IMG/VR virus record: IMGVR_UViG_3300043464_002177 | Direction: 5' to 3' (one strand) | From: a virus | Taxonomy: Duplodnaviria > Heunggongvirae > Uroviricota > Caudoviricetes | Length of the DNA: 64,000 nucleotides | Part shown: in pieces, positions 1 through 64,000 of the stretch | How positions within the stretch are numbered: position 1 is the first letter of the stretch | Layout of the letters: every line of letters starts with the position of its first letter | The notes under the pieces: model-generated | The model's input: the letters and a program-made list of their open reading frames with translations, nothing else | Databases searched by the model: none | What the model was told of the DNA's origin: nothing | Made by a program: the position numbers and the translations under genes

Positions 1-19
1 TATTAAGTAGTAACCAGCA

Positions 20-54
20 CCAGCAGTATCGCATCTGGTACTGCTGGTTGTTTT
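20..54 (+). terminator. Rho-independent terminator-like hairpin (CCAGCAGTA / TACTGCTGG, 10-nt loop) followed by TTGTTTT
   Basis: 9-bp perfect inverted repeat 20-28/39-47 followed by T-rich run 48-54; presumably ends a + strand gene upstream of the window. Confidence 0.4.
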
Positions 55-253
55 AAATTATTAACCTAATCAATTTTATTATGAAAGAGTTTGTAGGAAT
101 GTTCAAGGAATTATATTACGGCACAATAGATATGTGGAAAAATGACAGAAAGGAATTCTGGGACACTTATCTGGGGTTTGCTTTGGTGATCTTTGTTTTC
201 TGGTTTTCGTTCTGGGTTGTATTACCTATTGTTGAAAATTAAAATAAATCTAT

Positions 254-490
254 ATGAAATTATCTGGCAGATATGTTGAGGCTATCAAGGTAGCGAATGT
301 ACCAGAAGGTATGCGTGGCTTTATTGAATACACGGACTTAGCTGGTAAGTTGTATGTGAAGTGGAATAATGGGACAGAAGGTGTCATACAAGAACGGGGT
401 GAAACTTATAGAATTATTGAAGTAAGAAGTAAGCCAAAAAAATTATTTTGGAATTTAAAAAGAATAATCTTATTTTTGCTACGCAAATAA
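254..490 (+). CDS. hypothetical protein (early-array small ORF)
   Basis: Six-frame ORF, first of a tightly packed co-directional array; no motif recognised. Confidence 0.5.
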   Translation: MKLSGRYVEAIKVANVPEGMRGFIEYTDLAGKLYVKWNNGTEGVIQERGETYRIIEVRSKPKKLFWNLKRIILFLLRK

Positions 491-499
491 AAACTATAT
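485..499 (+). promoter_or_regulatory. AAATAAAA(A)CTAT upstream motif copy
   Basis: caaataaaaactatatctatATG 5 nt upstream of ATG 504. Confidence 0.45.
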
Positions 500-503
500 C
501 TAT

Positions 504-719
504 ATGAATTTAAAAAAGCACATTTGGGAGGGTTGGCTCGTTCAAGATTTTATTGATAATTTAGAGCCGTTGTTTGATAACATTATGCGTAACGATTCTT
601 GGCAGAAACCTTTCAAGGATAAAGCAGAATTAATGCAATGGTGCAAGGACAATCAGCCGTATTACAAAAAGCACATACCCGAAGTTTACAACTACTTTCT
701 AAATAAATCTAATCTTTAA
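504..719 (+). CDS. hypothetical protein
   Basis: ORF in array; motif upstream. Confidence 0.5.
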   Translation: MNLKKHIWEGWLVQDFIDNLEPLFDNIMRNDSWQKPFKDKAELMQWCKDNQPYYKKHIPEVYNYFLNKSNL

Positions 720-735
720 CTAAACCCTTTTTAAA

Positions 736-1161
736 ATGAAAGCAAACCCAATTTTCGAAGGTATCCGTGACTCATACATAAAGCACGGACTCGAAACCGA
801 AAGAGCAGTATTCAGTATGTTAATGACCAAAGCAGTCAAGAACAAAATTAACTTTGAGGAATTTAATCTTGGTGACATTGTTAAAACTATTCACCAAACA
901 AGTATGGGAAATTCTTGTGTTAATTTTGGTGATGGTGAATTGTTATTTCAAGACAATTATGAAGTGCATTCGGTTAGTGCAAGTAGAGATGAAGATGGTG
1001 ACCCCGAAGTGTTTATTCACATGCTTGATGTTAATACAATGGAAACTCATTCAGTTCGCATTTATCAGTTCCCACAAATTGATTGGCTATTGCAGATTGT
1101 GAAAGCCGTGAATGACAAATGTGAATTAACCTTTAATATTGATGAAGATGACGAAGATTAA
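736..1161 (+). CDS. hypothetical protein
   Basis: ORF in array; acidic C-terminus DEDDED. Confidence 0.5.
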   Translation: MKANPIFEGIRDSYIKHGLETERAVFSMLMTKAVKNKINFEEFNLGDIVKTIHQTSMGNSCVNFGDGELLFQDNYEVHSVSASRDEDGDPEVFIHMLDVNTMETHSVRIYQFPQIDWLLQIVKAVNDKCELTFNIDEDDED

Positions 1162-1474
1162 AATTTTATCAGCGAGTTCGCCCGAGGGGTTGAATAGCAA
1201 AGTTCAAGATATGATTGCTGAGGGTTGGGAGCCAATGGGTTCCCACTCAGCAGTTAACATTCATTCGCAAAATCGTTATTCGGGTACTCAGCACATGGAT
1301 ACAATCCATAAGACCGAGTATTCAATAACAATGAAACTGATCAGCCTTGATCCGAAGATCGAAACCGGAGTGTATTGGTATGAAGATGAGGAGACCGGCA
1401 GAAAAGTGTATGACGAGGAGGAGATGCGTGATGAATTCGAAAAGAAGTTATTGGAATTAATAAACAATTCTTAA
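1139..1474 (+). CDS. hypothetical protein
   Basis: ORF in array, 23-nt overlap with upstream ORF. Confidence 0.45.
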   Translation: MMKMTKIKILSASSPEGLNSKVQDMIAEGWEPMGSHSAVNIHSQNRYSGTQHMDTIHKTEYSITMKLISLDPKIETGVYWYEDEETGRKVYDEEEMRDEFEKKLLELINNS

Positions 1475-1476
1475 TT

Positions 1477-1490
1477 AAATAAAACTATTT
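1477..1490 (+). promoter_or_regulatory. AAATAAAACTATTT motif copy
   Basis: aaataaaactatttcaattATG; overlaps stop of previous ORF, 5 nt before ATG 1496. Confidence 0.5.
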
Positions 1491-1495
1491 CAATT

Positions 1496-1771
1496 ATGAT
1501 AGATTTAGAATTAATCTTGCAGAGAGCCGAAGAAGAAAACTCAATTATCATTCATGGATTTGATGGTAGGGTTGATGGCTATAATGATGCTATTGTAGGT
1601 ATTACAAGAGATGGTCAATTAGTATATTCAATAGAAAAACTAATTGAACTTTGCGCCGAGCAAGGCGAGATGGAAGAAATTGATGCGATCGAATGGTTAG
1701 AGTTCAATACATTCGGTGCATACCTTGGTGAGAAGACACCAATTTACATTTACACAAACACTGGTTATTAA
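1496..1771 (+). CDS. hypothetical protein
   Basis: ORF in array. Confidence 0.5.
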   Translation: MIDLELILQRAEEENSIIIHGFDGRVDGYNDAIVGITRDGQLVYSIEKLIELCAEQGEMEEIDAIEWLEFNTFGAYLGEKTPIYIYTNTGY

Positions 1772-1783
1772 ATTCAAATTATT

Positions 1784-1996
1784 ATGGAAAAAAGATTCAC
1801 ATTAGAGTATAGCGAAGAACAAGGAGCGTTTCACATGAATGATGGGACACATTCCAAAAACACGAATGGTTATAGAACTATTCTGGATAATATCACGATC
1901 GAAGAATATAAAAGATTTACAGATCGGATAAGAAACAAAAAGATCACCTTTGCTTATCTGTTTAGAGAAGCTGAAAAATTCAATCTTGGAAAATAA
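1784..1996 (+). CDS. hypothetical protein
   Basis: ORF in array. Confidence 0.5.
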   Translation: MEKRFTLEYSEEQGAFHMNDGTHSKNTNGYRTILDNITIEEYKRFTDRIRNKKITFAYLFREAEKFNLGK

Positions 1997-2007
1997 AATA
2001 AAACTAT
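1996..2007 (+). promoter_or_regulatory. AAATAAAACTAT motif copy abutting ATG
   Basis: aaataaaataaaactatATG at 2008. Confidence 0.5.
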
Positions 2008-2352
2008 ATGAAAAGTTTAAAAGAAATAGCCGATCAATTAAAGATCGAAATTAAGCAAAAGAAAACAGATCTGGCACTCATTGAATGCGACCAGATCATA
2101 AATGATCTTAAAGTAGAAGATCTGGTATCTTGGATTAATGTACACCCAGTAACAAAGTATCATTATCTAAGTGTTACACCCAAAGTCCGATACCGCACAG
2201 ATGGGAAAAAGATCATGTCGAAGTGCCTGGGGAATGTGGAGAAGCTGGACGATAGGACGATCCTGGCGAAGAAGCGAGAAGCAATTATATTTTTTAAAAA
2301 TAAATGGGCGGAAATGAGAAATGATTTTGAGATATTAAAAAATAATTCTTAA
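2008..2352 (+). CDS. hypothetical protein
   Basis: ORF in array. Confidence 0.5.
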   Translation: MKSLKEIADQLKIEIKQKKTDLALIECDQIINDLKVEDLVSWINVHPVTKYHYLSVTPKVRYRTDGKKIMSKCLGNVEKLDDRTILAKKREAIIFFKNKWAEMRNDFEILKNNS

Positions 2353-2417
2353 TTTTGCGGACAGAATTTCACTTTACAGATTATTAACATTTTATTTTAC
2401 ATTTTAAATTTTAAATT

Positions 2418-2780
2418 ATGGCTACGATTATTAAATTAACTTACACCCAGACGGGTAAAGCAACATTGGTTAACATTGACCAGATGACAAGTGCATTTAG
2501 AATTTTTGAAAGAGGCACACGCAAGTATGCCACCAGAATTAATTTAGGTGGTGAACAATATGTGGTGGTAGATGAGGAACTACAAGAAATCCAGAAGTTA
2601 GCCCAGCAAGATTCTACGGGTGAATTTCAATCAACAGATTGGGTTCAAGTTGATGCTGGAATACCAGAGGGTGATGACTTTGTAGATAGGCTGGAACAAG
2701 ATTACCAGCGTAATACCTATCGCCCACAACAACAGAGGAATTACCAGCCTCGCAATCACCACTATAATAATAGATATTAG
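2418..2780 (+). CDS. hypothetical protein with Q/N/R-rich C-terminus
   Basis: ORF in array; C-terminal QQQRNYQPRNHHYNNRY low-complexity tail. Confidence 0.5.
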   Translation: MATIIKLTYTQTGKATLVNIDQMTSAFRIFERGTRKYATRINLGGEQYVVVDEELQEIQKLAQQDSTGEFQSTDWVQVDAGIPEGDDFVDRLEQDYQRNTYRPQQQRNYQPRNHHYNNRY

Positions 2781-2810
2781 TTTTTGGTTAGTTTCCATAG
2801 GTGGTAAGTA

Positions 2811-2852
2811 TGAGTACGGGCTTCCCCCAGCCCGACTCTGCTTATTTTTTTG
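2811..2852 (+). terminator. Rho-independent terminator
   Basis: GAGTACGGGCT/AGCCCG-ACTC 10-bp stem (1-nt bulge), loop TCCCCC, then T7 run; 30 nt after stop of ORF 2418..2780. Confidence 0.5.
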
Positions 2853-2887
2853 TTCAGCCTTTATGGAAAAAGATTAAACAAAAACAC

Positions 2888-2914
2888 TTGTTTGTAAAAA
2901 ATTTTGTATATTTG
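2888..2914 (+). promoter_or_regulatory. Host-type Bacteroidetes sigma promoter (-33 TTG / -7 TATATTTG)
   Basis: TATATTTG matches TAnnTTTG -7 consensus at 2907-2914; upstream TTG at 2888-2890; precedes ATG 2949. Confidence 0.4.
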
Positions 2915-2948
2915 CAGACTTTTTAGTACAAACAAAAACATAAAAAGA

Positions 2949-3281
2949 ATGAAAAAACAAATCGAAGACAAAAATCTGATAGACATTAAAAGGTCTATTG
3001 GAAGTTTGCGAAAGTTGTTGGCTGATGATCCGAAGCGTATGACACATAAGATTAGGTTTAAGCGTTACGGTGCGAAATATATTATCAGCAACAATGACAA
3101 CGACCTATCTACTAAATTAGAAAAGTCGTTCAATTCATTTATGGGTAAGTTGAATATCCAGAGTAATGATAAAAAAGTTAAGGGTATTTGCTTTCTGGAT
3201 AAAAAATCTGACAACTTTAATATAGGTTATCAGAGAGACGGGGAAAGCGTATTACACCAGATTAAAGGTAAGTTGGGTTAG
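2949..3281 (+). CDS. hypothetical protein (start moved to internal ATG downstream of promoter)
   Basis: Track ORF 2904..3281; -7 box lies inside its first 15 codons so ATG at 2949 (MKKQIEDK) preferred. Confidence 0.5.
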   Translation: MKKQIEDKNLIDIKRSIGSLRKLLADDPKRMTHKIRFKRYGAKYIISNNDNDLSTKLEKSFNSFMGKLNIQSNDKKVKGICFLDKKSDNFNIGYQRDGESVLHQIKGKLG

Positions 3282-3301
3282 TAAAGGGTTAGTTGTTCCT
3301 T

Positions 3302-3340
3302 GAAGACGGGTTTGTCATTTCCCGTCTTCTTTTTTTTTTT
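3302..3340 (+). terminator. Rho-independent terminator
   Basis: GAAGACGGG / CCCGTCTTC 9-bp stem, 10-nt loop, followed by T11; 20 nt after stop of ORF ending 3281. Confidence 0.7.
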
Positions 3341-3359
3341 AAATTATTACAAAAAAAAT

Positions 3360-3390
3360 TTTGTGGTTTGGATATAGTTTTATATTTTTG
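3360..3390 (+). promoter_or_regulatory. Host-type Bacteroidetes promoter (-33 TTTG 3360-3363, -7 TATTTTTG 3383-3390)
   Basis: TTTG ... 19 nt ... TAnnTTTG; preceded by ttattacaaaaaaaattttgt block shared with promoters at 6459 and 6959. Confidence 0.5.
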
Positions 3391-3425
3391 CTAACGATTT
3401 CATTATTCACCTAAATTCATTCAAA

Positions 3426-3686
3426 ATGAAAAAGAAACAAAAACACACTCTGTTGAAGGGCGAAGGCACTAATCAACACACATTGTATGGCGAATTTGCT
3501 ATTGAGGAAGTAGTAGATTTTCCGAAGGTTCAAGTAACGAAGGATAGCCTTCTTAAACACGAACAACCAGATGGTTCATTCAGTAACGAACACAAAGCGT
3601 TGCAGATTGATAAGGGGTTGTGGTCTATGGGTAAGCAAGTTGAGTACAACCCATTTGATAAAAGAGTTACTCAAATCTGGGATTAA
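3426..3686 (+). CDS. hypothetical protein
   Basis: ORF downstream of host-type promoter. Confidence 0.5.
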   Translation: MKKKQKHTLLKGEGTNQHTLYGEFAIEEVVDFPKVQVTKDSLLKHEQPDGSFSNEHKALQIDKGLWSMGKQVEYNPFDKRVTQIWD

Positions 3687-3717
3687 TTTTATTTAAAACT
3701 AATTTAATTTATTTACT

Positions 3718-4122
3718 ATGGCTAATCCTTTAATCCATTCAAAATCCAGCGTGAAGCGTTGGGGTGGTAATGTGGAAGATTATCTTCCAATCCACGAACT
3801 GATTGATAGTCCGAAGGCAGTAATGAATAACAACTCTGCCAGAGCATTAACACATCATACTTGGTTTGCTTATACTATCATTCCAAAAATCTTCGGTTAC
3901 AATATCACCAATAGTGATGGTAAGAGTGTTGATACTATTGATATTGCTATGTTGCATATTGCAGAAGATTTCAGAATGAAGTTTGTGCCAACAGCACAAG
4001 ATTACTTACAGCACATTCAAGTCCAAGCGTGGTTCAATAATGGCGTGAAGGAATTAGATAGTCAAGAAGGAAAAGAAATTGCTCAAAACTTAATTAAAAA
4101 ATTACAATATGAAAACAACTGA
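3718..4122 (+). CDS. hypothetical protein
   Basis: ORF in array. Confidence 0.5.
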   Translation: MANPLIHSKSSVKRWGGNVEDYLPIHELIDSPKAVMNNNSARALTHHTWFAYTIIPKIFGYNITNSDGKSVDTIDIAMLHIAEDFRMKFVPTAQDYLQHIQVQAWFNNGVKELDSQEGKEIAQNLIKKLQYENN

Positions 4123-4795
4123 ATTAACAGACTTGCAACAAATAATTGCACTCTGGAAAGAGAAGGGCATCACAGAATGTTCAATGGAATTTAATTGTGG
4201 TGGCGACCAGATGAATGATTACACCTTCACATTCTATACGAAGGAAGGTGAGATTAAGTGTGATGAACTTGAAAGTTACTTTGAGAACGAAGTGTATAAT
4301 CAAGTTGAGTTCTATGTTAATAGTGATGGTCATTATATGGGAGAGGCTGGATATGTTTATATCAGACTTGATGAAGATGATGAAGATAATGTGGATTTCA
4401 CTTACACAAAAGATGCTGAAAGTGAATGGAATGAAACCTTTTCAGAAGTCGCTTATTTCCCTTTAACAGATGACTATAAGAAGTTCATTCAAGATAAGGT
4501 TCAGAGTATTGTAGGTGGTGAAGATGGTGAAGCAATTAACTACAAAGGTGATTGCATCTTGACTGATGAAGAAGAAGCAATCGCAGATAACCTTCAAAGT
4601 GATTTGAGAGATTTTGCTTGTGATGTAGAAATATCTGATGCAGAAGGGGAAGCAGGTGATTGGTTTAGATTTAGTACCAATAATCCAGAAGATGATGATG
4701 CAGATGATGATACTATGGGGGTTACAATCACAGATGATGGGTTGAAGGTTAGCGTTGAAAAAACCTATTATGTTTACAAACCAAGCGAAGATTAA
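4109..4795 (+). CDS. hypothetical highly acidic protein
   Basis: ORF in array; D/E-rich throughout (DEDDEDN, EDDDADDD). Confidence 0.5.
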   Translation: MKTTELTDLQQIIALWKEKGITECSMEFNCGGDQMNDYTFTFYTKEGEIKCDELESYFENEVYNQVEFYVNSDGHYMGEAGYVYIRLDEDDEDNVDFTYTKDAESEWNETFSEVAYFPLTDDYKKFIQDKVQSIVGGEDGEAINYKGDCILTDEEEAIADNLQSDLRDFACDVEISDAEGEAGDWFRFSTNNPEDDDADDDTMGVTITDDGLKVSVEKTYYVYKPSED

Positions 4796-4818
4796 AAAAC
4801 ATTTAAAACTAATTCATT

Positions 4819-5499
4819 ATGAAGATTATCATTAACAATGTAGCGTTTGACTACAATATCGGTTGCAGACTTTTAAAGTCAAAGTATAAGAACGAACCAT
4901 TCGGAAATCTTGATGACATCTGGGAACATATTGTTCCTATGACATTCAAAGAAATCGCCACAGAGATTAAGAATTTAGAGCAGAGAAGAATAGCGATTGG
5001 TTGTCTGGGATTAGACCAGATAGTTAAAGAAGTTAATCCAACTCTGATGAGGTCTGAAACATTGAAGAAGCAGACCACTTGGGTTACACCAGAAGGTGAA
5101 TTGGAAACAAAGCAATTCAATGATACCTACGAACTATGGAAGGTTGAAGGTAATGCTTGGAGTGAAGGTACAGATGCCAGATGGGGTGCAGATGATGTCT
5201 TTTATATTAGATGTAAGGACACATCTACCGACAGAGAGTATCTTATCTGGGTTGATGCAGTAGATGTCGCCAGAACCAATAATAAAGATGGTTGGTTCAG
5301 TTCTGACAAGAGTAAGCACATCACACCAATTCAAGCGATTGCTTGGACAATCCAGACAGATATTGAGAAGGGTGGAATTGATAAGATTGTTAGACAGGGT
5401 GATTGCATCTTAATCAAGATGAAGAAAGATGCCACCAAAGGTAGAGTTAGACATCTGACAGAAGATGAATATAAAACTTTGTTGGTTGCAGAGAGTTAG
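4819..5499 (+). CDS. hypothetical protein
   Basis: ORF in array. Confidence 0.5.
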   Translation: MKIIINNVAFDYNIGCRLLKSKYKNEPFGNLDDIWEHIVPMTFKEIATEIKNLEQRRIAIGCLGLDQIVKEVNPTLMRSETLKKQTTWVTPEGELETKQFNDTYELWKVEGNAWSEGTDARWGADDVFYIRCKDTSTDREYLIWVDAVDVARTNNKDGWFSSDKSKHITPIQAIAWTIQTDIEKGGIDKIVRQGDCILIKMKKDATKGRVRHLTEDEYKTLLVAES

Positions 5500-5515
5500 T
5501 GCTGATTTGTTGAAT

Positions 5516-5547
5516 ACCCCCAGCAGAAATGTTGGGGGTTATTTTCT
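5516..5547 (+). terminator. Rho-independent terminator
   Basis: ACCCCCA / TGGGGGT stem with 10-nt loop followed by TATTTTCT; 17 nt after stop at 5499. Confidence 0.55.
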
Positions 5548-5566
5548 CACCTTTTAATTTTTTAAA

Positions 5567-5767
5567 ATGAAAGAAACTACTTTTTACATAGTTCAGTATA
5601 ATGACTGCTATGGTAATGGCGACCAGAAATCAAATGAAGTTCTGGTTAAAGATGAAGCAACCTTCTGGCGCTGGTTAAAGAAGCGTAATAAAGAAAGAAT
5701 CGCAGAAGGTGAGATGGAAGAACAAGTAGAAGAATTTGATTTAATCCCTATAACTTTATTTAAATGA
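5567..5767 (+). CDS. hypothetical protein
   Basis: ORF in array. Confidence 0.5.
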   Translation: MKETTFYIVQYNDCYGNGDQKSNEVLVKDEATFWRWLKKRNKERIAEGEMEEQVEEFDLIPITLFK

Positions 5768-6081
5768 GAAGAAACGCAAAGCGTGTCGCTGATCTATCCG
5801 ATCAGCTGGTCAGCGAGATCAACCAGGTGATAAGCACCAGATCAATCCAGGAAGTAGAATTCAATCGTCCGTTTACAATCCAGCTGGACGTTCAATCCAC
5901 CACAGGTGATTACTGGGACATAGAAGAAGGTTTATGTCGCAGGCTTACTGGTGAAGGTATTACAATCGTTCAATCCGATATTACAGGAGATGAGCAGGAG
6001 ATTAAACTGGAAGAACTTAGAGTTGTAGAACTTGCATTTATTCTGGACGAACTGGAAGAAGGGAATTACAAACCATTTTAA
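5764..6081 (+). CDS. hypothetical protein
   Basis: ORF in array; ATGA start/stop overlap with upstream ORF. Confidence 0.5.
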   Translation: MRRNAKRVADLSDQLVSEINQVISTRSIQEVEFNRPFTIQLDVQSTTGDYWDIEEGLCRRLTGEGITIVQSDITGDEQEIKLEELRVVELAFILDELEEGNYKPF

Positions 6082-6091
6082 ATAAAACTAT
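6080..6091 (+). promoter_or_regulatory. AAATAAAACTAT motif copy abutting ATG
   Basis: ttttaaataaaactatATG at 6092. Confidence 0.5.
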
Positions 6092-6352
6092 ATGGAAAAA
6101 TTCGAAAGAGATTCTAAGATTGCCAACTTCAATGAGAAGTTAAAAGCCATTCTAATTGAACTGGCAGTTAATGATGAGTTACCACTTGATATGACTACAC
6201 TGGACGCCAGTGTTTTTGATCCCTGTACTACACCAGTGATCGATACCCTGATCACATTACAGGAAGACGCTGAGTGGGCTCTTAATGGTAACTGGGACAG
6301 AAGCGATTCAGGTTTCGAAGCTCAGATTCAATTAATCAATAGTGTCTTATAG
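6092..6352 (+). CDS. hypothetical protein
   Basis: ORF in array. Confidence 0.5.
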   Translation: MEKFERDSKIANFNEKLKAILIELAVNDELPLDMTTLDASVFDPCTTPVIDTLITLQEDAEWALNGNWDRSDSGFEAQIQLINSVL

Positions 6353-6458
6353 TAAAAAAATTTAAGGAGCTTCGGACTGCTATGTATACGCAAGCTTTAA
6401 ACGTCACCAATCGAGCAGGGAATAGTGGTACCTTAATTTTTTATTACAGAAAAAATGT

Positions 6459-6488
6459 TTTGTATTTTAAATAACTTTATTACATTTG
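6459..6488 (+). promoter_or_regulatory. Host-type Bacteroidetes promoter (-33 TTTG 6459-6462; -7 TACATTTG 6481-6488)
   Basis: Perfect TAnnTTTG, 18-nt spacing; lies in a ~50-nt block (6441-6490) duplicated exactly 500 bp downstream. Confidence 0.55.
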
Positions 6489-6503
6489 TAAAAAAAACAC
6501 ACT

Positions 6504-6683
6504 ATGGTAAAAGTTTATTTTGAATTGGACAATGGCAAGTATGCCGAACTGGTCGCGATCTTTGATGATGAAGAGACGTATGACGTGTGCCTTCCCGCAC
6601 TGGAGAAGTTGTGTAAGAAACACAATTTTGATTTAGTAACAGAATCAGTAGATGAAGAAACAGAACTAAAAGAACTCGTATGA
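6504..6683 (+). CDS. hypothetical 59-aa protein (not in supplied track)
   Basis: ATG 6504 16 nt downstream of -7 box; translates MVKVYFELDNGKYAELVAIFDDEETYDVCLPALEKLCKKHNFDLVTESVDEETELKELV; stop TGA overlaps next ATG (gtATGAcg). Confidence 0.45.
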   Translation: MVKVYFELDNGKYAELVAIFDDEETYDVCLPALEKLCKKHNFDLVTESVDEETELKELV

Positions 6684-6940
6684 CGAAGACAGAATTTTAT
6701 CAGAAATATGGAGCGTATCTAGAAGCGGTTGCTGAGGATAATGCTGAGTATGGCGATCATTTGATTCTTCACCCAGAAGAAATTGATCTTGCTAGGAAGT
6801 ACCAGAAGGAAGGATTAAGTATTGTTTCTGTTCATGAGACGGAAGACGGCGAAGACTTCGTTGATATTTCGCAGCCATGTGATTTTGGTACGCAGCCATT
6901 TAAGTACGGGTATTACGCCGTAAACGTGGCGATTCATTAA
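6680..6940 (+). CDS. hypothetical protein
   Basis: ORF; ATGA overlap with upstream micro-gene suggests translational coupling; start embedded in CGTATGAC octamer. Confidence 0.5.
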   Translation: MTKTEFYQKYGAYLEAVAEDNAEYGDHLILHPEEIDLARKYQKEGLSIVSVHETEDGEDFVDISQPCDFGTQPFKYGYYAVNVAIH

Positions 6941-6958
6941 TTGTTACAAAAAAATATT

Positions 6959-6988
6959 TTTGTATTTTAAATAATTTTATTACTTTTG
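6959..6988 (+). promoter_or_regulatory. Host-type Bacteroidetes promoter (-33 TTTG 6959-6962; -7 TACTTTTG 6981-6988), duplicate of 6459-6488
   Basis: Same block as at 6441-6490, exactly 500 bp offset. Confidence 0.55.
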
Positions 6989-7009
6989 CTAAAACTTAAT
7001 AACGATCGT

Positions 7010-7816
7010 ATGACACAGTATCTTTCACAGTACAAAAACAAAGCCCAGGCTAAACGCGAAACTAGCTTGAGCTACCTAGGCGGAATTAACACCAGCTCAA
7101 AGATTGCAAAGGGGCTCAAGTATGACGAGATGACCTACATCCTGTACCTGGCACCTGCAGATCGCAGCGGCTATGAAGTTTGCCCAATGCGCAGCAAAGA
7201 ATGCACAGCAGCCTGCTTACATGAGAGCGGCCATAACAGGATTGACATCCATGAAAATGTTATCAATAAGGCCCGTATTACGAAGACGAAGTTATTCTTT
7301 GAGAATCGTCCTTTCTTCATGGGCTGGCTAGTGGATGAGATACGCAGCGCGCAGAGCAAAGCAATTGCTGCAGGCAAAAGCTTCAGCGTTCGTCTGAACG
7401 GTACTAGTGACCTAAGCCCTGAACAGTTTCACCTGGATGGGAAAAACATCCTGGAGATCTTTCCTGAAGTACAGTTCTATGATTATACCAAAGTATATAA
7501 CCGTACCAAGTTAACAAAGAAGTACAGCAACTATGACCTAACGTTTTCCTACAGTGGGACGAACGCTGTACAGTGCCAGGATGCATTGCTTCAGGATATC
7601 AGGGTCGCCGTAGTATTCGAAAAAGTTCCTGAACAGTTTTGGGGTAGACTAGTAATCGATGGAGATGCATACGATATGCGTTATCAGGACCAGGGCGGCG
7701 TGATCGTGGGCCTTAAGTATAAGAAGGTCCGCAATAAGCTTGAGCTCACTAAAAGCAAGTTCGTTATATCAGAAGAGAAACTTTTAAATAAATCTATTTC
7801 AAATGGAATATATTAA
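7010..7816 (+). CDS. hypothetical protein (269 aa)
   Basis: Track ORF 6986..7816 starts at TTG inside the -7 box; ATG at 7010 (MTQYLSQYK) inside CGTATGACACAG preferred. Confidence 0.5.
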   Translation: MTQYLSQYKNKAQAKRETSLSYLGGINTSSKIAKGLKYDEMTYILYLAPADRSGYEVCPMRSKECTAACLHESGHNRIDIHENVINKARITKTKLFFENRPFFMGWLVDEIRSAQSKAIAAGKSFSVRLNGTSDLSPEQFHLDGKNILEIFPEVQFYDYTKVYNRTKLTKKYSNYDLTFSYSGTNAVQCQDALLQDIRVAVVFEKVPEQFWGRLVIDGDAYDMRYQDQGGVIVGLKYKKVRNKLELTKSKFVISEEKLLNKSISNGIY

Positions 7817-8165
7817 ATATATCAACGACCTCAGGAATGAGCTACACAGAAAAATTGTATACCAGTCGATCTTAGCTCACCATCCAGGATCAGAATACGT
7901 CCTGGATCTTAACGAACCAGTCCAGGCGTTCTACACAGTGGCATCCAGGGAAACTGGTGAACCTAACGCAACCCAGGTTACAGTAACCGGGATTGATGGC
8001 TCAACCGGCGAGCTCATTGCAGCCACAGCGACCGGCATACGTAAGAAGTTATATTATAACGATCTTACTCTAGAACAGCTAGCCAGGTTATTACTTCACC
8101 TGGAAGCTAAATTATTCACAGTAACAGAATTTAAAAATGATAGAAACCTTATCACAGTTGGTTAG
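7803..8165 (+). CDS. hypothetical protein
   Basis: ORF in array. Confidence 0.5.
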   Translation: MEYIKYINDLRNELHRKIVYQSILAHHPGSEYVLDLNEPVQAFYTVASRETGEPNATQVTVTGIDGSTGELIAATATGIRKKLYYNDLTLEQLARLLLHLEAKLFTVTEFKNDRNLITVG

Positions 8166-8526
8166 AAAACCTAGCAAAGCTAGTGACCACGACCTTGAGC
8201 TTATTGGATGGAAAGAAAAACAAGCTAGAGTACTCAAGCACATGCAGCGAGATGAGAAGCTTATTCAGCTGCTAGAAGAATTCAAAGCCGTTAATGATCG
8301 TCTTAAGTTCTTTAGATCAAAGAACGACGTCAAAGTATACTTCTCGACTCAGGAGAAGGGCGGCGAAGAATATCTATACGCCCGCTGCTTCTTTAATATT
8401 GACGGGAAGCCCCGCGAGTTTAAGAAGTACCTGGGAATAGCGGATCAGGTGAATCCTGATCACCTGGACATGGGTGAGTTAAAAGAAATATTTTTAAGAA
8501 TGTTAAAAAATTATTTGGCATATTAA
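8137..8526 (+). CDS. hypothetical protein
   Basis: ORF in array. Confidence 0.45.
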   Translation: MIETLSQLVRKPSKASDHDLELIGWKEKQARVLKHMQRDEKLIQLLEEFKAVNDRLKFFRSKNDVKVYFSTQEKGGEEYLYARCFFNIDGKPREFKKYLGIADQVNPDHLDMGELKEIFLRMLKNYLAY

Positions 8527-8579
8527 AAATAAAATATAACTTGCCGGTGTATTACGAAAAAAGAGAAAACAACCAGTTC

Positions 8580-8594
8580 AAATAAAACTATTTT
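8580..8594 (+). promoter_or_regulatory. AAATAAAACTATTTT motif copy
   Basis: ttcaaataaaactattttaaatcATG at 8600. Confidence 0.5.
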
Positions 8595-8599
8595 AAATC

Positions 8600-8818
8600 A
8601 TGGAAGCATACAAGATTAAAGCGAATGAGGATTTTTGTGACCACCTGTTGCGTGTGATCAAAGATAACGGAACATGGGGATGGCCCGATCAACAGGTGAT
8701 CTTCGTAATACGCGGCGGGAAGATCCTAGGAGAAGCTGCGGCACTGGAAAAGGCTAAGACAATAGTTAGCCCTGAGTACTTCAAAAAAAATTTTGGAATA
8801 TTAAAAGAGAATTCTTAA
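8600..8818 (+). CDS. hypothetical protein
   Basis: ORF in array. Confidence 0.5.
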   Translation: MEAYKIKANEDFCDHLLRVIKDNGTWGWPDQQVIFVIRGGKILGEAAALEKAKTIVSPEYFKKNFGILKENS

Positions 8819-8838
8819 TTTTACAAAAAATAACAACT

Positions 8839-9084
8839 ATGGCAACGAAAATTCAAGACCCACAAACCTTTTGGAACAAGAAAGCTGCTGAAGTATTACG
8901 CGGCAAAACAATTGTAGAAGCTAGATACCTGAATGATAAGGAGATGGAGATGATGGGATGGTACAAACGCCCATTATGCTTTTTCCTGAACGACGGCACT
9001 TCATGCATTCTATCTATGGATGATGAAGGAAACGACGGCGGCGCATTATTCTATGGAAGTGACGGTGTATTACCTACCCTTTAA
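8839..9084 (+). CDS. hypothetical protein
   Basis: ORF in array. Confidence 0.5.
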   Translation: MATKIQDPQTFWNKKAAEVLRGKTIVEARYLNDKEMEMMGWYKRPLCFFLNDGTSCILSMDDEGNDGGALFYGSDGVLPTL

Positions 9085-9104
9085 TTTATATAAACTATAA
9101 TATC

Positions 9105-9302
9105 ATGATAACTCATCAAACAAAATTCGGAGAAGTTCAATTAAGAGTCGCAATGATTGACACTAATGGAACAGATTTATGTGAAGGCGTCGAAGTGAAA
9201 GTCGATGGCGAATTAATCGGAGAAGTTTTCGATGTTGATACAGATTACATTGAAGAAATGAGTGTTGAAGAAGTTGAAGAAATTGTAGAGAGTATTATCT
9301 AA
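9105..9302 (+). CDS. hypothetical acidic protein
   Basis: ORF in array. Confidence 0.45.
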   Translation: MITHQTKFGEVQLRVAMIDTNGTDLCEGVEVKVDGELIGEVFDVDTDYIEEMSVEEVEEIVESII

Positions 9303-9308
9303 CCTTTT

Positions 9309-9319
9309 AAATAAAACTA
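9309..9319 (+). promoter_or_regulatory. AAATAAAACTA motif copy
   Basis: ttttaaataaaactaactATG at 9323. Confidence 0.45.
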
Positions 9320-9322
9320 ACT

Positions 9323-9694
9323 ATGGCAAAGAAATTTAAAGTAAGGTTCAACCTGGGGAAAGGAAAGAACTACATGAAGTGGAAAGTAGAATCGGATGGA
9401 GAGTCCAACTACTACAGCCCTGAAGAATATAACCTGTATATGTACGGCTGCCAGTTGAAGAACCAGCGGGCTACTGCAAACAAGATTCACCAGGGAGCTA
9501 ACAAAGCTGTATGCGCCTGGATCTTGTGCGACACAATTCTGCTGGCACAAAACATCGAGCTTCCTGAAGCAAACACCAGGTTAACATATAACCCGCGTGT
9601 CAGGCCCAACTGGATGGCGGGAGATGTGCTCGCAGATAACGCTAACTTCGAAAGCATTTGGAGCGACGGTAGAAAATTATTCACAAATATTTAA
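9323..9694 (+). CDS. hypothetical protein
   Basis: ORF in array. Confidence 0.5.
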   Translation: MAKKFKVRFNLGKGKNYMKWKVESDGESNYYSPEEYNLYMYGCQLKNQRATANKIHQGANKAVCAWILCDTILLAQNIELPEANTRLTYNPRVRPNWMAGDVLADNANFESIWSDGRKLFTNI

Positions 9695-9706
9695 ATCTAT
9701 TTTAAA

Positions 9707-9997
9707 ATGGATGCATTAACTTTAAGTAATGAATATCTCGACAAGTATAAGTTCGAGATGTACACCAAAGCCGGCGATAACGCCTGCAGGTCAATTGTGC
9801 GCGCTGCGTGGAAAAAGCTGGACGGTACCAAAAGAGTTTCAGGGCAGGAGATGTTTGATTACGTAAAAGAAAGAATGGACGTAGTCAAAGCGAAACATCC
9901 TGAAGTATACGACACTGAGCCTAACTACCACATCTACCTGCTGGTGGCTAAGAAAGCAAAAGAGTATGAGTACGACTTCACACAATATTTTCAATAA
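9707..9997 (+). CDS. hypothetical protein
   Basis: ORF in array. Confidence 0.5.
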   Translation: MDALTLSNEYLDKYKFEMYTKAGDNACRSIVRAAWKKLDGTKRVSGQEMFDYVKERMDVVKAKHPEVYDTEPNYHIYLLVAKKAKEYEYDFTQYFQ

Positions 9998-10003
9998 GTT
10001 TCA

Positions 10004-10018
10004 AATAAAACTATTTTA
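10004..10018 (+). promoter_or_regulatory. AAATAAAACTATTTT motif copy
   Basis: gtttcaaataaaactattttaaaaATG at 10022. Confidence 0.5.
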
Positions 10019-10021
10019 AAA

Positions 10022-10273
10022 ATGGAAGCAGCATTAATAGGTGAAGAAACCATCCTGGTGTTTGTAATAATCACCCCGCCAGGAGAAGAACTGTTTGTTA
10101 CCTGGAACAAACATAACCACACTGAGAACAGACCGGACGCATTATCTTACATCCCGGAATATGTTGTTGAAGACAACTTAGAGAATGAACTTGAGCAGGG
10201 CTGTCAAGATTGGCTGGATGCTGTAGCTGCAGTAAAAGAATGGCAGGAGAAGCATAATGTGCAATTATATTAA
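10022..10273 (+). CDS. hypothetical protein
   Basis: ORF in array. Confidence 0.5.
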   Translation: MEAALIGEETILVFVIITPPGEELFVTWNKHNHTENRPDALSYIPEYVVEDNLENELEQGCQDWLDAVAAVKEWQEKHNVQLY

Positions 10274-10295
10274 AAACCAATTAAATTTAAATAAA

Positions 10296-10562
10296 ATGGA
10301 CAAAGTAGCAAAGTACAAGGCGGCTGCGCAAAGATGGGCAGCAAGATGGAAAGTTGAGGAGCAGCACGCAATAGATGTTGCAGCATCAATCTTGATGACT
10401 CGTGATAAAGTTCAAATGGGCGGAAGCTTCGCACAGGCGATTGTAGATAACAATCTACGTGAAGCGATCAACAGGGCGGATGATACCTGTATAAAGTATT
10501 TGAAGTTCTTCAGCATCATTAATTGGAACTGTGGTAGCTATGAAATCGAAAACGGACAGTAG
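10296..10562 (+). CDS. hypothetical protein (start at internal ATG after truncated motif)
   Basis: Track ORF 10257..10562; tttaaataaaATGgac at 10296 gives MDKVAKYK start without overlap. Confidence 0.45.
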   Translation: MDKVAKYKAAAQRWAARWKVEEQHAIDVAASILMTRDKVQMGGSFAQAIVDNNLREAINRADDTCIKYLKFFSIINWNCGSYEIENGQ

Positions 10563-10737
10563 GATGACCAGGGAGCAAATAGAAAGGAAGCTTGAGGATT
10601 TGAAATCACTTAAGCTTCCACAGCTAAACAAGAAAAGCAGAGCTCACCAGGACTGGAAGCGCGAGATGGAGAATCTCACCAGGCTTCTAGACACTGAGAT
10701 GGGTAAATTAAACAACCTTTTAAAAAGAACTATATGA
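10531..10737 (+). CDS. hypothetical protein (alternative non-overlapping start at 10564)
   Basis: ORF in array; ATG 10564 (MTREQIERK) lies just after upstream stop. Confidence 0.45.
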   Translation: MVAMKSKTDSRMTREQIERKLEDLKSLKLPQLNKKSRAHQDWKREMENLTRLLDTEMGKLNNLLKRTI

Positions 10738-11054
10738 AAGGAATATTCATAGACGCAAAGAATCGACAGGTAACTTATGTTAATACCAAAGCACAGCTGG
10801 AGGATCTTTACTTAATCCTTGGCGTCAATATGGTAGAGATCGGGAAGTACTGGGAGAACGGTGACACACTGTGGGTTGATGAGGAAGGATTAATTAACGG
10901 TACTGACTTCGGGTTCCAGGTTCAGGGATTAGAGTTCCTGGGCAATGGATTAATCCTGGGGACTAACAGGGAGAACCCTGAGGCTCACGACTCGGCCCTA
11001 ACAAAGATCGAGGACCTGAAGCTAAAGTTCTTTGAACTAGTCCCAGCAGTTTAA
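10734..11054 (+). CDS. hypothetical protein
   Basis: ORF in array; ATGA overlap. Confidence 0.5.
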   Translation: MKGIFIDAKNRQVTYVNTKAQLEDLYLILGVNMVEIGKYWENGDTLWVDEEGLINGTDFGFQVQGLEFLGNGLILGTNRENPEAHDSALTKIEDLKLKFFELVPAV

Positions 11055-11067
11055 AATAAAACTATTT
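11053..11067 (+). promoter_or_regulatory. AAAATAAAACTATTT motif copy
   Basis: tttaaaataaaactatttgaattATG at 11073. Confidence 0.5.
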
Positions 11068-11072
11068 GAATT

Positions 11073-11324
11073 ATGGAAAACAGTTACAGAGTTTTATGGG
11101 AGATAGATGTGGATGCGGCGGACGCTAAGGATGCTGCGCAACAGGCTTATGCTGCAATAGTGAGTGGTGCTGCACCGGTATTTGAAGTTCATCAATGGCG
11201 AGAACCGGAGATGATCCATATAGATCCGGTGGCCCTGGTGGATGTGAAGGACCTGTCGGCGGATCTACCTGTACCAGACAAAAGGATCATTACTGAAACC
11301 TATATGGGACCAGATATCATTTAA
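11073..11324 (+). CDS. hypothetical protein
   Basis: ORF in array. Confidence 0.5.
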   Translation: MENSYRVLWEIDVDAADAKDAAQQAYAAIVSGAAPVFEVHQWREPEMIHIDPVALVDVKDLSADLPVPDKRIITETYMGPDII

Positions 11325-11337
11325 AATAAAACTATTT
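11323..11337 (+). promoter_or_regulatory. AAAATAAAACTATTT motif copy
   Basis: tttaaaataaaactatttcaattATG at 11343; 23-mer nearly identical to copy at 11051. Confidence 0.5.
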
Positions 11338-11342
11338 CAATT

Positions 11343-11531
11343 ATGCACAAGACACTTGTTAAGATTTGGATCGATCAAAAGAAATCATCGATCAACTGGA
11401 AGATGAATATGGGATTGATCAATGTCAACTCAGCAACCGACCAGATCCAGCTCCTGGATGAATTGATCGACGACTTCAACCTGGAGGAGGTAACTGAAGA
11501 CCAGGATTACTTCATAGAAAAAAATTTTTGA
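11343..11531 (+). CDS. hypothetical protein
   Basis: ORF in array. Confidence 0.5.
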   Translation: MHKTLVKIWIDQKKSSINWKMNMGLINVNSATDQIQLLDELIDDFNLEEVTEDQDYFIEKNF

Positions 11532-11580
11532 TTCTAAGAAATAATTCTTAATTTTCCAGCTCAAACCAAAATTCATTCGT

Positions 11581-12213
11581 ATGACACAGACAATCAACCT
11601 AGGCCCAGAAGTTTATGTAACGGACCCTTGCTACAGTGTACCGACCTGGTGCCAAATCAAGCTTACCAATGTATTACCTGGTGAATGGATCGTATCAATG
11701 ATCTATGACGAAAAAGGCGGAAGCAACAGGAACGCTGAGCTCTACCTGGTCCACAAGGATTATCAGGGAAAGAATCTTCTGTATGACTGGGACTGGCTTG
11801 GGGACTTCGGCGTCGACAGCGGCCAGGCGGGAGTGTTTGATGCTGCGTCATACAGGAACGATGCATATGCTGCAGGTATTACAACACCTAAGTTAGATTT
11901 TGTGTATGAGTATTTTCAGGAAGGCGACATCTGGTATGAGAAGATGTGCAAGTTCACACTGGCGAACGACGGCTGGGGAGCATACGCAGCAGGTGCAGTA
12001 TCCAGCAGCGGCTATGGCGACGGAGAGTATCCAGTATACGGTGCTGAAGTTGACGGTAAGGTTGTAGCGCTTCAACTAGTGTTCATTGATCAATCCGCGG
12101 ATGACGATGAAGACCTGGAGGAGGACTGCTGCAATGAATGCGGGGCGGAACTAGAGTGGGACGGATCTTGTGACTACTGTGAGCACTTCAAGAATTCAAA
12201 GCTTGAAGATTAA
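11581..12213 (+). CDS. hypothetical protein with C-terminal Cys-rich zinc-ribbon-like motif
   Basis: ORF; start inside CGTATGACACAG; C-terminal CCNECGAELEWDGSCDYCEHF. Confidence 0.5.
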   Translation: MTQTINLGPEVYVTDPCYSVPTWCQIKLTNVLPGEWIVSMIYDEKGGSNRNAELYLVHKDYQGKNLLYDWDWLGDFGVDSGQAGVFDAASYRNDAYAAGITTPKLDFVYEYFQEGDIWYEKMCKFTLANDGWGAYAAGAVSSSGYGDGEYPVYGAEVDGKVVALQLVFIDQSADDDEDLEEDCCNECGAELEWDGSCDYCEHFKNSKLED

Positions 12214-12226
12214 ATAAAACTATTTC
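12213..12226 (+). promoter_or_regulatory. AAATAAAACTATTT motif copy
   Basis: gattaaataaaactatttcaaat; overlaps stop of previous ORF, 22 nt before ATG 12248. Confidence 0.45.
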
Positions 12227-12247
12227 AAATTCTTAAAACAAATCGAT

Positions 12248-12490
12248 ATGACTAAGAAGACTAAAGAACCGGTTCTAATCAAATGGGTTAAAATCGGAAT
12301 CAAGGAAAAGAAGAAGTGGGACACGAATCCGAAGTCCCCTCTAAATACAGCAGCGTGTCTCCAGTACCTGTACGACCGCTACGCTTACCAGATGTTTGAA
12401 GACGGGCTAACCCTCAACGACATTTTTTATGAAGCCAGGTTCTACTTCAAAAAGATCGGAATCACCGGCCGAGGTAAGAATCGCAAATAA
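12248..12490 (+). CDS. hypothetical basic protein
   Basis: ORF in array. Confidence 0.5.
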   Translation: MTKKTKEPVLIKWVKIGIKEKKKWDTNPKSPLNTAACLQYLYDRYAYQMFEDGLTLNDIFYEARFYFKKIGITGRGKNRK

Positions 12491-12499
12491 AACTATTTT
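12485..12499 (+). promoter_or_regulatory. AAATAAAACTATTTT motif copy
   Basis: Overlaps stop TAA 12488-12490; followed by weak hairpin TCCT-ccc-AGGA + T8 (12507-12525) then ATG 12569. Confidence 0.4.
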
Positions 12500-12568
12500 A
12501 AAATATTCCTCCCAGGATTTTTTTGTTCCAGTTTTTTTTCTTATATTATTTCATAAACAATAAATGTT

Positions 12569-12754
12569 ATGAAAAAGAACAGAACAACCAATTCCACCCC
12601 GCTAACTGTATACCAGGCAGTGGGACCAAACATCTACTTTGATGGTAACAGCTATCGAGTTCGTGTAATTGTTAAAGGTCAACGTTACTCTAAGAATCTA
12701 ACTTCGAAGAGAGCAGCTGTCCAATATCGCAATTCACTTCTTAAGACTGCTTAA
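12569..12754 (+). CDS. hypothetical protein
   Basis: Last ORF of the + array. Confidence 0.5.
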   Translation: MKKNRTTNSTPLTVYQAVGPNIYFDGNSYRVRVIVKGQRYSKNLTSKRAAVQYRNSLLKTA

Positions 12755-12781
12755 GAGATCAACAGTAGTAGGTTTGTTAAA

Positions 12782-12817
12782 TAAGGGAGAACATCAATAC
12801 GTCTCCCTTATTTTTTT
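12782..12817 (+). terminator. Rho-independent terminator ending the + strand array
   Basis: TAAGGGAGA / TCTCCCTTA 9-bp stem, 11-nt loop, followed by T7. Confidence 0.65.
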
Positions 12818-12836
12818 AACATTTAAATTCTGACGC

Positions 12837-12950
12837 ATGTATTACCTTCCAATCTGGCTCGAGTTCCTGATCTATGGAACAATTGTATTTTTCGCCATAG
12901 TAATGGTGAAGTACTGCTTCGATCTGATAAAGATCGTTAGGGAGAAGTAA
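12837..12950 (+). CDS. hypothetical 37-aa hydrophobic micro-protein (not in track)
   Basis: ATG 12837; MYYLPIWLEFLIYGTIVFFAIVMVKYCFDLIKIVREK; single predicted TM helix. Confidence 0.3.
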   Translation: MYYLPIWLEFLIYGTIVFFAIVMVKYCFDLIKIVREK

Positions 12951-12998
12951 CCAGATCTCCCATGTATTACCTGGACACCTGGGCGGGACAAGGAAAAT

Positions 12999-13014
12999 GA
13001 AATAAAACTATTTT
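12999..13014 (+). promoter_or_regulatory. GAAATAAAACTATTTT motif copy with no ORF downstream
   Basis: Followed by GC-rich palindromic sequence (AGCCGGCT) and a CGTATGAC copy; candidate sRNA promoter. Confidence 0.4.
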
Positions 13015-13052
13015 ATTTTTTAACCAGCCGGCTAGCCTGGCTCCCGGACACG

Positions 13053-13060
13053 CGTATGAC
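13053..13060 (+). repeat. CGTATGAC octamer copy (non-coding)
   Basis: acgCGTATGACacc. Confidence 0.5.
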
Positions 13061-13115
13061 ACCCCACCGATGAGCCTCATATATATGGGGCCTTTTCTTT
13101 TCCTGGATGTCAAGA

Positions 13116-13142
13116 GGCGCCGAGTCCTTTATACGAGGCGCC
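13116..13142. repeat. Hairpin family A copy 1: GGCGCC-[GAGTCCTTTATACGA]-GGCGCC
   Basis: 6-bp GC stem, 15-nt loop; loop near-identical to copy 2 while stem sequence differs but stays complementary. Confidence 0.55.
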
Positions 13143-13163
13143 GATCTATCCCACAAAAAATTG

Positions 13164-13171
13164 CGTATGAC
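13164..13171 (+). repeat. CGTATGAC octamer copy (non-coding)
   Basis: ttgCGTATGACatagg. Confidence 0.5.
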
Positions 13172-13206
13172 ATAGGGGACCCTCAGGGATCGCCACCTAA
13201 GATTTT

Positions 13207-13221
13207 AAATAAAACTATTTT
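13207..13221 (+). promoter_or_regulatory. AAATAAAACTATTTT motif copy with no ORF downstream
   Basis: Followed within 10 nt by CGTATGAC, then hairpin B1 (13255-13281); only an 11-codon ORF follows. Confidence 0.4.
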
Positions 13222-13229
13222 AAATTTCA

Positions 13230-13237
13230 CGTATGAC
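13230..13237 (+). repeat. CGTATGAC octamer copy (non-coding)
   Basis: ttcaCGTATGACgccc. Confidence 0.5.
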
Positions 13238-13247
13238 GCCCGGCCCA

Positions 13248-13290
13248 GTAGATCGGCCGCTCCCATAAAGGGGTCGCGGCCTCTTAGACA
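13248..13290. repeat. Hairpin family B copy 1: TAGATCG-GCCGC-TCCCATAAAGGGGTC-GCGGCC-TCTTAGACA
   Basis: Stem GGCCGC/GCGGCC 13255-13260/13276-13281; loop has inner CCC/GGG mini-stem; flanks and loop conserved with copy 2. Confidence 0.55.
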
Positions 13291-13344
13291 TCCCCGAATA
13301 TTTTGTTTAAGTATTACGCGCAAAAGTTAAACACTCAGTAACAC

Positions 13345-13352
13345 GTCATACG
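13345..13352 (-). repeat. CGTATGAC octamer copy, inverted orientation
   Basis: acacGTCATACGcgcg. Confidence 0.45.
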
Positions 13353-13372
13353 CGCGCGCCGCCGGAGGCAAA

Positions 13373-13401
13373 GCCCGCCGAGCCCTTCATGCGAGGCGGG
13401 C
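13373..13401. repeat. Hairpin family A copy 2: GCCCGCC-[GAGCCCTTCATGCGA]-GGCGGGC
   Basis: 7-bp GC stem, 15-nt loop matching copy 1 at 12/15 positions; stem covaries. Confidence 0.55.
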
Positions 13402-13482
13402 GTATTACATGAATATCAAGAAGAATTTTAGAATTTCAAAAAAATGTGGTCGTGATTCACACAAGGGACACTTCCTGGGTGG

Positions 13483-13511
13483 TTCCCACTTATTAACATT
13501 TTTTCCCACTT
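13483..13511. repeat. Direct repeat TTCCCACTT x2, 20-nt period
   Basis: ggTTCCCACTTattaacatttTTTCCCACTTtttg. Confidence 0.4.
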
Positions 13512-13880
13512 TTTGTGATTGTAATACAGGGAGCCCAAAAAAGTAGGGCTACAGGGGGTAATATCGCCAATAAATTTAGTACGATAGACGATGTACCTAA
13601 AATGGCAGTAAAATATATGTTTATTTATATAAATGTAGTCAATTTGTCATGGTCATAAAACCATAATACCTACTTCTTTTTTTTAGCTTTTGCTACCTTA
13701 ATTTTGTTAACAGTATGCTTCTGACCAAGATTATCAAGGAAGAGTTCACCTATAAAATAGAATAAAACTACACCTAAAGGAAAAAGGAATGTGCTCATAA
13801 TTTCAAGTTTTAATATGCAAAATTAATTATTAATATCCATACTACCAAATCTATTGTGCAAAATGTAGAGCATTTGTTGT

Positions 13881-13920
13881 GCCAAATTCGGAAGTAAAAA
13901 CGCGCCAAAGTCGGAAGTAA
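13881..13920. repeat. Direct repeat GCCAAAnTCGGAAGTAA x2, 21-nt period
   Basis: GCCAAATTCGGAAGTAAaaacgcGCCAAAGTCGGAAGTAAttag. Confidence 0.45.
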
Positions 13921-13921
13921 T

Positions 13922-13960
13922 TAGATCGCCCCTCCCCATAAAGGGGTGAGGGGCTCATAG
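13922..13960. repeat. Hairpin family B copy 2: TAGATCG-CCCC-TCCCCATAAAGGGGTGA-GGGGC-TCATAGAAC
   Basis: Stem GCCCC/GGGGC 13928-13932/13950-13954; same conserved flanks and loop as B1 with compensatory stem change; abuts 3' end of - strand ORF 13955..14137. Confidence 0.55.
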
Positions 13961-14137
13961 AACACCGAGGTTATCTATATGTTTTTCGATTAGATCTTCT
14001 GTTAGATCATCTTCATACATGAGTTCTAGAACCTTACCATTAAACATAGGGGAAGTTACCTTATGGTATATTACTTCACCTTCAGGATCTAGAATGGTCT
14101 CCAGATATACTTTAAACTTACCAATGATTTTTTCCAT
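13955..14137 (-). CDS. hypothetical protein
   Basis: First ORF of the - strand block. Confidence 0.45.
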   Translation of the reverse strand: MEKIIGKFKVYLETILDPEGEVIYHKVTSPMFNGKVLELMYEDDLTEDLIEKHIDNLGVL

Positions 14138-14157
14138 ATTATGATTTTAATAATTGT

Positions 14158-14487
14158 CTATAATAGCTTCATCATCCTTAGGGTTCTCTCATATCTTTCA
14201 TTAGCTGTTTCCTTCTTTTTCACCTTAGGCCAATCCTTTTTAAACCATGGTCTATTATAGGAATCTGAATAATAGTGATATAGAAATCCGTTAGATCTAA
14301 GCATTTGTTTTATGGCATCTGCTTTAGCATATGGTTTTTCTAGCTCATCAAAAGATCTTTTAATATCTATCTTTACTATGAGCTGGTTATCATATTTCTC
14401 ATATACTTCTACCTTTGTAAGTAAATACATACCATCCATCTCTGTATAGGGTTTCAGGTATTCTAGTATTTCTTTGTTGCTTTTCAT
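14158..14487 (-). CDS. hypothetical protein
   Basis: ORF in - strand block. Confidence 0.5.
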   Translation of the reverse strand: MKSNKEILEYLKPYTEMDGMYLLTKVEVYEKYDNQLIVKIDIKRSFDELEKPYAKADAIKQMLRSNGFLYHYYSDSYNRPWFKKDWPKVKKKETANERYERTLRMMKLL

Positions 14488-14527
14488 ATGGTATTAGTGT
14501 GTGTTGTAATATAAATCCTTAATAGAT

Positions 14528-15022
14528 TTATTGTTTAGTTTTTAAAAAATTATAAACATTATCCTTAATTGCTTGCGGTAAATCAGATTCAAGTAAAATC
14601 CAACTTAGGTAACGATCGTCATTTATTTCATCTATGTATTTTCCAGCATACTTACCGAAACTAAAATAATATACATCTGATCTATCTGTTTTAATATTAT
14701 CTATACATTTATTTACCGAAAGGGGTCGCCAGTGTGGATGATAACGATTTGAAAATTTGTTTTTATCAATCATAAGATTATACCCAGCATTTGTTTTCTT
14801 GACAGCAACAGCAAAGATTTCATCCTTTTTATGTTTATCTTCGTGATATGTTGCTAATTCAGTTAATATCTCTATATGATCATCATTAGTTATTTTTTGT
14901 GGATGCCAAGGTTTTTGTACATCATTAGGTTCGGGGGTTACATAATTGGTTTCCAATATTGATTTAATGAGGGTTTTAATATCATCTTTGCTGATGTACT
15001 TTTTATTACCAAGTGTGTACAT
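14528..15022 (-). CDS. hypothetical protein
   Basis: ORF in - strand block. Confidence 0.5.
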   Translation of the reverse strand: MYTLGNKKYISKDDIKTLIKSILETNYVTPEPNDVQKPWHPQKITNDDHIEILTELATYHEDKHKKDEIFAVAVKKTNAGYNLMIDKNKFSNRYHPHWRPLSVNKCIDNIKTDRSDVYYFSFGKYAGKYIDEINDDRYLSWILLESDLPQAIKDNVYNFLKTKQ

Positions 15023-15075
15023 AATGTTTTTGTTTATGAATACTAATATATGAGATTAATTCCGGATTTGCAAAT

Positions 15076-15471
15076 TTAAGAATGACCTATAAGGTATTCA
15101 TCCTTATCTTCTTCTTTATTTCCATATGCTAGTACAGAGGGAAGACCACTATATTCACAATATAGTTCTTCTCTTTGTCTTTTCATTTCTTCCTTAACTT
15201 CTTCTGGGAAATAGATACCATCGCTTTCCATATCAGCCATTGTTCTATGCATAGCTTTGTATACTAGGTCCTTTTGTTTAAAGGTCATTTTCTTGGAAGC
15301 TACTTCGTTGTCAAATAGTCTACCTACGAAGTTTACCATATCGGCTCTTGGTCCGGTTTCCTTTACGTATTTGTATGGGGTCTTTGCCATATGCATCATT
15401 TCTCTATAGGTGGCAATTCCGAATACTGCGAATAGGGTAACAACGATAGCTGTTAGTAATATGATATCCAT
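15076..15471 (-). CDS. hypothetical membrane-anchored protein
   Basis: N-terminal hydrophobic helix MDIILLTAIVVTLFAVFGIATY. Confidence 0.5.
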   Translation of the reverse strand: MDIILLTAIVVTLFAVFGIATYREMMHMAKTPYKYVKETGPRADMVNFVGRLFDNEVASKKMTFKQKDLVYKAMHRTMADMESDGIYFPEEVKEEMKRQREELYCEYSGLPSVLAYGNKEEDKDEYLIGHS

Positions 15472-15650
15472 TATTTCTTAGATTTAAGGTTGATGTATAT
15501 TAAGAATCCTAGTATGGTTGGAGGCCACAGTCCAATGAAGATTGCTTTGTTTGCATCTCCGTCTACAATGTAGTGGTATTCACTTACGAAGATCACTACT
15601 ACTGTAACGATTAGGATCAGGATTTCTGATGTCTTGAAGTTCTTGAGCAT
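15471..15650 (-). CDS. hypothetical 59-aa membrane micro-protein (not in track)
   Basis: ATG 15650 (reverse); MLKNFKTSEILILIVTVVVIFVSEYHYIVDGDANKAIFIGLWPPTILGFLIYINLKSKK; TAATG overlap with downstream ORF. Confidence 0.35.
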   Translation of the reverse strand: MLKNFKTSEILILIVTVVVIFVSEYHYIVDGDANKAIFIGLWPPTILGFLIYINLKSKK

Positions 15651-15713
15651 ATATTTTAAGTTTTAGAATTCAAAATTAAACAATAATATCCATACTGGCA
15701 AATAAAATATTAA

Positions 15714-15742
15714 ATAAAAAAACCGGGTGTTTATTCCGGTTT
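15714..15742 (-). terminator. Rho-independent terminator (- strand)
   Basis: AACCGG/CCGGTT stem with A7 run on + strand; 15 nt after 3' end of ORF 15731..16306. Confidence 0.55.
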
Positions 15743-16306
15743 GTCTATTTTATTTAAAATCCTGGTATATTTCTTTATTTGTGAGTTATAAAATTCTAGA
15801 TAGTCAACCAGTCTTTCTGGACTTATATGTTTACTTTTGAGTGACCTCAATTTCATTTCATTATAAGAGTTTATCATATCTTGAAGCTTCTCTCTCCTAT
15901 TTATTTCTTTTGGTCCGTCAGGATCGTATCCATAAACATTCTTCATAAAATGTTTAACTTTCGCCTCCGGATCTATGGTTTTACTGTTAGGTGTTGCATA
16001 ATAACCGCCAGATGTGCTTTCCAATATGGCACTGGAAATTTCATTATTACCGAACTCTTTTCTAGCCCATTTAACAATTTCCTTTCCAACCGTATCTTTA
16101 TCCTTTAAGATTTCCATTAGAGGTTCCCAGAATCTAGGACTTACAAAAAGGTTCTTTCCTCTGGTAAATCTCATGATATGTTCTTCGGTATAATCAAAAT
16201 AATCTATAGTACCGCCTCTGTTATTTGAATCATAAGGGGCTCTACCATCAAAGTAATCTTCAACAGGGTTTGATTTTCCTTCCTCAATAATATCTATTAG
16301 TTTCAT
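15731..16306 (-). CDS. hypothetical protein
   Basis: ORF. Confidence 0.5.
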   Translation of the reverse strand: MKLIDIIEEGKSNPVEDYFDGRAPYDSNNRGGTIDYFDYTEEHIMRFTRGKNLFVSPRFWEPLMEILKDKDTVGKEIVKWARKEFGNNEISSAILESTSGGYYATPNSKTIDPEAKVKHFMKNVYGYDPDGPKEINRREKLQDMINSYNEMKLRSLKSKHISPERLVDYLEFYNSQIKKYTRILNKIDKPE

Positions 16307-16315
16307 AAGTATAAT

Positions 16316-16702
16316 TTAAGCTTGTTTTAAATTGGTCTTATCAAAGATTAGGATATTCAATCCATTTTCGAACCCATCATAATTCTTGGACATTAGGAAT
16401 TTGATTAACTCAGGGGTTGGCTGATAGATATATTCTTCATTATCGGTCATGGGGTCAAATGAATTAACAAGAGCTTCCCATTCAGAATGGTTATATACCA
16501 CATCTACTATATTAAGATTGGTGGGCATAAGGTATTTTGTAACTTCACCATACTCGGATGCAAATTCCTCATCTTCACTTACCCATATAGAATCCCCAAC
16601 ATGTTCATGGTTCTGTCCTCTATAAACTTCTGTGTAAGTTGGATGGGAGACATCCTCCATATCTTCTAATATATCTATCAATTTCATACTGATAAATATC
16701 AA
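16316..16702 (-). CDS. hypothetical protein
   Basis: ORF. Confidence 0.5.
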   Translation of the reverse strand: MIFISMKLIDILEDMEDVSHPTYTEVYRGQNHEHVGDSIWVSEDEEFASEYGEVTKYLMPTNLNIVDVVYNHSEWEALVNSFDPMTDNEEYIYQPTPELIKFLMSKNYDGFENGLNILIFDKTNLKQA

Positions 16703-17160
16703 TTAAACCAGCTTGGTATATCTCTATGTTTCCAGGTGGAGAATGTTCTTTTCTCTCCCATATAATAATCTCTATAGGACTGTACATGGTTGATAGACTT
16801 ATACTCGTCCGGCATAGCCAAAGCTGGTGGGGTGAACTTTACATCTGGTATATTGGGATGGTTATCACAACACCATAGGATAGTATCAAATGACTTATGG
16901 GTCTTTCCATATCTGTGCTTATATTCATAACATAGATGCACGCCCAGTTCACATAACCAGATATAGTTATGCAGATCTTGTCTGGTCCATTTCGCACTAG
17001 GATGGTTTACGTGGGATAACTTATAGGGAGCTTGACCACCGGTTGCCCAATGAGCGCCACATAATAACTGAGCCGTTTCCAAGATCATTTTAACCACATG
17101 CTTATCATTATGATATTGAGCACATTTGATTGGAGACTTGTCCAAATAGAAAATATTCAT
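16699..17160 (-). CDS. pyrimidine-dimer DNA glycosylase (T4 endonuclease V / Pyr_excise family)-like protein
   Basis: N-terminus MNIFYLD..P..CAQYHNDKHVVKMILETAQLL and H..W.....L..Y.WL.ELG.HLC.EY.HRYG pattern match my recollection of bacterial endonuclease-V-type homologues; alignment by eye only. Confidence 0.45.
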   Translation of the reverse strand: MNIFYLDKSPIKCAQYHNDKHVVKMILETAQLLCGAHWATGGQAPYKLSHVNHPSAKWTRQDLHNYIWLCELGVHLCYEYKHRYGKTHKSFDTILWCCDNHPNIPDVKFTPPALAMPDEYKSINHVQSYRDYYMGEKRTFSTWKHRDIPSWFN

Positions 17161-17172
17161 ATAGTTTTATTT
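17161..17172 (-). promoter_or_regulatory. AAATAAAACTAT motif (reverse complement) abutting ATG of 16699..17160
   Basis: catATAGTTTTATTTtaaa on + strand. Confidence 0.45.
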
Positions 17173-17178
17173 TAAATG

Positions 17179-18339
17179 TTAGTTAATTCTGATTAGTTTC
17201 TTATCCCTGAGTTCCCATCTAATGAAACTCTGAGTACCATTTACCATACTGAATAGATCCACCTTACCATTATTATCATAGTCCTGGAATCTTAGCCAAG
17301 TTACCCAATTATGTCTACCAATATGGTTTACGGAATTATTCTCTATTAAACGATTGGTCATGTCCATGAATTCTTGATTATCCATTTTAAGAACTTGAAT
17401 ATACCACCCATCATAGAAGAATTGATTATATCCATTTCCTCCGGCTCTGTTTAGTATTAGTTCATTGACACCATCATTATCCAAATCATATACATCAATA
17501 TCGGTTATTACCCCATATCCATTTACCTTTGGGATTATGCTTTTTTGATTATAAGTGTAAGTATTATTCCCCCAATATACCCTGGTATTTGTTTCAAACT
17601 CATGACCGCCCATGATTAAATCCAGATATCCATCTTTGTTTATATCGATTAGTTCACAGGTATATTGGTTATCAATATCATTTATATTAATCTGGGTGGT
17701 TGAATAGGTAAAGTTACCTTTGCCATCATTGATTAGAAAGTATGAGAACATCTTATTAAGAACAAATATATCCAGATCACCATCTTTATCAATATCCCCG
17801 GAAGTGGCAGCATGATAGAAACCCACCTTTTCCTTGAATTCCTTTACATCATATTTTCCATTTGGACTGGATATGATTAGTTGAGCATGTTCGCCAGGCC
17901 ATGGATCATTGTCATATCCATGAGCGGCCACAAATATATCTGGGCGTTTGTCATTATTAAAATCCCCGGTGATTGCTTTCCTTGGGTGATAAAACGATGG
18001 AACTGTATTGAAGTATGTATTGTCCGGAATGTAGTCACCGTTTTTATATATATAAAACTGCGATGGGGTCTTTTCATTCTTTCCGTTGGTTGAACTGGTG
18101 AATATATCATCATGACCATCCCCGTTTATATCCAAGAATGCCACAGCAAATATCTCCCATGAACTATTGTTTCCATATCTGGATCTTAAACCATGAATAT
18201 CTATGGTTATATTTGATTGCTGAAGATGATATGACGGAAGATTGTAGTCTTTAACCACCGGCTCAGGTAATGGAACCACCGGGAGAGTCTCTTCCTTGCT
18301 ACAGGAAAACAATAATAATACCCACACCAATCTTTTCAT
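17179..18339 (-). CDS. FG-GAP/VCBS-repeat beta-propeller surface lipoprotein
   Basis: Start at MKRLVWVLLLFSCSKEE (lipobox LFSC plus Cys+2..+4 SKEE resembling the Bacteroidetes surface-lipoprotein export signal); five D-x-[DN]-x-D-G-x-x-[DE]-[LI]-[FI] repeats (DINGDGHDDIF, DIDKDGDLDIF, DINKDGYLDLI, DLDNDGVNELI, DYDNNGKVDLF). Confidence 0.55.
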   Translation of the reverse strand: MKRLVWVLLLFSCSKEETLPVVPLPEPVVKDYNLPSYHLQQSNITIDIHGLRSRYGNNSSWEIFAVAFLDINGDGHDDIFTSSTNGKNEKTPSQFYIYKNGDYIPDNTYFNTVPSFYHPRKAITGDFNNDKRPDIFVAAHGYDNDPWPGEHAQLIISSPNGKYDVKEFKEKVGFYHAATSGDIDKDGDLDIFVLNKMFSYFLINDGKGNFTYSTTQININDIDNQYTCELIDINKDGYLDLIMGGHEFETNTRVYWGNNTYTYNQKSIIPKVNGYGVITDIDVYDLDNDGVNELILNRAGGNGYNQFFYDGWYIQVLKMDNQEFMDMTNRLIENNSVNHIGRHNWVTWLRFQDYDNNGKVDLFSMVNGTQSFIRWELRDKKLIRIN

Positions 18340-18434
18340 TTTGCTATATGTTTCTGCAAATGTAGAGATTATTCTTGATATCACAAAAAAATATTCGCCA
18401 CCCATCTATATATGTGGTGTGAATTTTTGGTAAA

Positions 18435-19157
18435 TTAACCCCAGTAACCGTGAGATTTTAGGTAGAAATCAGGGTTGTTTCTGTTAAACCAGCACTTGAT
18501 CATTAAGGAAATCATATAAAACAATCCCTTATTTTTGAATCTTCTGGCTGATGTATATGCCCCATTTGTTTTATGTATGGTAAATAAAGGTGCCCATACC
18601 TTATTGCTAATATAATAATCCTCGGCGAATACTTGCTCTGGAACATATTCACCAGCGTTTCTATATACTTCTGTATTAAACAACTGGAACCCACCTATAG
18701 CAAAAGAAGAACCGAAATACTTCATCACCCTTTGAACAAATGTGAATATATCATATATCCAATTATAACCATAGTCGGTTGATAGGGTAACCGTGGTAAG
18801 TTGCTTTGTCTTTGCTAGTGTATCAAATATGATATTGGTGTCGTGTAGTAATATGTCAGCATCCAGGAATAAAACATAATCAGTTTCAACCATTCTACCA
18901 CCGGCATATCTTCCGTAAGCTGGATAACCACCTTTAATAACCTCAATGTTTAAACAATATCTGAAATCAATTGTGATCTTCTTAAGAAACTCTAATGATG
19001 TAACATTATCTGATATGTCAGCAATGATTACTCTTGTTCCGGCAATACCTCTTTGTCTGGATATATTATATACACAATCGTATAGAGTTCTGCTCTCGTT
19101 TTTACTTGGAATGACGATAGTAAGCCTATCTTTTATATTTGTAAACATGGTATTCAT
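18435..19157 (-). CDS. family-2 (GT-A fold) glycosyltransferase
   Basis: LTIVIPSKNESRTLYDCV and downstream LFLDADILL (DxD) motifs. Confidence 0.5.
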   Translation of the reverse strand: MNTMFTNIKDRLTIVIPSKNESRTLYDCVYNISRQRGIAGTRVIIADISDNVTSLEFLKKITIDFRYCLNIEVIKGGYPAYGRYAGGRMVETDYVLFLDADILLHDTNIIFDTLAKTKQLTTVTLSTDYGYNWIYDIFTFVQRVMKYFGSSFAIGGFQLFNTEVYRNAGEYVPEQVFAEDYYISNKVWAPLFTIHKTNGAYTSARRFKNKGLFYMISLMIKCWFNRNNPDFYLKSHGYWG

Positions 19158-19818
19158 TGTTATCGAAGACTATAAATGAATTATTTTCAATCCAGTCCCC
19201 ACAATTTAAATATCTAATACCATCAATCATTCTATCTTCAGGATGGTGAATGTGCCCAGAAATCACATTAACGCAATGATGTTTCTTTGCCTGTCTAACT
19301 AATTCGGTTTCATATTGTGTAATAAACTTCACAGCCTCTTTTACTTTACTCTTTAAGAACTTGGATAAAGATCTTTTCATCCCCAGCTTCTTTAAAAATC
19401 TATCAATGGATATTGCTGCATCATATCCAACTGATCCAAGAACACCTAACCACTTCAATTTAACCACACCATCATATAAATCACCATGAGTAATAAAGGT
19501 ATTCTTCCATACATACTCATTATGAATCTCCACGTTTCCAAAAAAGAATTCCCCGTACTCTCTTAGAAACTGATCATGGTTACCCGGAATATAAATCACT
19601 TTACATCCGTTCTTTGAATGAGATAAGATCTTTCTTAGTACATTGGTGTGTGATTGTGGCCAACGAAACTTTCGTTTTAATAACCAACCATCAATGATAT
19701 CACCAACAAGAAACAAATGTTTGGGCTGGTAGGTTTTAAGAATTTCAAGGACTTCATTTGCGTTAGATCCTTTCGAGCCCAAATGGACATCCGAGATAAA
19801 CAATGCTTCTACTTTCAT
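19126..19818 (-). CDS. LpxH-family metallophosphoesterase (UDP-2,3-diacylglucosamine diphosphatase-like)
   Basis: Colinear with E. coli LpxH motifs: LFISDVHLG / VGDIIDGW / IPGNHDQF / HGDLY / SGHIHHPE / CGDWIENNSFIVF. Confidence 0.55.
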   Translation of the reverse strand: MKVEALFISDVHLGSKGSNANEVLEILKTYQPKHLFLVGDIIDGWLLKRKFRWPQSHTNVLRKILSHSKNGCKVIYIPGNHDQFLREYGEFFFGNVEIHNEYVWKNTFITHGDLYDGVVKLKWLGVLGSVGYDAAISIDRFLKKLGMKRSLSKFLKSKVKEAVKFITQYETELVRQAKKHHCVNVISGHIHHPEDRMIDGIRYLNCGDWIENNSFIVFDNNEYHVYKYKR

Positions 19819-19865
19819 TGTATATAAATATCCAATTAATATTCCGTAATGTTAATATAATATTA

Positions 19866-19895
19866 ATTAAAAAAACCGGATGATTAGTCCGGTTT
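19866..19895 (-). terminator. Rho-independent terminator (- strand)
   Basis: ACCGGA/TCCGGT stem preceded by A8 on + strand; 23 nt after 3' end of 19918..20265. Confidence 0.55.
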
Positions 19896-19917
19896 ATATC
19901 ATATTGTAGTTTGTATT

Positions 19918-20265
19918 TTAGTAAACGTGAACTTCACCAGTTTCCACATCAAATGAAATAAAATCTGGGACATTTTTAAGTCCGCCATTTTCAATCATGT
20001 GTTCAACATATGCTTTTACTTCTTCATCATTAATCTTATCAGAGTAATTGAACATATCCACAATAACAGGTTTTTCCCCACTTATATCTATTGTGAAAGT
20101 AACGTCCGAATGAACACCAGAAGCTTCAATACTTACCATAATCTGATTAACAGGTACACCAGCATGTACTATACTAAATTTACCCATAGAATCTTCATCT
20201 TCCTTAAGAACCCTTTTAACAAGATTCGCAATATCGGATTCAGTTAACTTAACAATTTTTGACAT
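19918..20265 (-). CDS. hypothetical protein
   Basis: ORF. Confidence 0.5.
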   Translation of the reverse strand: MSKIVKLTESDIANLVKRVLKEDEDSMGKFSIVHAGVPVNQIMVSIEASGVHSDVTFTIDISGEKPVIVDMFNYSDKINDEEVKAYVEHMIENGGLKNVPDFISFDVETGEVHVY

Positions 20266-20310
20266 AATCTTTTTTTTATTATAAATATTTTAAAATATTA
20301 AAAACTCACA

Positions 20311-20574
20311 TTATTTAATTTTATCCTCGGGATAGGATGCAAATATGAATTTCCTGTTGTATACATTTGACCAACAGTTTCCGGTTATTTCATATACCGC
20401 GGCGTTGTGCGCCGAAGCCAGTGCCGATCTCACATGACACTTGGCGAATTCTATCATTATCTCACTCATTGTGATGTTCTCATCCTTTTCCATCATCCTT
20501 TCCATAAACTCTTGTGCACTTTGTTCCATTATTTCCCTGTTTAGATCCGTAAATATAAATATTTCATCCAACAA
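20311..20574 (-). CDS. hypothetical protein
   Basis: ORF. Confidence 0.45.
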   Translation of the reverse strand: MLDEIFIFTDLNREIMEQSAQEFMERMMEKDENITMSEIMIEFAKCHVRSALASAHNAAVYEITGNCWSNVYNRKFIFASYPEDKIK

Positions 20575-20624
20575 TTATACCAATAACTTGATATTAATAT
20601 ATATATTTTCGATATTTATTCATA

Positions 20625-22571
20625 ATGAAGTTTAAGAACATACTTGCGGAACAACTGATGCTCATGGAGAACGTGGCTCAGGCGGAAAAGGTCCTTAAGG
20701 ATTTAAATATCCCCTTGGATGATCCGGAATATCTTCGTATTAAAAACATGGTGGTTGCAGATAACAGTGTCGGATTCCTGGGGTTCATGTTTAACCTTAT
20801 GAAATTATGGGCGAATGAAGTATTGGCACCTGATACCGGAAATACATTTGTACCACCGATTGCCATATTCGGCGGCGTTAATACATTATATGACCTAATA
20901 AAAAAACATAGACAAGAGTTACATTTATTACCACAAAACATCAATAACTATAAAGATTATAAACAGTTGGTTATTGATTTAAGAAGAATACCAACTAATA
21001 AAACGCTTAAAAAATTTGCCAACCTAATACCCAATAAGGATTTAAAAAACCGAATTTTGGATATACAATCTACAGGGAAGTATGCTGAATTAATTAAAAG
21101 ATACCTTGATGTTATTCATGATACCCCGTATGGTAAGATGTTTATTAAAAAGATAAATAGATATTCCGATATTGATAAGTTGCTTGATTATCTTGAGACC
21201 GTTGAAATGTTTTATGATTTAGATATAAGTTATGAGAGTATATTGAAAAAAGGAAATAGTAGAAATGATATTCAAATTGTTTATAATAAGGATCAAAGAA
21301 TAATTCTTTTAATCAAGTCTTATGATGCAATGAGAGAAGTTGGTTCACCTAGTTGGTGTATCTATGATTCTAAATCTCAATATGAAAACTATACAAAGAA
21401 TGGTAGTGCAAATCAATATATATTCTATGATTTTGGTGATGAAGTTTCAAATATAAGTTACTCTATGATTGGGTTTACTATGCAAGGTGGTGAAATCACT
21501 GCATCGCATTTAATGAATGATGAACATATAGCTGACGTAATGTCTTATCTTAACAAAATAGGTGTTTATCCTAAGATTAAAATTATTAATATCGAACTGG
21601 AAAAAATCAGAAAAGATAAGGACGCTATTGATGGTTATATCAATGACATAAATCGATTAACAAAAGGTTGGTATCGTGGTCATGATGCCGAAAAGAAACA
21701 AGATTATTACACATCAATATATCATATACTTAATACTATTGTTGAAAGCATTAGTAATTATGAATCGGATTATTTTATGGAAGAATTAGAAACTGTTAGT
21801 TTAGATTATTTAAGTATAAAATATAATAAATTATTTACTAGATTTTTAAACACGAATGATAAAATTAATTACAACGTTCTTATAACAAAAATAACTAACA
21901 TAGTTAAATTCTTGCAAGATTACCCTTATATGAAATTTGATTGGGATTATGATAGTGATGGTGATAATCGATATGTAAAGTTAAAAGAAAACAAAAGAGT
22001 TAACATGTTATATAATGGATTTTTCGATAAACTAAATAAAAGACCTGATATATTAACAGCACTTAAAAAAGTTTTCATTAACTTTAAAGAAATGGAATCT
22101 AAAACATATTCAACATTTATTAATACATTTTATAATTGGGATGTTAGCGAAGATGAAGTTAATAAACTAATCAGATTAAGAAAAACAAAACAAGGTGAAG
22201 ATTACAGCGATGTTGAATTTCACCGAATTAAAGATACCGGAGATCTAAGTTCAATGATATTGAAAAAAATACAAGATACAAGAAGAGATCAATCCGTGTT
22301 TAAAATACCTTTAGACGTCGGCCTTACCTTTCAACAGGTAAAATATGGTGTGGATAAGGGATTAAAAAATATATTATTCAACTACTATAAAAAACTTCTT
22401 CCACAATTTATGGACAAACAAGTTGGATTTGAAGAAGCCAGAATATATCAAATACTCGGCTTAAGTAAAGAACTTAAAGACGTTGTTCTTAAAAAATACA
22501 ACATGATGGGTGGAGATCAAAATCCAAATTCAATCAATTCAATTGAAAGATCCGTTCTTGATGTAAATTAA
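20625..22571 (+). CDS. hypothetical large protein (648 aa), lone + strand gene inside the - strand block
   Basis: Long uninterrupted ORF; no domain recognised. Confidence 0.55.
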   Translation: MKFKNILAEQLMLMENVAQAEKVLKDLNIPLDDPEYLRIKNMVVADNSVGFLGFMFNLMKLWANEVLAPDTGNTFVPPIAIFGGVNTLYDLIKKHRQELHLLPQNINNYKDYKQLVIDLRRIPTNKTLKKFANLIPNKDLKNRILDIQSTGKYAELIKRYLDVIHDTPYGKMFIKKINRYSDIDKLLDYLETVEMFYDLDISYESILKKGNSRNDIQIVYNKDQRIILLIKSYDAMREVGSPSWCIYDSKSQYENYTKNGSANQYIFYDFGDEVSNISYSMIGFTMQGGEITASHLMNDEHIADVMSYLNKIGVYPKIKIINIELEKIRKDKDAIDGYINDINRLTKGWYRGHDAEKKQDYYTSIYHILNTIVESISNYESDYFMEELETVSLDYLSIKYNKLFTRFLNTNDKINYNVLITKITNIVKFLQDYPYMKFDWDYDSDGDNRYVKLKENKRVNMLYNGFFDKLNKRPDILTALKKVFINFKEMESKTYSTFINTFYNWDVSEDEVNKLIRLRKTKQGEDYSDVEFHRIKDTGDLSSMILKKIQDTRRDQSVFKIPLDVGLTFQQVKYGVDKGLKNILFNYYKKLLPQFMDKQVGFEEARIYQILGLSKELKDVVLKKYNMMGGDQNPNSINSIERSVLDVN

Positions 22572-22629
22572 AAAACCCCATCCAATATGGACAGGGTTTA
22601 TTTCAATAATCATTCACAAAAAAAAATAT

Positions 22630-22944
22630 CTAAACAAAATAATATTTTGATTGTAGAATTGGTAGGTTTTCCATATCAACCCAATCTTCAGAAAGACCGT
22701 GACCAAAAGGGTCAACACCATCAAATGTCCATACTGGATTATACCATTCTAACGGGCCACCTTGTTTAAAAACCTTTCTGAAATTACTATCATCATAGAT
22801 AGCAACCTGTTCATTCTCATATGCTGAGATCAAATTTTCTCTACTAGTTGACATCATGGCAATCCTACCAGACTCTGCTTTATCTGTTACAGGGTTCATT
22901 ATCAAATAATAAACCTTTGCTTGTTCTACTGTTCTTGTTTCCAT
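22630..22944 (-). CDS. hypothetical protein
   Basis: ORF. Confidence 0.45.
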   Translation of the reverse strand: METRTVEQAKVYYLIMNPVTDKAESGRIAMMSTSRENLISAYENEQVAIYDDSNFRKVFKQGGPLEWYNPVWTFDGVDPFGHGLSEDWVDMENLPILQSKYYFV

Positions 22945-22945
22945 T

Positions 22946-23485
22946 TTATATTTCTATTCTTGTTTTTAATCCGCTTGGTTCTGAGAACATAACATACTTT
23001 GGTGTTGTCATAAATTCTTTTGCCCCATATTTCATAAAGTGATCAACATATTGTTTTCCTTTGCCTGGTTTTAAATAAGCTATGGTCATGTGTGGATGAT
23101 AATCAGGATATGTTTGTGTGTTTGGTAGTATCTTTAATTTCTGATTGCATTGATGTAAGAATGATCCGCTTCTAGTTGGATATCCAACATCATATTTCAA
23201 AACATCGTACTCTGAGTTTTCAAATAAGGATGGATTAAACGCTCTTAAATTACTGAATTTAAACTGATTAACAATATCTGAAACTTGATCAATAGTGACC
23301 CCATCATGTAAACCATATAGTAATGTACAATGTGGTTCATACTCAACACCAGGATCTTGAAGATCGTCAGGATTAATAGTATCTTGTAGTTTAATAATTT
23401 CCCCAGGGAAATCAGTGTAGAGCATAACACAGCCGTAGTCATAAGCCTCCTTTCCTTCTGTAAGTAAATTTGTTAATTTTAACAT
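22946..23485 (-). CDS. 2H phosphoesterase superfamily protein (LigT / 2'-5' RNA ligase-like)
   Basis: Two H-x-[TS]-x motifs (EPHCTLLYG and HPHMTIAYL) at the spacing typical of 2H enzymes. Confidence 0.55.
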   Translation of the reverse strand: MLKLTNLLTEGKEAYDYGCVMLYTDFPGEIIKLQDTINPDDLQDPGVEYEPHCTLLYGLHDGVTIDQVSDIVNQFKFSNLRAFNPSLFENSEYDVLKYDVGYPTRSGSFLHQCNQKLKILPNTQTYPDYHPHMTIAYLKPGKGKQYVDHFMKYGAKEFMTTPKYVMFSEPSGLKTRIEI

Positions 23486-23494
23486 ATATTATTT

Positions 23495-23680
23495 TTATTC
23501 TTTTATTAACGCTTCACATATACCTGAAGCCGATCCAAATGCAAAAAGCAAATACACAGTTTTGGTTCCCCAATGCCATAGAAACAGATTAGGTTCCGTC
23601 GTTACAAACCAAAATATTAGATACCAAAACCCAAAACCAAAAAGGATTGCAGTAAGAGCGGATAATATTACTTTTAACAT
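23495..23680 (-). CDS. hypothetical small membrane protein
   Basis: Two hydrophobic helices. Confidence 0.4.
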   Translation of the reverse strand: MLKVILSALTAILFGFGFWYLIFWFVTTEPNLFLWHWGTKTVYLLFAFGSASGICEALIKE

Positions 23681-23847
23681 TCTATTTTATTTTTAACTCA
23701 AATCTGTATAGAAAAAAATTGCATCAAATCTTGAATGTGCAAGAAAGTATGTGCCATCTTTTCTTCGATATAGATTAACGTTTCTACCATTCACTATATC
23801 AGTAAAACGATATTCAATAAATGTGGCAAAGAATCTATTAATCATAA

Positions 23848-24087
23848 TCAATATTTTATATACAAAAACTTTTTATTTCTACGATTTTTATCAGAATCAA
23901 TTCTTTCTTTCGCCGTTGTTAAATCGTAAATAACATGTGGCTGCATATGTTCCCAAGAAAAAAATGTTCTCTTTTCTGGTTCATAATATTTCATTGAACC
24001 ATGTTCAATTTCTTTGATCCGATACTTTATGCACGACTGTAATGTGAACACTCCCATTAACATTACAAAAAATAATTGTTTTTTCAT
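23848..24087 (-). CDS. hypothetical small lipoprotein
   Basis: MKKQLFFVMLMGVFTLQSC signal peptide with lipobox. Confidence 0.45.
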   Translation of the reverse strand: MKKQLFFVMLMGVFTLQSCIKYRIKEIEHGSMKYYEPEKRTFFSWEHMQPHVIYDLTTAKERIDSDKNRRNKKFLYIKY

Positions 24088-24338
24088 TTTTTGTGAAACC
24101 TACCAAAATAAGATGGTGTTGTCATATAAAACTTATATGACATAAAATATTTTATGTGTTCCCTACCTTGGACTCTGTACTCAAAAGAATTATTGTACAA
24201 TCTTTTAACAATACAATAATCTCCCTTGAATATGAAATTATCACCCGGCCGTAAATAAGGCCAGGTGACAATTGGTGGGTTATCCATAGAATATTCTAAC
24301 ATATTATTTCTTGCTCTTTGTTTTTTTATCACAACCAC
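24084..24338 (-). CDS. hypothetical protein
   Basis: ORF. Confidence 0.4.
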   Translation of the reverse strand: MVVIKKQRARNNMLEYSMDNPPIVTWPYLRPGDNFIFKGDYCIVKRLYNNSFEYRVQGREHIKYFMSYKFYMTTPSYFGRFHKK

Positions 24339-24867
24339 AAGATATTTTCAAGCCGTTGTATAAATTTCTGAAAAGATATGCTTTGATGGTTCCGCACTTA
24401 CAAGTTGCTTCAACCCATCTTCCTGGTTTATCTAGATCTAATTCTCTAACCAATTTCAGTTTCCCGTATCTACCACCTTTAACAAACTTAACAGTTCTGC
24501 TAGTGTTTCTTGCTTGTTCTCTTGGTGTAGCCCAACCGCAATTAGCAGGTGAATATCCTTTGTTATTGTTGTATCGTTCTAAGCTGTAACCTGGACCTGG
24601 TTTTCTACCTAAATCACTTAAGAAGTTTGCGAAACCAACACCCTTTGGTTTTCTCCAGCGAGCACAGATTGTAATGTTTCTGTTGATGTATGTTTCGTTA
24701 TGGAAGATGTCAAACCTTTGATAGTTACATCTTTTATACATGTTTCTCCATGCATTATACTCTGGGGTTCTTTTGTTTACATCCCCTAATTTCTTTACGC
24801 TATTTTCACCGTGGTAATAGCCTAAAGGTTTTTTTGCAACTTTTTTGTTTTTTTTAGTATTTTTCAT
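24304..24867 (-). CDS. HNH-family (phage homing-endonuclease-like) protein
   Basis: TPEYNAWRNMYKRC ... SLERYNNNKGYSPANCGWATPREQARN recalls the phage E-Y-x-x-W-x-x-M-x-x-RC / NCRWAT-EQ-N endonuclease family; C-terminal CxC/CxC cluster. Confidence 0.45.
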   Translation of the reverse strand: MKNTKKNKKVAKKPLGYYHGENSVKKLGDVNKRTPEYNAWRNMYKRCNYQRFDIFHNETYINRNITICARWRKPKGVGFANFLSDLGRKPGPGYSLERYNNNKGYSPANCGWATPREQARNTSRTVKFVKGGRYGKLKLVRELDLDKPGRWVEATCKCGTIKAYLFRNLYNGLKISCGCDKKTKSKK

Positions 24868-24930
24868 TTTATCTTTATTTTAATATAATATAGATAAAAA
24901 AAATTAAAAAACAAAATATGGAGTGCACAA

Positions 24931-24960
24931 AATAAAAAAACCTTAGATAATTCTAAGGTT
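24931..24960 (-). terminator. Bidirectional-looking terminator hairpin
   Basis: AACCTTAGA-taat-TCTAAGGTT 9-bp stem flanked by A7 and T4; downstream of - strand ORF 24988..25287. Confidence 0.55.
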
Positions 24961-24987
24961 TTCAATTAGTTATGAGGTATTATTTTA

Positions 24988-25287
24988 TTATTTGTTTGGT
25001 TTTCTACCTTTTCTTGGGGCTCCATTTGCCGCTTTAGCTACCTGTTTAGCCTGTTCGGTTACCTTTTTTGCTGCTTTAACAACATCTTTAGCCTCTTCCT
25101 GTACTCTTTTAGCTCTTTTAGCCACAGCAACCTTCACTTCTTCTACTTTCTCTTTTACCTCAGCTACTTTCTCTTCAACAGCGTCAGGAACACCGTTCTT
25201 ATCTTCGTCTTTTACGAATCCAAATTTTGTTGCTACAAGCACTCCGGCTACAACAACTGCAAGAATAATTAAAACTGTAATAAGCAT
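24988..25287 (-). CDS. membrane-anchored K/E/A-rich coiled-coil protein
   Basis: N-terminal TM helix then KVAEVKEKVEEVKVAVAKRAKRVQEEAKD repeats. Confidence 0.5.
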   Translation of the reverse strand: MLITVLIILAVVVAGVLVATKFGFVKDEDKNGVPDAVEEKVAEVKEKVEEVKVAVAKRAKRVQEEAKDVVKAAKKVTEQAKQVAKAANGAPRKGRKPNK

Positions 25288-25349
25288 AAATGTTATGTTT
25301 TATATATAAATATAGTGAAAAATGGGAAAATTTTGAAGTGTAAATGTGA

Positions 25350-25550
25350 TTATTCTTCAAGTGTTTTCATATGATTGATGTACTCATCACACTGTTTTAA
25401 TTTAGTGATGAGCATACCTCTTACATACATTCCAAGTAATCTGTCATCGGTGTTCGACTCTATTAATTCTCTTGAAACTGTTACACTTTTTTTATACTCT
25501 TCAGTCAATTCAATTGCTTGTTTAATGTAAGGATTATATCTCTTTTTCAT
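25350..25550 (-). CDS. hypothetical protein
   Basis: ORF. Confidence 0.45.
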   Translation of the reverse strand: MKKRYNPYIKQAIELTEEYKKSVTVSRELIESNTDDRLLGMYVRGMLITKLKQCDEYINHMKTLEE

Positions 25551-25552
25551 AA

Positions 25553-26734
25553 CTAATTATATAATTTTTTATTATTTTTCTTTGCATCGTCCCAATTATA
25601 AAAAATATCCCACCAATTAGTCACCACTTTTCCATCAAAAGTAATTTTCTTTTCGCTAGGAATAGATTGAAACCAATATACCAACCAAGAACCATGTGGA
25701 TCACCACCACCAATCCAATTTCCAATAAACATATTCCATTTGGTATGCGATTTGGTCTTATTAAGACTTATTTGGCTATTCCTAATTTCTTTTTTCCAAA
25801 TAGCAGAAGTTACAGTATCTTTTTTACCACCATTTGGATTCCAATCAGCAATATCTGATACAATTTTTCTACCATTATCATAATCATAATCTCTCATTGA
25901 ATTTGGTGTAAAGTGTGTGTTACCACATCTACCTTCTGTATCGGCACCAACTTTCCCAACAAATTTATTTGAAAAAAAATTATCGTCAATATTTCTCATT
26001 TGAGCTTCAATCTGATGTCCTCTACAATGAATCATTTCAGCATATGTTCCTCTATAATAATGACCATACACAACATATGTTTTATTATAAACAGGTAAGT
26101 CTGATTTATCCATAAGACTATTTGATACATCACCATATGGAGATGACATATTAGATTCTGGAACCATCATATTAACCCCCAAACTATAGTTAAACCAAAC
26201 TTCTTTAACACCTTCTTCTTCAACTAGTTTTTTAAGTCCTATAGAATCGAACAAAGCTTTATAGTTTGGTACATTGCTATTATTATAAAATGTAATAGTA
26301 TGTAGTTTAAAATATTTTACAATCTTTATACCGACATAAGGTACTTCTGTTGGGTTATTATAACTACGAAATTTTGAACCTTCTTCAATGGCAAACTTAG
26401 CCCTTTCGTTATTGTTTAATGTCCAATTAAACACATCGTCTTTATTCAAATCAGAAACAACGGTTCCAGCAACACTAGGTAGATCTTTTTTGACACTTTC
26501 CAGTAATATACCGTTAGTATCTGTTGGTATAAAATCAATTATAATAACAGGAATAATTAATTTTGCCCCAGCTGCTGGTGTAGAAAGGTATGATGTGATT
26601 GTTGTATCAACAATCGATTTGAATTTATAGGTAGCAGTTTGTGGTTGCTGAACAACAGGCTGCTGCTTCTGTGGGGTTGGTATATCTTCCTTATTGCAAG
26701 AAAATAATACTAATATTATTAGCAAATATCTCAT
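25553..26734 (-). CDS. hypothetical surface lipoprotein (393 aa)
   Basis: MRYLLIILVLFSCNKEDIP: lipobox plus N-K-E-D after Cys resembling the Bacteroidetes export signal. Confidence 0.5.
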   Translation of the reverse strand: MRYLLIILVLFSCNKEDIPTPQKQQPVVQQPQTATYKFKSIVDTTITSYLSTPAAGAKLIIPVIIIDFIPTDTNGILLESVKKDLPSVAGTVVSDLNKDDVFNWTLNNNERAKFAIEEGSKFRSYNNPTEVPYVGIKIVKYFKLHTITFYNNSNVPNYKALFDSIGLKKLVEEEGVKEVWFNYSLGVNMMVPESNMSSPYGDVSNSLMDKSDLPVYNKTYVVYGHYYRGTYAEMIHCRGHQIEAQMRNIDDNFFSNKFVGKVGADTEGRCGNTHFTPNSMRDYDYDNGRKIVSDIADWNPNGGKKDTVTSAIWKKEIRNSQISLNKTKSHTKWNMFIGNWIGGGDPHGSWLVYWFQSIPSEKKITFDGKVVTNWWDIFYNWDDAKKNNKKLYN

Positions 26735-26790
26735 AGTTTTACTTTTTATGAAGCAAAATTAGCAATAATTTGTGATATTCCAAATTTTTT

Positions 26791-27729
26791 TTATAATTCA
26801 AACTTAACAACTGGCTCAAAATCATCTGGAACTTGATCCCAGAAATCCTTACCAACCTTTTCTATAAAGGTAACATCCTCGTTTTCTTTGGTGATATTGA
26901 TTTTCAATATTGGGTTTCCTTCTTTGATTAATTTTTTAATTCTTTTCTCAACATAAGGAATAATATCATTATAATAATCTGTGAACCATTCTCCACCGGT
27001 ACCTCTGTCTTCATAATAATTATGAAGTTCGGTTTCAAGATTTCTACACAATTTGGTTGGCATATACCATGCTTTCAATGCTTTAACATATAGTGGTGAA
27101 AGTGTACCACCATGTCTTTTATCTTTTGATAAATCTCCCATTCTTTTCCCAACCACTTTTGCTATTCCAATTTTCTTATCAAAACTTTGGAATTTAAATT
27201 GTTCTGGTCTTTCATCTTCTTTCTTATCAGCAAACTCTGCGATATATAAAAAGTTTTTGCTGACATTATCCAATTCACTTTTTTCTTCTTCATCCTCAAC
27301 AGACCTCATTGCGAAAGTCTTAACACCATTAACATCAATACTATAATCTCTAAAAAAATCTATTCTGAATTTTGTATACTGACTATAAGATCTAATCGAA
27401 TCATAAGTTTTTAAATGCCTGGCTAATTCTTTTGCTGATGTAGCGATAATTTTTTCGTTGATGTTCTCAACATCCAGAACATCCATTATATCAACAGCAA
27501 GCGCTTGTATTGATTCTGGGATATCATATACCTTTGGTTTGATACCGCTAGCGTCAACAATGGTTTCATTATTTAATAGTTCTTTCCAGGTGATCTTGGA
27601 AAGGAATGTGTAATCGCATTGAATCTCTTCAATACATTTTAATGTGAAATACCATTCGAAATACCCTTGGGCTTTTAGATCTGCATATATGAATTGTACA
27701 TCAGCATCAGTTAGATAAATTAACTTCAT
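26791..27729 (-). CDS. hypothetical protein (312 aa)
   Basis: ORF immediately upstream of ArdC-like gene. Confidence 0.5.
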   Translation of the reverse strand: MKLIYLTDADVQFIYADLKAQGYFEWYFTLKCIEEIQCDYTFLSKITWKELLNNETIVDASGIKPKVYDIPESIQALAVDIMDVLDVENINEKIIATSAKELARHLKTYDSIRSYSQYTKFRIDFFRDYSIDVNGVKTFAMRSVEDEEEKSELDNVSKNFLYIAEFADKKEDERPEQFKFQSFDKKIGIAKVVGKRMGDLSKDKRHGGTLSPLYVKALKAWYMPTKLCRNLETELHNYYEDRGTGGEWFTDYYNDIIPYVEKRIKKLIKEGNPILKINITKENEDVTFIEKVGKDFWDQVPDDFEPVVKFEL

Positions 27730-27788
27730 TAAAAATTAATGTTTAACATAGTTTATTGCTAAGAAAAATATAAGAAAAAAAATCCATA

Positions 27789-27819
27789 AAAAAAAATCCC
27801 CGTAAGAAATTACGAGGAT
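27789..27819 (-). terminator. Terminator-like hairpin (- strand)
   Basis: ATCCCCGTAA/TTACGAGGAT imperfect stem preceded by A8 on + strand. Confidence 0.35.
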
Positions 27820-27843
27820 TAATATTGCTACTTGTGATGGGGA

Positions 27844-27969
27844 TTAGAAAATTGCTTCAATTATCGCTTTGCCAAAAACAAATGCAAATGTAAATAATAT
27901 TATACCAACAGCGGCCGCTATGATAAAGACAGCACCATTAACGATTTTTTCCCAATTAATTTTTTTCAT
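27844..27969 (-). CDS. hypothetical 41-aa membrane micro-protein (not in track)
   Basis: MKKINWEKIVNGAVFIIAAAVGIILFTFAFVFGKAIIEAIF; single TM. Confidence 0.3.
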   Translation of the reverse strand: MKKINWEKIVNGAVFIIAAAVGIILFTFAFVFGKAIIEAIF

Positions 27970-28022
27970 ATATTCAAACATTAGTTATATATAATATAAT
28001 GAAAATAATCCTAAATAAAAAA

Positions 28023-29264
28023 TTATTCAGTATCTTTTTCTACATTATTATCAGACATTGATTCAACACCATCAATGATAAATTTAGAACACTTAACAAT
28101 TACATTCAAATTTACCATAATCTTTTCTTTATTGGCTTTCCACAATGCTAGATATGTTGGATGTTGTGTCACTGGTAATTCAAAATACTTCATTACAGCA
28201 TATGAAACAGACTCAGCTTGCAACTCTCTCATCTCTGCAGTTTGCGCTGCTGGATCGTCAATATAGAATGGTGATTTAGTTTTCCAGTGTAATAATTCGT
28301 GAGCTAATTCGTGTACTAATACACTCGCAACAGCCACACCTTCAATATCAGAAGATAAATTAATGTGTTCACCTGCACTGAAACCTTTTTCACCACCTTT
28401 AGCTGTATCTTTGGTTACTTTAATATTTAATGATTCTGCAAATTGTTTTAATTTGTTTACCAACTCATCAGCAACTTCATTCTTATCATTCTCAGCATAC
28501 CATTTTGGTGTTTCTGGTACTTCACCTTTTTCGTTCAATGGATATGTGTCAGATAAATCATATACCTTACCCATTGAGAATCTGGTAACAGTTTGACCTT
28601 TCTTTACGGCATCATCAACTTGACTAAAATCAACACCTGTTGTGTCAACTTCAGCGTCTGCTTTAACTTGCATTGGAAACCAAATCCAAATAGCTGTTGC
28701 ACCCTTTTTAACCCCACGATTATTTTTCTTCCAGGTGTTATAACCAGCAACCTTCTTAGCGTCTTTCTTTTGTAGATAGATCAAGAATGAATTGGTTAAA
28801 CTATAGTTGTGAAATCTACTATAGAAGGTTAGATAGTTTCTAATTGCAGCATCCATAGCCGCTTGATCGGTAGCATTAGCTAAGTCGTTAATGTACATAT
28901 CAAGCTTATCCATGATTAAGTTTTTCTTTGATTGTTCAACGTCAGTTTCCTCAATGAAATTCTCAAGCATTTCAAGATCGTCAATGATCTTTCTTAATTT
29001 GTTATGCCCCTTTATTAGAACATTAACCGCTTCAAGTTTATCATAGTCACCAACCCAGTGTCCTAGATCTGGTTTCCAATCAAAACCTAGTTTTCTAAAC
29101 TCTTTGGATAAACCAATAGTCTCTTTAACTCTATCTCTTTTATCCTCTTTGTCTGAAAATATTACAATTTTCTTATTTGTATCGTCTTTTTTAAGGAATA
29201 TGTCTTCCTTTAAATCAGCTTGTAGCGTTGGCCACTCGGATTCTTTAATTCTAATCTTTTTCAT
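28023..29264 (-). CDS. ArdC-like anti-restriction protein (N-terminal ssDNA-binding domain + C-terminal HExxH zincin domain)
   Basis: YLTFYSRFHNYSLTNSFLIYLQ resembles the ArdC N-domain signature; HELAHELLH metalloprotease motif in C-terminal third. Confidence 0.5.
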   Translation of the reverse strand: MKKIRIKESEWPTLQADLKEDIFLKKDDTNKKIVIFSDKEDKRDRVKETIGLSKEFRKLGFDWKPDLGHWVGDYDKLEAVNVLIKGHNKLRKIIDDLEMLENFIEETDVEQSKKNLIMDKLDMYINDLANATDQAAMDAAIRNYLTFYSRFHNYSLTNSFLIYLQKKDAKKVAGYNTWKKNNRGVKKGATAIWIWFPMQVKADAEVDTTGVDFSQVDDAVKKGQTVTRFSMGKVYDLSDTYPLNEKGEVPETPKWYAENDKNEVADELVNKLKQFAESLNIKVTKDTAKGGEKGFSAGEHINLSSDIEGVAVASVLVHELAHELLHWKTKSPFYIDDPAAQTAEMRELQAESVSYAVMKYFELPVTQHPTYLALWKANKEKIMVNLNVIVKCSKFIIDGVESMSDNNVEKDTE

Positions 29265-29277
29265 AATATATAAATAT

Positions 29278-29302
29278 TAAAAAACCCGGAATAATCCGGG
29301 TC
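29278..29302 (-). terminator. Rho-independent terminator (- strand)
   Basis: ACCCGGA/TCCGGGT stem with A-run on + strand, just downstream of 29308..29724. Confidence 0.55.
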
Positions 29303-29307
29303 TTATA

Positions 29308-29724
29308 TTATCTGTTATCCTTGATATCGATATAGTTATCGTGGAAATCGGTTCCCAACTTATTAAGAATGAGTCTAGCTCTTAATCTAAACACGTCATC
29401 ATATTGACAATGATCCTTAAATTTAAGTAACTGGTGTCTTATCGTTGTGTGATCTCTACCGCCCAGAATCTGACCAATTGAAACAAGGGTCATGTTTAGT
29501 TTAATTTTTAAAACACCGGATAAAAGTTTTCTACTGTTAACAATTTCCGATTTTCTAGATCCAGATGATAACTCTTCTAGAGTTACATTACCTTCTTTAC
29601 AAATCACCTCGATAATTTCTTCTTTTGTCATAAGTGTTTTTTTGTAGTTAAGATAAGGGTACCTTTCTTTAGAAAGCCCAGCCATTTTTAAGCCAGGGAA
29701 ACTATAAGGACTAATCATTTCCAT
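29308..29724 (-). CDS. DnaA C-terminal (domain IV) DNA-binding domain-like protein
   Basis: SRKLLSGVLKIKLNMTLVSIGQILGGRDHTTIRHQLLKFKD resembles the DnaA HTH signature (G-x-x-DHTTV-h); no AAA+ domain present. Confidence 0.45.
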   Translation of the reverse strand: MEMISPYSFPGLKMAGLSKERYPYLNYKKTLMTKEEIIEVICKEGNVTLEELSSGSRKSEIVNSRKLLSGVLKIKLNMTLVSIGQILGGRDHTTIRHQLLKFKDHCQYDDVFRLRARLILNKLGTDFHDNYIDIKDNR

Positions 29725-29730
29725 ATTTTA

Positions 29731-29770
29731 ATGTTTTCACAAATATATCCACATTTGTGAATCCACCCAA
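29731..29770. promoter_or_regulatory. DnaA-box-like palindrome upstream of DnaA-CTD-like gene
   Basis: TTCACAAATAT-ATCCAC-ATTTGTGAA-TCCACCC: 9-bp perfect inverted repeat flanking TATCCACA; second ATCCAC 9 nt downstream. Confidence 0.4.
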
Positions 29771-29778
29771 ATATATTT

Positions 29779-30399
29779 TTAGAACGGCATTTCGTCTAAA
29801 ACACCATAGATTTCTGGCTTACTACCAAATCTATTGGTTACAATCTTATAAATGGTACGGGTTAATTCAATATCATATTGTGCATCGTGAAGTTTAGATT
29901 CATCAATTTCAATACCAACGGCTGTAGCCACACTCATCAATTTGAAGTTTGGCATCGCAACTCTTTTTTCTAAAAGATATTCAGTTGCTAACACCATAAC
30001 ATCCAATGTGTTCCCCCAGAAATAAGAATTAAAGAAATCATCTTTCTGATGAATCTCATACCATCTTCTTAAGAAAGGATTATCAAAAGATGCATTATTA
30101 TACCCAACCAAAAACATCTTATCTGTTTTCTTATACCTGTTAATGTATCTATTAACCATCGCCATAAACTTAGCAAACATAGCTTCTGACGGCTCGTATG
30201 TTGCCAACATATCCATTGTTACATTCGATACTTCCAATGCTTTTGGTTCAATAACAGCACCTTCATATGGTTGCATCTTAAAGTTAAATTCTTCCACAAC
30301 AGTACCATCTATTTCAATACAACCTGAAAATTGATGAATAGCATTTGAGCGATAGTCTAACCCAGTTGTCTCCAGGTCAAAGAAAAGTTTTTTGATCAT
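29779..30399 (-). CDS. DnaQ-like 3'-5' exonuclease (DEDDh family)
   Basis: Start at MIKKLFFDLETTGL (Exo I motif); HDAQYDIELT Exo III motif with His. Confidence 0.65.
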   Translation of the reverse strand: MIKKLFFDLETTGLDYRSNAIHQFSGCIEIDGTVVEEFNFKMQPYEGAVIEPKALEVSNVTMDMLATYEPSEAMFAKFMAMVNRYINRYKKTDKMFLVGYNNASFDNPFLRRWYEIHQKDDFFNSYFWGNTLDVMVLATEYLLEKRVAMPNFKLMSVATAVGIEIDESKLHDAQYDIELTRTIYKIVTNRFGSKPEIYGVLDEMPF

Positions 30400-30410
30400 G
30401 ATATTTTTTG

Positions 30411-30878
30411 TTAATGATTGATGACCCAAATTCTTAGGTCTGAAAGTTTAGATAATGTTTTTCTTTTGTTTTTTGGTGAAGATAAGATCACAAGATCATC
30501 ATCAGTAATTTCTGTTAAGATCCATTTAGCCATGGGGTTTGCCCAAGATGTTGTATATTCACCACCGATCTCAATCTTTTCAGGTATCTTTTTTGTCCAT
30601 TGTGTTTCAGAATTTTGTCTTTTCATATCCCAATGAACAAAATCTAATTTAAAATGCTTACAGAACCTTCTTAGAAGCGTATCTTTCGACTCTACGGTTG
30701 TTTTGCTAGTATTTGTATTCAGAACTTTAAACACGAAAGGATTGTTCTTAAATGGCAAAAGATCAACGATGTATGTTACTTTAGCAGTATCAACAGCAAT
30801 CTGATCTTTAGAGTGTTCTCTAAAGGGTATATTGTATTTTGTGAATAAATCTCGATTTTTTGTTGATTGGCCCGCCAT
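30411..30878 (-). CDS. hypothetical protein
   Basis: ORF. Confidence 0.5.
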   Translation of the reverse strand: MAGQSTKNRDLFTKYNIPFREHSKDQIAVDTAKVTYIVDLLPFKNNPFVFKVLNTNTSKTTVESKDTLLRRFCKHFKLDFVHWDMKRQNSETQWTKKIPEKIEIGGEYTTSWANPMAKWILTEITDDDLVILSSPKNKRKTLSKLSDLRIWVINH

Positions 30879-30922
30879 TAAAACTAATATAGTGAATTTT
30901 GTTTAAAAAAAGAAAATTTGTT

Positions 30923-31399
30923 CTAGTTTTCTTTTGATCTGTCCCATTTAGCTTTTCTAGCTTCTGGTGACAATTGGATATCTTCGTCTATAGTGTGTTC
31001 AATATGTGCGCGAATGCAGGTTTGTGATAATCGACAGTTCATAAGGTAATTGTTAATATACCCCATGATGTTTGCACTACCAATAGGATTTGCAGAGTGA
31101 ACATAAATTTGTGGTAAGGGTATGCTCTTCCCCATACTTTCTGCAACAAGAAACTTTGCGGCATCATAGCCTGTCTTCTCGTTGATGTTTTGATAATCTA
31201 ATGTGTAGTTGTTTCTTACATTTGTATAGTATTCAACCATAGCCTGTTCGCCTAGGTCATGATCCAATGAAATGATTTCAAACGAATCCAATCCATGAAA
31301 CTTAACCTGGGCAACAAACTCATCATAGTTTCTACATACTATCCAATTATCAGTAACTGGTGTTCTAACATCGTCAAGATAAAGGTATTTCTTTTCCAT
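30923..31399 (-). CDS. hypothetical protein
   Basis: ORF; SLDHDLG ... HSANPIG pattern, family not confidently recognised. Confidence 0.5.
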   Translation of the reverse strand: MEKKYLYLDDVRTPVTDNWIVCRNYDEFVAQVKFHGLDSFEIISLDHDLGEQAMVEYYTNVRNNYTLDYQNINEKTGYDAAKFLVAESMGKSIPLPQIYVHSANPIGSANIMGYINNYLMNCRLSQTCIRAHIEHTIDEDIQLSPEARKAKWDRSKEN

Positions 31400-31541
31400 T
31401 ATGATTTTTTTCTGTGAAGACCTTTCTGCTGATTAAGCTTTCTAGATTTCTTCGCCATTTTAGTTCTGTTTTTCTGTTTTTTTTCTCTTTTTGTTAACAT
31501 TTTAATTGATTTTATATCAATTAAATATATGTTAACCGCTA

Positions 31542-32471
31542 TTAGTTTACTGGCTTATATAGCATTGGTGCTGCACCATAAACAGGGAGCTTACCATCCC
31601 ATTTGTTAATCCACTCTAATTGTAATAGCATTGGTGTGATGGTCTTTTGTTTTAAACTATTTGCTTCAGCCTCAGCTTTAGCAGATGTTAACATCGCTTG
31701 AGCATTACCTTGTGCAGTTGCTACTTTGATCTTCGCCTCAGCTTCTGCTTGTTTAACTTTATTCTCAGCCATCAATGCACCTTGAACAGCATTGTTCTTA
31801 GCTTCAATAGCTTTCTTAAATGTTTCTGGATATAATAGGTTTGATGTGAATTGAGTGATAACAAATCCTTCTTTACCTAATTCACCATCTAAGATTCTAC
31901 GAACTTCAATTTCAAACTTCTGACGATTACTAATCAATTCATCAGCAGTGTAAACGTTAGTTGCTAATCTAAATGCATCAAACACAGCGGTCTTTAAAAA
32001 ACCTTCTTCGATCTGCTCTAAACTTCTGCGGTACTTCGCAAATATTTGTGGAACTTTTTCTCTTTGTACAGAGTAGTTGATGATTGGTGAAACGTGAAAC
32101 TCACTACCATCTTTACTGTTTACTACGAACGAATTCTCACCTGTATATTCTTTGTGTTGAATGAATGTTGGGAACTCATAAATGCTATGTGTGATTGGAT
32201 TGAAGAATACCATACCGGTAACTTCGACTACATCACTAACACCTTTATTATCACCATACTGGTTTACTTTAACACCAACATGTCCTGCATCAATTCTCTC
32301 GCAAGAGAAGAAAAAAAAGGTTAATGTAAAAAATACACCAACACCGATTAAAATGTTTCTCATCATTTGTTTTTGTTTTATTTGTTTTCTTATTAGTTCT
32401 TCTTGTTCTTGTTTAGCTCGTTCAATTAATCTTTGAGCTCGTTTTTCTTGTTCCTCTTCCCAATAACCCAT
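31542..32471 (-). CDS. SPFH/band-7 (stomatin/HflC-like) membrane protein
   Basis: TM segment then SPFH-like core; C-terminal A/E/K-rich coiled coil (AENKVKQAEAEAKIKVATAQGNAQAMLTSAKAEAEANSLKQK). Confidence 0.5.
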   Translation of the reverse strand: MGYWEEEQEKRAQRLIERAKQEQEELIRKQIKQKQMMRNILIGVGVFFTLTFFFFSCERIDAGHVGVKVNQYGDNKGVSDVVEVTGMVFFNPITHSIYEFPTFIQHKEYTGENSFVVNSKDGSEFHVSPIINYSVQREKVPQIFAKYRRSLEQIEEGFLKTAVFDAFRLATNVYTADELISNRQKFEIEVRRILDGELGKEGFVITQFTSNLLYPETFKKAIEAKNNAVQGALMAENKVKQAEAEAKIKVATAQGNAQAMLTSAKAEAEANSLKQKTITPMLLQLEWINKWDGKLPVYGAAPMLYKPVN

Positions 32472-32472
32472 A

Positions 32473-32922
32473 TTAGTTGTTTTTAGTGTTTGATTTTTTA
32501 ACTGGATGATGTGGTGGTAAAGGGTATTCCGATTTCTTTTTCTTTCTGGTTTTTAGAAATGGTTCATCACTTTTAACACCATCGAATTGTTTAGCATTTC
32601 TTTTCTTTTTTGGTTTTAACTCTTCTGGATTAATATAATCCAATTCAGTTTCACCTGGCTCAATGTTTATAAATTGGTCAACAAACTTATCCATGTTTAT
32701 ATAATAGTAAACAAAGATCAGCGTGAATAATCCGAGAATGCCTGATAAAATATTAAACATTGTGTTCGCCGCAGTTAATCCTGGAAACACAATGAATGTA
32801 AAAATAGCAAATGCTCCGAAGCCAACAAAGATTGGTGTAGATGTTTTCTTCGAGAACACCTTTTTAAAAAGTTCTTTCATTTTTTTTTGGTTTAGTCGTT
32901 TATTATGTATGGTTGGGTTCAA
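32473..32922 (-). CDS. membrane protein co-operonic with SPFH gene (NfeD-like arrangement)
   Basis: Two TM helices; stop TAA abuts ATG of SPFH gene; C-terminal K-rich tail. Confidence 0.4.
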   Translation of the reverse strand: MNPTIHNKRLNQKKMKELFKKVFSKKTSTPIFVGFGAFAIFTFIVFPGLTAANTMFNILSGILGLFTLIFVYYYINMDKFVDQFINIEPGETELDYINPEELKPKKKRNAKQFDGVKSDEPFLKTRKKKKSEYPLPPHHPVKKSNTKNN

Positions 32923-33102
32923 AGCTTCAATTAAAAAAATCTTAATGGAAGTTTAAAGTTTGAGGAATAAATGTTGATTCGTTGATTGTTAATTGTTGAA
33001 TTCATTAACGATATCTATTCATCAGGCTTAGTTGATATGTCAAATGACTTGTGGCCATTCGTCTTAATTTAATTAATATCCACTTATCCCCCAACCAATA
33101 TT

Positions 33103-33555
33103 TTATTCACCAGATGTGAATTCAATTAATGTAGTGTGGTTCCACTGATCAAGTTGATCTTGTAAAGATTCAATTCTTGTTTCCAAACTTTTAACCATAC
33201 CATCTCTTTCAACGATATTGATTTCGGCGTGTTTAACTACCGGCTCACCTTCACCCCATCTACCGCCAGCAACTTTTCCTGACGAACAGTTTAGTGATTT
33301 TAAATGCTTTACCTGGTTTTTCAATTCTGATAATTCAAATATCTTATCATAAATTGGAGCGTTAGCTTTATGAATAGCGCTCTTTAATACAATCAACTCA
33401 TTTGTTAATTGCATCCACTTACCAATTGCTTCTGTTGCAGAGTATGGACGTGGATTACCCTCATCAACAACATTATATTGTGATGCTTTGTGAAACTCTT
33501 CACTAATCATCCCGACTAGTTTGTTTTTCTTCTTTAATGCTTGTTTAATATTCAT
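33103..33555 (-). CDS. hypothetical protein
   Basis: ORF. Confidence 0.5.
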   Translation of the reverse strand: MNIKQALKKKNKLVGMISEEFHKASQYNVVDEGNPRPYSATEAIGKWMQLTNELIVLKSAIHKANAPIYDKIFELSELKNQVKHLKSLNCSSGKVAGGRWGEGEPVVKHAEINIVERDGMVKSLETRIESLQDQLDQWNHTTLIEFTSGE

Positions 33556-33706
33556 ATTGTTTTATTTTAAAATTTACCCCATTGAGATTTATCTCTGTTT
33601 TGTTCTGCGATTTTAAATCCTAACCAAACATCTTTAAAAAATTGTTTGATTTTATTAAATGTTGATTTCATAATTTAATATAGTTAAAATTATTTAAAAT
33701 AAAAAA

Positions 33707-34360
33707 TTAAGTGTCAACATTTTGTAAATCATCTGTGTGATGATCTAATGGCCCCATCTCACTTCCGATCTCTCTCTTCTTTAACATTTTTATAACTTCA
33801 TGCAAATCATATGGTTCAAAGTCTGGGTTACCATCCATACCGATGTCCATTCTTCTACCATTACTGATTTTTTGATTGTGTGGTAAATGACAATGTCCAT
33901 GTAAATGAATCCTACCCTTACGTAATCCATTCCAACTTGATATTGGGTAGTGACAACATTCAATTGTTTCGCCCATATATTCAAATTGTTCAAACCAGCT
34001 TACACTTTTAAACAAACTTCTTACACCACTTCTATTTCTATCAATGTGATGATCATGATTACCAAGAACTAAATGAATGTTCTTGCAAATCAATCGATTA
34101 TAAAACTCTTCAATGTTTTCAAATCCACCAAAGGACCAATCACCTAAATGGATCAACACATCATCTTGACCAGCACATTCATTTATACTATTAACAATAG
34201 CGGCATTCATTTTTTCTAATGTACCGAATGGTCTAGTCTGCGCTTCAGGAACCTCACCATTAGGTAAACGCCAGTTCGTAACACCTCTACATATATTTTT
34301 ATGTGAATAGTGAGTATCAGATGTAACCCAAACTTTAATATTGTTATCTATTCTTATCAT
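33707..34360 (-). CDS. calcineurin-like metallophosphoesterase
   Basis: VTSDTHYSH / HLGDWSFGG / LGNHDHH / HGHCHLPH motif series. Confidence 0.55.
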   Translation of the reverse strand: MIRIDNNIKVWVTSDTHYSHKNICRGVTNWRLPNGEVPEAQTRPFGTLEKMNAAIVNSINECAGQDDVLIHLGDWSFGGFENIEEFYNRLICKNIHLVLGNHDHHIDRNRSGVRSLFKSVSWFEQFEYMGETIECCHYPISSWNGLRKGRIHLHGHCHLPHNQKISNGRRMDIGMDGNPDFEPYDLHEVIKMLKKREIGSEMGPLDHHTDDLQNVDT

Positions 34361-34863
34361 TAACAGAAATCTGTGGACGAACTTACTCGAAGACCGTCTA
34401 TTATTAAATCGTCATATTTCTCACTATCTAACCAAAAAGAACCATGACCCTTAACTCTTTCGCTTTTTCGATATTCTTCATTTACCACCAATCCATTTGG
34501 TTCCCCCCAATTAAGGGCCATAAGAATAAATTCATTAACATCCTGTTCCTCACCATATTCATCAACTACGCGACCAGAACGAATGAAATTAAGTAATTCT
34601 TCTTTATTGGAATAGTATTTGTTGTTATGAAAATTCCAACAGAACTTCCAACCGGAACTTCTTTTACCTAGATGAATATTAGTATCTTCCAAGAACATTT
34701 CCCAGGGAGAAAACCATTCCCAATCTTTTCTCGGGCTGATAAATTTAAAACCGCTCTTGATATTCTCAGGAGATAAATCAAGATTATTTACAAACCCAAT
34801 CAAAGTTTGTTTACGAGCTTCCATTTCTTCCGCTTTCGGAATTCTGTAGTAATTTGTCCCCAT
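34360..34863 (-). CDS. hypothetical protein
   Basis: ORF. Confidence 0.5.
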   Translation of the reverse strand: MGTNYYRIPKAEEMEARKQTLIGFVNNLDLSPENIKSGFKFISPRKDWEWFSPWEMFLEDTNIHLGKRSSGWKFCWNFHNNKYYSNKEELLNFIRSGRVVDEYGEEQDVNEFILMALNWGEPNGLVVNEEYRKSERVKGHGSFWLDSEKYDDLIIDGLRVSSSTDFC

Positions 34864-34960
34864 TTAAGTATTAATTCTTACGCAAATATAAACATTATTT
34901 TTATAAAATCAAAAAATATAGATACAGAATCATATATTTTTTCGTGATATTTATATTATT

Positions 34961-35524
34961 ATGGGAATTAAAATAGTTTTAACGGAAAGCCAACTTAATA
35001 GGTTGGAAAATAATGTAGGGAAAAGTGAGGTAAAAGAAATGAGAGTTAGCCTTGGGTGTACCTACATGAATTATAATAGTTTAGTTAACTTTCTTGGAGA
35101 CAAACCTTCAAGAAAATTGGGTAATAATACTATTGTTCATATGGTTAAACCATTAGACACTCGTGAAGAAGAAGTGGCTGTTAAATACTGGAGCACAAAT
35201 ATCATTAGAATAAACCCAGAAAACGTTGTTACCTTAAACACGAATGGTCACGAAACAAACACAACAAAAGACCGTTTAAATCAATTCTTAAGCTGTAGAG
35301 ACGCTTATGTTTTCCAAAAGAAACATGTTTGGTACATTAAAAACCGCCAAGAAACTATTGAATACCAAGATGGTATGCAAATCTTACCAGACGGTCATTT
35401 CTATATTCCTGGTGGGGTAGATCCTAGAAAAATAAGTGCTCAAATTGAAAAAATGAAGGATTTAGATATTGATCCAAAGTACAGAGAGCTTTATGGTTTA
35501 TCCGACGAGGAAAAAACTAATTAA
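34961..35524 (+). CDS. hypothetical protein
   Basis: ORF, + strand, convergent with M23 gene. Confidence 0.5.
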   Translation: MGIKIVLTESQLNRLENNVGKSEVKEMRVSLGCTYMNYNSLVNFLGDKPSRKLGNNTIVHMVKPLDTREEEVAVKYWSTNIIRINPENVVTLNTNGHETNTTKDRLNQFLSCRDAYVFQKKHVWYIKNRQETIEYQDGMQILPDGHFYIPGGVDPRKISAQIEKMKDLDIDPKYRELYGLSDEEKTN

Positions 35525-38500
35525 CCCTTCATTGTATATTTCTTATACTCACCACTTTCTGGATTGAAAGAATAGAAAACATTTTGTACGTTTTTAATCA
35601 AATACGTTTTTCCAGTTCTATCTATTTTATTTTGACCCACACCTAAAAATTGTGGGTGTAAAATTGTTTCACCGTTTTGTTTGATTAATCCCCAATATCC
35701 ATCTTCAGTTTTAACAGCGATGTTACCGTTAGAATCTACCGGACTATTCTCCGCAAATCTAGTTAAGAATGGTAATATTTCACTACACGAATATAATGAT
35801 CTCTTAATTCCTCTCTGACTAATAATAGCAATTCTTTGTTCTTCATTGAATTTTCTAAATCCGTGATCAATAAAACCGCAGAATAATTGATAGTTATCAA
35901 ACAATTCTTGAGATATCTCTTTAAGTGCGCCAGCAAAAAATTCCATAGCCGCCTCTGTGGTTGCTTTCTTATCTAATTGTTTGGTTAAAATGTTGTTAAT
36001 TCTTTCTGCGAAGTTAAGAACATAAACTCGCTTAACGCTGCTAGATATTGTACTGAAATCATCGATAGTATCAACAACCATCTTGTCTGTGAACTTAGCA
36101 CTAAATTCCTCACCTTTATCCATTTCAATTGCGGCCGCAAGTAATTCAGCTCTAACTTTGTTAGAGAATTGTGAGAATGTTAATTCATTGTTTAAAATAG
36201 CTTCAATAATCTCCGGCCAGTTATCTGAATTATTAATATCAAATTTTAACGCCGCATTTCCTTGATATACTTTTCTTAAGTCCTCTGGTGACAAATCAGT
36301 TAAATGAAAATTATCTTCATATCTATGAACACCTTGTTGTGTTAACTGTGTTACAGGATATCTAGTATTAATTAAAAAATCAACAATTTGTTTGTGAAAT
36401 CTAGTGGTTGGTTTTTTATTGCCATGTCTGTGGAAATCACCAAGAATACCACCTGGTCTGTAGTCAACTGTTAAATATGATTCACCTTCACCAAATTCAT
36501 TAATTCTTCTAAATGATATTAACTTACCAGTGTTTGATCTACCACAGTGTCCCATTCTTTCTCTCTCATCATCACAATATCCTTTACCTAAATGAACCCA
36601 ATAATAACCAATACCATCTGCGTTTCTATAATCAATAAAAACATCTCCAGTTTCTTGATAGTTACTTTGTTTTCTTACTTGTAAAGTATCGTGCCATTCT
36701 TGAGCTTGACTATATGCATCTTCCAAGCTCATCGCTCTAATGTTAAGCTGTTCTCTTCTTGGTGCACGAATCCAGTGCATGATGTATTCGTACTTTGGTT
36801 TATAAAGTCTATCCCAAGTTGGATTTCTATTTGGTGATGTTGCATTAAACAATTCAACAGTATATTCTTTTGGGTCTTTACCATTTAAATCAATATCTGT
36901 CATTTGAAGATTTCTTATATAATCTTTTACAAATGTATCTACAATCCAGATTGATAACTTGTCACTTAAATTATGAAATTCATTTGCCCAGTCATCATTA
37001 AAACCAAATGCATTCTTAATTGCTTGTCTCTTGTCCGCTTCGTTTAATAACTCTTCAGCTAATGTTGATTGATTTTTGGTTTTCAATTGTGCATATATTG
37101 GAGCGTTCTTTTCTCTAATGTTTTTTATTAAAGATTTCAATCCTTCTTCATATTTTATAGGTGTTGCATAATGACTACCAATAGAATTTCTAAAATCATT
37201 TACCAAATCATTAGCGGTTTTACCTTTAACAAGATATCTCCTAGCTATAAGATCGTAATAAAGATCCACACCGGATTGGAAACTAGGTTGGTAATTATCC
37301 TTATATGGTTTGTCAGTATTTCCAACATTAAAAGGATTCTTAGTCTTAATTGGTCTAGCATTAGAATCTGTACTCAATCCACCTTCAAGTGTTAATTGTG
37401 CTAAAGCTAATTCCGGTGGAACATACTTACCATATCTTTTAAAAACACTTTCCGCTGATTTAGCCATCATAGCACCAGTGACATTGGTACCTTGTTTTCT
37501 TTGTGTAATAAAGTTACTACATATTTTTTCATATGCGTCAACACCTTCTGGTGTGTTTAAATCTAAATCTGTGAAATCAATTGAACCACCAGTTGTAACC
37601 GCAGGATCTATATGTTTTTTAATATCATCTGATGTTATATTTTTAGATTTTAGATCACTAATCAATTGTTTAACCATCTCTGTAGATATGGTCGCACCAC
37701 CTAAGACTGCCACAGATGAACCACTATCATAGTAATCACCAATAGATGACCCAAAATATTGCATTGGATCAACTCTTTGACCATTTTTCTTAAGTGTTAA
37801 ATGTAAGTGAGGGCCTTGTGAATTGCCTGAACCTTTAGCACCAACAGCACCGCCGGTTAAACCTATTACAACACCTTGTTTAATGATATCACCAGCCTTT
37901 ACATTTATGCCAGATAAGTGACAATAACCACTTGTTAAACCTTCCGCATGTTCTACTGATATACCATCTCCGCACTTTGAACCCAATGGGCCGGCCGCTA
38001 TTACTTTACCATCCGCAATTGACTTAATCGGTGTACCAACTTTAGCGCCGATATCTATACCACCATGAATTCTATTTCCTCTTTTTTCATTAAATCCATG
38101 TTTAATATCACTTGTGATTGGCACAGGTGTTATTAATACCATTTCATTTAAATCTGTAGCATTAGCTGCAGCAACATTGTCTTCTGCAGTGTCATCATCA
38201 ACTATATTCTTTTCTTCTTTATACTTGTTAACAGCGGCTGCTGTTTCTGGACCAAATAATCCGTCAGTACCAAATCTAGGTAAACTATAACCCAATAACT
38301 GTAAACCAATTTGTACAGCTTCAACGCCTTGTTGTCTGGTCATTGAACCGTATTTTTGTTGTGTTATTGGGGATTTTATATTATCAAGTATCTCGTAAAA
38401 ATCTTCAACATCTCCACTAATGAAATCCGCTTTATGTGGAACATCGCTACTTTTTTTCTCAACAGGTACATCTAGTCCGGAGATAAAATCTTTAGCAGCA

Positions 38501-38628
38501 TTAATTCCTTTATTAGCACTATCGGCTCCTTTGGAGATTAAATCATCCAAAACGTCTTCATTGACATTTTCATTTGAAAGTCTCTGTTTTAACCTTACAA
38601 TCTGGTCCTCGTTAAATATAAATCTCAT
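35521..38628 (-). CDS. 1035-aa multidomain cell-wall hydrolase: PG-binding domain + M23 (LytM) peptidase + large C-terminal region
   Basis: GYSLPRFGTDGLFGPETAAAVNKYK (PG_binding_1-like); HGGIDIGAKVGTPIKSIADGKVI ... GPHLHLTL (M23 H-x-x-x-D and H-x-H motifs); size fits a virion-associated or tail lysin. Confidence 0.55.
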   Translation of the reverse strand: MRFIFNEDQIVRLKQRLSNENVNEDVLDDLISKGADSANKGINAAKDFISGLDVPVEKKSSDVPHKADFISGDVEDFYEILDNIKSPITQQKYGSMTRQQGVEAVQIGLQLLGYSLPRFGTDGLFGPETAAAVNKYKEEKNIVDDDTAEDNVAAANATDLNEMVLITPVPITSDIKHGFNEKRGNRIHGGIDIGAKVGTPIKSIADGKVIAAGPLGSKCGDGISVEHAEGLTSGYCHLSGINVKAGDIIKQGVVIGLTGGAVGAKGSGNSQGPHLHLTLKKNGQRVDPMQYFGSSIGDYYDSGSSVAVLGGATISTEMVKQLISDLKSKNITSDDIKKHIDPAVTTGGSIDFTDLDLNTPEGVDAYEKICSNFITQRKQGTNVTGAMMAKSAESVFKRYGKYVPPELALAQLTLEGGLSTDSNARPIKTKNPFNVGNTDKPYKDNYQPSFQSGVDLYYDLIARRYLVKGKTANDLVNDFRNSIGSHYATPIKYEEGLKSLIKNIREKNAPIYAQLKTKNQSTLAEELLNEADKRQAIKNAFGFNDDWANEFHNLSDKLSIWIVDTFVKDYIRNLQMTDIDLNGKDPKEYTVELFNATSPNRNPTWDRLYKPKYEYIMHWIRAPRREQLNIRAMSLEDAYSQAQEWHDTLQVRKQSNYQETGDVFIDYRNADGIGYYWVHLGKGYCDDERERMGHCGRSNTGKLISFRRINEFGEGESYLTVDYRPGGILGDFHRHGNKKPTTRFHKQIVDFLINTRYPVTQLTQQGVHRYEDNFHLTDLSPEDLRKVYQGNAALKFDINNSDNWPEIIEAILNNELTFSQFSNKVRAELLAAAIEMDKGEEFSAKFTDKMVVDTIDDFSTISSSVKRVYVLNFAERINNILTKQLDKKATTEAAMEFFAGALKEISQELFDNYQLFCGFIDHGFRKFNEEQRIAIISQRGIKRSLYSCSEILPFLTRFAENSPVDSNGNIAVKTEDGYWGLIKQNGETILHPQFLGVGQNKIDRTGKTYLIKNVQNVFYSFNPESGEYKKYTMKG

Positions 38629-38663
38629 AACTTATAAATATTACAAAATGATAAGTTGTTAGC

Positions 38664-38909
38664 TTATATTTTAGCTTTCTCTATGGTTTTGTTATTATCC
38701 TTATTATCATCTTCCCATGGTGCAGTTTCATTACCCCAATCTAAAAAATCCTCACCCTTATAATCAGGGTAATTCTTACTCATATAATCAATACCTTCAA
38801 CCCATCTCCAAGAGACGATTGCAACTACAATAAACATTATCCCGAAAACTAGTAGGTATTCCATATTATTTGTTTTTTTTATTATGTGATTTAGGTCTTC
38901 CATTTTCAT
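38664..38909 (-). CDS. hypothetical small membrane protein
   Basis: One TM helix. Confidence 0.4.
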   Translation of the reverse strand: MKMEDLNHIIKKTNNMEYLLVFGIMFIVVAIVSWRWVEGIDYMSKNYPDYKGEDFLDWGNETAPWEDDNKDNNKTIEKAKI

Positions 38910-39228
38910 CCAGCAGAACGAAAACTATCTTATCAATTCTAATGATAGATTCTTTTGTATTTTTGTTTCTAACGTCACAACATATTGTTACTGATGTTGT
39001 TCCAAATTTAACCAAATCCATACCAAATTCAATTACATCACCAACCTTTGCTGTGGTTACAAAATCAATCTCAGACATTGCTTTAGTTACAATATTAGAA
39101 CTACTCAATTGACAAATGGCAAATATTGCGGCCTCCTCATCAATCCACTTTAATAATTGACCACCAAATAATGTGCCTCTTGGGTTTAAATCACCTGGTT
39201 TAATCAACTTTCTAGTTCTATATATCAT
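38866..39228 (-). CDS. hotdog-fold acyl-CoA thioesterase (YciA-like)
   Basis: GTLFGGQLLKWIDEEAAIFA ... VGDVIEFG resembles YciA/4HBT family. Confidence 0.45.
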   Translation of the reverse strand: MIYRTRKLIKPGDLNPRGTLFGGQLLKWIDEEAAIFAICQLSSSNIVTKAMSEIDFVTTAKVGDVIEFGMDLVKFGTTSVTICCDVRNKNTKESIIRIDKIVFVLLDENGRPKSHNKKNK

Positions 39229-39823
39229 CAGTTAAAAATTTTAAAATCTTTTCTTTAATACCGGTTTGTTTTATCCCTTCAGATCCACGAGGCGTCTCAA
39301 CGAAGTTATCCAATCCCCATTCATGTACATATTCAACACTATAATCAAGACCAGTTTTACCCATTCTTAAATCATCAATTGAAACCCAATGAGTCACTTC
39401 TGGGTGGTCATGTAAGTATTGTTTGATCTCAATACATCTGGTCTGTTCTAAATCCCATTGACGAGACCAGGGGAATCCAGCTTTATAACCTTCAATATAC
39501 CAAGTACATTGACCAAGGTTTGGCGTGAAATCTATAGGTTTCTTGATAATACCTTGTTGTTCATAATATTCACCCATCTGTTCAACACTTGCCCATCTCT
39601 TCCAATCTGAACTAACAACAATTTCAGCACCAGTTTCTTCTAATATTGAATTTAAAAGTTTAATTGCTTTATCATCAAAGTTATCGAAACGATATTCCAA
39701 TGGAATTTCATCATTGGTCATGGATAATTTACGTCCACCCCAATCTTTTTGTTTTTTAAATCGTCCACCCCAATTATTGGATAAACAAATCACACCATCG
39801 TGATCAAGAAATATTACTTTCAT
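39218..39823 (-). CDS. HAD-superfamily phosphatase
   Basis: Motif I FLDHDGV, motif II VVSSDW, C-terminal SIDDL. Confidence 0.45.
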   Translation of the reverse strand: MKVIFLDHDGVICLSNNWGGRFKKQKDWGGRKLSMTNDEIPLEYRFDNFDDKAIKLLNSILEETGAEIVVSSDWKRWASVEQMGEYYEQQGIIKKPIDFTPNLGQCTWYIEGYKAGFPWSRQWDLEQTRCIEIKQYLHDHPEVTHWVSIDDLRMGKTGLDYSVEYVHEWGLDNFVETPRGSEGIKQTGIKEKILKFLTDDI

Positions 39824-40142
39824 CCTTTCTTTTTTTAAGTATTAATCTAAATGTACTCAAAAAACCTAAAAACATGAATAGTTGAACTGGCCAATACGGG
39901 AGATTTTGCAGTTCATGAAGCATCCAAAATATGTTCATATTAAGCCATGATAATAGAACAAGATTACTATCTCTTGATTCTTTCTCCCCAATAAAAATGT
40001 ATAATGCTAAAAGCAAAGTTGGTAAAACCATTACTGTAGCCATCCACGTCCATTTCAACGTCCAAAAAACGTCTTTAAGTAGCCACGAAATTACATGGAT
40101 CTCATGAGTATTCAAAATTTTTTTATGAGTTTCCTTCGACAT
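39804..40142 (-). CDS. hypothetical membrane protein
   Basis: Three hydrophobic helices. Confidence 0.4.
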   Translation of the reverse strand: MSKETHKKILNTHEIHVISWLLKDVFWTLKWTWMATVMVLPTLLLALYIFIGEKESRDSNLVLLSWLNMNIFWMLHELQNLPYWPVQLFMFLGFLSTFRLILKKRKDESNIS

Positions 40143-40548
40143 ATTCTAACTGAGGTGTCCAAACACCTTCAGAAATTACTTTGGGTGTCCCATTTCTATC
40201 GATCATAACCCACTCATAATTCACAATACCCCAAGGTTCAAATTGCTCAATAACATCTTCAAGACTGAAACACTTACATGAATAGATATCAAATTGAGCC
40301 ATAGCTGGTTCGTGATGATCCCAGATATGTATTGAGGAATGAGAGGTTGCTAAAGTAACTGTTCCTGTTAATCCTTCATTACCTGGATAATCAACATAAA
40401 CACTGGTTGGTCCGCCAACCACTTCCATCTTTACTTTGTGGACTAAATCAACAAACCATTTATTAAGAACATCCACCTCTTTTGGTGGATTTTTAACCCA
40501 AATCTTCATTAGAAGATGTTGATGATATGGAACAAATTCTTCCTGCAT
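40123..40548 (-). CDS. speH: S-adenosylmethionine decarboxylase proenzyme, SpeH/class-1b-like (pyruvoyl-dependent)
   Basis: VTLATSHSSIHIWDHHE matches the autoprocessing-site motif (AESHISIHTWPE) of small bacterial AdoMetDCs; size 141 aa fits. Confidence 0.55.
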   Translation of the reverse strand: MQEEFVPYHQHLLMKIWVKNPPKEVDVLNKWFVDLVHKVKMEVVGGPTSVYVDYPGNEGLTGTVTLATSHSSIHIWDHHEPAMAQFDIYSCKCFSLEDVIEQFEPWGIVNYEWVMIDRNGTPKVISEGVWTPQLEYVEGNS

Positions 40549-40625
40549 TAGTATAATTTTTACTATACATATATATCATCAAAATTGTATTTTTTTATGA
40601 TTTATTTAAAATAGATTTCCATCTA

Positions 40626-41306
40626 TTATTTGGTGAACTTTTTGAAGTTCTTTACGAATGGACGTTCGTATTTTTTAAGTTCCTTTACCTCTAAACCGTT
40701 GTATAAACCGGTAGACATAAAAGCTTGAATTTCATCATCAATGATCTTCTTATCATCAACATACCCCATCTTAATAAGCTTCTTTTTTAACTTATTGTAA
40801 TGTGTTGGTTTGATCTCAGCAATTAGTTTCTTAACCTCAGCATTATATTCTTTATTTGTATAATATAAACCATGTGCGATTTCATGATCGATAGTCTTAA
40901 GATCTTTACTGCTAGCACCAATTAGATACCATGGTTTATGAGTACCATCATTCTTTTGTTGCGCATCAGAACCACAATAGAAATAAATGTTATTCATTAT
41001 TTCATCATACTGTGTTTCCTTATAAAAAGCATCAACACCTTTCTCTAGTATATTAGATGGAATATTATAACCAGTCCAATCTTCTGGATATGTAAAGACA
41101 TCTTTCTTCCAGAACTTCTTATAATGTCTCATATACTCTACCCAAGAAAAATATTTTCCTCTGAATTTTTTAAATGGGGTTTCATAAAATTCTTGATAAC
41201 GACAGAACAACATAGCCCTATCATAATTGTCATCAACAATTACACAATAGATAGATGGTTTTATTTCTTTTACTTTACCTTTAACTAAAGGGTGATTTAT
41301 TTTCAT
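40626..41306 (-). CDS. hypothetical protein with HExxH motif
   Basis: IDHEIAHGLYY; no family recognised. Confidence 0.45.
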   Translation of the reverse strand: MKINHPLVKGKVKEIKPSIYCVIVDDNYDRAMLFCRYQEFYETPFKKFRGKYFSWVEYMRHYKKFWKKDVFTYPEDWTGYNIPSNILEKGVDAFYKETQYDEIMNNIYFYCGSDAQQKNDGTHKPWYLIGASSKDLKTIDHEIAHGLYYTNKEYNAEVKKLIAEIKPTHYNKLKKKLIKMGYVDDKKIIDDEIQAFMSTGLYNGLEVKELKKYERPFVKNFKKFTK

Positions 41307-41381
41307 ATTAAATGTTTAAGAATAATTGTTAACGATTAAACACCATGTTTTAATATAGTTAAAAAGTTGGAAATAAAAAAA

Positions 41382-41711
41382 TTAAAGTGCGAAACTTTCT
41401 CCACACCCGCAGGTCCTTGATGCGTTTGGATTTACCCATTGAAATCCTTTCCCGTTTAAACCACTAGAGTATTGTAGTTCAGTTCCGAATAAATAAAGAA
41501 CAGATTTTTTATCGATCACCACTTTAAGTTCTGGTAGTTCGATGATCTCATCCATTTCGGTAATGTCTGTATCAAAGTCCATAACATATGATAGCCCACT
41601 ACATCCACCACCCTTAACCCCTACACGCAAAAAATGGGTACCGTTGTCGATACCCTCTTCTTTCATAACGTCTTTAAGATGTGTTAATGCTGTCTCAGTA
41701 ATAGTAATCAT
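41382..41711 (-). CDS. iscA: A-type Fe-S cluster carrier (IscA/ErpA/HesB family)
   Basis: GGGCSGLSY and C-terminal TCGCGESF: the three conserved Cys at canonical spacing. Confidence 0.7.
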   Translation of the reverse strand: MITITETALTHLKDVMKEEGIDNGTHFLRVGVKGGGCSGLSYVMDFDTDITEMDEIIELPELKVVIDKKSVLYLFGTELQYSSGLNGKGFQWVNPNASRTCGCGESFAL

Positions 41712-41713
41712 GA

Positions 41714-41941
41714 TTAACCTTCGTCAATTAATTTACCATCATGAAAATACTTTTTAAGTGTTTCAAGTTTATCCTCGGCGTCCACCAGTCTTTGTAAAGC
41801 GATTTCTCCATCCTTAAAAAAATCGTTTGCTGTGTGATCACCAATACCAACTGAGTTCTCAGTTAATAATTCCAATGCCATTAGTGCTTGCTCTCGTTCA
41901 GAGATCGCCTGCGCTGTTAATGCTTTAATTAGTCTAGACAT
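41714..41941 (-). CDS. hypothetical protein
   Basis: ORF. Confidence 0.45.
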   Translation of the reverse strand: MSRLIKALTAQAISEREQALMALELLTENSVGIGDHTANDFFKDGEIALQRLVDAEDKLETLKKYFHDGKLIDEG

Positions 41942-41942
41942 T

Positions 41943-42128
41943 CTATTTGTTGTTTAATTTATTTAAAAGTGAATCTGTTGTTTTTTTATCAACAGTTATT
42001 TCTTTTACCACATGGGATTCTTTTCTTAATTTAGATAACTCTTTTTGTTGAAAGTAACAAACAAGTAGTAGGACTACTGCAGCACCTTTTGTCAGGTTAT
42101 CATGGTTTTTTTTGAAGAATTCAATCAT
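41943..42128 (-). CDS. hypothetical protein
   Basis: ORF. Confidence 0.4.
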   Translation of the reverse strand: MIEFFKKNHDNLTKGAAVVLLLVCYFQQKELSKLRKESHVVKEITVDKKTTDSLLNKLNNK

Positions 42129-42141
42129 AATTATAAATATT

Positions 42142-42387
42142 TTAAAGTATTAATTCATCTGTTCGTATATTATGTTCATCTAGTATTTCATGTATCTTTT
42201 CAAATACCATCTCCAGAGCATCATACTTGTCCATCTCTTTACCTTCCATAGACCATTCTAATCCCTTCTTGGTATTATGTGTTATATCCCATAATGCCAT
42301 AGCCATATCAAGTGATTTAATAGCACGAAGATGTGCCATTCTATCATCAATATCATTTAAATCATATTTTATTTTCGCTTTCGCCAT
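42142..42387 (-). CDS. hypothetical protein
   Basis: ORF. Confidence 0.45.
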   Translation of the reverse strand: MAKAKIKYDLNDIDDRMAHLRAIKSLDMAMALWDITHNTKKGLEWSMEGKEMDKYDALEMVFEKIHEILDEHNIRTDELIL

Positions 42388-42521
42388 AAGTCACTAAGTT
42401 TTTTTGCTGGTCTTTTTGTTCTCAACCCACCATTTTCAGTTTCTTCCATAAGAGGTGCTCGCCAAATTTCATATGCTGTCCACAATATTGTGATTAACAT
42501 CACAAACATTAAGTATTTCAT

Positions 42522-42533
42522 ATAGTTTTATTT
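42522..42533 (-). promoter_or_regulatory. AAATAAAACTAT motif (reverse complement) abutting a - strand ATG at 42521
   Basis: catATAGTTTTATTTtattg on + strand. Confidence 0.4.
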
Positions 42534-42835
42534 TATTGTGTGAAATATTTTGATTTCCAAAACTGCCACCACTTGCGTTTAACGATTGGTTTACATTCTG
42601 AAAATGGATTGTCACCAAAAGATGCTTTATTTAAATACTTAGATGATAAAACATTAAAGAAGATCTCATGATACTTTGGATCAATAGTTGCAAAGTCAGC
42701 TGTTACTTCAGTTCTTAATGTTATTGGACCATCTGGTGTGTATATGACAAACTGTTCATCTAATCTAACGATTGAACTAGTTTTCATATTAATATAGGAA
42801 CCGTTACCTATATGAAAATCATTACTCATACTCAT
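42533..42835 (-). CDS. hypothetical protein
   Basis: ORF. Confidence 0.45.
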   Translation of the reverse strand: MSMSNDFHIGNGSYINMKTSSIVRLDEQFVIYTPDGPITLRTEVTADFATIDPKYHEIFFNVLSSKYLNKASFGDNPFSECKPIVKRKWWQFWKSKYFTQ

Positions 42836-43138
42836 TTACTCTGTTTGTGTAGTTAATATTAATTCAAATTCATCTGCTCCCGTTTTGTTTTTTTCTTTAA
42901 ACAACTCGAGAGTAATTTGATAACGACTTAGTTGAACTTCACTAACAAATAATTCTGATTGTAAACTATCTCTTTGATTGATCAACTCTTGTTTTTCTAT
43001 ATCTCCACCAAGAAAAAAATCTTGACCGTCTTTACATTTCTGTAGGTCATCTTTTTGTTGGAAATAAAACAATGACATGGTTATTAATCCAAGTAAAGAT
43101 ATTACTAAACCAGTTTTTAATTTTGTTTCTGTTTTCAT
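42836..43138 (-). CDS. hypothetical membrane-anchored coiled-coil protein
   Basis: ORF; N-terminal TM. Confidence 0.45.
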   Translation of the reverse strand: MKTETKLKTGLVISLLGLITMSLFYFQQKDDLQKCKDGQDFFLGGDIEKQELINQRDSLQSELFVSEVQLSRYQITLELFKEKNKTGADEFELILTTQTE

Positions 43139-43439
43139 TTCGATCTAAATTTTTAATATCCTTCAATATTTTTTCAACTTCTTTTTCAGATAAATGCCCA
43201 AGAACATCGTTAGTAATTGGTGTGTCATATGTTATTTCACCATTCTTACCAAACACCGCTATCTCATACAAACCATTTGAACCCCCATATGTATATGGGC
43301 CCCGAACAATACTAGCGCCGTAACCATTTGAAAACTGCACTATACATTGTTTCCCCATTCCCGTTGGGTGTTGTTGGAAGTTCAACTCTTTGAATTTTGT
43401 TGTGTTCAGATTGTTTGTTGGTCTTACTGTTTTGTTCAT
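43047..43439 (-). CDS. hypothetical protein
   Basis: ORF overlapping downstream gene. Confidence 0.4.
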   Translation of the reverse strand: MNKTVRPTNNLNTTKFKELNFQQHPTGMGKQCIVQFSNGYGASIVRGPYTYGGSNGLYEIAVFGKNGEITYDTPITNDVLGHLSEKEVEKILKDIKNLDRNENRNKIKNWFSNIFTWINNHVIVLFPTKR

Positions 43440-43483
43440 GACGTATTTTTTTTACAAACGCTCTTAATAAAAAGAAGTTCATG

Positions 43484-43648
43484 TTAAAAGATTTCTTCGG
43501 CGATGCCTAGCGCCTCAGCTATGATTAATAATGCGCCGGCAGACATATAATCACCATACCATAGTGTTATCCCAGCGCCAATTCTAAAACCAGATTTAAC
43601 TAAACTGATCCAGAAATGTGTGTTTGACTTCGATTCTTTAGGTTGCAT
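43484..43648 (-). CDS. hypothetical 54-aa membrane micro-protein (not in track)
   Basis: MQPKESKSNTHFWISLVKSGFRIGAGITLWYGDYMSAGALLIIAEALGIAEEIF. Confidence 0.3.
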   Translation of the reverse strand: MQPKESKSNTHFWISLVKSGFRIGAGITLWYGDYMSAGALLIIAEALGIAEEIF

Positions 43649-43877
43649 AAATCTAATATAAGATATTTTTTTGAAAATAAAAAATCACTTAACAAACATA
43701 GAAATTAAAACTAATTTTATGTGTTTTACCCAACCCAAGAAACTGTTTTCTCTTTGATAATTCTTGTATTTTTCTTGATAATACTCTCTGTTGTATCGTT
43801 TCATAAAAGTGTTATTTGATTTCGAACGCTAAATTATAAAATATAATTAGAATCAAAAAATTTTTTATAATAATTTT

Positions 43878-45275
43878 TTAATCTGTTGATTTTGAAGACG
43901 TTATAACATCATATTTTTCTTTATTTGGTGTAACATCTTTGTATTTCTCCATTTTTTTGCTGAACATATCAATAACTTCTGTGAATTCTTTTGATGGGTT
44001 TGAATTTGCTTTTCCTCTAAACTGATTTAAATGCCCCTTCCTATATTGAATGTTAACTCTTTTACTACCTAAAGACATTGAGGCGTGAATGTATAATGCC
44101 CCAACTGGAAACTGTTTTGCCATACAGTTCTTCATTACCATCCCCTCAATTTTGAATTGATCTTCAGTTAGAATTAATGATGGTTTATATATTTTGTCAC
44201 CTATTTTAATAGGTTCTTCAAGATCCTTAATCATTTCTTCTGGTAATGAATATTTTAACTTGTAACCTAATTTAAAATGCTTCTTATGTAGCTCCCAGGT
44301 GTCTTTTAGTGATATTAATTGATGACAACTGTTTGCTTTTATTTTAACAATTAAATTTTCTTTTTTTAAAAATTCCTTTAATATAAAAAGATCCTGAATT
44401 GTGTTAAGAATACCATCGCTGGTTATTACTTCAACTTCAGAATATTTTTTTAAAGAATTTGCTAATGCTCGTTTTTCTGGTTCATTGTCACAGACGAAAG
44501 TTTTATTACTTTTAACATACTCTAAACAAATCGTTTCCCAGTCGAATTCTCTAAGGTAATCAATGTAATTACTACCAAATAACGTACAAAGAAATTTGAC
44601 TGATTTAAAGTTAATTTTAGTTATGCTTGGTTTTCTACTTGATAATGCGCCAATAAGATATTTGGTTTTAATACCGTATTGATCTAGAATAGCTGGAATG
44701 AATTTCCAATCATTTTGTTTGAGGTATTTTTTTTTAGGGTAAGCTTCACATATGTCCCAATAGATACAGTCGTGACCTTTAATACCTTTTTTATTTAAAT
44801 GGTATTCTAAAACAAGATCGTACAAGGGGTTTACGTTATGAGTTTTGTCTTGCTGAACGTTTTCGATTTTAAGATCGTTAACTATTAATTTATATACATC
44901 AAGACAAGCTTTTTTATATTTTACCCCCCAAAAGTTAAATCGTTTTTCACCAGTGTAAAATCCTCTACTGGTAAATTCCATTAACATATCGAAGTTGTTT
45001 TTTTGTGCTCTCATAATGTTCTTATGAAGCATATGACTATTTTCTTTTTTGTTTAATAGTCTGTATATAACATTAATGTCCCCGGTTGATTTATTAATAG
45101 TTAAACCATGTTCATATGTTAAATAATTTTTTTTACCCATTCTTGAATATTCAATATAATATTCAGAAATCAACATAAGAAAATCATTATCTGATGCTAA
45201 CTTTAATTTACATAAATTTCTATGTGGTTTATTTCTTTCGTATTTTTCTTGTTCGTGATAAAATAAAACTTCCAT
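43878..45275 (-). CDS. hypothetical large protein, paralogue of 45327..47234 (possibly PcfJ-like C-terminal region)
   Basis: EAYPKKKYLKQNDWKFIPAILDQYGIKTKY aligns with EAYPTKHFLKKNDNKLVAAILDRIGIKSKS of neighbour; C-terminal KIEGMVMKNCMAKQF vs EEGGHMHHCVASY. Confidence 0.55.
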   Translation of the reverse strand: MEVLFYHEQEKYERNKPHRNLCKLKLASDNDFLMLISEYYIEYSRMGKKNYLTYEHGLTINKSTGDINVIYRLLNKKENSHMLHKNIMRAQKNNFDMLMEFTSRGFYTGEKRFNFWGVKYKKACLDVYKLIVNDLKIENVQQDKTHNVNPLYDLVLEYHLNKKGIKGHDCIYWDICEAYPKKKYLKQNDWKFIPAILDQYGIKTKYLIGALSSRKPSITKINFKSVKFLCTLFGSNYIDYLREFDWETICLEYVKSNKTFVCDNEPEKRALANSLKKYSEVEVITSDGILNTIQDLFILKEFLKKENLIVKIKANSCHQLISLKDTWELHKKHFKLGYKLKYSLPEEMIKDLEEPIKIGDKIYKPSLILTEDQFKIEGMVMKNCMAKQFPVGALYIHASMSLGSKRVNIQYRKGHLNQFRGKANSNPSKEFTEVIDMFSKKMEKYKDVTPNKEKYDVITSSKSTD

Positions 45276-45326
45276 CTACATCTTAGTTTACCTAAAATAT
45301 AGATGGAAATTATATAATAATAAACT

Positions 45327-47234
45327 CTAAAAATCTAAAAAATTGGGAAGGAGATTTTCTTCCTTAACTGCTAATTGAACACCATTAATTACTAATGGTA
45401 TTCTTTCTTTCGAAATTGATTTGATAGATCCTTTATAGGCTAAAATTCTATCTTGTAATATAACCAATGCTGTTTCAAATCTCTCTGGTGGTTTAGCATT
45501 GCAAAAATACTTTTCTTGAACACACCCCTTATCTCTAACATCATATTCACAAGTTACCCTTTCGTTCCCAAGTACATTATCTTCTCTAAGAGAAACAATA
45601 ATAGATTTTTCTTTATCTGCATACGATGCCACACAGTGATGCATGTGTCCACCTTCTTCGGTATACTCACCATCAATTTTTAACAACACTGGATAAAATG
45701 TTCCCATTATTTCATCATCCAAGTTTTTAACAATTATCGGTTTTTCAATATGCTTTATCAACTTATCCTCAAAAACGTATTTGATGCTATACCCTTTTTT
45801 TATCTGTCTATCTAACTTAGCCAATTCTAAATGTTCGTTATGAAAATCACTTAGATTATTCGCCCTCATTTCAATATTTGGTAAAAACCTTCTTATTTTG
45901 ATTAACATATCTAAATGATCATTGAACGCACCAAATTGTGAACGCACAATACTATTCCCCATCAAACTAGAATTACTGCTTTTATACCCATCATCTTCAG
46001 TATCAATCTTTTCAATAAATTCATTTATTAATTTAAGTAAACAGCTTTTTTCTGAATCTTTAATATCATAAATGTGTTTGTTTTCCATTGCAAAATAGAT
46101 AGAACTATCATCACTAAAAATACCTTTTTCTTTGGGTATCCCCCAATACTTTTCATTTATGTTATGTATGTACTTGTGCAAGTCGTCATAACCAAAATAT
46201 CTTGCCATCAATATCAATTTACTAATATCGATCTTTGGGAATTTATGTAACAATCTTATTGTACTTTTCGATTTAATACCAATTCTATCTAGTATAGCTG
46301 CCACCAATTTATTATCATTCTTTTTTAAGAAATGTTTTGTTGGATAAGCTTCCATTAATAACCTTTTATAATCATTAGGTACTTTAATTTTATTAACAGA
46401 AATAAATGTTTCCATCGAAATTAATAACATTTTTTTTCTAATGTTTAATTCGGTATTAGATATAATATTAGCATTGTGTGGAATTTTTGATAAGATGCTA
46501 TGAAATAAACATTTCATAAATTCATCATCATTAAAAACGTTATTTGCCTCTTTATTTATTGGGTGATCTTTATCAGAATCATTACCCCTAATATAGATAA
46601 TAGAAATTGCGGTTCTACCAAAAAACTGATTAAGAACCTGAGAGAGATGTTTAAAGTTGTTCTGTCTTATTTTAGGTTTTTCAGTCCCTTCATAACTAAT
46701 AACATTACCAGTTTTAAAGTTTATTTTAAAACCTAATGCTGTTCTAGTTTTCTTAAAGAATTTACAATTTACAACTCTACTTTTTTTATATACATAAAAC
46801 CTTACTGAAATTGTATCCTCATCTACTGTTATGTTTCTTTCTTGTATTTCTACAGAAACACTACTTAGCGGTCTACCGTAATGTTTTAATAAATGTCGTT
46901 CTTTGGTTGTATAAAATGTAGGAAAACTGGGGTTCCAATTATCTAGGTTAATTTGTTCCCCTTCAAGCTCATTGCTATAAAAATATTTTGTATTTTTCTT
47001 TTTAAGTTCCTTTTTATTGAAAAGCCTAATTTTGTGACCACCCTTGAACTTTACTCGAGATTCAGTACCATCTTTAATGTTGGTAAGAAGCGTTTCAAAA
47101 AAGTCTATATTGGATAAACCCAAATCTAGTTCTTTCCTAACCTCATTTTCTCTTTTTTTTTCAAGAGATGTGTAATCCTTATATGGTTCAATCGCATAAA
47201 ACTGAAACCGCTGGGCTAATACGACTTTTTTCAT
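45327..47234 (-). CDS. hypothetical large protein (635 aa), paralogue of 43878..45275
   Basis: Shared colinear blocks with the 465-aa neighbour; E-G-x-M-x-H-C-V-x-x-Y near C-terminus recalls PcfJ-like proteins (tentative). Confidence 0.55.
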   Translation of the reverse strand: MKKVVLAQRFQFYAIEPYKDYTSLEKKRENEVRKELDLGLSNIDFFETLLTNIKDGTESRVKFKGGHKIRLFNKKELKKKNTKYFYSNELEGEQINLDNWNPSFPTFYTTKERHLLKHYGRPLSSVSVEIQERNITVDEDTISVRFYVYKKSRVVNCKFFKKTRTALGFKINFKTGNVISYEGTEKPKIRQNNFKHLSQVLNQFFGRTAISIIYIRGNDSDKDHPINKEANNVFNDDEFMKCLFHSILSKIPHNANIISNTELNIRKKMLLISMETFISVNKIKVPNDYKRLLMEAYPTKHFLKKNDNKLVAAILDRIGIKSKSTIRLLHKFPKIDISKLILMARYFGYDDLHKYIHNINEKYWGIPKEKGIFSDDSSIYFAMENKHIYDIKDSEKSCLLKLINEFIEKIDTEDDGYKSSNSSLMGNSIVRSQFGAFNDHLDMLIKIRRFLPNIEMRANNLSDFHNEHLELAKLDRQIKKGYSIKYVFEDKLIKHIEKPIIVKNLDDEIMGTFYPVLLKIDGEYTEEGGHMHHCVASYADKEKSIIVSLREDNVLGNERVTCEYDVRDKGCVQEKYFCNAKPPERFETALVILQDRILAYKGSIKSISKERIPLVINGVQLAVKEENLLPNFLDF

Positions 47235-47306
47235 TTGTGATTTTTTTTATTCCAAGACAAATATATAATATTTTTTTGAATAATTATAAAAAATAAAGAA
47301 AATATT

Positions 47307-47438
47307 ATGGCAAAAACAAAATCAGCTGGTAGTTCACGAAAGGTATCTTTTGGTAAAAAAGGTAAAGGTAAAGCTAAGAAGAAATTCGGTCCTAAAGAAC
47401 AAAAACCAAAAAGATACGTAGGTCAGGGTAGAGTTTAA
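47307..47438 (+). CDS. hypothetical 43-aa highly basic protein (not in track)
   Basis: MAKTKSAGSSRKVSFGKKGKGKAKKKFGPKEQKPKRYVGQGRV; 4-nt overlap with convergent NlpC/P60 gene. Confidence 0.35.
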   Translation: MAKTKSAGSSRKVSFGKKGKGKAKKKFGPKEQKPKRYVGQGRV

Positions 47439-47917
47439 TTTTTAAGTCTACCAGACCCTTTATAGGATTTCATATACTTTGGCTCTTTAAGAGAACTTAT
47501 CTTAACACCCTCAAATTTATTTGCTGCGTGAACAAAATAGGTGTTTCCAATGTAAGCCCCACAATGCCAGCCAGATGGCGATTGTCTACTACGGAAGAAG
47601 ACAATATCCCCAACTTGTAAACTATCACGCTTAATTCTTATGGTTTGATTCCATTGTTTATATGCCACGTTTTCCAGTTGTTTACCATAAACATCTTTAT
47701 ATAAACGTTTTGTGAACTGTGAACAATCAATACCCTTTTCAGTCTTACCACCCAACTTGTATGGTTTACCTAACCATTTTAAAATAAAACTATTTAAAAC
47801 AGAGTCTTCAGTAAAAATCCCCGTATCAAATTTATCCAAAGGTACTTGTGCAATTAATGTTGTTGGTAAAAGTAGCGATCCGATCACCACAATTAATTTT
47901 AATTTGTTTTTAATCAT
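47435..47917 (-). CDS. secreted NlpC/P60 (C40) cell-wall peptidase, candidate endolysin
   Basis: Signal peptide; GIDCSQFT catalytic Cys context and downstream GWHCGAY His. Confidence 0.55.
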   Translation of the reverse strand: MIKNKLKLIVVIGSLLLPTTLIAQVPLDKFDTGIFTEDSVLNSFILKWLGKPYKLGGKTEKGIDCSQFTKRLYKDVYGKQLENVAYKQWNQTIRIKRDSLQVGDIVFFRSRQSPSGWHCGAYIGNTYFVHAANKFEGVKISSLKEPKYMKSYKGSGRLKN

Positions 47918-48225
47918 AATAAGCCTAATAAATAGTAAGAGAGTTTATAGCCAGCGAATGCCCCTAAAGCAGATGGTATTGGAAATACAATCATCTTACC
48001 TAAGTCGGTCACATACTTTGGTCTATTAACAATTTTACCCATGAAAAAATAATAGGTTAAATAACCTACTAGCACTGCAATATCGGTTCTTGTAGCGATA
48101 AACACAACTAAAGTTGCACCGATAAATCCAAATGTAAAGTTATCTCGAACACCTTCCCAGATTTCAAACCAGGTAGCGTCTTTCCACTCTTTATATATTT
48201 TTTTTGATTTATTTTTCACCATCAA
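47914..48225 (-). CDS. small membrane protein, candidate holin
   Basis: 2-3 TM helices, directly upstream of and overlapping the peptidase gene. Confidence 0.3.
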   Translation of the reverse strand: MMVKNKSKKIYKEWKDATWFEIWEGVRDNFTFGFIGATLVVFIATRTDIAVLVGYLTYYFFMGKIVNRPKYVTDLGKMIVFPIPSALGAFAGYKLSYYLLGLL

Positions 48226-48337
48226 ACCTCCCTAACTCTTGTTGTAATAGTTGAATTCTTAATTTATCTTTTTGTGTAATAACTTTTTTTGACTTTAATT
48301 CTAAAATCTCTTTAACAATTTCTTTTTTGTCCATAAT

Positions 48338-48586
48338 CTACTGACTTAGTGGTACTTTTATTCTTATGGTAATGCCAGCACTACCTGATGATATATCATA
48401 TGAATTATATCTATTATCCATGATAAACCCATATTTTTTAAATCGAAATATGATTACCTGTTTACCTTCAAACACAGCATAGATTGCGTTATCTGCATAA
48501 TCTATAGATGGGTGAATTATAAATCCTAATTTCCAGGATTCTCTAAATTCTTCTTCCAGTTCGTCAGGTGTAATATGAATAAACAT
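48338..48586 (-). CDS. hypothetical protein
   Basis: ORF. Confidence 0.45.
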   Translation of the reverse strand: MFIHITPDELEEEFRESWKLGFIIHPSIDYADNAIYAVFEGKQVIIFRFKKYGFIMDNRYNSYDISSGSAGITIRIKVPLSQ

Positions 48587-48587
48587 C

Positions 48588-49601
48588 TTAATTACTTAAT
48601 GGTGCTTTAATCGCTGGATGTGATTGATAGTTTTCTAATATCACGTCCTGATCACCAAATGAAAATATACCATCTCTAATGTGTACAGTTGGTAACTCAA
48701 ATGGTTCTCTTTTTATTTGTTCTTTGGCTTGTTCAATATGATTTGAATAAAGATGTACATCACCTAAATTACCAATCAGTTCATCTGGTACCATACCCAT
48801 TTCATCAGCTAGCATTGTTAATAACAAACCATAAGACGCTATATTAAATGGTAAACCTAAAAATGTATCTACCGAACGTTGATTCCACATTAAAGAGATT
48901 GCTCGTTTAGGTACAGGATACAACTCATCAATTTCTTCATGATCAGCTCTGTGAAAATCAAATGGTTCAAATACTTTATATTTTTTAGATGCTAAATCCA
49001 GACGCTCTTCGACGCTTAACACTCTAGTATAAACTTGAAATCCGTAATGACAGGGTGGTAAAACCATTTGGTCTAACTCACCCACATTCCAAGCACTCAC
49101 CATTAATCGTCTACTATCTGGATTTGTTTTAAGTTCATCAATAAGGTTTTGAATTTGATCTATTGGTTCATATCCATTCCAAATATTCCATTCTCTCCAT
49201 TGTTTACCATAGATCGGCCCCAAATCACCGAAATCTTTTGCAAAATCATCATTTGTTTTAATTAACTCAATAAATTGCTCCTGAGTATATCTAGGACCGT
49301 GAAAGTCTTTAGTAAACAATTTTGTGTAATTCTTATATGCATCACCATCCCAAATATGACAATTATTATCTACAAGATATTTGATGTTAGTGCTACCACT
49401 TAGAAACCAAATCAACTCAGTTACCATTGTTTTCCAAGCCATCTTCTTTGTGGTTAACAAAGGGAAACCTTCTGACATTTTATGACGAATCTGTCTACCA
49501 AATACAGATATTGTACCAGTGCCGGTTCTATCTGATTTAGTTATTCCGTTGTCTAAAATGTCTTGTAATAATGCTTGATATTGTTTGTCTATATTATTCA
49601 T
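48588..49601 (-). CDS. thyA: thymidylate synthase (ThyA-type) with internal insertion
   Basis: Colinear ThyA motifs incl. FPLLTTKK, catalytic LPPCHYGFQ, DLGPIYGKQWR; ~50-aa insertion (RVLSVEERLDLASKKYKVFEPFDFHRADHEEIDELYPVPKRAISLMWNQ). Confidence 0.8.
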   Translation of the reverse strand: MNNIDKQYQALLQDILDNGITKSDRTGTGTISVFGRQIRHKMSEGFPLLTTKKMAWKTMVTELIWFLSGSTNIKYLVDNNCHIWDGDAYKNYTKLFTKDFHGPRYTQEQFIELIKTNDDFAKDFGDLGPIYGKQWREWNIWNGYEPIDQIQNLIDELKTNPDSRRLMVSAWNVGELDQMVLPPCHYGFQVYTRVLSVEERLDLASKKYKVFEPFDFHRADHEEIDELYPVPKRAISLMWNQRSVDTFLGLPFNIASYGLLLTMLADEMGMVPDELIGNLGDVHLYSNHIEQAKEQIKREPFELPTVHIRDGIFSFGDQDVILENYQSHPAIKAPLSN

Positions 49602-50004
49602 ATTCAGTGTCTAATCTTTTTTTATTGTCTCTTTCAAGTTCAAATGAATATCTTTCTTTCATACCAATTATTCTATGAAAATCTTGATATGCTTTTGGAT
49701 GGTAGTCTTTTAAATAAGACAACCCTAATTGATATTCATTAATAATATCTTCATAACGATGTTCTTTTTTATCAAAACCATCTTCTTGTAATTTCAAATC
49801 GGATTGTAAATTATTAATAACGTTTTGTAACGAGTCTACATTACACACACCACTAATTGGTTGGGGCGCTATTTGTTCATGTGGTTTATTTAAAGCCATA
49901 GTTAATAATACCATGATTACAATTAAACCAACAAGAAGTCTGATTATTGTATCTTTATTGTCCATTTTTGTAATATATGTTTTTTTGAATTTGTATACCA
50001 GCAA
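49594..50004 (-). CDS. hypothetical membrane-anchored protein
   Basis: N-terminal TM. Confidence 0.45.
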   Translation of the reverse strand: MLVYKFKKTYITKMDNKDTIIRLLVGLIVIMVLLTMALNKPHEQIAPQPISGVCNVDSLQNVINNLQSDLKLQEDGFDKKEHRYEDIINEYQLGLSYLKDYHPKAYQDFHRIIGMKERYSFELERDNKKRLDTEYE

Positions 50005-50141
50005 AAAATGTTAACCATCTAACAGACAACCCTACTGCTGGTGAAGTGATCCCTGTTTCGAAAAACACATCTTTCCTATAATAAAAAACGATTGTTGGCA
50101 TAATAAACCAATGATATCTTTTATTATAAATAAAGAAATCT

Positions 50142-50456
50142 TTAAGGTACTTTTTCTCCATCTTCTTTTTTGTTAAATAATGAATAAATTTTTGATCTGT
50201 AATTTTCATATTGAGTCATAGCAATCCATTTCCCAATAACACTACCGGCTATATAAAATATTATCCCATAATAGTCACCACGAAACATACCATCTAGAGA
50301 ATAATATGCTGATCCCAGAGACATTAAATTTATCCAAACACTATTCAATAAAAGTGATTTTATTTTATTTTCATATGTATATTTTATTTCCAATACCTTG
50401 AAAATATTAAACATAATTTGAAAAAACAAAATTAAAAAATAACTTTTATTCATCAT
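50142..50456 (-). CDS. hypothetical membrane protein
   Basis: Hydrophobic throughout. Confidence 0.4.
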   Translation of the reverse strand: MMNKSYFLILFFQIMFNIFKVLEIKYTYENKIKSLLLNSVWINLMSLGSAYYSLDGMFRGDYYGIIFYIAGSVIGKWIAMTQYENYRSKIYSLFNKKEDGEKVP

Positions 50457-50736
50457 AGTTACCTGTAGTTCTTCTTAACAAACGATCCACATCGTCTTCT
50501 CTTTCTTTCAATTCGATTATACGAATGTAATAACTATTTGGGTTTGCATCAGAGTTTTCTGATTTTACATTCCTGTCAAACCATTTACTAAACCACTTAC
50601 CCTTATAAGCTAAAACCTGACATCTTTCAGAAAATTCGTCCGAATCGGATTGGTCTAATAGCCCCTCACTTACTAATTTGTTCAGCACTATGTCTTTAAC
50701 TTTGTTGTAATTCTCCATTTCCGATGTTAAGTCCAT
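50446..50736 (-). CDS. hypothetical protein
   Basis: ORF. Confidence 0.45.
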   Translation of the reverse strand: MDLTSEMENYNKVKDIVLNKLVSEGLLDQSDSDEFSERCQVLAYKGKWFSKWFDRNVKSENSDANPNSYYIRIIELKEREDDVDRLLRRTTGNYDE

Positions 50737-50926
50737 CTTGTTTTTCTTTTAATTTAGTTAAACATTTATATATAACGTGATTCTCAGTTATTGAGAATCT
50801 ATCTGTGCAGCCATCTAAAGCTATCTCTAATAGCTTGACAGCCAATGTGTTATCCATTTTATCTAGGACCGAATCTAGATCCTTCTCGTCTCTAAATTCC
50901 AATAAATCATTAAAAATTGCTGGCAT
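50696..50926 (-). CDS. hypothetical protein
   Basis: ORF. Confidence 0.4.
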   Translation of the reverse strand: MPAIFNDLLEFRDEKDLDSVLDKMDNTLAVKLLEIALDGCTDRFSITENHVIYKCLTKLKEKQDGLNIGNGELQQS

Positions 50927-50978
50927 AGGACTAAAATAGATAAAAAAAATTAAAAAACCAAATAATGTATTTATTATT

Positions 50979-51335
50979 ATGCAACTAAGTGTTAATGGTC
51001 AAAAATTTCCGGTTGAATTAATGTCCTCGCCAGAAGATATCCAAAGAGGTATGCAAGGTAGACAGGATCTTGATGGTTGTATGGGGTTTAAATTAAAGAA
51101 AGGACACCACACTTTTTGGATGAAAGATTGTTTAATACCCTTGGATATTGTATTCGTTTTAAACGGAAGAATCAGTAAAATACACAGAGATTGTCAACCA
51201 TGCTCTGGTGAAGATTGTCAAAGATATCATGGACCAGCTGATCATGTTTTCGAATTCCCATCTGGTACCTGTGAAAGTTTTAAGGAAGGTGATCAAGCTA
51301 ATCTTTACTTAGGTACAAAATTTAATCCCGCGTAA
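50979..51335 (+). CDS. DUF192 (COG1430)-like protein
   Basis: PLDIVFV and paired Cys (CQPCSGEDC) as I recall for DUF192. Confidence 0.4.
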   Translation: MQLSVNGQKFPVELMSSPEDIQRGMQGRQDLDGCMGFKLKKGHHTFWMKDCLIPLDIVFVLNGRISKIHRDCQPCSGEDCQRYHGPADHVFEFPSGTCESFKEGDQANLYLGTKFNPA

Positions 51336-51414
51336 GCTTTAACTTTTAATTTTTTTTTCTTATATTTCTATATAATAATTCTTATAATAAACTATTTATT
51401 TTAAAAGCAATACT

Positions 51415-51585
51415 ATGGGATGCGGCTGCAAAAAAAAGAACAATGAAAATCCTCAACCTACTGAAGGACAGGTTACATCAACAGTTGTAACAGATAATCA
51501 AACAACACAACAACAACAAACACAAGAGCAAGTTGTACAGGTAGCTGTAGCTCTTCGTGAGATGATTGAAAATAAAGAACTTTAA
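51415..51585 (+). CDS. hypothetical 56-aa Q/T-rich micro-protein starting MGCGCKKK (not in track)
   Basis: ATG 51415 preceded by aataaactatttattttaaaagcaatact; followed by terminator 51591-51629. Confidence 0.4.
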   Translation: MGCGCKKKNNENPQPTEGQVTSTVVTDNQTTQQQQTQEQVVQVAVALREMIENKEL

Positions 51586-51590
51586 TATAT

Positions 51591-51629
51591 AACGGGCGTC
51601 TTTTAGGCGTCCGTTTATTTTCTTTATTT
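51591..51629 (+). terminator. Rho-independent terminator
   Basis: AACGGGCGTC-tttta-GGCGTCCGTT stem followed by TATTTTCTTTATTT. Confidence 0.55.
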
Positions 51630-51660
51630 AAACATATATATAAATAAATAAATATTTAAA

Positions 51661-51858
51661 ATGAAAAACAATACTAAATTGACGAGTGTCACTGTGGTGG
51701 ACGACGTTTACAAAAAATTCAAATTAAAAACTATAGATGGTTCTATCAACTTTCAAAAATTGGTTAACAGAGCAATGGATCTATATAATAAAGATGATCA
51801 TTTTCAAGAGAAAATAAATAATCATACTGGTTTATCTAACACCGGATCAAAGTTTTAA
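51661..51858 (+). CDS. hypothetical protein
   Basis: ORF. Confidence 0.45.
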   Translation: MKNNTKLTSVTVVDDVYKKFKLKTIDGSINFQKLVNRAMDLYNKDDHFQEKINNHTGLSNTGSKF

Positions 51859-51862
51859 ATTA

Positions 51863-53218
51863 ATGAAGAAAAAAATACTATTGTTATCTGATGATTTAAG
51901 AATGTCATCAGGTATTGCCACTATGTCGAAAGAGATTGTGATGGGCACCATACACAAGTATGATTGGGTACAACTTGGTGCTGCAATTAAACATCCAGAG
52001 TTCGGTAAAGTTGTTGATATAAACGATGATATCCGTAAAAGAACTGGTGTTAAAAATGCAAATTTAAAAATAATCCCATACAATGGTTATGGTGATATTG
52101 GTGTTTTAAGAAAATTAATAAAAGAAGAGAAGCCGGATGCTATTCTTCATTTTACTGATCCACATTATTGGCAGTGGTTGTATGATAATGAACATGAAGT
52201 TAGACAACAAGTTCCTTTATTGTATTATCATATATGGGATAATTTACCAGATCCATTATATAATAGAAACTATTATGAAAGTTGTGACTGGTTAGGTTGT
52301 ATATCTAAGCAAACATATGGTATCGTACATAGAGTTGGTAAATTACAAAATGGTTCCACATGGAAACCTTTAGAAGATTGGCAGATCAAATACGTTCCTC
52401 ATGGTATTAACCCAGAAACATTCAAACCATTGGATAAAGTTTCAGATGAAATAAAAAATATTATCTTTGGTGATAAGAAGTATGATTTTGTTTTATTTTT
52501 TAACAGTAGAAACATTAGAAGGAAACAACCAAGTGATGTTATCTATTCATTTAAATTGTTTTGTGATCAACTACCAAAAGAAAAAGCAGATAAGTGTCTA
52601 TTATTAATGCACACAGCCGCTGTTGATGAGAACGGAACAGACTTACCAGCAGTTATCGAAACTCTTTGTCCATATGATGTTAAGTTTACAGGATTAAAGT
52701 TAGAACAAGATAAGTTAAATGAAATATATAACCTAGTCGATTGTACTATCAACATCGCTAACAATGAAGGGTTTGGTTTAACAACGGCAGAATCATTGAT
52801 GGCTGGTACACCAATTATTGTTAATGTGACTGGTGGCTTACAAGATCAATGTGGATTTGAATATAGTGCAGATGATTATATTTCAGTTGGAACGTTACAT
52901 AATAAAAAAGTACACAGCTCAATATCACATGGCGAATGGGTAGAACCGATTTGGTCATCAGCTATAAATTTAAATGGATCTGTACCAACCCCATACATTT
53001 TTGATGACAGGGTAAACGATGATGATGTTGCAAATGTTATCATGAAGATGTATAAGATAGGTAAGAAAAAAAGAAAAGCAAAAGGATTAAAAGGTAGAGA
53101 GTTTATGTTAAACAATCTATCCAATAAAATAATGTGTGATAAAATGATTGAGGGTATTGAAGATGCTCTTAAGAATTGGGAACCTAAAAAAAGATTTGAT
53201 TTATATAAAATAGTATGA
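51863..53218 (+). CDS. GT-B fold glycosyltransferase (GT4/group-1 family)
   Basis: NNEGFGLTTAESLMAGTPIIVNVTGGLQDQ matches the E-x-F-G ... E-A-x-A-x-G-x-P-V-I signature. Confidence 0.55.
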   Translation: MKKKILLLSDDLRMSSGIATMSKEIVMGTIHKYDWVQLGAAIKHPEFGKVVDINDDIRKRTGVKNANLKIIPYNGYGDIGVLRKLIKEEKPDAILHFTDPHYWQWLYDNEHEVRQQVPLLYYHIWDNLPDPLYNRNYYESCDWLGCISKQTYGIVHRVGKLQNGSTWKPLEDWQIKYVPHGINPETFKPLDKVSDEIKNIIFGDKKYDFVLFFNSRNIRRKQPSDVIYSFKLFCDQLPKEKADKCLLLMHTAAVDENGTDLPAVIETLCPYDVKFTGLKLEQDKLNEIYNLVDCTINIANNEGFGLTTAESLMAGTPIIVNVTGGLQDQCGFEYSADDYISVGTLHNKKVHSSISHGEWVEPIWSSAINLNGSVPTPYIFDDRVNDDDVANVIMKMYKIGKKKRKAKGLKGREFMLNNLSNKIMCDKMIEGIEDALKNWEPKKRFDLYKIV

Positions 53219-54474
53219 GTAAACCGTTTTTATTATTTAGAGGGCCAGTACAAACTAGAAGTGGGTATGGCGCGCATTCAAGAGACCTTTTACAGGCTCT
53301 GTATGAAATGAACACATATGACATTAAGATTGACAGTTGTGGCTGGGGATCAACCCCAATGACTGCGCTAGAAAAAAATAATGTTTTTCATAAATGGATA
53401 GAATCAAATATCATATCATCACTAACAACACAGCCAGATGTTTATGTTCAAGTAACTGTACCAAATGAATTTCAAAGAGTTGGTAAGATTAACATAGGTA
53501 TCACTGCTGGAATTGAAACAACCGTCGCACCTAAATCTTGGGTTGATGGTTGTAACAAAATGGATATGATCATTGCGACATCACAATTTTCTAGTGAGGT
53601 TTTAATGAGTACAGTTTACAATGAGACCGATAATGTTACAGGAAAATTAATTAAACAACATAAGATTGAAAAACCAATAAAGGTTCTTTTTGAAGGTGTT
53701 CATCCTGATACATTCAACAATGAATATAGTGATATCGATTTAAATATTAATGAAGATTTTGCTTTCCTTTTTGTTGGTCATTGGTTAAAAGGTAATTTAG
53801 GTCAAGACAGAAAAGATGTGGGTATGTTAATCAAGTGTTTTGTTGAGGCATTTAAAAATGAGGAAAACAAACCGGCATTGATTCTTAAAACTTCATCAGC
53901 AACTTTCTCAATAAAGCAAAGAGAAGATCTATCTAAAAAAATAAAAGAATTGGTTGGTGACATTGAAACACCGCCACCAATTTACCTATTGTTTGGAGAA
54001 TTAACAGATAAAGAAATGAACAATCTTTACAACCATTCTAAAATTAAAGCAATGATTTCTTTAACAAAGGGTGAAGGATTCGGTAGACCACTATTAGAAT
54101 TCACAATGACTGGCAAACCGGTTATTGCATCTAATTGGTCTGGACATAAAGATTTCTTACCAATGGATAAGGGAATCATGATTGGCGGTAAATTAAACGA
54201 AGTTGATGAAAGTGCTATTGATGATTTCATTTTAAAAGGTTCAAAGTGGTTCACCGCAAATTACAATGAAGCTGCTGAAGTTATGAAGATCGTAAAGAAT
54301 GATTACCAGAAATTTTTAGATCGTGCAGAAAATCTAAGAATTGAAAATTCGACTAAGTTTAGTTTCCAGAGAATGGTAGAAGAGTTTGAAAAATTGTTAC
54401 CGAAAACAGTTCCACAAGAAGAGTTACCAAAACAAAAGCCAATTAACTTACCTAAATTAAATAAAATAAAATAA
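53215..54474 (+). CDS. GT-B fold glycosyltransferase (group-1-like)
   Basis: GEGFGRPLLEFTMTGKPVIASNWSGHKDFL. Confidence 0.5.
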   Translation: MSKPFLLFRGPVQTRSGYGAHSRDLLQALYEMNTYDIKIDSCGWGSTPMTALEKNNVFHKWIESNIISSLTTQPDVYVQVTVPNEFQRVGKINIGITAGIETTVAPKSWVDGCNKMDMIIATSQFSSEVLMSTVYNETDNVTGKLIKQHKIEKPIKVLFEGVHPDTFNNEYSDIDLNINEDFAFLFVGHWLKGNLGQDRKDVGMLIKCFVEAFKNEENKPALILKTSSATFSIKQREDLSKKIKELVGDIETPPPIYLLFGELTDKEMNNLYNHSKIKAMISLTKGEGFGRPLLEFTMTGKPVIASNWSGHKDFLPMDKGIMIGGKLNEVDESAIDDFILKGSKWFTANYNEAAEVMKIVKNDYQKFLDRAENLRIENSTKFSFQRMVEEFEKLLPKTVPQEELPKQKPINLPKLNKIK

Positions 54475-54483
54475 AATGCCTAT

Positions 54484-55107
54484 ATGAAAATTAGTTTTGC
54501 GATCACAGTATGTAATGAGTTTGAAGAAATCAAACAGTTAGTACCATTCTTAATCGAGAACAAAAGAGTAAACGATGAAATTGTTATTCTATTTGATAAT
54601 AAAAATGGAGATGAAAGAGTCTTAAATTATTTGTTAGAATTTAATAAACTACCAAATGTGCAGACTTGGCAAAGCATGGATTTTAATAATGATTTTTCGG
54701 AATGGAAAAATAAATTAAACGAATATTGTACAGGTGATTATATTTTTCAATTAGATGCTGACGAATTAATAAGTGAGTATATGGTTAAAAATCTACATGA
54801 GATAATCGAAGCTAACGATGAGATTGACTTATTTTATGTCCCAAGAATCAATACAGTAAAGGGAATTACTGAAGAACATATTAGAAGATGGAGATGGAAT
54901 GTAGACGCCGATGGTAGAGTAAACTTCCCAGATTACCAGGGTAGAATTTATAAATCTAAATTAAAATGGGGTGGTAAGGTACATGAAAGAATAGTAGGGG
55001 CTAAATTTTATTCTCTATTACCAACAGAAGATATGTACTCGTTATCACACCACAAAACAATTAGTAGACAAGAAAAACAAAATGATTATTATGAAAACAT
55101 TAAATGA
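54484..55107 (+). CDS. GT-A fold glycosyltransferase-like protein
   Basis: ISFAITVCNE ... FQLDADELI (DxD). Confidence 0.4.
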   Translation: MKISFAITVCNEFEEIKQLVPFLIENKRVNDEIVILFDNKNGDERVLNYLLEFNKLPNVQTWQSMDFNNDFSEWKNKLNEYCTGDYIFQLDADELISEYMVKNLHEIIEANDEIDLFYVPRINTVKGITEEHIRRWRWNVDADGRVNFPDYQGRIYKSKLKWGGKVHERIVGAKFYSLLPTEDMYSLSHHKTISRQEKQNDYYENIK

Positions 55108-55633
55108 AATTTATCAAAATTATCAATCACCTGATGGTCACGGTGATAAGGGCACAGCGCACACATACATAGATGAATATGAAAGATTATTAGAACCATA
55201 TAGAAAGAATTCAATTGTTCTTGAAATTGGTTTATGTGAAGGCGAATCTTTGAGAATGTGGGAAGAATATTTTATTGATTCAAAAGTGATTGGTGTCGAT
55301 ATCACTAGCAAATATTTAAGTGAATTAATTAAGGAGTGTACACATCACATTATTATTGCTGATGCAACTAGAGAGAGTATAATAAATAAAATTGATGAGA
55401 AAACATTTGATGTTTTAATTGATGATGGTAGTCATCGTCTAGTAGATCAACTAAAAACATTTTTTATTTTTAAAAATAAGATTAACCCTGGTGGGATTTA
55501 TATTATTGAAGATATTGAGGATTTGGATAATGTAAAAAATATCTTCTTAGCACTTCACAATAACGTAGAAATTATCGATAATAGACATATAAAAGGTAGA
55601 CACGATGATGTGTTAATAGTATATAAATTTTAA
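55082..55633 (+). CDS. class I SAM-dependent methyltransferase
   Basis: VLEIGLCEGES (motif I), VIGVDIT, VLIDDGSH. Confidence 0.5.
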   Translation: MIIMKTLNEIYQNYQSPDGHGDKGTAHTYIDEYERLLEPYRKNSIVLEIGLCEGESLRMWEEYFIDSKVIGVDITSKYLSELIKECTHHIIIADATRESIINKIDEKTFDVLIDDGSHRLVDQLKTFFIFKNKINPGGIYIIEDIEDLDNVKNIFLALHNNVEIIDNRHIKGRHDDVLIVYKF

Positions 55634-55636
55634 ACT

Positions 55637-56632
55637 ATGAAAGTATTAATTACAGGTATTGCGGGGCTGCTAGGTTCCAGATTAACAGATTACATCATTG
55701 AAAATCATCCGGATGTTCATATTGTTGGTATTGATGATTTAAGCGGTGGTTATTATGAAAACATTAATCATAAAGTTCCAGAATTTAGAAGATTAAATTT
55801 GGTAACAGGTGATTTGGAAAGTTGTTTTGAGGAACATAAATTTGATTATGTATACCACTTTGCAGCATATGCTGCTGAAGGTTTATCACCTTTCATTAGA
55901 AAATACAATTATGAAAATAATTTAATTTCAACAACCAGGATTATTAATCAATGCATCAAACACGATGTTAAAAGATTAGTTTTCACATCTACTATGGCAG
56001 TTTATGGGCATGGTTATGGTGATGTCTTTGATGAAGCTCAAATCCCTTCACCAATTGATCCATATGGTATTGCTAAATACGCTTGTGAAATGGATATTAA
56101 AGTTGCTGGTGAACAACACGGGCTTGATTGGTGCATCATTAGACCACACAATGTTTATGGGATTAAACAAAACATATGGGATAAATACCGTAACGTATTA
56201 GGTATTTGGATGTATCAACATATGAACGGTGAACCAATGACAATATTTGGAGATGGTGAACAAAAAAGAGCGTTCAGTTATATTGATGATTGTTTAGAGG
56301 GATTATGGAAAGCATCACAACTTCCTGAATGTTCTAAAGAGATTATTAATTTAGGTGGTACTAAACACTATACCATAAACGAAGCAAATAAGATTTTGCG
56401 TGAAGTTATTAATGGTGGAGAGACTATCCACAAAGAACAAAGACATGAAGTTAAAACAGCAGTACCCACTTGGGCTAAATCTGTTAGACTACTTGGTTAT
56501 GAAGATAAAACATCTTTACATGATGGTTTAAAATCAATGTGGGAGTGGGCTCAACAGCAACCAAAGAGAGATAGATTCATATGGGATTCATATGAACTAG
56601 ATAAAGGAATTTATAGTTTTTGGAAAAAATAA
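55637..56632 (+). CDS. NAD-dependent sugar epimerase/dehydratase (extended SDR)
   Basis: VLITGIAGLLGSRL Rossmann motif; YGIAKYACE (YxxxK). Confidence 0.7.
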   Translation: MKVLITGIAGLLGSRLTDYIIENHPDVHIVGIDDLSGGYYENINHKVPEFRRLNLVTGDLESCFEEHKFDYVYHFAAYAAEGLSPFIRKYNYENNLISTTRIINQCIKHDVKRLVFTSTMAVYGHGYGDVFDEAQIPSPIDPYGIAKYACEMDIKVAGEQHGLDWCIIRPHNVYGIKQNIWDKYRNVLGIWMYQHMNGEPMTIFGDGEQKRAFSYIDDCLEGLWKASQLPECSKEIINLGGTKHYTINEANKILREVINGGETIHKEQRHEVKTAVPTWAKSVRLLGYEDKTSLHDGLKSMWEWAQQQPKRDRFIWDSYELDKGIYSFWKK

Positions 56633-56636
56633 GAAT

Positions 56637-57218
56637 ATGAAAAAAATAGAATTTATTATCCCAACTTATAACAGACCAGATAAATTAATGGTAATGTTAT
56701 CATCAATAAAAGCTCAATCCGTTGACTTATGGAAAGTGCATGTTGTTGCTGATGCAGTATATGACGGGTATCAAGAAATAAAAGATTACTTTAAAGATGA
56801 CGAGAGATTTAAATTCTCTGAATTAAATGGTCCACATAAAGATTGGGGTCACACAGCAAGAAACTATGGATTAGAAAGAGCTGAAGAAGAATGGGTAGTA
56901 ATGTCTGGTGATGACAATTATTATGTTCCTGTTTTTGTTGCAGAATTTTTAGATGCGGTAAAATTCAGAAAAGACGCAAACTTCGTTCATTGTAATTTAG
57001 TACACAACTGGCTAAACAATGATTATATTGGTTTAATGTCTAGACCTCAACTTAACGGTATTGATATCGGTAACTTTATGACAAAGACAAAATTCGCAAA
57101 ACAAATGAGATTAGATGTTACTAAAGTAGATGCTGATGGGTTATTTGTAGAAGAATATATAGACAAATTTAAAGGAGGTATCATTCACATTCAAAAAATA
57201 TTATATGTCCACAACTAA
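56637..57218 (+). CDS. family-2 glycosyltransferase
   Basis: EFIIPTYNRPDKLMVMLSSI; SGDDNYY. Confidence 0.5.
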   Translation: MKKIEFIIPTYNRPDKLMVMLSSIKAQSVDLWKVHVVADAVYDGYQEIKDYFKDDERFKFSELNGPHKDWGHTARNYGLERAEEEWVVMSGDDNYYVPVFVAEFLDAVKFRKDANFVHCNLVHNWLNNDYIGLMSRPQLNGIDIGNFMTKTKFAKQMRLDVTKVDADGLFVEEYIDKFKGGIIHIQKILYVHN

Positions 57219-57648
57219 TATTGAGGGACACATACCAATACCTAGAAAAAATTATAATAAAAAACCAACATTACTAATAATAAGCGGAGAATCAATGGTT
57301 GGTAAAACTACATTGTGTTTTTTACTAAAGGAGGTTAAAAAATCTTATTATGTTAGTCTTGATCAATTAACATTAGATGTAAATTTACCAATAAAAAGTA
57401 TTAACGATTTGGTTAGTAAATTTGGTAATGATTTTTCTGCCCGTTCCATTTTTTATTTTTGTGAACACGTTTTCAGGAATAAAATAATTTTTATAGATTA
57501 TTGTTTTAATTTAATATTAAATAAAAAACAAGAACTTTTTATCTTTGATGGGGTTTATTTTACAAATGAAGAGTTTTTAAATGAGTTTATCAAAAAATTT
57601 GAAGATGCCTATCACATATGGATCGTCAATAGACCAACAAAAAAATAA
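57205..57648 (+). CDS. P-loop NTPase (kinase-like)
   Basis: Walker A GESMVGKTT. Confidence 0.45.
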   Translation: MSTTNIEGHIPIPRKNYNKKPTLLIISGESMVGKTTLCFLLKEVKKSYYVSLDQLTLDVNLPIKSINDLVSKFGNDFSARSIFYFCEHVFRNKIIFIDYCFNLILNKKQELFIFDGVYFTNEEFLNEFIKKFEDAYHIWIVNRPTKK

Positions 57649-57651
57649 TAT

Positions 57652-58764
57652 ATGAATATAACATTTGTTCTTGCAGTATTAAATAAATTAGATTTAACCA
57701 AAGATTGTTATTCTAGAATAAGGGATCTTTACCCAGAAGCACCATTCGTTATAAGTAGTGGTGGTTCAACTGATGGCACAAAAGAATGGTTGTTAGAAAT
57801 GTCTGATAAAGATGAATACTTAACAATTTTTCACGATGACGATAGATTAACATTTTCTGAAACATACAATTCAGGAATTAAGATGGTCGATACTGAAAAA
57901 TTAGTTTTGATTCACAATGATATGATCATAGGTGAAGGGTTTTTAGAGGCTATAGATAGACTATTAACCCCAAACATGTTATTATCATATACAACAATAG
58001 AACCACCCATTTTTAAGGGACATAGAAGACCAGGTAAAGTATTAATAGATCTGGGCTCATCGTTTGCTGATTTTGATTACTTTAACTTTAATGCATATGT
58101 TACTGCGAATAATAATAACGACATTTTATATGATGGTGCAGTTTTCTTTATGAGTGGATATAAGAAGATGTTTGAAGAAGTCGGGTTTTTTGATGGGTTT
58201 AGTTTCGTTCCTTGTTTCTGTGAAGATGATGATTTTATTATTAGAGCTAAATTAAAAGGTTATGAATTAAAAACTTGTGAGTCTGCAATTGTTTATCATT
58301 TTGTTTCACAAACGTCTAGATTTAGTGATGAGTTTAAAAAAGACAGAATAATTCATGAAGTAGCATCTACTAGAAATTTCGTAAGAAAATGGGGGGTAAC
58401 AATATCGGTGTTTAACGAATTGCGTTATTGGGAAGAGAAAAATTTTAAGTACAATACATTTTCAATGGGCTTACTTACAAGAAACAAAAAGAGATTAATG
58501 GAGGTAGAACCATTTTTCGACAAAATAGATCTAGGGGAAATACCTGAAGATTATATTAACAATGAACAAAAGAGAACCAGATATGATATTAGAACTAAAT
58601 TTACATTAACAGATACTGTAGATGTACTTATCACTGAGGTTAGTGAATTTACGGATGAAGATATTAATACATTAAAACGATTAAGATTATCAATACCTTA
58701 CTATGAACCTGGTGAATATCATATAGGTAATATGTTAATACAAATAAAAAAGGAGCTTAATTAG
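57652..58764 (+). CDS. family-2 glycosyltransferase
   Basis: FVLAVLNKLDLT ... SSGGSTDGT; CEDDDF. Confidence 0.5.
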   Translation: MNITFVLAVLNKLDLTKDCYSRIRDLYPEAPFVISSGGSTDGTKEWLLEMSDKDEYLTIFHDDDRLTFSETYNSGIKMVDTEKLVLIHNDMIIGEGFLEAIDRLLTPNMLLSYTTIEPPIFKGHRRPGKVLIDLGSSFADFDYFNFNAYVTANNNNDILYDGAVFFMSGYKKMFEEVGFFDGFSFVPCFCEDDDFIIRAKLKGYELKTCESAIVYHFVSQTSRFSDEFKKDRIIHEVASTRNFVRKWGVTISVFNELRYWEEKNFKYNTFSMGLLTRNKKRLMEVEPFFDKIDLGEIPEDYINNEQKRTRYDIRTKFTLTDTVDVLITEVSEFTDEDINTLKRLRLSIPYYEPGEYHIGNMLIQIKKELN

Positions 58765-59236
58765 CTCCTTCTTTTTTTACTTCCTTTTTAATCAGTTTAA
58801 ATAACACCAGGTATTTGTCTTTTGTTTTCCCCGCGTCTTTTAAATCTTCTTTAGTAATTTCTGGATATTCAATTTCAATCTCTTGATTTAAAAGTGTACC
58901 ATATTCTTTATCGAATTCAACATATTTTGGGTTAACAACTTTCCCAGTTACATTACCCTCTTCGTCTTTTAATTCGTTGTACATTTTAACCATGACACTA
59001 CCATTAGGATCTTCTTCACCATGTTTTTTAATCAAATCATCTCTTAATGCTTCAACTTTACTTCTCTCACTTTTAAGTGTTGTTGAGAAATCGCTTAGTT
59101 CATATTTTAAAATGATTGATAGATTTTGCTTTGAAAATCCTTCATAAATCTGTTCACCAGACTGTGGGTCAATATAACCATTTATTTCACTTTCTAATTG
59201 TAGAACGTCACCTAGTTTTAATGTAATTTTGTCCAT
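58757..59236 (-). CDS. hypothetical protein
   Basis: ORF. Confidence 0.5.
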   Translation of the reverse strand: MDKITLKLGDVLQLESEINGYIDPQSGEQIYEGFSKQNLSIILKYELSDFSTTLKSERSKVEALRDDLIKKHGEEDPNGSVMVKMYNELKDEEGNVTGKVVNPKYVEFDKEYGTLLNQEIEIEYPEITKEDLKDAGKTKDKYLVLFKLIKKEVKKEGAN

Positions 59237-59287
59237 AAATTTAAATTATCTTTTATAATATATATGTTATTTTTAGAAAAGTAAACA

Positions 59288-60295
59288 CTAAATTATTGTC
59301 AAAAGTGCATAAGTTATCATAATTGAGATCCACACAATTAACGCTTTTAAATAGGTCATAAATCCGGTATGGAAATACCTTTGACCAATAGGTAAACACT
59401 TATGTGACGGTGAGATCAAATATGCTGAGTATTCTAATGTGAAGAACAGAACAAAATACTGCATACCAAACACACTTGTTAATAAGCTAACGATACTAGC
59501 ATACTTTGCTGACGACCCTAACATAAATGATGATAGGAAAGATATAACAGAAACCACTAGAATATATTCTGGTTTACTATATTGTTTGATATATGATTCT
59601 ATCACACCATAGTAAGAACCAACAAGGTTACCTAGAATGATCACTAATGCAACGATCCATATCAATTCCCAGTCAATATAACCCATTAGTTTATACCAAC
59701 TTTTAGAATAATATACTAACCATAGTGTAAACCCTGTAAAGAAACCAAAATAATATTCAGTAAGAAATACACACATTAGTATAGTAACCAAGAACGGTAT
59801 AACCACCATAGTAATGTTTTGCATATTAATTGGTTCGTCTTTAACTTCAATATCAATCTCATCATCATTTAATGATAAAATATAATATGTTACATATAAT
59901 ACAGATATTAAAAGCAACGGCCAGATATATGACATGAATTGCATATAAGTTAAACTCAACACAGCCATTGGAATAATAACAGTCTTCTCTAATGGTGACC
60001 ATAGATAATAGTGGTGTGTTGCTAGGTAATCAATGATACCAAACTTCTTACGTTTCTTATTATCAACAGGTGCAATACTGTTTAACATTGATGCCGATAA
60101 TGCAACACGCCCAGGGATAGGTAAGATACCACCAAATAGTGACACTAGGAATACCACCATTTTTTTAGACTTAACTTTTTGTTCAAGTAGTCTGAAAATG
60201 TCCATAAGGTATCCTCTTTCTTTGAGAATACCTGTTACGAACATAATGAATATTAAATAGACAAGGAACTCTTGTCCTTTGATTAGAATTGACAT
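59288..60295 (-). CDS. polytopic membrane protein (possible polysaccharide polymerase/ligase-type)
   Basis: About 9-10 hydrophobic helices; function inferred only from adjacency to glycosyltransferase cluster. Confidence 0.3.
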   Translation of the reverse strand: MSILIKGQEFLVYLIFIMFVTGILKERGYLMDIFRLLEQKVKSKKMVVFLVSLFGGILPIPGRVALSASMLNSIAPVDNKKRKKFGIIDYLATHHYYLWSPLEKTVIIPMAVLSLTYMQFMSYIWPLLLISVLYVTYYILSLNDDEIDIEVKDEPINMQNITMVVIPFLVTILMCVFLTEYYFGFFTGFTLWLVYYSKSWYKLMGYIDWELIWIVALVIILGNLVGSYYGVIESYIKQYSKPEYILVVSVISFLSSFMLGSSAKYASIVSLLTSVFGMQYFVLFFTLEYSAYLISPSHKCLPIGQRYFHTGFMTYLKALIVWISIMITYALLTII

Positions 60296-60297
60296 AA

Positions 60298-62073
60298 TTA
60301 AAAATTATATTTAAGGTTTAAATTAATACTTCTTGTTGGTAAATCAACTGACGATCCCCAAACTCTACTAGCATCATTGAATAAGTTATAAAACAACATA
60401 GTGTATTCTAAATTTTTATACTTTGTGGTGTATCCAATGTTCACCAATCTCACACCTTTATTGTGTAAAAATTGTCGAACATCATTTCTATCTGCAAATG
60501 ATAAAGATTGATCAATTGGTTGATATCTACCTTCCACCCATAGCTTATTATAATTTAGTTTGATGTAGCCAAAATATGGTACTGTTTTATCAACTGGTTC
60601 TGTTGTGGTTCCTGTTAATCTTTTAACACCATAAACATATTCTGCTCTAGCATTCACACCTAATTTAGTTCCAAACAAACTATCATTAAAATAACCTAAC
60701 GTTGCACCGTTTACCGAAACGCCACCAATGTTATCTGTCCTAAAGACGTTTGTCGATAGTACGGTTACATTAAATGCTTCATCTAATTCTTTAAAGTAAA
60801 CGTCTAAATATAAATTACTTCTTTTATAACCAAATCGATATGTTTGACCTCTCTCTTGTATTAAATCCGGGTTTGGTAATTGTGTACCTCTACCATTTGT
60901 CATTGCTTGTTTAATCATCAAATAACTTGGTGCGTTTAAGCTATTGTCATAACTTGCAAATAGACCTTTGTATCCAACAATTGCTGAATATTCAAAACCA
61001 TTAAATGGATCAATATCAGTTATTTGAACATTCTTTAATCCTAAGCTTGTATAAACTTTTACTTTACCAATTTCATTAATCCAACGAATACCATGCTTTG
61101 TTGTTTTGTAATCATCGTTTGATACCCCGCCAACTAAACCATTTTCATATCTGATTTTTTCGATTGTGTTTGTTGAATATATACTAAATGAATGTGGTAA
61201 TTGATATTCAAGATTTGCGGTATATGCGTCTAGGCGACTAGCAACTTTTTTTGTCCCATCTAAAATATCTTCTGCACTGTTTTGATACGCAAGGTTCACA
61301 CGTAGTCTGTTTAAATTCATCTCATGATTAACAAACAAATATCTTTGTAGTTCCCATGTATAAACCGCCGGTCTTTGATAACCAGAGCTTCTGAAGCCAC
61401 CATTCCATCTATCTGTTCTTTCTAAATCATTTGATTGTGAAAAAATTAAAGTTGTTTTTTGTGTTGAAGACCAGTTCGCTTCAGACACCAATGCTTTTTG
61501 ATTGTAAGCACTGTGTTGAAATGTACTATCAGGAGATATCACATTACCATAGTCAATGTTGTTAAACCCAATACCAAATTTCTTACCCTTATAAGATGCT
61601 GATTGGCTAAATCCATCCGTACCACCCACATAATTTAATCCAACATGTGATGATTGAACACCAACCTTTCTTTCGATTGTTCCACCAATATTACCACCAT
61701 CTGTAATAGAAATTAACTTTGTGAATTCTAGTGGAACCCATCCAAAATATTGGTTTGGTCCGGTTCTAAACAAACCGTTATTAACCCTAATACCATTAAT
61801 TGATTGGTCAACTTGATTACCAGTAAACGCCCCAACATATGGACTTAGTTGTCCTGGACTTGTTTCCTGAATTCGTGCAGAGTTCAAGTATACTTTCGGG
61901 TTTTTTATTACTTGTTGCACCTGATAGTTGGTGCCCCCAACAACAACAACTTCTTTCAATTCTATTGAAGCTGTGTCTTTTTGAATTGTACCGCTACTTT
62001 GTTGTCCAAATGACATAGTAGTAGTAAACAATAGTGCTAACATTAGCGATAGCATTGTGATTGTTTTTCTCAT
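60298..62073 (-). CDS. TonB-dependent-receptor-like outer-membrane beta-barrel protein
   Basis: Start at MRKTITMLSLMLALLFTTTMSFGQQ (signal peptide); plug-like region (VVVVGGTNY ... DGGNIGGTIER); alternating beta-strand pattern; C-terminal ...LKYNF aromatic terminus. Confidence 0.45.
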   Translation of the reverse strand: MRKTITMLSLMLALLFTTTMSFGQQSSGTIQKDTASIELKEVVVVGGTNYQVQQVIKNPKVYLNSARIQETSPGQLSPYVGAFTGNQVDQSINGIRVNNGLFRTGPNQYFGWVPLEFTKLISITDGGNIGGTIERKVGVQSSHVGLNYVGGTDGFSQSASYKGKKFGIGFNNIDYGNVISPDSTFQHSAYNQKALVSEANWSSTQKTTLIFSQSNDLERTDRWNGGFRSSGYQRPAVYTWELQRYLFVNHEMNLNRLRVNLAYQNSAEDILDGTKKVASRLDAYTANLEYQLPHSFSIYSTNTIEKIRYENGLVGGVSNDDYKTTKHGIRWINEIGKVKVYTSLGLKNVQITDIDPFNGFEYSAIVGYKGLFASYDNSLNAPSYLMIKQAMTNGRGTQLPNPDLIQERGQTYRFGYKRSNLYLDVYFKELDEAFNVTVLSTNVFRTDNIGGVSVNGATLGYFNDSLFGTKLGVNARAEYVYGVKRLTGTTTEPVDKTVPYFGYIKLNYNKLWVEGRYQPIDQSLSFADRNDVRQFLHNKGVRLVNIGYTTKYKNLEYTMLFYNLFNDASRVWGSSVDLPTRSINLNLKYNF

Positions 62074-62106
62074 TTTGTTTTTGTTTAAGAAAAATTTATA
62101 AAATTG

Positions 62107-62196
62107 CGGGGAGGAAGAGATTCGGACTCTCGATTGAATGTTAAGTCCAATAGCAGCTTCGGAGGCTGTCGGTTTAAACCACTCACCCACCTCCCC
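62107..62196 (-). tRNA. tRNA-like cloverleaf, 90 nt (anticodon-loop CUCCGAA suggests anticodon CCG; long variable arm)
   Basis: On - strand: 7-bp acceptor stem GGGGAGG/CCUCCCC; U8; D-arm with A14, GG, A21; anticodon stem CAGC/GCUG with loop C-U-CCG-A-A; 21-nt variable arm with 5-bp stem; T-arm GAGAG-UCCGAAU-CUCUU (G53, C56, A58, C61 conserved; C at 55); discriminator G; no encoded CCA. Confidence 0.35.
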
Positions 62197-62240
62197 TTGC
62201 AATCATATTATAATATAAACAAAAAATATCAGATATACAA

Positions 62241-62939
62241 CTATCTTTCAATTAAAAATATTCCAAGACCATTCCAAAAGTCAGTGCTATCCTCACCAGA
62301 TGTGAAGATTTCTCTATAATGACTAATAAATAAATTATTATCATTTATAAACTTATCAAAAGCACCACCGTTCCAATTCCAATCGTCCATGATAAGAATA
62401 GTTTGATTAGAAAATATGGGTAACATATTAGTTAATGCCACGTATTGATCATGAAATTTTGTTTCACCATCATAAAAAATAATGTCAACATTTGGTAAGG
62501 TACTAAAATCAAATGTTTGATAATCTGTTTTATATACTGAAGTTTTATTAACATTACCATGTTTTTTAACATTCAATAAAAATTCCTCCTGTGGTATTGT
62601 TTCAATATTATGTTTATAGTAGTTACCTATTTTTTGACTAACACCCTTTGGTGTTAAGTTAGGTGACATGAAGTTGTCAATACCTATTGCGTTAATATTA
62701 TTACTATATATTGCAGAACAAAAAGTGGCCCCTCTAAACACACCAACCTCTAGGTACGTTGTGCCATCAATGTTACAAATATTATTAAGAAAGGCTCTGA
62801 CTTTATTGCTGGTGATTCCATGTATATCTAAAATTTCTTGTGTTAATTTAGATACTTCAAGTTTACCCCATTCAATAGATTCATCTATATGTTTAACTAA
62901 GTCCATATGATTTCTTTTTGTGGTTAGCAACGACGTCAC
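62241..62939 (-). CDS. class I SAM-dependent methyltransferase-like protein
   Basis: YLEVGVFRGATF glycine-rich motif; IMDDWNW. Confidence 0.4.
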   Translation of the reverse strand: MTSLLTTKRNHMDLVKHIDESIEWGKLEVSKLTQEILDIHGITSNKVRAFLNNICNIDGTTYLEVGVFRGATFCSAIYSNNINAIGIDNFMSPNLTPKGVSQKIGNYYKHNIETIPQEEFLLNVKKHGNVNKTSVYKTDYQTFDFSTLPNVDIIFYDGETKFHDQYVALTNMLPIFSNQTILIMDDWNWNGGAFDKFINDNNLFISHYREIFTSGEDSTDFWNGLGIFLIER

Positions 62940-63933
62940 AATAGTTACAATCCCAGCACTGAAATTTACATTTCTTTATTTTATTTCTCCATCCTTTTAA
63001 CTCCTCGTGTGGAATACCGTCAAGATATATGTGTGATGTTTCAGATAGTATTTCTTTACCCTGTACATATGAATCAACAATTTCCATGGTTTCTTTTAAT
63101 CGATTGAAACTATCTCTACCATGCATTTTAAAAACATCAATGTATTCTAAAAATTCATCAAACTCTTCTTTAAATGGTGGTATTGTTCCTGTCTTGAAAA
63201 AGAAAGCATTAATATCTTTTTCCCATTTATGTTCACAAGTTACTTTGGAGATCTCGTGATGAAAGTATGGTAATTCGTTGTTTGTTCTTAAGTTATTATA
63301 TGTGTAATGTTCATCCATCACTGGGCATCTACCTAAACAACCTTCATTAACTAGTAATGATATTTTAACATATCTACCTTTATCTTCTTGATATTTTAAT
63401 TGTGCTCTCTTAATGTTTTTTAACTCTTCAACATCTCTCATTAAAATTCTATCAAGGTTAATGTAATCAAACCCCTGATCCGCATTATACCAAAAGTCTT
63501 GTCCTGTTGCAACCTTTCTTAATATAGTATTTTTAATTTCCATCTCAGGAAAATGTTTCTTAAGCCCCATTGCAACCCAATGACCGTGTGGAATAGTAAT
63601 GCACCTCAAACCCTTTTCATATAAGGGTTTCAGATTATCAACAAACAATTTATAGTTCTGATAATTTGGTGAGATGTTAACATTATTAAATGTTGCACTT
63701 ATTTTTATACCTAACGCCTTTTGTATAATCATTGCGTTTTCAAACACAACATCCCTATCCTCTTCTCTGAACACAGCACCCATAGCGTCTTGTGTGAATG
63801 GTGGTGTTCTACATGTAAAATAAATGTCATAGATCCATTCTTTATTTCTTTCTAAGAATGGATAGAATTCATTCATGAACATATCCTCCGTTAACATTGG
63901 ATTAAACGGTATTGAAAATATTTTCTTTATCAT
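62893..63933 (-). CDS. hypothetical Cys-rich protein (346 aa)
   Basis: ORF; C-terminal CKFQCWDCNYCD cluster and CLGRCP. Confidence 0.45.
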   Translation of the reverse strand: MIKKIFSIPFNPMLTEDMFMNEFYPFLERNKEWIYDIYFTCRTPPFTQDAMGAVFREEDRDVVFENAMIIQKALGIKISATFNNVNISPNYQNYKLFVDNLKPLYEKGLRCITIPHGHWVAMGLKKHFPEMEIKNTILRKVATGQDFWYNADQGFDYINLDRILMRDVEELKNIKRAQLKYQEDKGRYVKISLLVNEGCLGRCPVMDEHYTYNNLRTNNELPYFHHEISKVTCEHKWEKDINAFFFKTGTIPPFKEEFDEFLEYIDVFKMHGRDSFNRLKETMEIVDSYVQGKEILSETSHIYLDGIPHEELKGWRNKIKKCKFQCWDCNYCDVVANHKKKSYGLS

Positions 63934-64000
63934 TTGCTACCTTCCATACAACCTCCACAAATTCCATTACATTCTGTTTTATAAAAAACGCAATCTAAAC

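Follow-up and report, generated by a model that had tools for sequence, protein, structure and literature searches.

The usual target of DnaA domain IV is an asymmetric 9-mer, to which it binds as a monomer. A DnaA-like DNA-binding domain with the role of a transcription factor is known from GafA of the Rhodobacter gene transfer agent (PMC9638019), and stand-alone PF08299 genes have been mentioned, uncharacterised, in pelagiphages of the HTVC010P type (PMC8477408). Promoters of the Bacteroidota follow a consensus of a −33 TTTG and a −7 TAnnTTTG, the latter refined to TAHHTTTG (PMC6847099). In Flavobacterium johnsoniae the start site lies 4–5 nt after the −7 element, AT-rich motifs are centred near −18 and −28, and leaders that are A-rich and without a Shine-Dalgarno sequence are traits of the phylum (PMC6847099).

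Here we analyse a spacer of 54 nt (29725–29778) between two minus-strand genes in a Caudoviricetes phage genome (IMG/VR record IMGVR_UViG_3300043464_002177), of which a stretch of 64,000 nucleotides, called the window below, was available. The downstream gene encodes a protein with a DnaA-like DNA-binding domain, and an initial annotation had interpreted the spacer as a DnaA-box operator by which this gene would regulate itself or sense host DnaA. Our comparison leads to another explanation of the site as a whole, which we favour with some reserve: a Bacteroidota-type promoter of the cassette gene, overlapped by an operator-like palindrome.

Results

A stand-alone DnaA domain IV gene and its neighbours

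The description of the downstream gene as DnaA-CTD-like was borne out. Its 138-aa product scores 55 bits against Pfam Bac_DnaA_C (PF08299; cut-off 31.5, E 8.4e-15) and aligns to domain IV of E. coli DnaA (PDB 1J1V, E 7e-5) and also to 8BTG. The segment GGRDHTT.H aligns with DnaA residues 430–439, the helix-turn-helix motif GGRDHTT being conserved, and an arginine lines up with DnaA R399. DnaA domains I–III are absent, and the N-terminal extension is 34 aa long, so that the product is a stand-alone domain IV protein. Contigs with an identical protein, one of them 117 kb long, were found in JGI, ENA and Logan metagenome assemblies; a search of cultured phages for the protein returned no close relative. 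Residues 4–13 of the protein (29308–29724, minus strand) form a motif, (N/S)PY(V/S)(F/I)PGLK, that precedes the domain IV fold. This motif is kept to about 30% identity in phage relatives (also in L104, L107–L112, L133 and L186) and is absent from bacterial DnaA in the alignments inspected; it might be a partner-binding or oligomerisation motif.

The features of the region are collected in Table 1. The stop codon of the upstream exonuclease gene lies 6 nt before the −33 element, and a terminator scan between that gene and the promoter found none. On the other side of the DnaA-domain gene, an equivalent CCGGG-loop-CCCGG hairpin followed by a T run was present in 13 of the 15 relatives checked, the distant clade included. 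The slot further downstream varies (L011, L013 and L015–L020 compared with 27,980–29,300 of the window): relatives carry an ArdC-like gene, an HNH endonuclease gene, or both, which suggests homing-endonuclease traffic beside the cassette.

Table 1. Features of the spacer and its flanks (positions in the window; negative numbers are relative to the predicted transcription start)
Feature	Position	Strand	Remarks
Intrinsic terminator directly 3′ of the DnaA-domain gene	29281..29304	-	10-pair stem and T run
Gene for 138-aa stand-alone DnaA domain IV protein	29308..29724	-	Pfam PF08299
Predicted transcription start	29734..29735	-	inferred from spacing to the −7 box; leader about 10–11 nt
Promoter-proximal palindrome arm	29736..29744	.	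ATTTGTGAA on the gene strand; about −9 to −1
−7 element TATATTTG	29740..29747	-	fits TAnnTTTG and TAHHTTTG
DnaA-box-like 9-mer ATATCCACA	29745..29753	+	8/9 match; about −18 to −10; judged coincidental
Promoter-distal palindrome arm	29753..29761	.	TTCACAAAT on the gene strand; about −26 to −18
Second ATCCAC	29761..29766	+	not conserved in orthologues
−33 element TTTG	29768..29771	-	part of TTTG-N20-TATATTTG match, 29740–29771 (minus)
RNase T-like 3′-5′ exonuclease gene	29779..30399	-	upstream neighbour; synteny conserved in relatives

A probable Bacteroidota-type promoter in the spacer

Read on the gene strand (minus), the spacer and its borders are TAA AAATATATTTGGGTGGATTCACAAATGTGGATATATTTGTGAAAACATTAAAAT ATG. 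This strand contains TTTG-N20-TATATTTG, the pattern of a Bacteroidota sigma-A −33/−7 promoter. The 20 nt between the two elements fall within the criterion of about 19 ± 2, and 15 nt separate the end of the −7 box from the ATG. Taking the G of the −7 box as −5 puts the start at about 29735. With 13 occurrences in the window, a number that none of 100 shuffles reached, the bipartite pattern (TTTG-N17-21-TAnnTTTG) exceeds the 3.66 ± 2.0 of shuffled sequence, and nine of the 13 matches sit 15–60 nt upstream of an ORF start on the same strand. A Shine-Dalgarno-like pentamer was seen for only 2 of the 113 ORFs in the window, and A makes up 48% of the 20 nt before its start codons. The only cultured phages with nucleotide similarity are those of Flavobacterium, Bacteroides and Prevotella, and the similar stretches are short (2–7% of a 4.5-kb query). 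A search of 185,579 reference genomes for a prophage copy or host found no close relative. From the promoters, the missing Shine-Dalgarno sequences, the A-rich leaders and the distant phage similarity we infer a host in the phylum Bacteroidota. It is very likely, judging from these sequence features, that the gene has a promoter of its own in the spacer, of the type read by the primary sigma factor of such a host.

Sixteen distinct orthologous intergenic regions were compared (alignment A3), all syntenic with the exonuclease gene and with protein identities from 99% to 55%. The bipartite promoter is found in 14 of them, with TTTG 19–20 nt from the −7 box; the other two, L027 and L029, have TTTT. 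In none of the 16 does the −7 box deviate by more than one base, and six of its eight columns are invariant and another nearly so. Invariant columns concentrate in the TT of the −33 element, the −7 box and the distal arm of the palindrome, where five of nine columns are invariant and two nearly invariant; the 5′ part of the spacer by the distal arm has no invariant column, and the centre and the leader also vary. No orthologous locus of 2–8 kb has more than two bipartite matches, and wherever there is a match, one is the site at the DnaA-domain gene. In two homologues from other gene contexts, L021 (58% identity) and L186 (40%), TTTG-N20-TATATTTG or TATCTTTG is retained, and their upstream regions contain neither palindrome nor DnaA box. 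Promoter, gene and terminator are conserved together, and the three therefore form a conserved monocistronic unit, a self-contained cassette.

Two further promoters were considered and set aside. A second promoter using the upstream TATATTTG (29775–29768), which would put the hairpin into the 5′ leader, is disfavoured as the TAnnTTTG there is not conserved and only its TTTG is. An antisense promoter on the plus strand is disfavoured as its TAnnTTTG is not consistently present in the orthologues.

Elsewhere in the window, two promoter-like sites on the minus strand, at 13818–13849 and 15671–15702, are nearly identical (TTTG(G/C)(T/C)AGTATGGATATTA(A/T)T(A/G)(A/T)TTAATTTTG). The former is followed by no ORF of at least 45 aa (13547–13817) and might be the promoter of a small gene or of a non-coding RNA. 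Another motif, TATATT[A/T], is the most enriched 7-mer of the upstream regions: TATATTA was seen in 12 of 49 where 1.5 were expected, and TATATTT behaves similarly. In the form (C)T(T)ATATT(A) it stands 5–25 nt before many start codons, among them those at 27981, 29264, 30878, 41306, 43648 and 45275 (minus) and at 51415 and 12569 (plus), and it flanks the DnaA-domain cassette on both sides. This may be a phage-specific middle or late promoter. That the motif of the neighbours differs from the promoter of the cassette suggests a different temporal class.

The DnaA-box match

All the elements that the initial annotation had described, namely the letters, the inverted repeat, the second ATCCAC and the 54-nt gap, are present where it had placed them, and ATATCCACA does agree with TTATCCACA at 8 of 9 positions. 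The reading built on them, in which host DnaA or the phage protein binds TATCCACA and the ATCCAC that follows and thereby regulates the gene, is nevertheless highly improbable. If one mismatch is allowed, the window contains 36 matches to the DnaA box, about one per 1.8 kb, and shuffled sequence gives 26.4 ± 4.8. The match at the site is of chance frequency, and no 500-nt stretch across the 64 kb contains three or more. The relaxed consensus TTWTNCACA, for which a genome-wide search had been proposed, gave 10 matches (12.4 expected) without clusters, and the site itself deviates from it at position 1. With no DnaA-box cluster in 64 kb, the expectation that further boxes would mark the replication origin was disappointed as well.

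The orthologues also speak against an operator of DnaA boxes. The centre that is specific to the box is the least conserved part of the alignment, reading GGA, GAA, TGA, TAA, TAC or GAC on the gene strand in the 16 sequences. The GTGG core becomes GTGA, GTTG or GTTA, and TTAC or AGAC in the distant clade; expressed as the essential box core CCAC, it is lost in L015, L017, L019, L020 and L026 and completely in the clade at 55% identity. The second box, ATCCACCC, is not conserved at all: its gene-strand sequence GGGTGGAT is replaced by GGTGAGAT, TGGAATAT, TGGAGTAT, GGGCGCAA, TTAATTGT, GTCACTGT and others. The motif proposed by the annotation is thus not conserved in related genomes. There are two points in its favour besides the match itself. 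The closest relatives have TGTGGATAT or TGTGAATAT as the centre, both of which match at 8 of 9 positions if box position 5 is left free, and the phage protein keeps residues that align with R399, D433, H434, T435 and H439 of DnaA, whose roles are given in the part of PMC9638019 that cites Fujikawa 2003. The equivalent of H439, however, is N in many orthologues, and the site shows no matching pattern. DnaA boxes were also not enriched in 64 distinct upstream regions of other small DnaA-domain genes from phages and metagenomes, with 0.13 per kb compared with 0.35 per kb in the remainder of those loci.

Of the positions that match, six are supplied by the conserved flank of the arm (TGT) and the beginning of the −7 box (TAT); the other two are in the variable centre. 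The match arises at the junction between the inner end of one arm and the −7 box, and on the sequence comparison we regard it as a coincidence, without a function of its own. As for autoregulation, the idea could still hold by way of the conserved, operator-like palindrome on the gene's promoter; the proposed route through DnaA boxes does not.

TGGATAT was also considered as a box signal and was rejected, its copies lying inside coding sequence with unrelated flanks. It occurs 37 times in the window against 17 expected, with 13 copies between 17,400 and 20,100, and one of the ORFs that carry it spans about 19817–19130 on the minus strand. Its enrichment probably reflects codon or peptide usage, not a DNA signal.

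Nothing in the region near 29.7 kb suggested an origin. The cumulative GC skew follows the direction of transcription, with a peak near 12–13 kb, where gene blocks converge, and a minimum near 50–51 kb, where they diverge. Between the converging rightward block (to 12754) and the leftward block (from 13955) lies a non-coding region (12,830–13,960) that is locally GC-rich in this genome of 33% GC and contains repeats: CGTATGAC(A) four to five times, CATGTATTACCT twice, AAATAAAACTATTTTA twice, and three GC-rich units of 37–40 nt (TAGATCGGCCGC...CCCATAAAGGGG...) in direct and inverted orientation. Candidate functions for this region are those of an origin, a packaging site and a genome end. The only tRNA gene in the window encodes a tRNA-Arg (CCG; 62106–62196, minus strand) of unusual length (91 nt).

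The palindrome and its possible roles

On the plus strand the palindrome consists of TTCACAAAT (29736–29744), the spacer ATATCCAC (29745–29752) and ATTTGTGAA (29753–29761), and is a perfect inverted repeat of 9 bp around ATATCCAC. Five nucleotides of the proximal arm belong to the −7 box as well, and the box-like ATATCCACA overlaps the −7 box and the inner end of an arm. The window has 11 perfect inverted repeats whose arms measure at least 9 bp and whose spacer is 3–12 nt, compared with 5.9 ± 2.1 in first-order Markov simulations, and several of the 11 resemble terminator hairpins. Taken alone, the palindrome is therefore at chance level in an AT-rich window, and it is the comparison of orthologues that lifts it above chance. 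Over the 16 sequences 89.6% of the pair cells are complementary, a value reached by one of 500 shuffles; with the partner arm slid by 1–3 columns, complementarity was 27–65%. The outermost pair changes from T-A to G-C in five sequences (the distant clade) and the third pair from C-G to A-T in two, with C-T intermediates. These paired changes represent perhaps two evolutionary events, and the same two pairs hold eight mismatched cells; the covariation term of RNAalifold is about zero. Conservation of the half-sites, T(C/A)ACAAA, extends to the orthologues of 55% protein identity. Their spacing is 10 nt in the close clade and 10–11 nt in the distant one, a difference of 1 bp between clades. As the −7 box already puts constraints on the proximal arm, only the distal arm provides independent evidence.

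From these comparisons we consider the palindrome likely to be functional, and its most likely role would be that of a repressor operator covering −26 to −1. That its binder is the product of the downstream gene is a good deal more tentative, and we would call it rather unlikely. The conserved half-site is unlike a DnaA box, the recognition residues of the phage protein do not co-vary with changes in the half-sites among the orthologues, and the 1-bp difference in spacing between clades sits uneasily with a rigid dimer. In the 64 kb no other copy of the palindrome was found, nor of its core beyond chance, so that the operator idea has no regulon behind it. Perfect palindromes with arms of at least 7 bp were likewise not enriched in 62 upstream regions of the wider family (6%, against 8% of controls).

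A scan of IMG/VR for TCACAAAT-N8-ATTTGTGA gave 53 matches, which fall in coding sequence, in iteron-like repeats and in one cI/Cro intergenic region; among the 53, only the orthologous locus adjoins a DnaA-domain gene. The intergenic match is exact and lies between divergent cI-like and Cro-like genes on an unrelated phage contig (L204/L213). By analogy, it illustrates that such a sequence can serve as an operator. Seven of the IMG/VR contigs (L198, L203, L206, L221, L225, L239 and L240; 32–119 kb) belong to an unrelated phage group, in which tandem iteron-like TCACAAAT-CACTTGTG-ATTTGTGA units and GTGATTTGTGATAA repeats occupy a non-coding region. Within the window, the promoter at 26754–26784 (minus strand), which belongs to a gene for 393 aa (25553–26734), has a spacer that contains TCACAAAT, shifted by one nucleotide relative to the register of the distal arm and without a matching second arm.

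The conserved complementarity might instead belong to a hairpin in transcripts that read through from the exonuclease gene, as a processing or stability element or as a damper on translation of the DnaA-domain gene from the polycistronic mRNA; transcripts from the gene's own promoter would start past the hairpin and escape it. We think this unlikely, even though the spacer folds at −14.3 kcal/mol (z −5.1, with none of 200 shuffles as good) and a hairpin is kept in 16 of 16 orthologues (−4.3 to −10.8 kcal/mol). The positions that vary are those of the loop, and the change in loop length between clades (4 versus 10–11 nt) is better tolerated by a hairpin than by a dimer. Two of the single-sided changes produce G-U pairs on the gene strand, and the two genes are not separated by a terminator. 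The absence of a covariation signal weighs on the other side, together with at least five distinct non-pairing states in the stem, which is AU-rich and weak. The outer stem that reaches the start codon is not conserved, the spacer has no match in Rfam, and the exact overlap with the −7 box and the promoter spacer is left without an explanation. Intrinsic termination by the palindrome was considered too and was discarded: the scan did not call it, its stem has two G-C pairs, and neither strand has a T run.

It is also conceivable, if improbable, that the palindrome as such is without function. What looks like a proximal arm would then be the −7 box and start region, and the distal arm would have been kept as an AT-rich element of the promoter spacer or through short divergence times. 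Perfect 9-bp inverted repeats are expected about six times per window, the AT-rich motifs near −18 and −28 of F. johnsoniae promoters (PMC6847099) offer a precedent for such an element, and L021 and L186 have the promoter without the palindrome. The promoter at 26754–26784 points the same way with its unpaired TCACAAAT, but this sequence is not conserved in the orthologues (the syntenic promoters of L015 and L017). It tells against a palindrome without function that the distal arm stays complementary across clades although the flanking spacer, the centre and the leader have diverged. Two positions have changed on both arms together, and the slid-partner controls paired far less well than the true partners.

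Discussion

The reading that we favour, a promoter overlapped by an operator-like palindrome, suggests the following course of events. The primary sigma factor of the host would read the −33 TTTG (29771–29768) and the −7 TATATTTG (29747–29740), with a start near 29735. Together with the terminator at 29304–29281, this promoter would make the DnaA domain IV gene a self-contained cassette inside a long leftward gene array. The cassette would probably be expressed early, a timing suggested by the host-type promoter. A protein bound to the palindrome would exclude RNA polymerase. The simplest candidate for such a repressor would be the helix-turn-helix protein encoded immediately downstream, and the outcome would be autorepression; another phage or host factor would be equally allowed as the binder.

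A bolder version is that the stand-alone DnaA domain IV protein is a phage transcription factor that represses its own promoter through the inverted T(C/A)ACAAA half-sites. We regard it as doubtful. If it held, the specificity of the protein would be unlike the DnaA box, and the protein would be a counterpart, in a Bacteroidota phage, of the DnaA-like domain of GafA; such proteins elsewhere would be regulators or host-takeover factors, not replication initiators.

The type of promoter is textbook for the Bacteroidota and an operator over a promoter is classical, so the finding is a new instance of both. The residual interest lies in a DnaA-domain protein that may be an autoregulated transcription factor with a specificity other than that for the DnaA box. 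The conserved palindrome offers a testable target of 26 bp, with one candidate of 138 aa, and with it a route to the function of stand-alone DnaA domain IV proteins. An uncultured freshwater phage appears to use canonical Bacteroidota promoters for a subset of its genes, from which the host phylum and, for those genes, the DnaA-domain gene included, a presumed temporal class can be read. A match to 8 of 9 positions of the DnaA box beside a DnaA-like gene in an AT-rich phage should not be annotated as autoregulation or as an origin before relatives have been checked.

Compared with primary-sigma promoters of Bacteroides and Flavobacterium, the site has the same fit of the −7 element to TAHHTTTG and a TTTG 20 nt upstream, and the leader of the phage gene is likewise short, A-rich and without a Shine-Dalgarno sequence. 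The bipartite motif also precedes about nine other genes in the window. Unlike a generic Bacteroidota promoter, this one is phage-borne and predicted only, and it has a conserved palindrome across −26 to −1. Operators that overlap a core promoter, such as those of phage cI/Cro and the LexA boxes, provide the second parallel: here too an inverted repeat covers the −7 box and the spacer, with conserved half-sites and a variable centre. The locus differs from such operators in having a single copy in place of tandem operators, a repressor that is putative only, and 8-bp half-sites that are 10–11 nt apart with a spacing that varies between clades.

As in the autoregulation of dnaA in E. coli and B. 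subtilis, a gene for a DnaA DNA-binding domain has a box-like 9-mer in its promoter. In contrast to those systems, there is a single match of 8 of 9 positions, at chance frequency and not conserved, the protein is without domains I–III, and the DNA elements that the phage locus does conserve are not DnaA boxes. GafA and the pelagiphage proteins are set apart by the lack of a detectable close sequence relationship and by their hosts, which are Alphaproteobacteria, and GafA autoregulation uses the C-terminal sigma-like domain instead of the DnaA-like one. What the locus shares with GafA and the PF08299 proteins of pelagiphages is that a phage-like element has, among its early or replication genes, one for a small helix-turn-helix protein of the DnaA-like kind, and in GafA the DnaA-like N-terminal domain serves the control of transcription, not the initiation of replication (PMC9638019).

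Follow-up and report, generated by a model that had tools for sequence, protein, structure and literature searches.

The closest characterized relative of the protein at the center of this analysis is the SpeD homolog of pelagiphage HTVC201P (AXH71538), a pyruvoyl-dependent L-arginine decarboxylase termed SpeDA (Li et al. 2023, PNAS, PMC9992855). This enzyme has no S-adenosylmethionine decarboxylase (AdoMetDC) activity and does not complement a speD deletion, while one bona fide AdoMetDC falls within the neofunctionalised clade of the same study (PMC9992855). A second derived group, SpeDC, comprises pyruvoyl-dependent L-ornithine decarboxylases that arose from SpeD; the substrate has changed several times among SpeD homologs, and the proline following Trp/Phe in the H-T-W-P-E motif is reported to be completely conserved in bona fide AdoMetDC (PMC10407285). 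The phage SpeD homologs tested so far use arginine or ornithine, but not lysine. As canonical class 1b AdoMetDC references we used the enzymes of T. maritima (1TLU) and Aquifex (2III), B. subtilis SpeD and cyanophage S-PM2 SpeD. Besides SpeD homologs, A-type Fe–S carriers have also been published from phages: ATC/SufA/IscA auxiliary metabolic genes (AMGs) occur in marine environmental viral genomes (Nishimura et al. 2017, PMC5332604), and further carriers occur in OM43 phages (PMC10580990).

The stretch of DNA analyzed here (the window) is 64 kb long and has a G+C content of about 32%; it is part of a genome of about 320 kb. According to the list of open reading frames, six genes lie within window positions 38866–41711, all of them on the minus strand. 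Together with the key motif of the SpeD-like protein, they are:

38866–39228, minus strand: predicted hot-dog fold acyl-CoA thioesterase, 120 aa (PF03061, 4HBT)
39218–39823, minus strand: HAD-superfamily hydrolase of the HAD_SAK_2 family, 201 aa (PF18143)
39804–40142, minus strand: predicted membrane protein, 112 aa (hydrophobic segments, without a family match)
40123–40548, minus strand: SpeD/AdoMet_dc-fold pyruvoyl proenzyme, 141 aa (PF02675)
40321–40347, minus strand: T-S-H-S-S-I-H-I-W processing and catalytic motif, residues 68–76 of the proenzyme (alignment)
40626–41306, minus strand: conserved hypothetical protein, 226 aa (invariant HEIAH; D190-D191-E192)
41382–41711, minus strand: A-type Fe–S cluster carrier of the IscA/ErpA/SufA family, 109 aa (TIGR00049, PF01521)

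The initial annotation had named four of these genes, and their positions and strand match the open reading frames exactly. The four proteins exceed the curated Pfam cut-offs (20.6 bits for PF03061, 27.5 for PF18143, 25 for PF02675 and 26.3 for PF01521), and their domain assignments hold at the superfamily level. The interval actually contains six genes, however, as the 112-aa and 226-aa genes had gone unmentioned. The run of small host-like genes is real, but the HAD protein belongs to no recognizable metabolic subfamily. All four named gene types are already known in phages. With confidence a little better than even, we read the locus as a set of independently acquired auxiliary genes and not as one pathway, with a SpeD-like enzyme that likely decarboxylates a basic amino acid. 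The gene models, family memberships, catalytic residues, synteny and placement in the tree are direct results of this analysis; the substrates and any gain for the phage are inferences.

The SpeD-like protein matches PF02675 AdoMet_dc with 41.1 bits (E 2.5e-10), which places it in the fold family, and it remains below the cut-off of the NCBI equivalog TIGR03330 (30.8 vs 75.65 bits). The previously noted T-S-H-S-S-I-H-I-W self-cleavage motif is present at residues 68–76, with the Ser-His dyad intact in alignment. Ser69, His74 and Cys91 (codon at window 40276–40278) correspond in alignment to Ser63, His68 and Cys83 of T. maritima AdoMetDC, and all three are unchanged across 43 aligned sequences; in alignment A4, Thr68, Ser69, His70, His74, Trp76 and Cys91 show no variation. 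Compared with Aquifex AdoMetDC 2iii, the motif region LAESHISIHTWPEH is aligned to LATSHSSIHIWDHHEP. Ser69 is the predicted pyruvoyl precursor and His74 the predicted catalytic histidine. Cleavage, predicted between Thr68 and Ser69, would release a beta chain (residues 1–68) and an alpha chain bearing an N-terminal pyruvoyl group, with His74 and Cys91 presumably acting in both processing and decarboxylation.

The window protein thus has the fold of canonical AdoMetDC and equivalently spaced Ser (pyruvoyl), His and Cys residues, but it shares only 21–23% identity with the references, carries insertions in two loops, and has a Thr68-Ser69 cleavage site instead of the canonical Glu-Ser. Asp77 stands where the canonical proline follows Trp, and this Asp is found in 120/120 close relatives. 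The family comprises 568 clusters at 50% identity (E <= 1e-3). In the top 150 family representatives, 139 of which have the motif, Thr precedes Ser in 132/139 and Pro follows Trp in 6/139. Within the SpeD superfamily, the protein falls in the Thr-Ser-His branch and outside canonical AdoMetDC. Its designation as a SpeH-type AdoMet decarboxylase therefore survives for the AdoMet_dc fold and the Ser/His/Cys set, but not for TIGR03330, Glu-Ser or Trp-Pro.

In blastp searches, the HTVC201P arginine decarboxylase scores 94 bits (38% identity), validated AdoMetDCs 28–33 bits and SpeDC domains 22 bits. A tblastn search with the protein retrieves pelagiphage homologs only, and a canonical SpeD probe retrieves 151 phage records forming an essentially separate set; the sole overlap is pelagiphage HTVC103P, a marginal match (E 7e-4). 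The window and HTVC201P proteins are both phage-encoded and of the class 1b AdoMet_dc fold, with 38% identity extending over 110 residues; they have in common the Thr-Ser cleavage site, the H-x-W-D motif, a two-residue insertion before the Q-x-D-x-Y-[ST]-C segment and the GN-x-G-L-T loop. They differ in that the window protein is 19 residues longer, belongs to a separate sister clade and lacks Glu at the fourth position after the catalytic His; moreover, it comes from a freshwater jumbo phage, whereas HTVC201P is a 40-kb marine podovirus. In neighbor-joining trees, the window protein and its jumbo-phage relatives form a clade with 100% bootstrap support. It is sister, at 96%, to a group here called group A, which unites Thr-Ser-His sequences from bacteria and pelagiphages that carry an IETSH...HxWDE motif; the HTVC201P enzyme belongs to it. 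Only 4/100 bootstraps join the jumbo-phage clade directly to HTVC201P and S35C6, so that it does not lie inside the validated SpeDA clade.

The AdoMet decarboxylase identity proposed at first is doubtful, since the nearest characterized homolog decarboxylates arginine and lacks AdoMetDC activity (PMC9992855). It is unlikely, in our estimate, that the 141-aa protein is a genuine AdoMetDC whose product, decarboxylated SAM, would be used by a spermidine synthase of the host or phage to raise spermidine. The PF02675 score and the intact Ser/His/Cys set speak for such an enzyme, while the TIGR03330 score and the absence of both Glu before Ser and Pro after Trp speak against it; the weight of the missing proline is lessened by phiYS40, a validated AdoMetDC that also lacks it in the alignment.

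The fourth position after the catalytic His also argues against AdoMetDC. A Glu at this position we take to be a ribose ligand equivalent to human Glu247. The three canonical references have Glu, Glu and Asp here, and Glu is found in 41/41 bacterial and 3/3 pelagiphage homologs of group A, including the speE-linked bacterial sequences. The window protein has His78, and the position is unconserved in the jumbo-phage clade (H41, N27, S19, Q16, E1), with Glu in only 1/120 relatives.

Bacterial gene neighborhoods point the other way. Group A includes about 30 SAR86-like gammaproteobacterial genes, whose products are 33–39% identical to the window protein. In every case the gene runs divergently from an adjacent spermidine synthase homolog, and in the approximately 28 SAR86-like genomes where this back-to-back arrangement was seen, the 5 kb on either side contain no second speD. 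This speE pairing speaks for true AdoMetDCs among the Thr-Ser-His proteins, in keeping with the bona fide AdoMetDC in the neofunctionalised clade. In the phage itself, however, neither a polyamine partner gene nor the Spermine_synth family appears among the Pfam matches of the 64-kb window; speE, speB or genes for Fe–S client proteins may be located elsewhere in the ~320 kb genome.

SpeDC offers another comparison. Like SpeDC, the window protein has Thr before the pyruvoyl Ser, and the two fall in a common Thr-Ser superclade (100% bootstrap). A putative SpeDC group from CPR, DPANN and methanogens, labeled so because its taxa and residues match the publication and not by accessions, has Phe at Ser+4 in 15/15 sequences and Tyr or Phe at Ser+6 in 15/15; the window clade differs in having Ile at both positions and shows 24–33% identity to this group. 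Of the SpeDC diagnostic residues (Gln, Thr, Phe and Tyr; PMC10407285), whose positions are our reconstruction, only Thr is present.

A substrate other than SAM, arginine or ornithine, such as lysine, diaminobutyrate, carboxyspermidine or another amino acid, is conceivable for the jumbo-phage clade, but we regard it as quite improbable. The clade is separate at 100% bootstrap and not nested in any characterized group; it has an invariant signature of its own, GNEGLTGTVTLATSH..IHIWD, along with the relaxed position after His74, and it misses the Phe/Tyr signature of the putative ornithine decarboxylases. Repeated substrate switching among SpeD homologs would accommodate this, yet no particular substrate is positively favored, and the arginine or ornithine preference of the tested phage homologs, which excludes lysine, is contrary to it. 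We give still less credence to a further substrate switch of the SpeD fold in which the enzyme perhaps cooperates with the A-type carrier and the HAD_SAK_2 hydrolase that are retained along with it.

We therefore retain decarboxylation of a basic amino acid as the preferred function, and from sequence relationships we favor L-arginine as the first and L-ornithine as the second candidate substrate; this choice is weakened because the jumbo-phage clade is sister to group A and not nested in it. Such an enzyme would provide the polyamine synthesis of the infected host with agmatine or putrescine. The proposal that the phage pushes polyamine synthesis is accordingly still plausible, but the route would probably run through agmatine or putrescine, not decarboxylated SAM.

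The 109-aa protein is a recognizable A-type carrier, matching PF01521 Fe-S_biosyn with 59.3 bits, TIGR00049 with 111.3 bits (cut-off 58.8) and also phrog_17776. It reaches none of the equivalog cut-offs for ErpA (99.2 vs 117), IscA (88.3 vs 150.6) or SufA (90.6 vs 136.2). Its alignment to Aq_1857, HI1723 and E. coli IscA spans the full length and takes in the GCSG and CGCG segments, and Cys37, Cys101 and Cys103 align with the cluster-ligating cysteines of solved A-type carriers (C-x(n)-C-G-C), so the reported complete Cys triad is conserved. A tblastn search of 50,697 phage records returned only two huge metagenomic phages and records resembling bacterial DNA, the closest match being the 636-kb phage LR756504 (56% identity). 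Such carriers are thus rare in isolated phages, as had been suggested, but they have already been described as viral AMGs (PMC5332604). Both the window carrier and the published viral ones are small stand-alone PF01521 proteins scattered among lineages; the carriers of PMC5332604 are marine, whereas this one comes from a freshwater jumbo phage. Several published carriers are accompanied by IscU, radical-SAM genes, Cas4 or glutaredoxin, none of which was detected in the window. The suggested support of an Fe–S client likewise finds no counterpart among the Pfam matches of the 64-kb window, where no radical-SAM or ribonucleotide reductase (RNR) gene was detected. As a complete A-type carrier, the protein would pass Fe–S clusters on to apoproteins of the host or the phage whose genes lie elsewhere.

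The HAD protein matches PF18143 HAD_SAK_2 with 74.6 bits (E 1.3e-20) and has no NCBIfam match and no sequence match in the PDB. The catalytic motifs DxDx[TV], Ser/Thr and DD are all present: motif I (D7-H-D9-G-V, including V11), S71/S72 and D150-D151 are invariant among 30 HAD homologs. A Foldseek search of the PDB with its AlphaFold2 model (pLDDT 92) finds no strong match (all E >= 0.02); almost all of the hits are HAD enzymes, among them the T4 PNK phosphatase domain. We compared its context with that of multidomain 'Swiss Army Knife' RNA-repair proteins and of adjacent repair operons. The window protein stands alone, and the cREC_REC gene (about 8 kb away) and the 2H-phosphoesterase and Metallophos genes found elsewhere in the window are not adjacent to it. 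It is a putative, apparently competent phosphohydrolase with an Asp nucleophile.

The hot-dog protein matches PF03061 4HBT with 50.1 bits (E 3.4e-13) and phrog_18230 at 7.8e-37. It aligns with the acyl-CoA hydrolases 2gvh and 1vpm over the DxNxxGxxFGG...D segment, in which D13, N15, G18, F21-G22-G23 and D30 are kept, and misses the YciA equivalog cut-off (NF007970, 39.4 vs 162). By these similarities it is a predicted acyl-CoA thioesterase of the YciA/acyl-CoA hydrolase group. Thioesterases of phrog_18230 from the jumbo phages XacN1, Xoo-sp13 and Stenotrophomonas CM1/RAS14 are of the same size and 55–61% identical over the full length. In Xoo-sp13 the gene lies in an unrelated neighborhood, and none of its annotated neighbors is an IscA, SpeD-like or HAD gene.

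The 112-aa protein has no Pfam, PHROG or NCBIfam match and contains hydrophobic segments at residues ~33–52 and ~84–102; some gene callers give a 79-aa version. Its gene overlaps each neighbor by 20 nt and is found at the same position in the related loci L001 and L005, while L013 has other small ORFs there. The 226-aa protein is strongly conserved: HEIAH (residues 141–145, window 40872–40886), an HExxH motif, and D190-D191-E192 are invariant. A zincin-like metalloprotein is a possible identity.

Freshwater phage contigs of about 305–330 kb share this gene block in syntenic arrangement. The order IscA ... SpeD-like ... HAD is kept in the window, L001 (75% identity) and L013 (71% identity), even though the stretches between these genes show insertions and replacements, and IscA stays beside the SpeD-like gene in both relatives. 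Co-occurrence of the three in at least three diverged genomes makes some functional link possible. They could form one module, with or without the 226-aa and 112-aa proteins, for example by building or modifying a single cofactor, nucleotide or nucleic-acid product; overlaps of 11–20 nt between neighbors among the SpeD-like, 112-aa, HAD and 4HBT genes suggest co-translation. We nevertheless consider a single module very unlikely. The SpeD-like gene (72% identity) sits amid entirely different neighbors in L015 and L016, without IscA or HAD, and it adjoins RNR genes in pelagiphages; the Xoo-sp13 thioesterase has its own setting, no known pathway connects these families, and synteny within one phage lineage is explicable by descent. 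The thioesterase is a variable member of the block, missing from L001 and L013, and the 226-aa gene is also missing from L013. The functional link implied by calling these genes a cluster thus finds no confirmation, and the interval resembles a region of accessory genes in an uncultured jumbo phage from freshwater, not a functional module.

The IscA, thioesterase and HAD genes enlarge the catalog of jumbo-phage accessory genes. The SpeD-like protein bears on how such genes are named. In annotation pipelines, it and hundreds of its relatives go by the names "S-adenosylmethionine decarboxylase" or "S-adenosylmethionine/arginine decarboxylase-like". From such labels, AMG surveys infer phage-driven spermidine synthesis; the published enzymology of Thr-Ser-His proteins shows that the AdoMetDC name can be wrong. 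As an extension of this known story, the window adds an abundant clade of freshwater jumbo phages to the Thr-Ser-His branch.

The interval 38866–41711 of the window is densely coding on the minus strand, and four of its ORFs score above the Pfam curated cut-offs, with PHROGs and NCBIfam concurring at family level. These are the four host-like genes named in the initial annotation, and they are real and intact; its list was incomplete, as the interval holds six genes, two of them (a 112-aa membrane protein and a 226-aa protein) absent from it:

41382–41711, minus strand, Fe-S_biosyn protein (IscA, A-type carrier), 109 aa; Pfam 59.3 bits, cut-off 26.3
40626–41306, minus strand, 226-aa protein between the IscA and SpeD-like genes
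40123–40548, minus strand, AdoMet_dc (SpeD-like) protein, 141 aa; Pfam 41.1 bits, cut-off 25
39804–40142, minus strand, membrane protein of 112 aa between the SpeD-like and HAD genes
39218–39823, minus strand, HAD_SAK_2 protein, 201 aa; Pfam 74.6 bits, cut-off 27.5
38866–39228, minus strand, 4HBT thioesterase, 120 aa; Pfam 50.1 bits, cut-off 20.6

The 226-aa protein possesses an invariant HEIAH motif and is 74–96% identical to its best 120 homologs; neither a Pfam family nor a convincing fold match was found for it. Along the run from the SpeD-like gene to the thioesterase gene, stops and starts overlap by 11–20 nt, which suggests co-expression only. Promoter-like sites occur no more often than after shuffling of the sequence, and one weak terminator-like hairpin (n = 1) lies at the IscA stop. 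An Rfam scan of the entire window found no RNA family. ARAGORN calls a 91-nt tRNA-Arg(CCG) at 62106–62196 (minus strand), inside a TTG-start ORF (60298–62202), where the Rfam gathering scan has no tRNA; the call is doubtful.

The window comes from an uncultured freshwater jumbo phage, as indicated by its 114 tightly packed ORFs, its phage-type families, its freshwater records and the large contigs sharing its gene order. Identical proteins turn up in about 32 blocks of the collection, on contigs of up to 117 kb; from their JGI names, we take these records to be freshwater lake samples. Relatives at 70–80% protein identity lie on contigs of 294–329 kb in the same order (thymidylate synthase, NlpC/P60, PcfJ-like, IscA, SpeD-like, HAD and a ~1,000-aa peptidoglycan hydrolase). 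These relatives also contain homing-endonuclease insertions. Cellular origin of the block was rejected because contigs of 305–330 kb combine that order with homing endonucleases and phage-family matches. Neither blastn of 38600–42000 against 50,697 phage records nor tblastn of the neighbouring 635-aa PcfJ-like protein returned a match. One homolog is binned in a Bacteroidota MAG, a weak hint at the host. Two differences set the syntenic contig L001 (1–1689 and 9280–9957) apart from the window (48588–49601): an ORF containing an I-TevI DNA-binding domain interrupts its thymidylate synthase gene, which is intact in the window, and a SIR2 gene, absent from the window, stands between its 226-aa and SpeD-like genes. 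A plus-strand block at 51863–58764 encodes glycosyltransferases, an NAD-dependent epimerase/dehydratase and methyltransferase-type proteins, suggesting phage-encoded sugar or surface modification.

The four genes had been described as a cluster of auxiliary metabolic genes, a term that overstates the evidence. The order IscA, SpeD-like, HAD is kept in the window, L001 (324 kb) and a second syntenic contig, L013 (305 kb), but what lies between them and next to them differs: L001 has the SIR2 insertion and carries a 91-aa ORF where the thioesterase would be, and L013 lacks both the thioesterase and the 226-aa gene. A SpeD-like gene at 72% identity occurs in another phage context with primase-like, Metallophos and methyltransferase neighbours and with neither IscA nor HAD, and the pelagiphage homolog adjoins ribonucleotide reductase (RNR) genes. 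Because contexts vary, a single pathway uniting the four genes was rejected; common descent within the accessory region of one phage lineage, not functional coupling, accounts best for their adjacency. All four gene types have already been documented in phages.

The thioesterase aligns with YciA/Acot-type acyl-CoA hydrolases, including the conserved Asp/Asn/Gly segment, and shares 55–61% identity with proteins of jumbo phages XacN1, Xoo-sp13, CM1 and RAS14, although the Xoo-sp13 gene has a different neighbourhood. The HAD protein retains the full set of catalytic motifs and yields a confident model (pLDDT 92). Its only family match is HAD_SAK_2, which takes its Pfam name from RNA-repair "Swiss Army Knife" proteins; Foldseek returned weak generic HAD matches, the phosphatase domain of T4 polynucleotide kinase among them. 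The window further encodes:

30923–31399, cREC_REC protein, located by position relative to L001
33707–34360, Metallophos protein, one of two
within 1–31000, 2H-phosphoesterase/Acb1-like protein, approximate location

This company of nucleotide and RNA-end families suggests an RNA-repair or anti-defence theme, and because of it a role of the HAD protein in nucleotide or RNA-end processing is at least as likely as one in central metabolism. The relative additionally encodes Nuc_deoxyri_tr2.

The A-type carrier is full-length; it passes the cut-off of TIGR00049 but none of the equivalog cut-offs for ErpA, IscA and SufA. Its cysteine triad is complete, Cys37, Cys101 and Cys103 aligning with those of IscA/ErpA-type proteins of solved structure. 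The claim that such carriers are uncommon in phages holds for isolated and deposited ones, among which the clearly viral matches come from two huge metagenomic phages only, LR756504 (56% identity) and LR756511; other matches in phage records are apparently bacterial DNA filed as phage. Viral A-type carriers have nevertheless been reported already, in 14 environmental viral genomes of marine origin, frequently with IscU, radical-SAM, Cas4 or glutaredoxin genes (Nishimura et al., PMC5332604), and as sufA in OM43 phages (PMC10580990). The carrier has a PHROG family. The families detected in the window include no Fe-S client, so the link to RNR or radical-SAM proteins put forward in the initial annotation is conjectural.

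The SpeD-like protein was initially annotated as a SpeH-type AdoMet decarboxylase (AdoMetDC) driving polyamine synthesis. The gene is intact and a polyamine role plausible, but the name AdoMetDC is probably mistaken or, at best, unproven. The self-cleavage motif T-S-H-S-S-I-H-I-W is indeed present at residues 68–76 (window 40321–40347), and Ser69, His74 and Cys91 are in register with Ser63, His68 and Cys83, the processing and catalytic residues of the T. maritima AdoMetDC (PMC10407285). Against a true AdoMetDC, the protein reaches only 30.8 bits with the NCBI equivalog TIGR03330 (cut-off 75.65), its predicted cleavage site is Thr-Ser instead of the canonical Glu-Ser, and Trp76 is followed by Asp in place of a Pro that is reported to be present in every bona fide AdoMetDC but missing from arginine decarboxylases (Li et al., PMC10407285). 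However, the validated phiYS40 AdoMetDC also lacks this Pro in our alignment, so the rule is perhaps not absolute.

Among phages, tblastn with the SpeD-like protein matched 11 pelagiphages, a related uncultured phage and nothing else, whereas a canonical SpeD probe matched 151 other records, mostly of cyanophages; the lists share only the pelagiphage HTVC103P, marginally (E 7e-4). In blastp the protein scores 94 bits (38% identity) against its homolog from pelagiphage HTVC201P. Validated AdoMetDCs (S-PM2, phiYS40) and a B. subtilis-type probe reach 28–33 bits, and domains of SpeDC, the SpeD-derived ornithine decarboxylase, 22 bits. In E. coli delta-speD, the HTVC201P protein leaves spermidine unrestored; it decarboxylates L-arginine (kcat/Km ~290 M-1 s-1) and neither ornithine nor lysine (Li et al., PMC9992855). 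In HTVC201P and S35-C6 the arginine decarboxylase gene lies directly upstream of that for the RNR alpha subunit, an arrangement repeated in the features under tblastn matches for two further pelagiphages.

When 1.84 billion cluster representatives were searched, 568 clusters reached E ≤ 1e-3. Among the best 150 of these, 139 contain the motif, with Thr before Ser in 132 of the 139 and Pro after Trp in only 6. Seven family representatives (P0278, P0287, P0304, P0326, P0368, P0250 and P0258) are proteins of 257–382 aa with an in-frame C-terminal fusion to a module resembling a GIY-YIG homing endonuclease or another domain. Scanning 185,579 species genomes with a 9-sequence alignment turned up two further groups. 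Group A (IETSH...HxWDE; 30–39% identity to the window protein in the trimmed alignment) consists of marine SAR86-like Gammaproteobacteria (about 30) together with some Phycisphaerae and some Alphaproteobacteria. Group B (VTSHI[AS]FH[YF]W; 24–33% identity) unites CPR bacteria with DPANN archaea and methanogens; both these taxa and the Thr/Phe/Tyr residues fit the published SpeDC group. In a neighbour-joining tree (100 bootstraps), built without the characterised phage ornithine decarboxylases (ATV46410, QMP83838, CAB accessions), the jumbo-phage clade is monophyletic (100) and sister to group A (96), within which the pelagiphage enzyme falls, with group B outside both. The window protein thus belongs to a distinct clade whose members have a putative function. 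SpeDC identity was rejected, as the jumbo clade lacks the Phe and Tyr that mark group B.

One observation from group A argues for a true AdoMetDC: at 28 gammaproteobacterial loci (among L020–L057, match at ~5001–5370 in each, from ~28 marine SAR86-like genomes) its gene divergently adjoins a spermidine synthase homolog in a conserved amt-speE-speD-argS-priA neighbourhood. By context these Thr-Ser-His proteins are AdoMetDCs, though they have neither Glu before Ser nor Pro after Trp. Against extending this to the window protein, Glu occupies the fourth position after the catalytic His in all 41 bacterial group A and all 3 pelagiphage sequences, and the three canonical references have Glu, Glu and Asp there; among 120 close relatives the position varies (His, Asn, Ser, Gln, Ala and other residues), with Glu once only. 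This position presumably corresponds to that in the human His243/Glu247 pair, whose Glu binds the AdoMet ribose. Such relaxed constraint argues against canonical binding of AdoMet by the jumbo clade. Comparing speE-linked gammaproteobacterial with pelagiphage proteins gave only 4 discriminating specificity-determining columns, on which the window clade splits one to one, favouring neither side. Neither spermidine synthase, agmatinase nor related families were detected in the window, about one fifth of the genome.

Judged from sequence, we slightly favour an arginine or ornithine decarboxylase, arginine ahead of ornithine. A true AdoMetDC appears unlikely, action on another substrate more improbable still, and inactivity takes up what remains of our estimates.

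For the SAR86-type proteins, the pairing with speE means that the published Pro rule may not be absolute and may challenge the sequence criteria for true AdoMetDCs. What the analysis usefully yields is a specific, testable prediction for an abundant clade of SpeD homologs from freshwater jumbo phages.

Follow-up and report, generated by a model that had tools for sequence, protein, structure and literature searches.

A fixed tandem pair of diverged PcfJ-family genes in uncultured phages, with a predicted RNA hairpin over the start codon of the downstream copy

Two adjacent genes of a tailed-phage genome, here called long and short, are an ancient, fixed tandem duplication of a PcfJ-family gene, shared across a large clade of phages that are uncultured and mostly have large genomes. 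We put the chances at about even that the two products act together as one two-subunit unit. The fixed 1:1 pairing, the invariant motif of each copy, the slower evolution of the short copy and a hairpin at its start codon led us to propose co-production and joint function. The hairpin, an RNA structure predicted from the sequence to bury the ATG of the short gene, is new here. Positions in Table 1 refer to the window, that is, the whole stretch of 64,000 nucleotides that was analysed.

Table 1. Features of the gene pair and its surroundings in the window
Feature	Position	Strand	Description and basis
Long PcfJ-family gene	45327..47234	(-)	635 aa; ORF and Pfam PF14284
Short paralogue	43878..45275	(-)	465 aa; ORF, no Pfam match
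Most conserved shared mid-block, long copy	46263..46352	(-)	EAYPTKHFLKKNDNKLVAAILDRIGIKSKS, aa 295-324
Same mid-block, short copy	44658..44747	(-)	EAYPKKKYLKQNDWKFIPAILDQYGIKTKY, aa 177-206
Pfam PcfJ-matched part of long protein	45483..45926	(-)	aa 437-584
Long-copy signature	45630..45659	(-)	E-E-G-G-H-M-H-H-C-V, aa 526-535
Diverged short-copy signature	44121..44147	(-)	E-G-M-V-M-K-N-C-M, aa 377-385
Intergenic spacer	45276..45326	(-)	51 nt; long stop TAG (45329-45327) to short ATG
RNA hairpin (predicted)	45267..45311	(-)	~20 bp; predicted fold and covariation
Probable promoter region	47235..47306	(-)	A-rich leader upstream of long gene; sequence
NlpC/P60 protein	47435-47917		Signal-like N-terminus; candidate lysis gene
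103-aa ORF	47914-48225		Candidate lysis gene; membrane-spanning by sequence inspection

Paralogy of the two genes and their relation to PcfJ

The initial annotation had placed two ORFs of 635 and 465 aa on the minus strand; both were present at those positions, and all four of the peptide blocks quoted from them were found in the proteins. Their proposed origin by duplication was supported by pairwise BLASTP (E = 5e-14, 24% identity over 314 aligned positions; residues 175–446 of the short and 293–601 of the long protein). An hhalign comparison of the two family alignments, which contained 37 and 41 homologues, gave a probability of 99.95% and E = 3.3e-38 over 383 columns (long 164–602, short 53–447), an alignment spanning nearly all of the short protein. 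In the AF2 models, the long copy is predicted to consist of an N-terminal beta-sheet domain, a middle domain made up of helices only, and the alpha/beta PcfJ domain at its C-terminus (pLDDT 81.8). The same three-domain layout is predicted for the short copy (pLDDT 90.2), relative to which the N-terminal domain of the long copy carries an insertion. The mid-block of the long copy looks like a helix-turn-helix; no Pfam helix-turn-helix family matched it, and this identity was rejected.

A resemblance of the C-terminal part to PcfJ had also been suggested, and it held for the long copy, which matched PF14284 with 40.9 bits (E 2.3e-10, aa 437–584), above the gathering threshold of 25 bits. The short copy had no Pfam match, even at E<=10. 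The long family aligned with the canonical PcfJ family of Bacillus phages at a probability of 97.8% (E 7.1e-13, 250 columns, 22%). The short family aligned weakly with canonical PcfJ (35%, E 4e-4) with the motif in register, and is tied to PcfJ through its link to the long family. Over its last ~80 residues the long copy shares about 40% identity with Bcp1, and beyond them the similarity to canonical PcfJ was detectable by profile comparison only.

The conserved C-terminal block reported for both proteins exists, but it is spelled E-G-x-x-M-x-x-C and not E-G-x-M-x-x-C. In the long-family alignment, E527, G528, M531, H532, H533, C534 and V535 are invariant, as are Y538 and R550, and E563 is nearly so; EEGxxMHHCV was found in all 58 distinct IMG/VR long copies. 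The canonical PcfJ counterpart is E-G-N-x-L-x-H-C-V-A-S-Y, and the signature E-G-x-x-[LM]-x-H-C-[VI]-x-[ST]-Y with a downstream R and E is present in the long copy but not in the short copy, which reads M-K-N-C-M-x-x-Q with the H, Y and E replaced. Here K and N stand in place of the two His of the long copy, and both EGxxMKNCM and QxxG[KR][AT]N were found in 56/56 distinct short copies. The latter motif corresponds to the Q-x-x-G ... N that follows the third strand of the beta-meander in canonical PcfJ, where Q439 and G442 never vary and N445 almost never does. The long copy lacks this Gly (0/58 sequences) and reads Q-x-[KR]-[HY]-F-C-N. The long copy thus retains nearly all of the canonical invariants (E, H-C, Y, R, E, Q, N), whereas the short copy has lost the His, Tyr and acidic residues and kept Q-x-x-G-K-A-N. 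Judged by these residues, the two copies have diverged in complementary ways.

Canonical PcfJ proteins, such as those of Enterococcus pheromone plasmids and gp048 of Bacillus phage Bcp1, share with the pair the C-terminal alpha/beta domain, the E-G-x-x-[LM]-x-H-C-[VI]-x-S-Y ... R ... E ... Q ... N pattern, a size of about 450–650 aa, a beta-rich N-terminus and carriage by phages and plasmids; the similarity reaches the helical middle domain, as judged from the 250 hhalign columns. They differ in being single-copy, whereas the present clade has a fixed long-and-short pair. The long copy further differs in having H-H-C and in the replacement of the Gly of Q-x-x-G with Tyr or His together with an added Cys, and the short copy in having K-N-C and falling below Pfam detection. 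The PcfJ family is large across phages and conjugative or mobilisable plasmids: the C-terminal profile matched 2,464 clusters at 50% identity, and 502 plasmids carry PcfJ. No PcfJ structure has been solved. Sequence and profile searches of the PDB found nothing, and literature searches found no functional study of PcfJ.

Distribution and conservation of the pair

Among the IMG/VR loci anchored on the short gene, the long gene lay directly upstream on the same strand in all 74 that were assessable. Conversely, the short partner was found in 8/8 metagenome loci anchored on the long gene and in nearly all of the long-anchored IMG/VR loci. We observed no copy-number variation, reshuffling or lineage-specific expansion, and the comparisons of sequenced loci indicate that the duplication is old and fixed at 1:1. 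The relatives are contigs of uncultured phages, the longest of about 340 kb. The long family comprised 56 full-length homologues and at least 220 clusters at 50% identity (E<=1e-30), and the short subfamily comprised 270 homologues (clusters at 90% identity), of which the full-length ones listed were 456–479 aa. The short copy evolves more slowly, being the better conserved in 50 of 53 pairs. The pair was found in no cultured relative: a nucleotide search of the region against cultured phages gave no match, and in protein searches of cultured phages the long copy was matched over its C-terminal ~74 aa only, in Bacillus phage Bcp1, and nothing was found for the short copy.

Two long-type genes (loci L118 and L119) had no short copy within 2.4–3.9 kb downstream, and further single-copy relatives were found besides these. 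Because of such genes, it seems that a long-type protein can do without a partner or use one that is encoded elsewhere. One single-copy relative (L129/L130) has both MKHC and QCKGKQN, a combination that looks ancestral in sequence.

The initial annotation had offered the paralogues as a specificity-diversified pair with different targets. Such a reading predicts lineage-specific copy number, turnover and independent expression, and it fits poorly with an ancient 1:1 pair of unchanging order in which each motif is invariant (58/58 and 56/56), the short copy is the slower one and its start lies in a covarying hairpin. More broadly, the two genes could encode independent, diversified effectors, for example two anti-defence proteins, each acting on its own target and adjacent only through a shared promoter. 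We regard this as unlikely, although the strictly conserved motif of each copy indicates that each is under its own selection, the long-type genes of L118 and L119 stand without an adjacent short copy, and canonical PcfJ occurs as a single copy both in Bacillus phages and on plasmids. Against it, neither copy number nor order varies among the loci, and the short copy is without the canonical PcfJ invariants H, Y and E. Furthermore, arms-race effectors are usually fast-evolving, yet the short copy is slower than the long copy.

The junction between the long and short genes

The 3' arm of the predicted hairpin holds the ATG of the short gene (45275-45273) and its first codons. In the window, the structure has a dG of -26.7 kcal/mol (z -8.7), and a hairpin with a paired ATG was predicted in 41 of 42 distinct junctions, with a mean z of -5.4. 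In the hairpin arms, 87.7% of the cells were paired, compared with 28–50% in slid controls, a percentage that is inflated because the arm alignment was registered by each sequence's own predicted fold; this registration does not inflate the compensatory changes or the asymmetry between G·U and A·C. Both sides had changed in 10 of 17 pairs, and the covariation score was 0.439 against 0.05–0.10 for the slid controls. Compensatory cells numbered 79, compared with 32 +/- 3.4 in shuffles, and none of 500 shuffles reached the score. G·U pairs outnumbered A·C pairs by 34 to 2, an asymmetry that ruled out a DNA palindrome or operator.

The geometry of the junction is also constrained. The spacer between the two genes varies from 35 to 55 nt in the relatives (most commonly 36); nevertheless, the distance from the long stop codon to the base of the hairpin is 12–15 nt in 32 of 44 distinct junctions, and the position of the ATG within the 3' arm is constant across the aligned junctions. 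A distance of 12–15 nt corresponds to the downstream reach of a ribosome. The short start codon is thus predicted to be base-paired in a covarying structure of the sense strand that lies within reach of a ribosome terminating on the long gene, and this geometry and covariation fit translational coupling.

It is doubtful that the hairpin instead attenuates or terminates transcription, serves as a processing site for RNase III or affects mRNA stability, and in this way sets a lower, independent level of the short protein. A consensus scan did pick it out as a terminator-like structure, followed in the window by a T-rich tail, but this tail is coding sequence and is unconserved, one lineage having ...ACACACGAACAT after the stem, and the stems are AT-rich with just 2–4 G-C pairs. 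A general intrinsic terminator was ruled out by the lack of conservation of the U-tract. The stem of the window lineage is a near-perfect duplex of ~20 bp, which is long enough for RNase III; however, neither a processing site nor a terminator requires the 12–15 nt between stop codon and stem, and the fixed place of the ATG inside the 3' arm also argues against a role other than coupling. A sequestered start at a fixed distance from the upstream stop would likewise be hard to explain if the two proteins were independent effectors.

The Escherichia coli infC-rpmI-rplT operon and RNA phage MS2 are known cases of translational coupling in which mRNA structure sequesters the start site. As at the present junction, the downstream start in these systems is base-paired and within reach of ribosomes terminating upstream. 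The case made here differs in that it is drawn from covariation and geometry, and in that no Shine-Dalgarno element is evident for the short gene and no Rfam family matches the hairpin.

Possible roles of the pair

Under translational coupling, a ribosome finishing the long gene would open the hairpin and free the short start codon, and synthesis of the short protein would be tied to that of the long protein in time, place and amount. The two products may then form a hetero-oligomer in which a site centred on His and Cys would come from the long subunit, while the half added by the short subunit would be degenerate, complementary or regulatory, an arrangement that could be the outcome of subfunctionalisation of an ancestral homo-oligomer. 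AddA/AddB and RecB/RecC are pairs of paralogous subunits, one of which has degenerate motifs. By analogy, the PcfJ pair would resemble them in its homologous chains encoded side by side, one with the ancestral catalytic residues and the other part-degenerate yet strongly conserved; it has no sequence or fold relationship to them.

No activity was indicated by fold and structure comparisons of the pair. Pfam acetyltransferase models gave no match at E<=10. A GNAT acyltransferase fold was considered for the C-terminal domain. Of its motif A (Q/R-x-x-G-x-G/A), both the short copy and canonical PcfJ have the Q-x-x-G part, but the last G/A position varies among canonical proteins (A, G, C, S, M, F, Y) and the Gly is absent from the long copy. 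PD-(D/E)xK nuclease, tyrosine-phosphatase C-X5-R, papain-like Cys-His, ADP-ribosyltransferase and HD-domain readings were rejected on inspection of spacing or conservation, and no tool supported them.

The surroundings of canonical PcfJ give an indirect hint of the process in which the pair may take part. On plasmids of three genera, Enterococcus, Streptococcus and Clostridium, a gene for PcfK/AcrIIA9 is followed by PcfJ. Canonical plasmid PcfJ also adjoins ArdC-like, ssb, SNF2, JAB and DnaN genes, and ERF, DnaB and primase genes are further neighbours of canonical PcfJ. AcrIIA9 carries the PcfK domain (PMC6739104), and PcfK/AcrIIA9 is cited in the literature as inhibiting Cas9 in experiments. 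The plasmid module resembles the phage pair in that PcfJ is tightly coupled to one partner gene on invading DNA, on the plasmids with stop and start codons that abut or overlap, and by this analogy PcfJ appears to work with a fixed partner in both. The partner differs: on plasmids it is PcfK, which lies upstream and is unrelated to PcfJ, whereas in the phages it is a degenerate PcfJ paralogue lying downstream. The experimentally shown activity is that of PcfK/AcrIIA9, not PcfJ. Two PcfK proteins used as phmmer queries matched none of the window ORFs of at least 40 aa, and no neighbouring ORF had a PcfK Pfam match. The possibility that the short copy is a hidden PcfK relative was ruled out, PcfK being unrelated to either copy.

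Because canonical plasmid PcfJ often follows PcfK of the AcrIIA9 family, an anti-defence or establishment role of the pair is plausible by analogy, through guilt by association with distant Firmicute relatives. We infer, with less confidence, that PcfJ genes are confined to invading DNAs (phages and conjugative and mobilisable plasmids), where they would belong to establishment or anti-defence modules. At a similarly weaker level, the unit probably acts early on DNA or a host factor and may help the incoming genome to establish itself or evade defence. Searches against curated models of known anti-phage defence and anti-defence families (PADLOC and NCBIfam) gave no significant match: in PADLOC, the short copy matched HEC-01B (E 0.0029, 15.9 bits) and ZorC (E 0.0099) weakly and the long copy nothing, and neither copy matched NCBIfam.

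The genomic contexts could also be taken to mean that the pair encodes accessory proteins of DNA replication or recombination, or virion-carried proteins ejected with the DNA, and not counter-defence proteins. PcfJ lies in the replication module of a C. difficile phage-plasmid (PHP polymerase, ERF, DnaB and primase) and near DnaN on an Alicyclobacillus plasmid, thymidylate synthase is encoded near PcfJ in Bcp1 and near the present pair, and cell-wall hydrolases of a kind typical of virion-associated proteins are encoded next to the pair. Nevertheless, none of the searches linked the pair to a replication, recombination or structural family, PHROGs gives the matching family as one of unknown function, and the adjacency to PcfK/AcrIIA9 recurs across three genera; we consider a replication or virion role quite improbable. 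The designation of neighbouring genes as lysis genes is plausible from the sequences of the two candidates in Table 1.

The probable promoter region is common to the long gene and a divergently transcribed small basic ORF. A scan found no sigma-70-like match within it, and such matches over the scanned region were not above the shuffled expectation. It contains one TAtaTTTG match, to which we attach no weight since the motif is not enriched in the window; the 95 matches to the TAnnTTTG -7 box against 100 +/- 11 expected ruled out its use as a sign of a Bacteroidota host.

Returning to the two-subunit unit, we suggest, with low confidence, that PcfJ is an enzyme family for establishment or counter-defence. 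In the present phages the enzyme would have become an obligate heterodimer that pairs an active subunit with a degenerate paralogue and has a composite His-Cys / Q-x-x-G site and a stoichiometry enforced by the hairpin. If true, such an activity would account for the position of PcfJ behind the PcfK (AcrIIA9) anti-CRISPR gene on plasmids, and the recurrent adjacency is a concrete lead for PcfJ in counter-defence. The complementary residue losses in the two paralogues are a natural experiment that points to residues acting together, in a family whose short subfamily, with its 270 clusters, is invisible to Pfam. The start-codon hairpin in turn offers a testable mechanism by which subunit stoichiometry may be enforced in phage operons.

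Paralogy of the two genes and membership in the PcfJ family

Both ORFs of the pair, referred to here as long and short, were found exactly where the initial annotation had placed them, on the minus strand (see the table). BLASTP aligned the two proteins over 314 positions with 24% identity (E = 5e-14). A profile-profile comparison of family alignments built from metagenomic homologues (A1, 37 long sequences; A2, 41 short sequences) matched long 164-602 to short 53-447 over 383 columns, with a probability of 99.95% and an E value of 3.3e-38. The paralogy therefore covers nearly the entire short protein, and both comparisons bear out the duplication that had been proposed. The long protein differs by an N-terminal domain insertion and a short C-terminal extension.

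The suggested resemblance to PcfJ holds for long, which scored 40.9 bits against Pfam PF14284 (cut-off 25), but short had no match in Pfam, NCBIfam or PHROG. At 50% identity, the long family falls into at least 220 clusters (E <= 1e-30), and its profile matched canonical PcfJ (97.8%, E 7e-13, 250 columns) in an alignment extending into the helical domain; the short family aligned weakly, yet in register. A PADLOC match of short to HEC-01B, a candidate defence-system component, fell over the conserved mid-block and is too weak to interpret (E 0.0029, 15.9 bits). We found no reported function of PcfJ in the literature searched, and regard the pair as a well-supported, real feature of a known but functionally uncharacterised family.

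A tblastn search located PcfJ on 502 plasmids, of which 450 come from Enterococcus. Plasmids from E. faecalis, S. equinus and C. botulinum carry, directly upstream of PcfJ, a gene with the annotation 'Cas9 inhibitor AcrIIA9 family', whose stop codon abuts the PcfJ start codon in two of the three. The genes from E. faecalis and S. equinus, both scanned against Pfam, carry the PcfK domain (PF14058), which is present in AcrIIA9 (PMC6739104). No discussion of this recurrent two-gene module was found in the papers searched. Other neighbours of PcfJ, grouped by context, are ssb, thermonuclease and DpnD/PcfM; LPD1 and a 1757-aa SNF2 protein; ArdC-like, JAB and DnaN; PHP polymerase, ERF, DnaB and primase; and topoisomerase III together with type IV secretion genes. 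In Bacillus phage Bcp1, PhoH and thymidylate synthase flank the PcfJ gene. Unlike the Firmicute plasmid module, in which the AcrIIA9-family/PcfK gene is upstream of PcfJ, the window pair has no PcfK; none was found anywhere in the window, and PcfK was rejected as a relative of either phage copy, being unrelated to both.

Coordinates of the features discussed (window positions unless preceded by the handle of a related locus)
Feature	Position	Strand	Remarks
Long PcfJ-family gene	45327-47234	-	635-aa ORF
Short paralogue	43878-45275	-	465-aa ORF; 51 nt from long
RNA hairpin	45267-45311	-	About 20 bp, -26.7 kcal/mol, z = -8.7; 3' arm holds short ATG and first codons
'ATG TAG' start-stop, two codons	45276-45281	-	Abuts short ATG in frame, inside hairpin 3' arm
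HEC-01B match	~44421-44789		Short aa 163-285
Stretch downstream of short	43649-43877		229 nt without coding-strand ORF of at least 40 aa
Very basic 43-aa ORF MAKTKSAGSSRKVSFGKKGKGKAKKKFGPKEQKPKRYVGQGRV	47307-47438	+	Divergent from pair
413-aa protein	28023-29264	-	ArdC N-terminal domain
1035-aa multidomain protein	35521-38628	-	M23 peptidase, 85.8 bits
Gene run	39218-41711	-	HAD_SAK_2 (RNA-repair-type HAD), AdoMet-decarboxylase-like, 226-aa ORF, IscA-like Fe-S assembly
Opposite-strand cluster	51863-58764	+	At least three glycosyltransferase genes (51863-53218, 53215-54474, 57652-58764)
tRNA-Arg(CCG), ARAGORN	62106-62196	-	91 nt; overlaps 5' end of 634-aa ORF
634-aa ORF	60298-62202		TTG start
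AcrIIA9-family gene, then PcfJ	L089:7376-9492		Enterococcus plasmid
AcrIIA9-family gene, then PcfJ	L090:5593-8480		Streptococcus plasmid
AcrIIA9-family gene, then PcfJ	L137:3915-6483		Clostridium plasmid

Fixed pairing and complementary motifs

The same arrangement and a conserved neighbourhood were observed in relatives whose long protein is only 33-47% identical. The gene order runs from ThyA through NlpC/P60 (present at most of the loci) and a small divergent ORF to long, short and a series of small ORFs, with varying subsets of IscA-like, AdoMet-decarboxylase-like, HAD and giant-protein genes further downstream. Scanning IMG/VR with the short family gave 79 loci, and all 74 with sufficient upstream DNA had a same-strand long-family ORF directly upstream of short. 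The reverse scan found a short partner at nearly all true long-family loci; the pair is old and fixed. The exceptions among related loci were L118 and L119, where a gene with long-type motifs has no short copy in the 2.4-3.9 kb downstream of it; L129 and L130, with a 537-aa single-copy PcfJ-like relative; L131, with a fragmented long gene; and L133-L135, with distant single genes. The 43-aa basic ORF, which has no Pfam match, is conserved both in its sequence and in where it lies across nearly all relatives, the long-only L119 among them.

The shared C-terminal motif of the initial annotation is present, in a form one residue longer (E-G-x-x-M-x-x-C). In the Bacillus-phage proteins used as the canonical PcfJ reference (alignment A4), E392, G393, C399, Y403, R418, E431, Q439 and G442 are invariant, and H398, S402 and N445 nearly so. 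The long protein retains the canonical E527, G528, H533, C534, Y538, R550, E563, Q573 and N579, has H532 in addition, and shows Tyr or His followed by Phe-Cys at the canonical Gly position (Q-x-[KR]-[HY]-F-C-N). EEGxxMHHCV occurred in 58 of 58 long sequences. The short sequences all had E-G-x-x-M-K-N-C-M (56 of 56), with Asn in place of the canonical His, Gln in place of Tyr, and Lys or Gln at the acidic positions, and all 56 kept Q-x-x-G-[KR]-[AT]-N. The motif states of the two copies are complementary. Since the single-copy relative in L129 and L130 carries M-K-H-C and Q-C-K-G-K-Q-N together, as in canonical PcfJ, the losses in the pair look complementary and appear to have followed the duplication. 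Short was better conserved than long in 50 of 53 distinct pairs (mean difference, 4.9 identity points).

A covarying hairpin occluding the start codon of short

An equivalent of the junction hairpin, with the ATG paired, was found in 41 of 42 distinct junctions (mean z, -5.4), and its arms differ in a compensatory manner across lineages (TTTCCATCTA/TAGATGGAA, AATCCATATAT/ATATATGGATT and GTTATTGTCTACAT/ATGTAGATGATAAC). When 33 distinct sequences were aligned on their arms, 87.7% of cells were paired, compared with 28-50% with a slid partner; a caveat is that the register was taken from each sequence's own predicted fold. Both sides had changed in 10 of 17 hairpin pairs, compensatory cells numbered 79 against 32 +/- 3.4 in shuffles, and none of 500 shuffles reached the covariation score. 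The 13 core pairs contained 34 G·U but only 2 A·C, indicating selection on the sense-strand RNA rather than a DNA palindrome. A general terminator is argued against by the T-rich tail of the window, which is not conserved across lineages. No Rfam family matched the hairpin. The stem base lies 12-15 nt downstream of the long stop codon in 32 of 44 distinct junctions, even though spacers vary from 35 to 55 nt; the 12-15 nt distance approximates the downstream reach of a ribosome on a stop codon.

A conserved box, CTACACAA(T), lies directly 3' of the long stop codon at most junctions, including those of three related loci (L038:5965, L013:5954 and L026:5939). Each ~13-kb locus has a single occurrence, against an expected 0.2 per strand; the box is absent from the window lineage, which carries AGTTTATTATTATAT there. 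Two of the three main lineages have the 'ATG TAG' start-stop, which may be no more than a consequence of the stem sequence. Neither a terminator-like site nor an Rfam family was found in the stretch downstream of short.

Genome setting and possible role of the pair

The gene content of the window is phage-like, with thymidylate synthase, an NlpC/P60 lysin, ArdC-N and T5orf172-type proteins, and glycosyltransferases that PHROGs annotates as phage morons. A nucleotide search of 50,697 cultured-phage records found no match. Contigs as long as 117 kb encode an identical long protein, and IMG/VR and metagenome contigs of relatives reach 255-340 kb. The Bacteroidota -7 box was not enriched in the window, which leaves a Bacteroidota host unsupported. 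The ArdC N-terminal domain (antirestriction-type ssDNA-binding) is a second plasmid-like function in the phage. The M23 peptidase match of the 1035-aa protein was above the Pfam cut-off, and its peptidoglycan-binding, glucosaminidase and RNase_T-like exonuclease matches were weak and below theirs; in most of the relatives inspected the protein is encoded next to the locus, though the end of the locus truncates it in several. The opposite-strand cluster, to which relatives add an epimerase/dehydratase, suggests surface or DNA glycosylation functions. The tRNA-Arg(CCG) is unusually long, so that either this call or the start of the overlapping ORF may be wrong. Positions 1-14000 have a G+C content of 35-43%, positive GC skew and plus-strand genes; beyond them, G+C is ~29-34% over most of the remaining sequence and most genes lie on the minus strand, and this change at ~14 kb marks a module or strand boundary.

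The initial annotation had proposed a specificity-diversified pair, for example of anti-defence proteins. This proposal finds no support: turnover and copy-number variation are absent, the diverged copy evolves more slowly, and expression of the two genes appears tied. We give about even chances to a joint function, in which translational coupling would allow the short protein to be made only in step with long, and a 'canonical' and a degenerate subunit would form a hetero-oligomer derived from an ancestral homo-oligomer. What speaks most against an obligate partnership is the existence of long-only lineages. The pair overturns no existing ideas; the hairpin, absent from the initial annotation, is a new element that is both unexpected and testable. 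More tentatively, the pair may serve the incoming genome in establishment or counter-defence.
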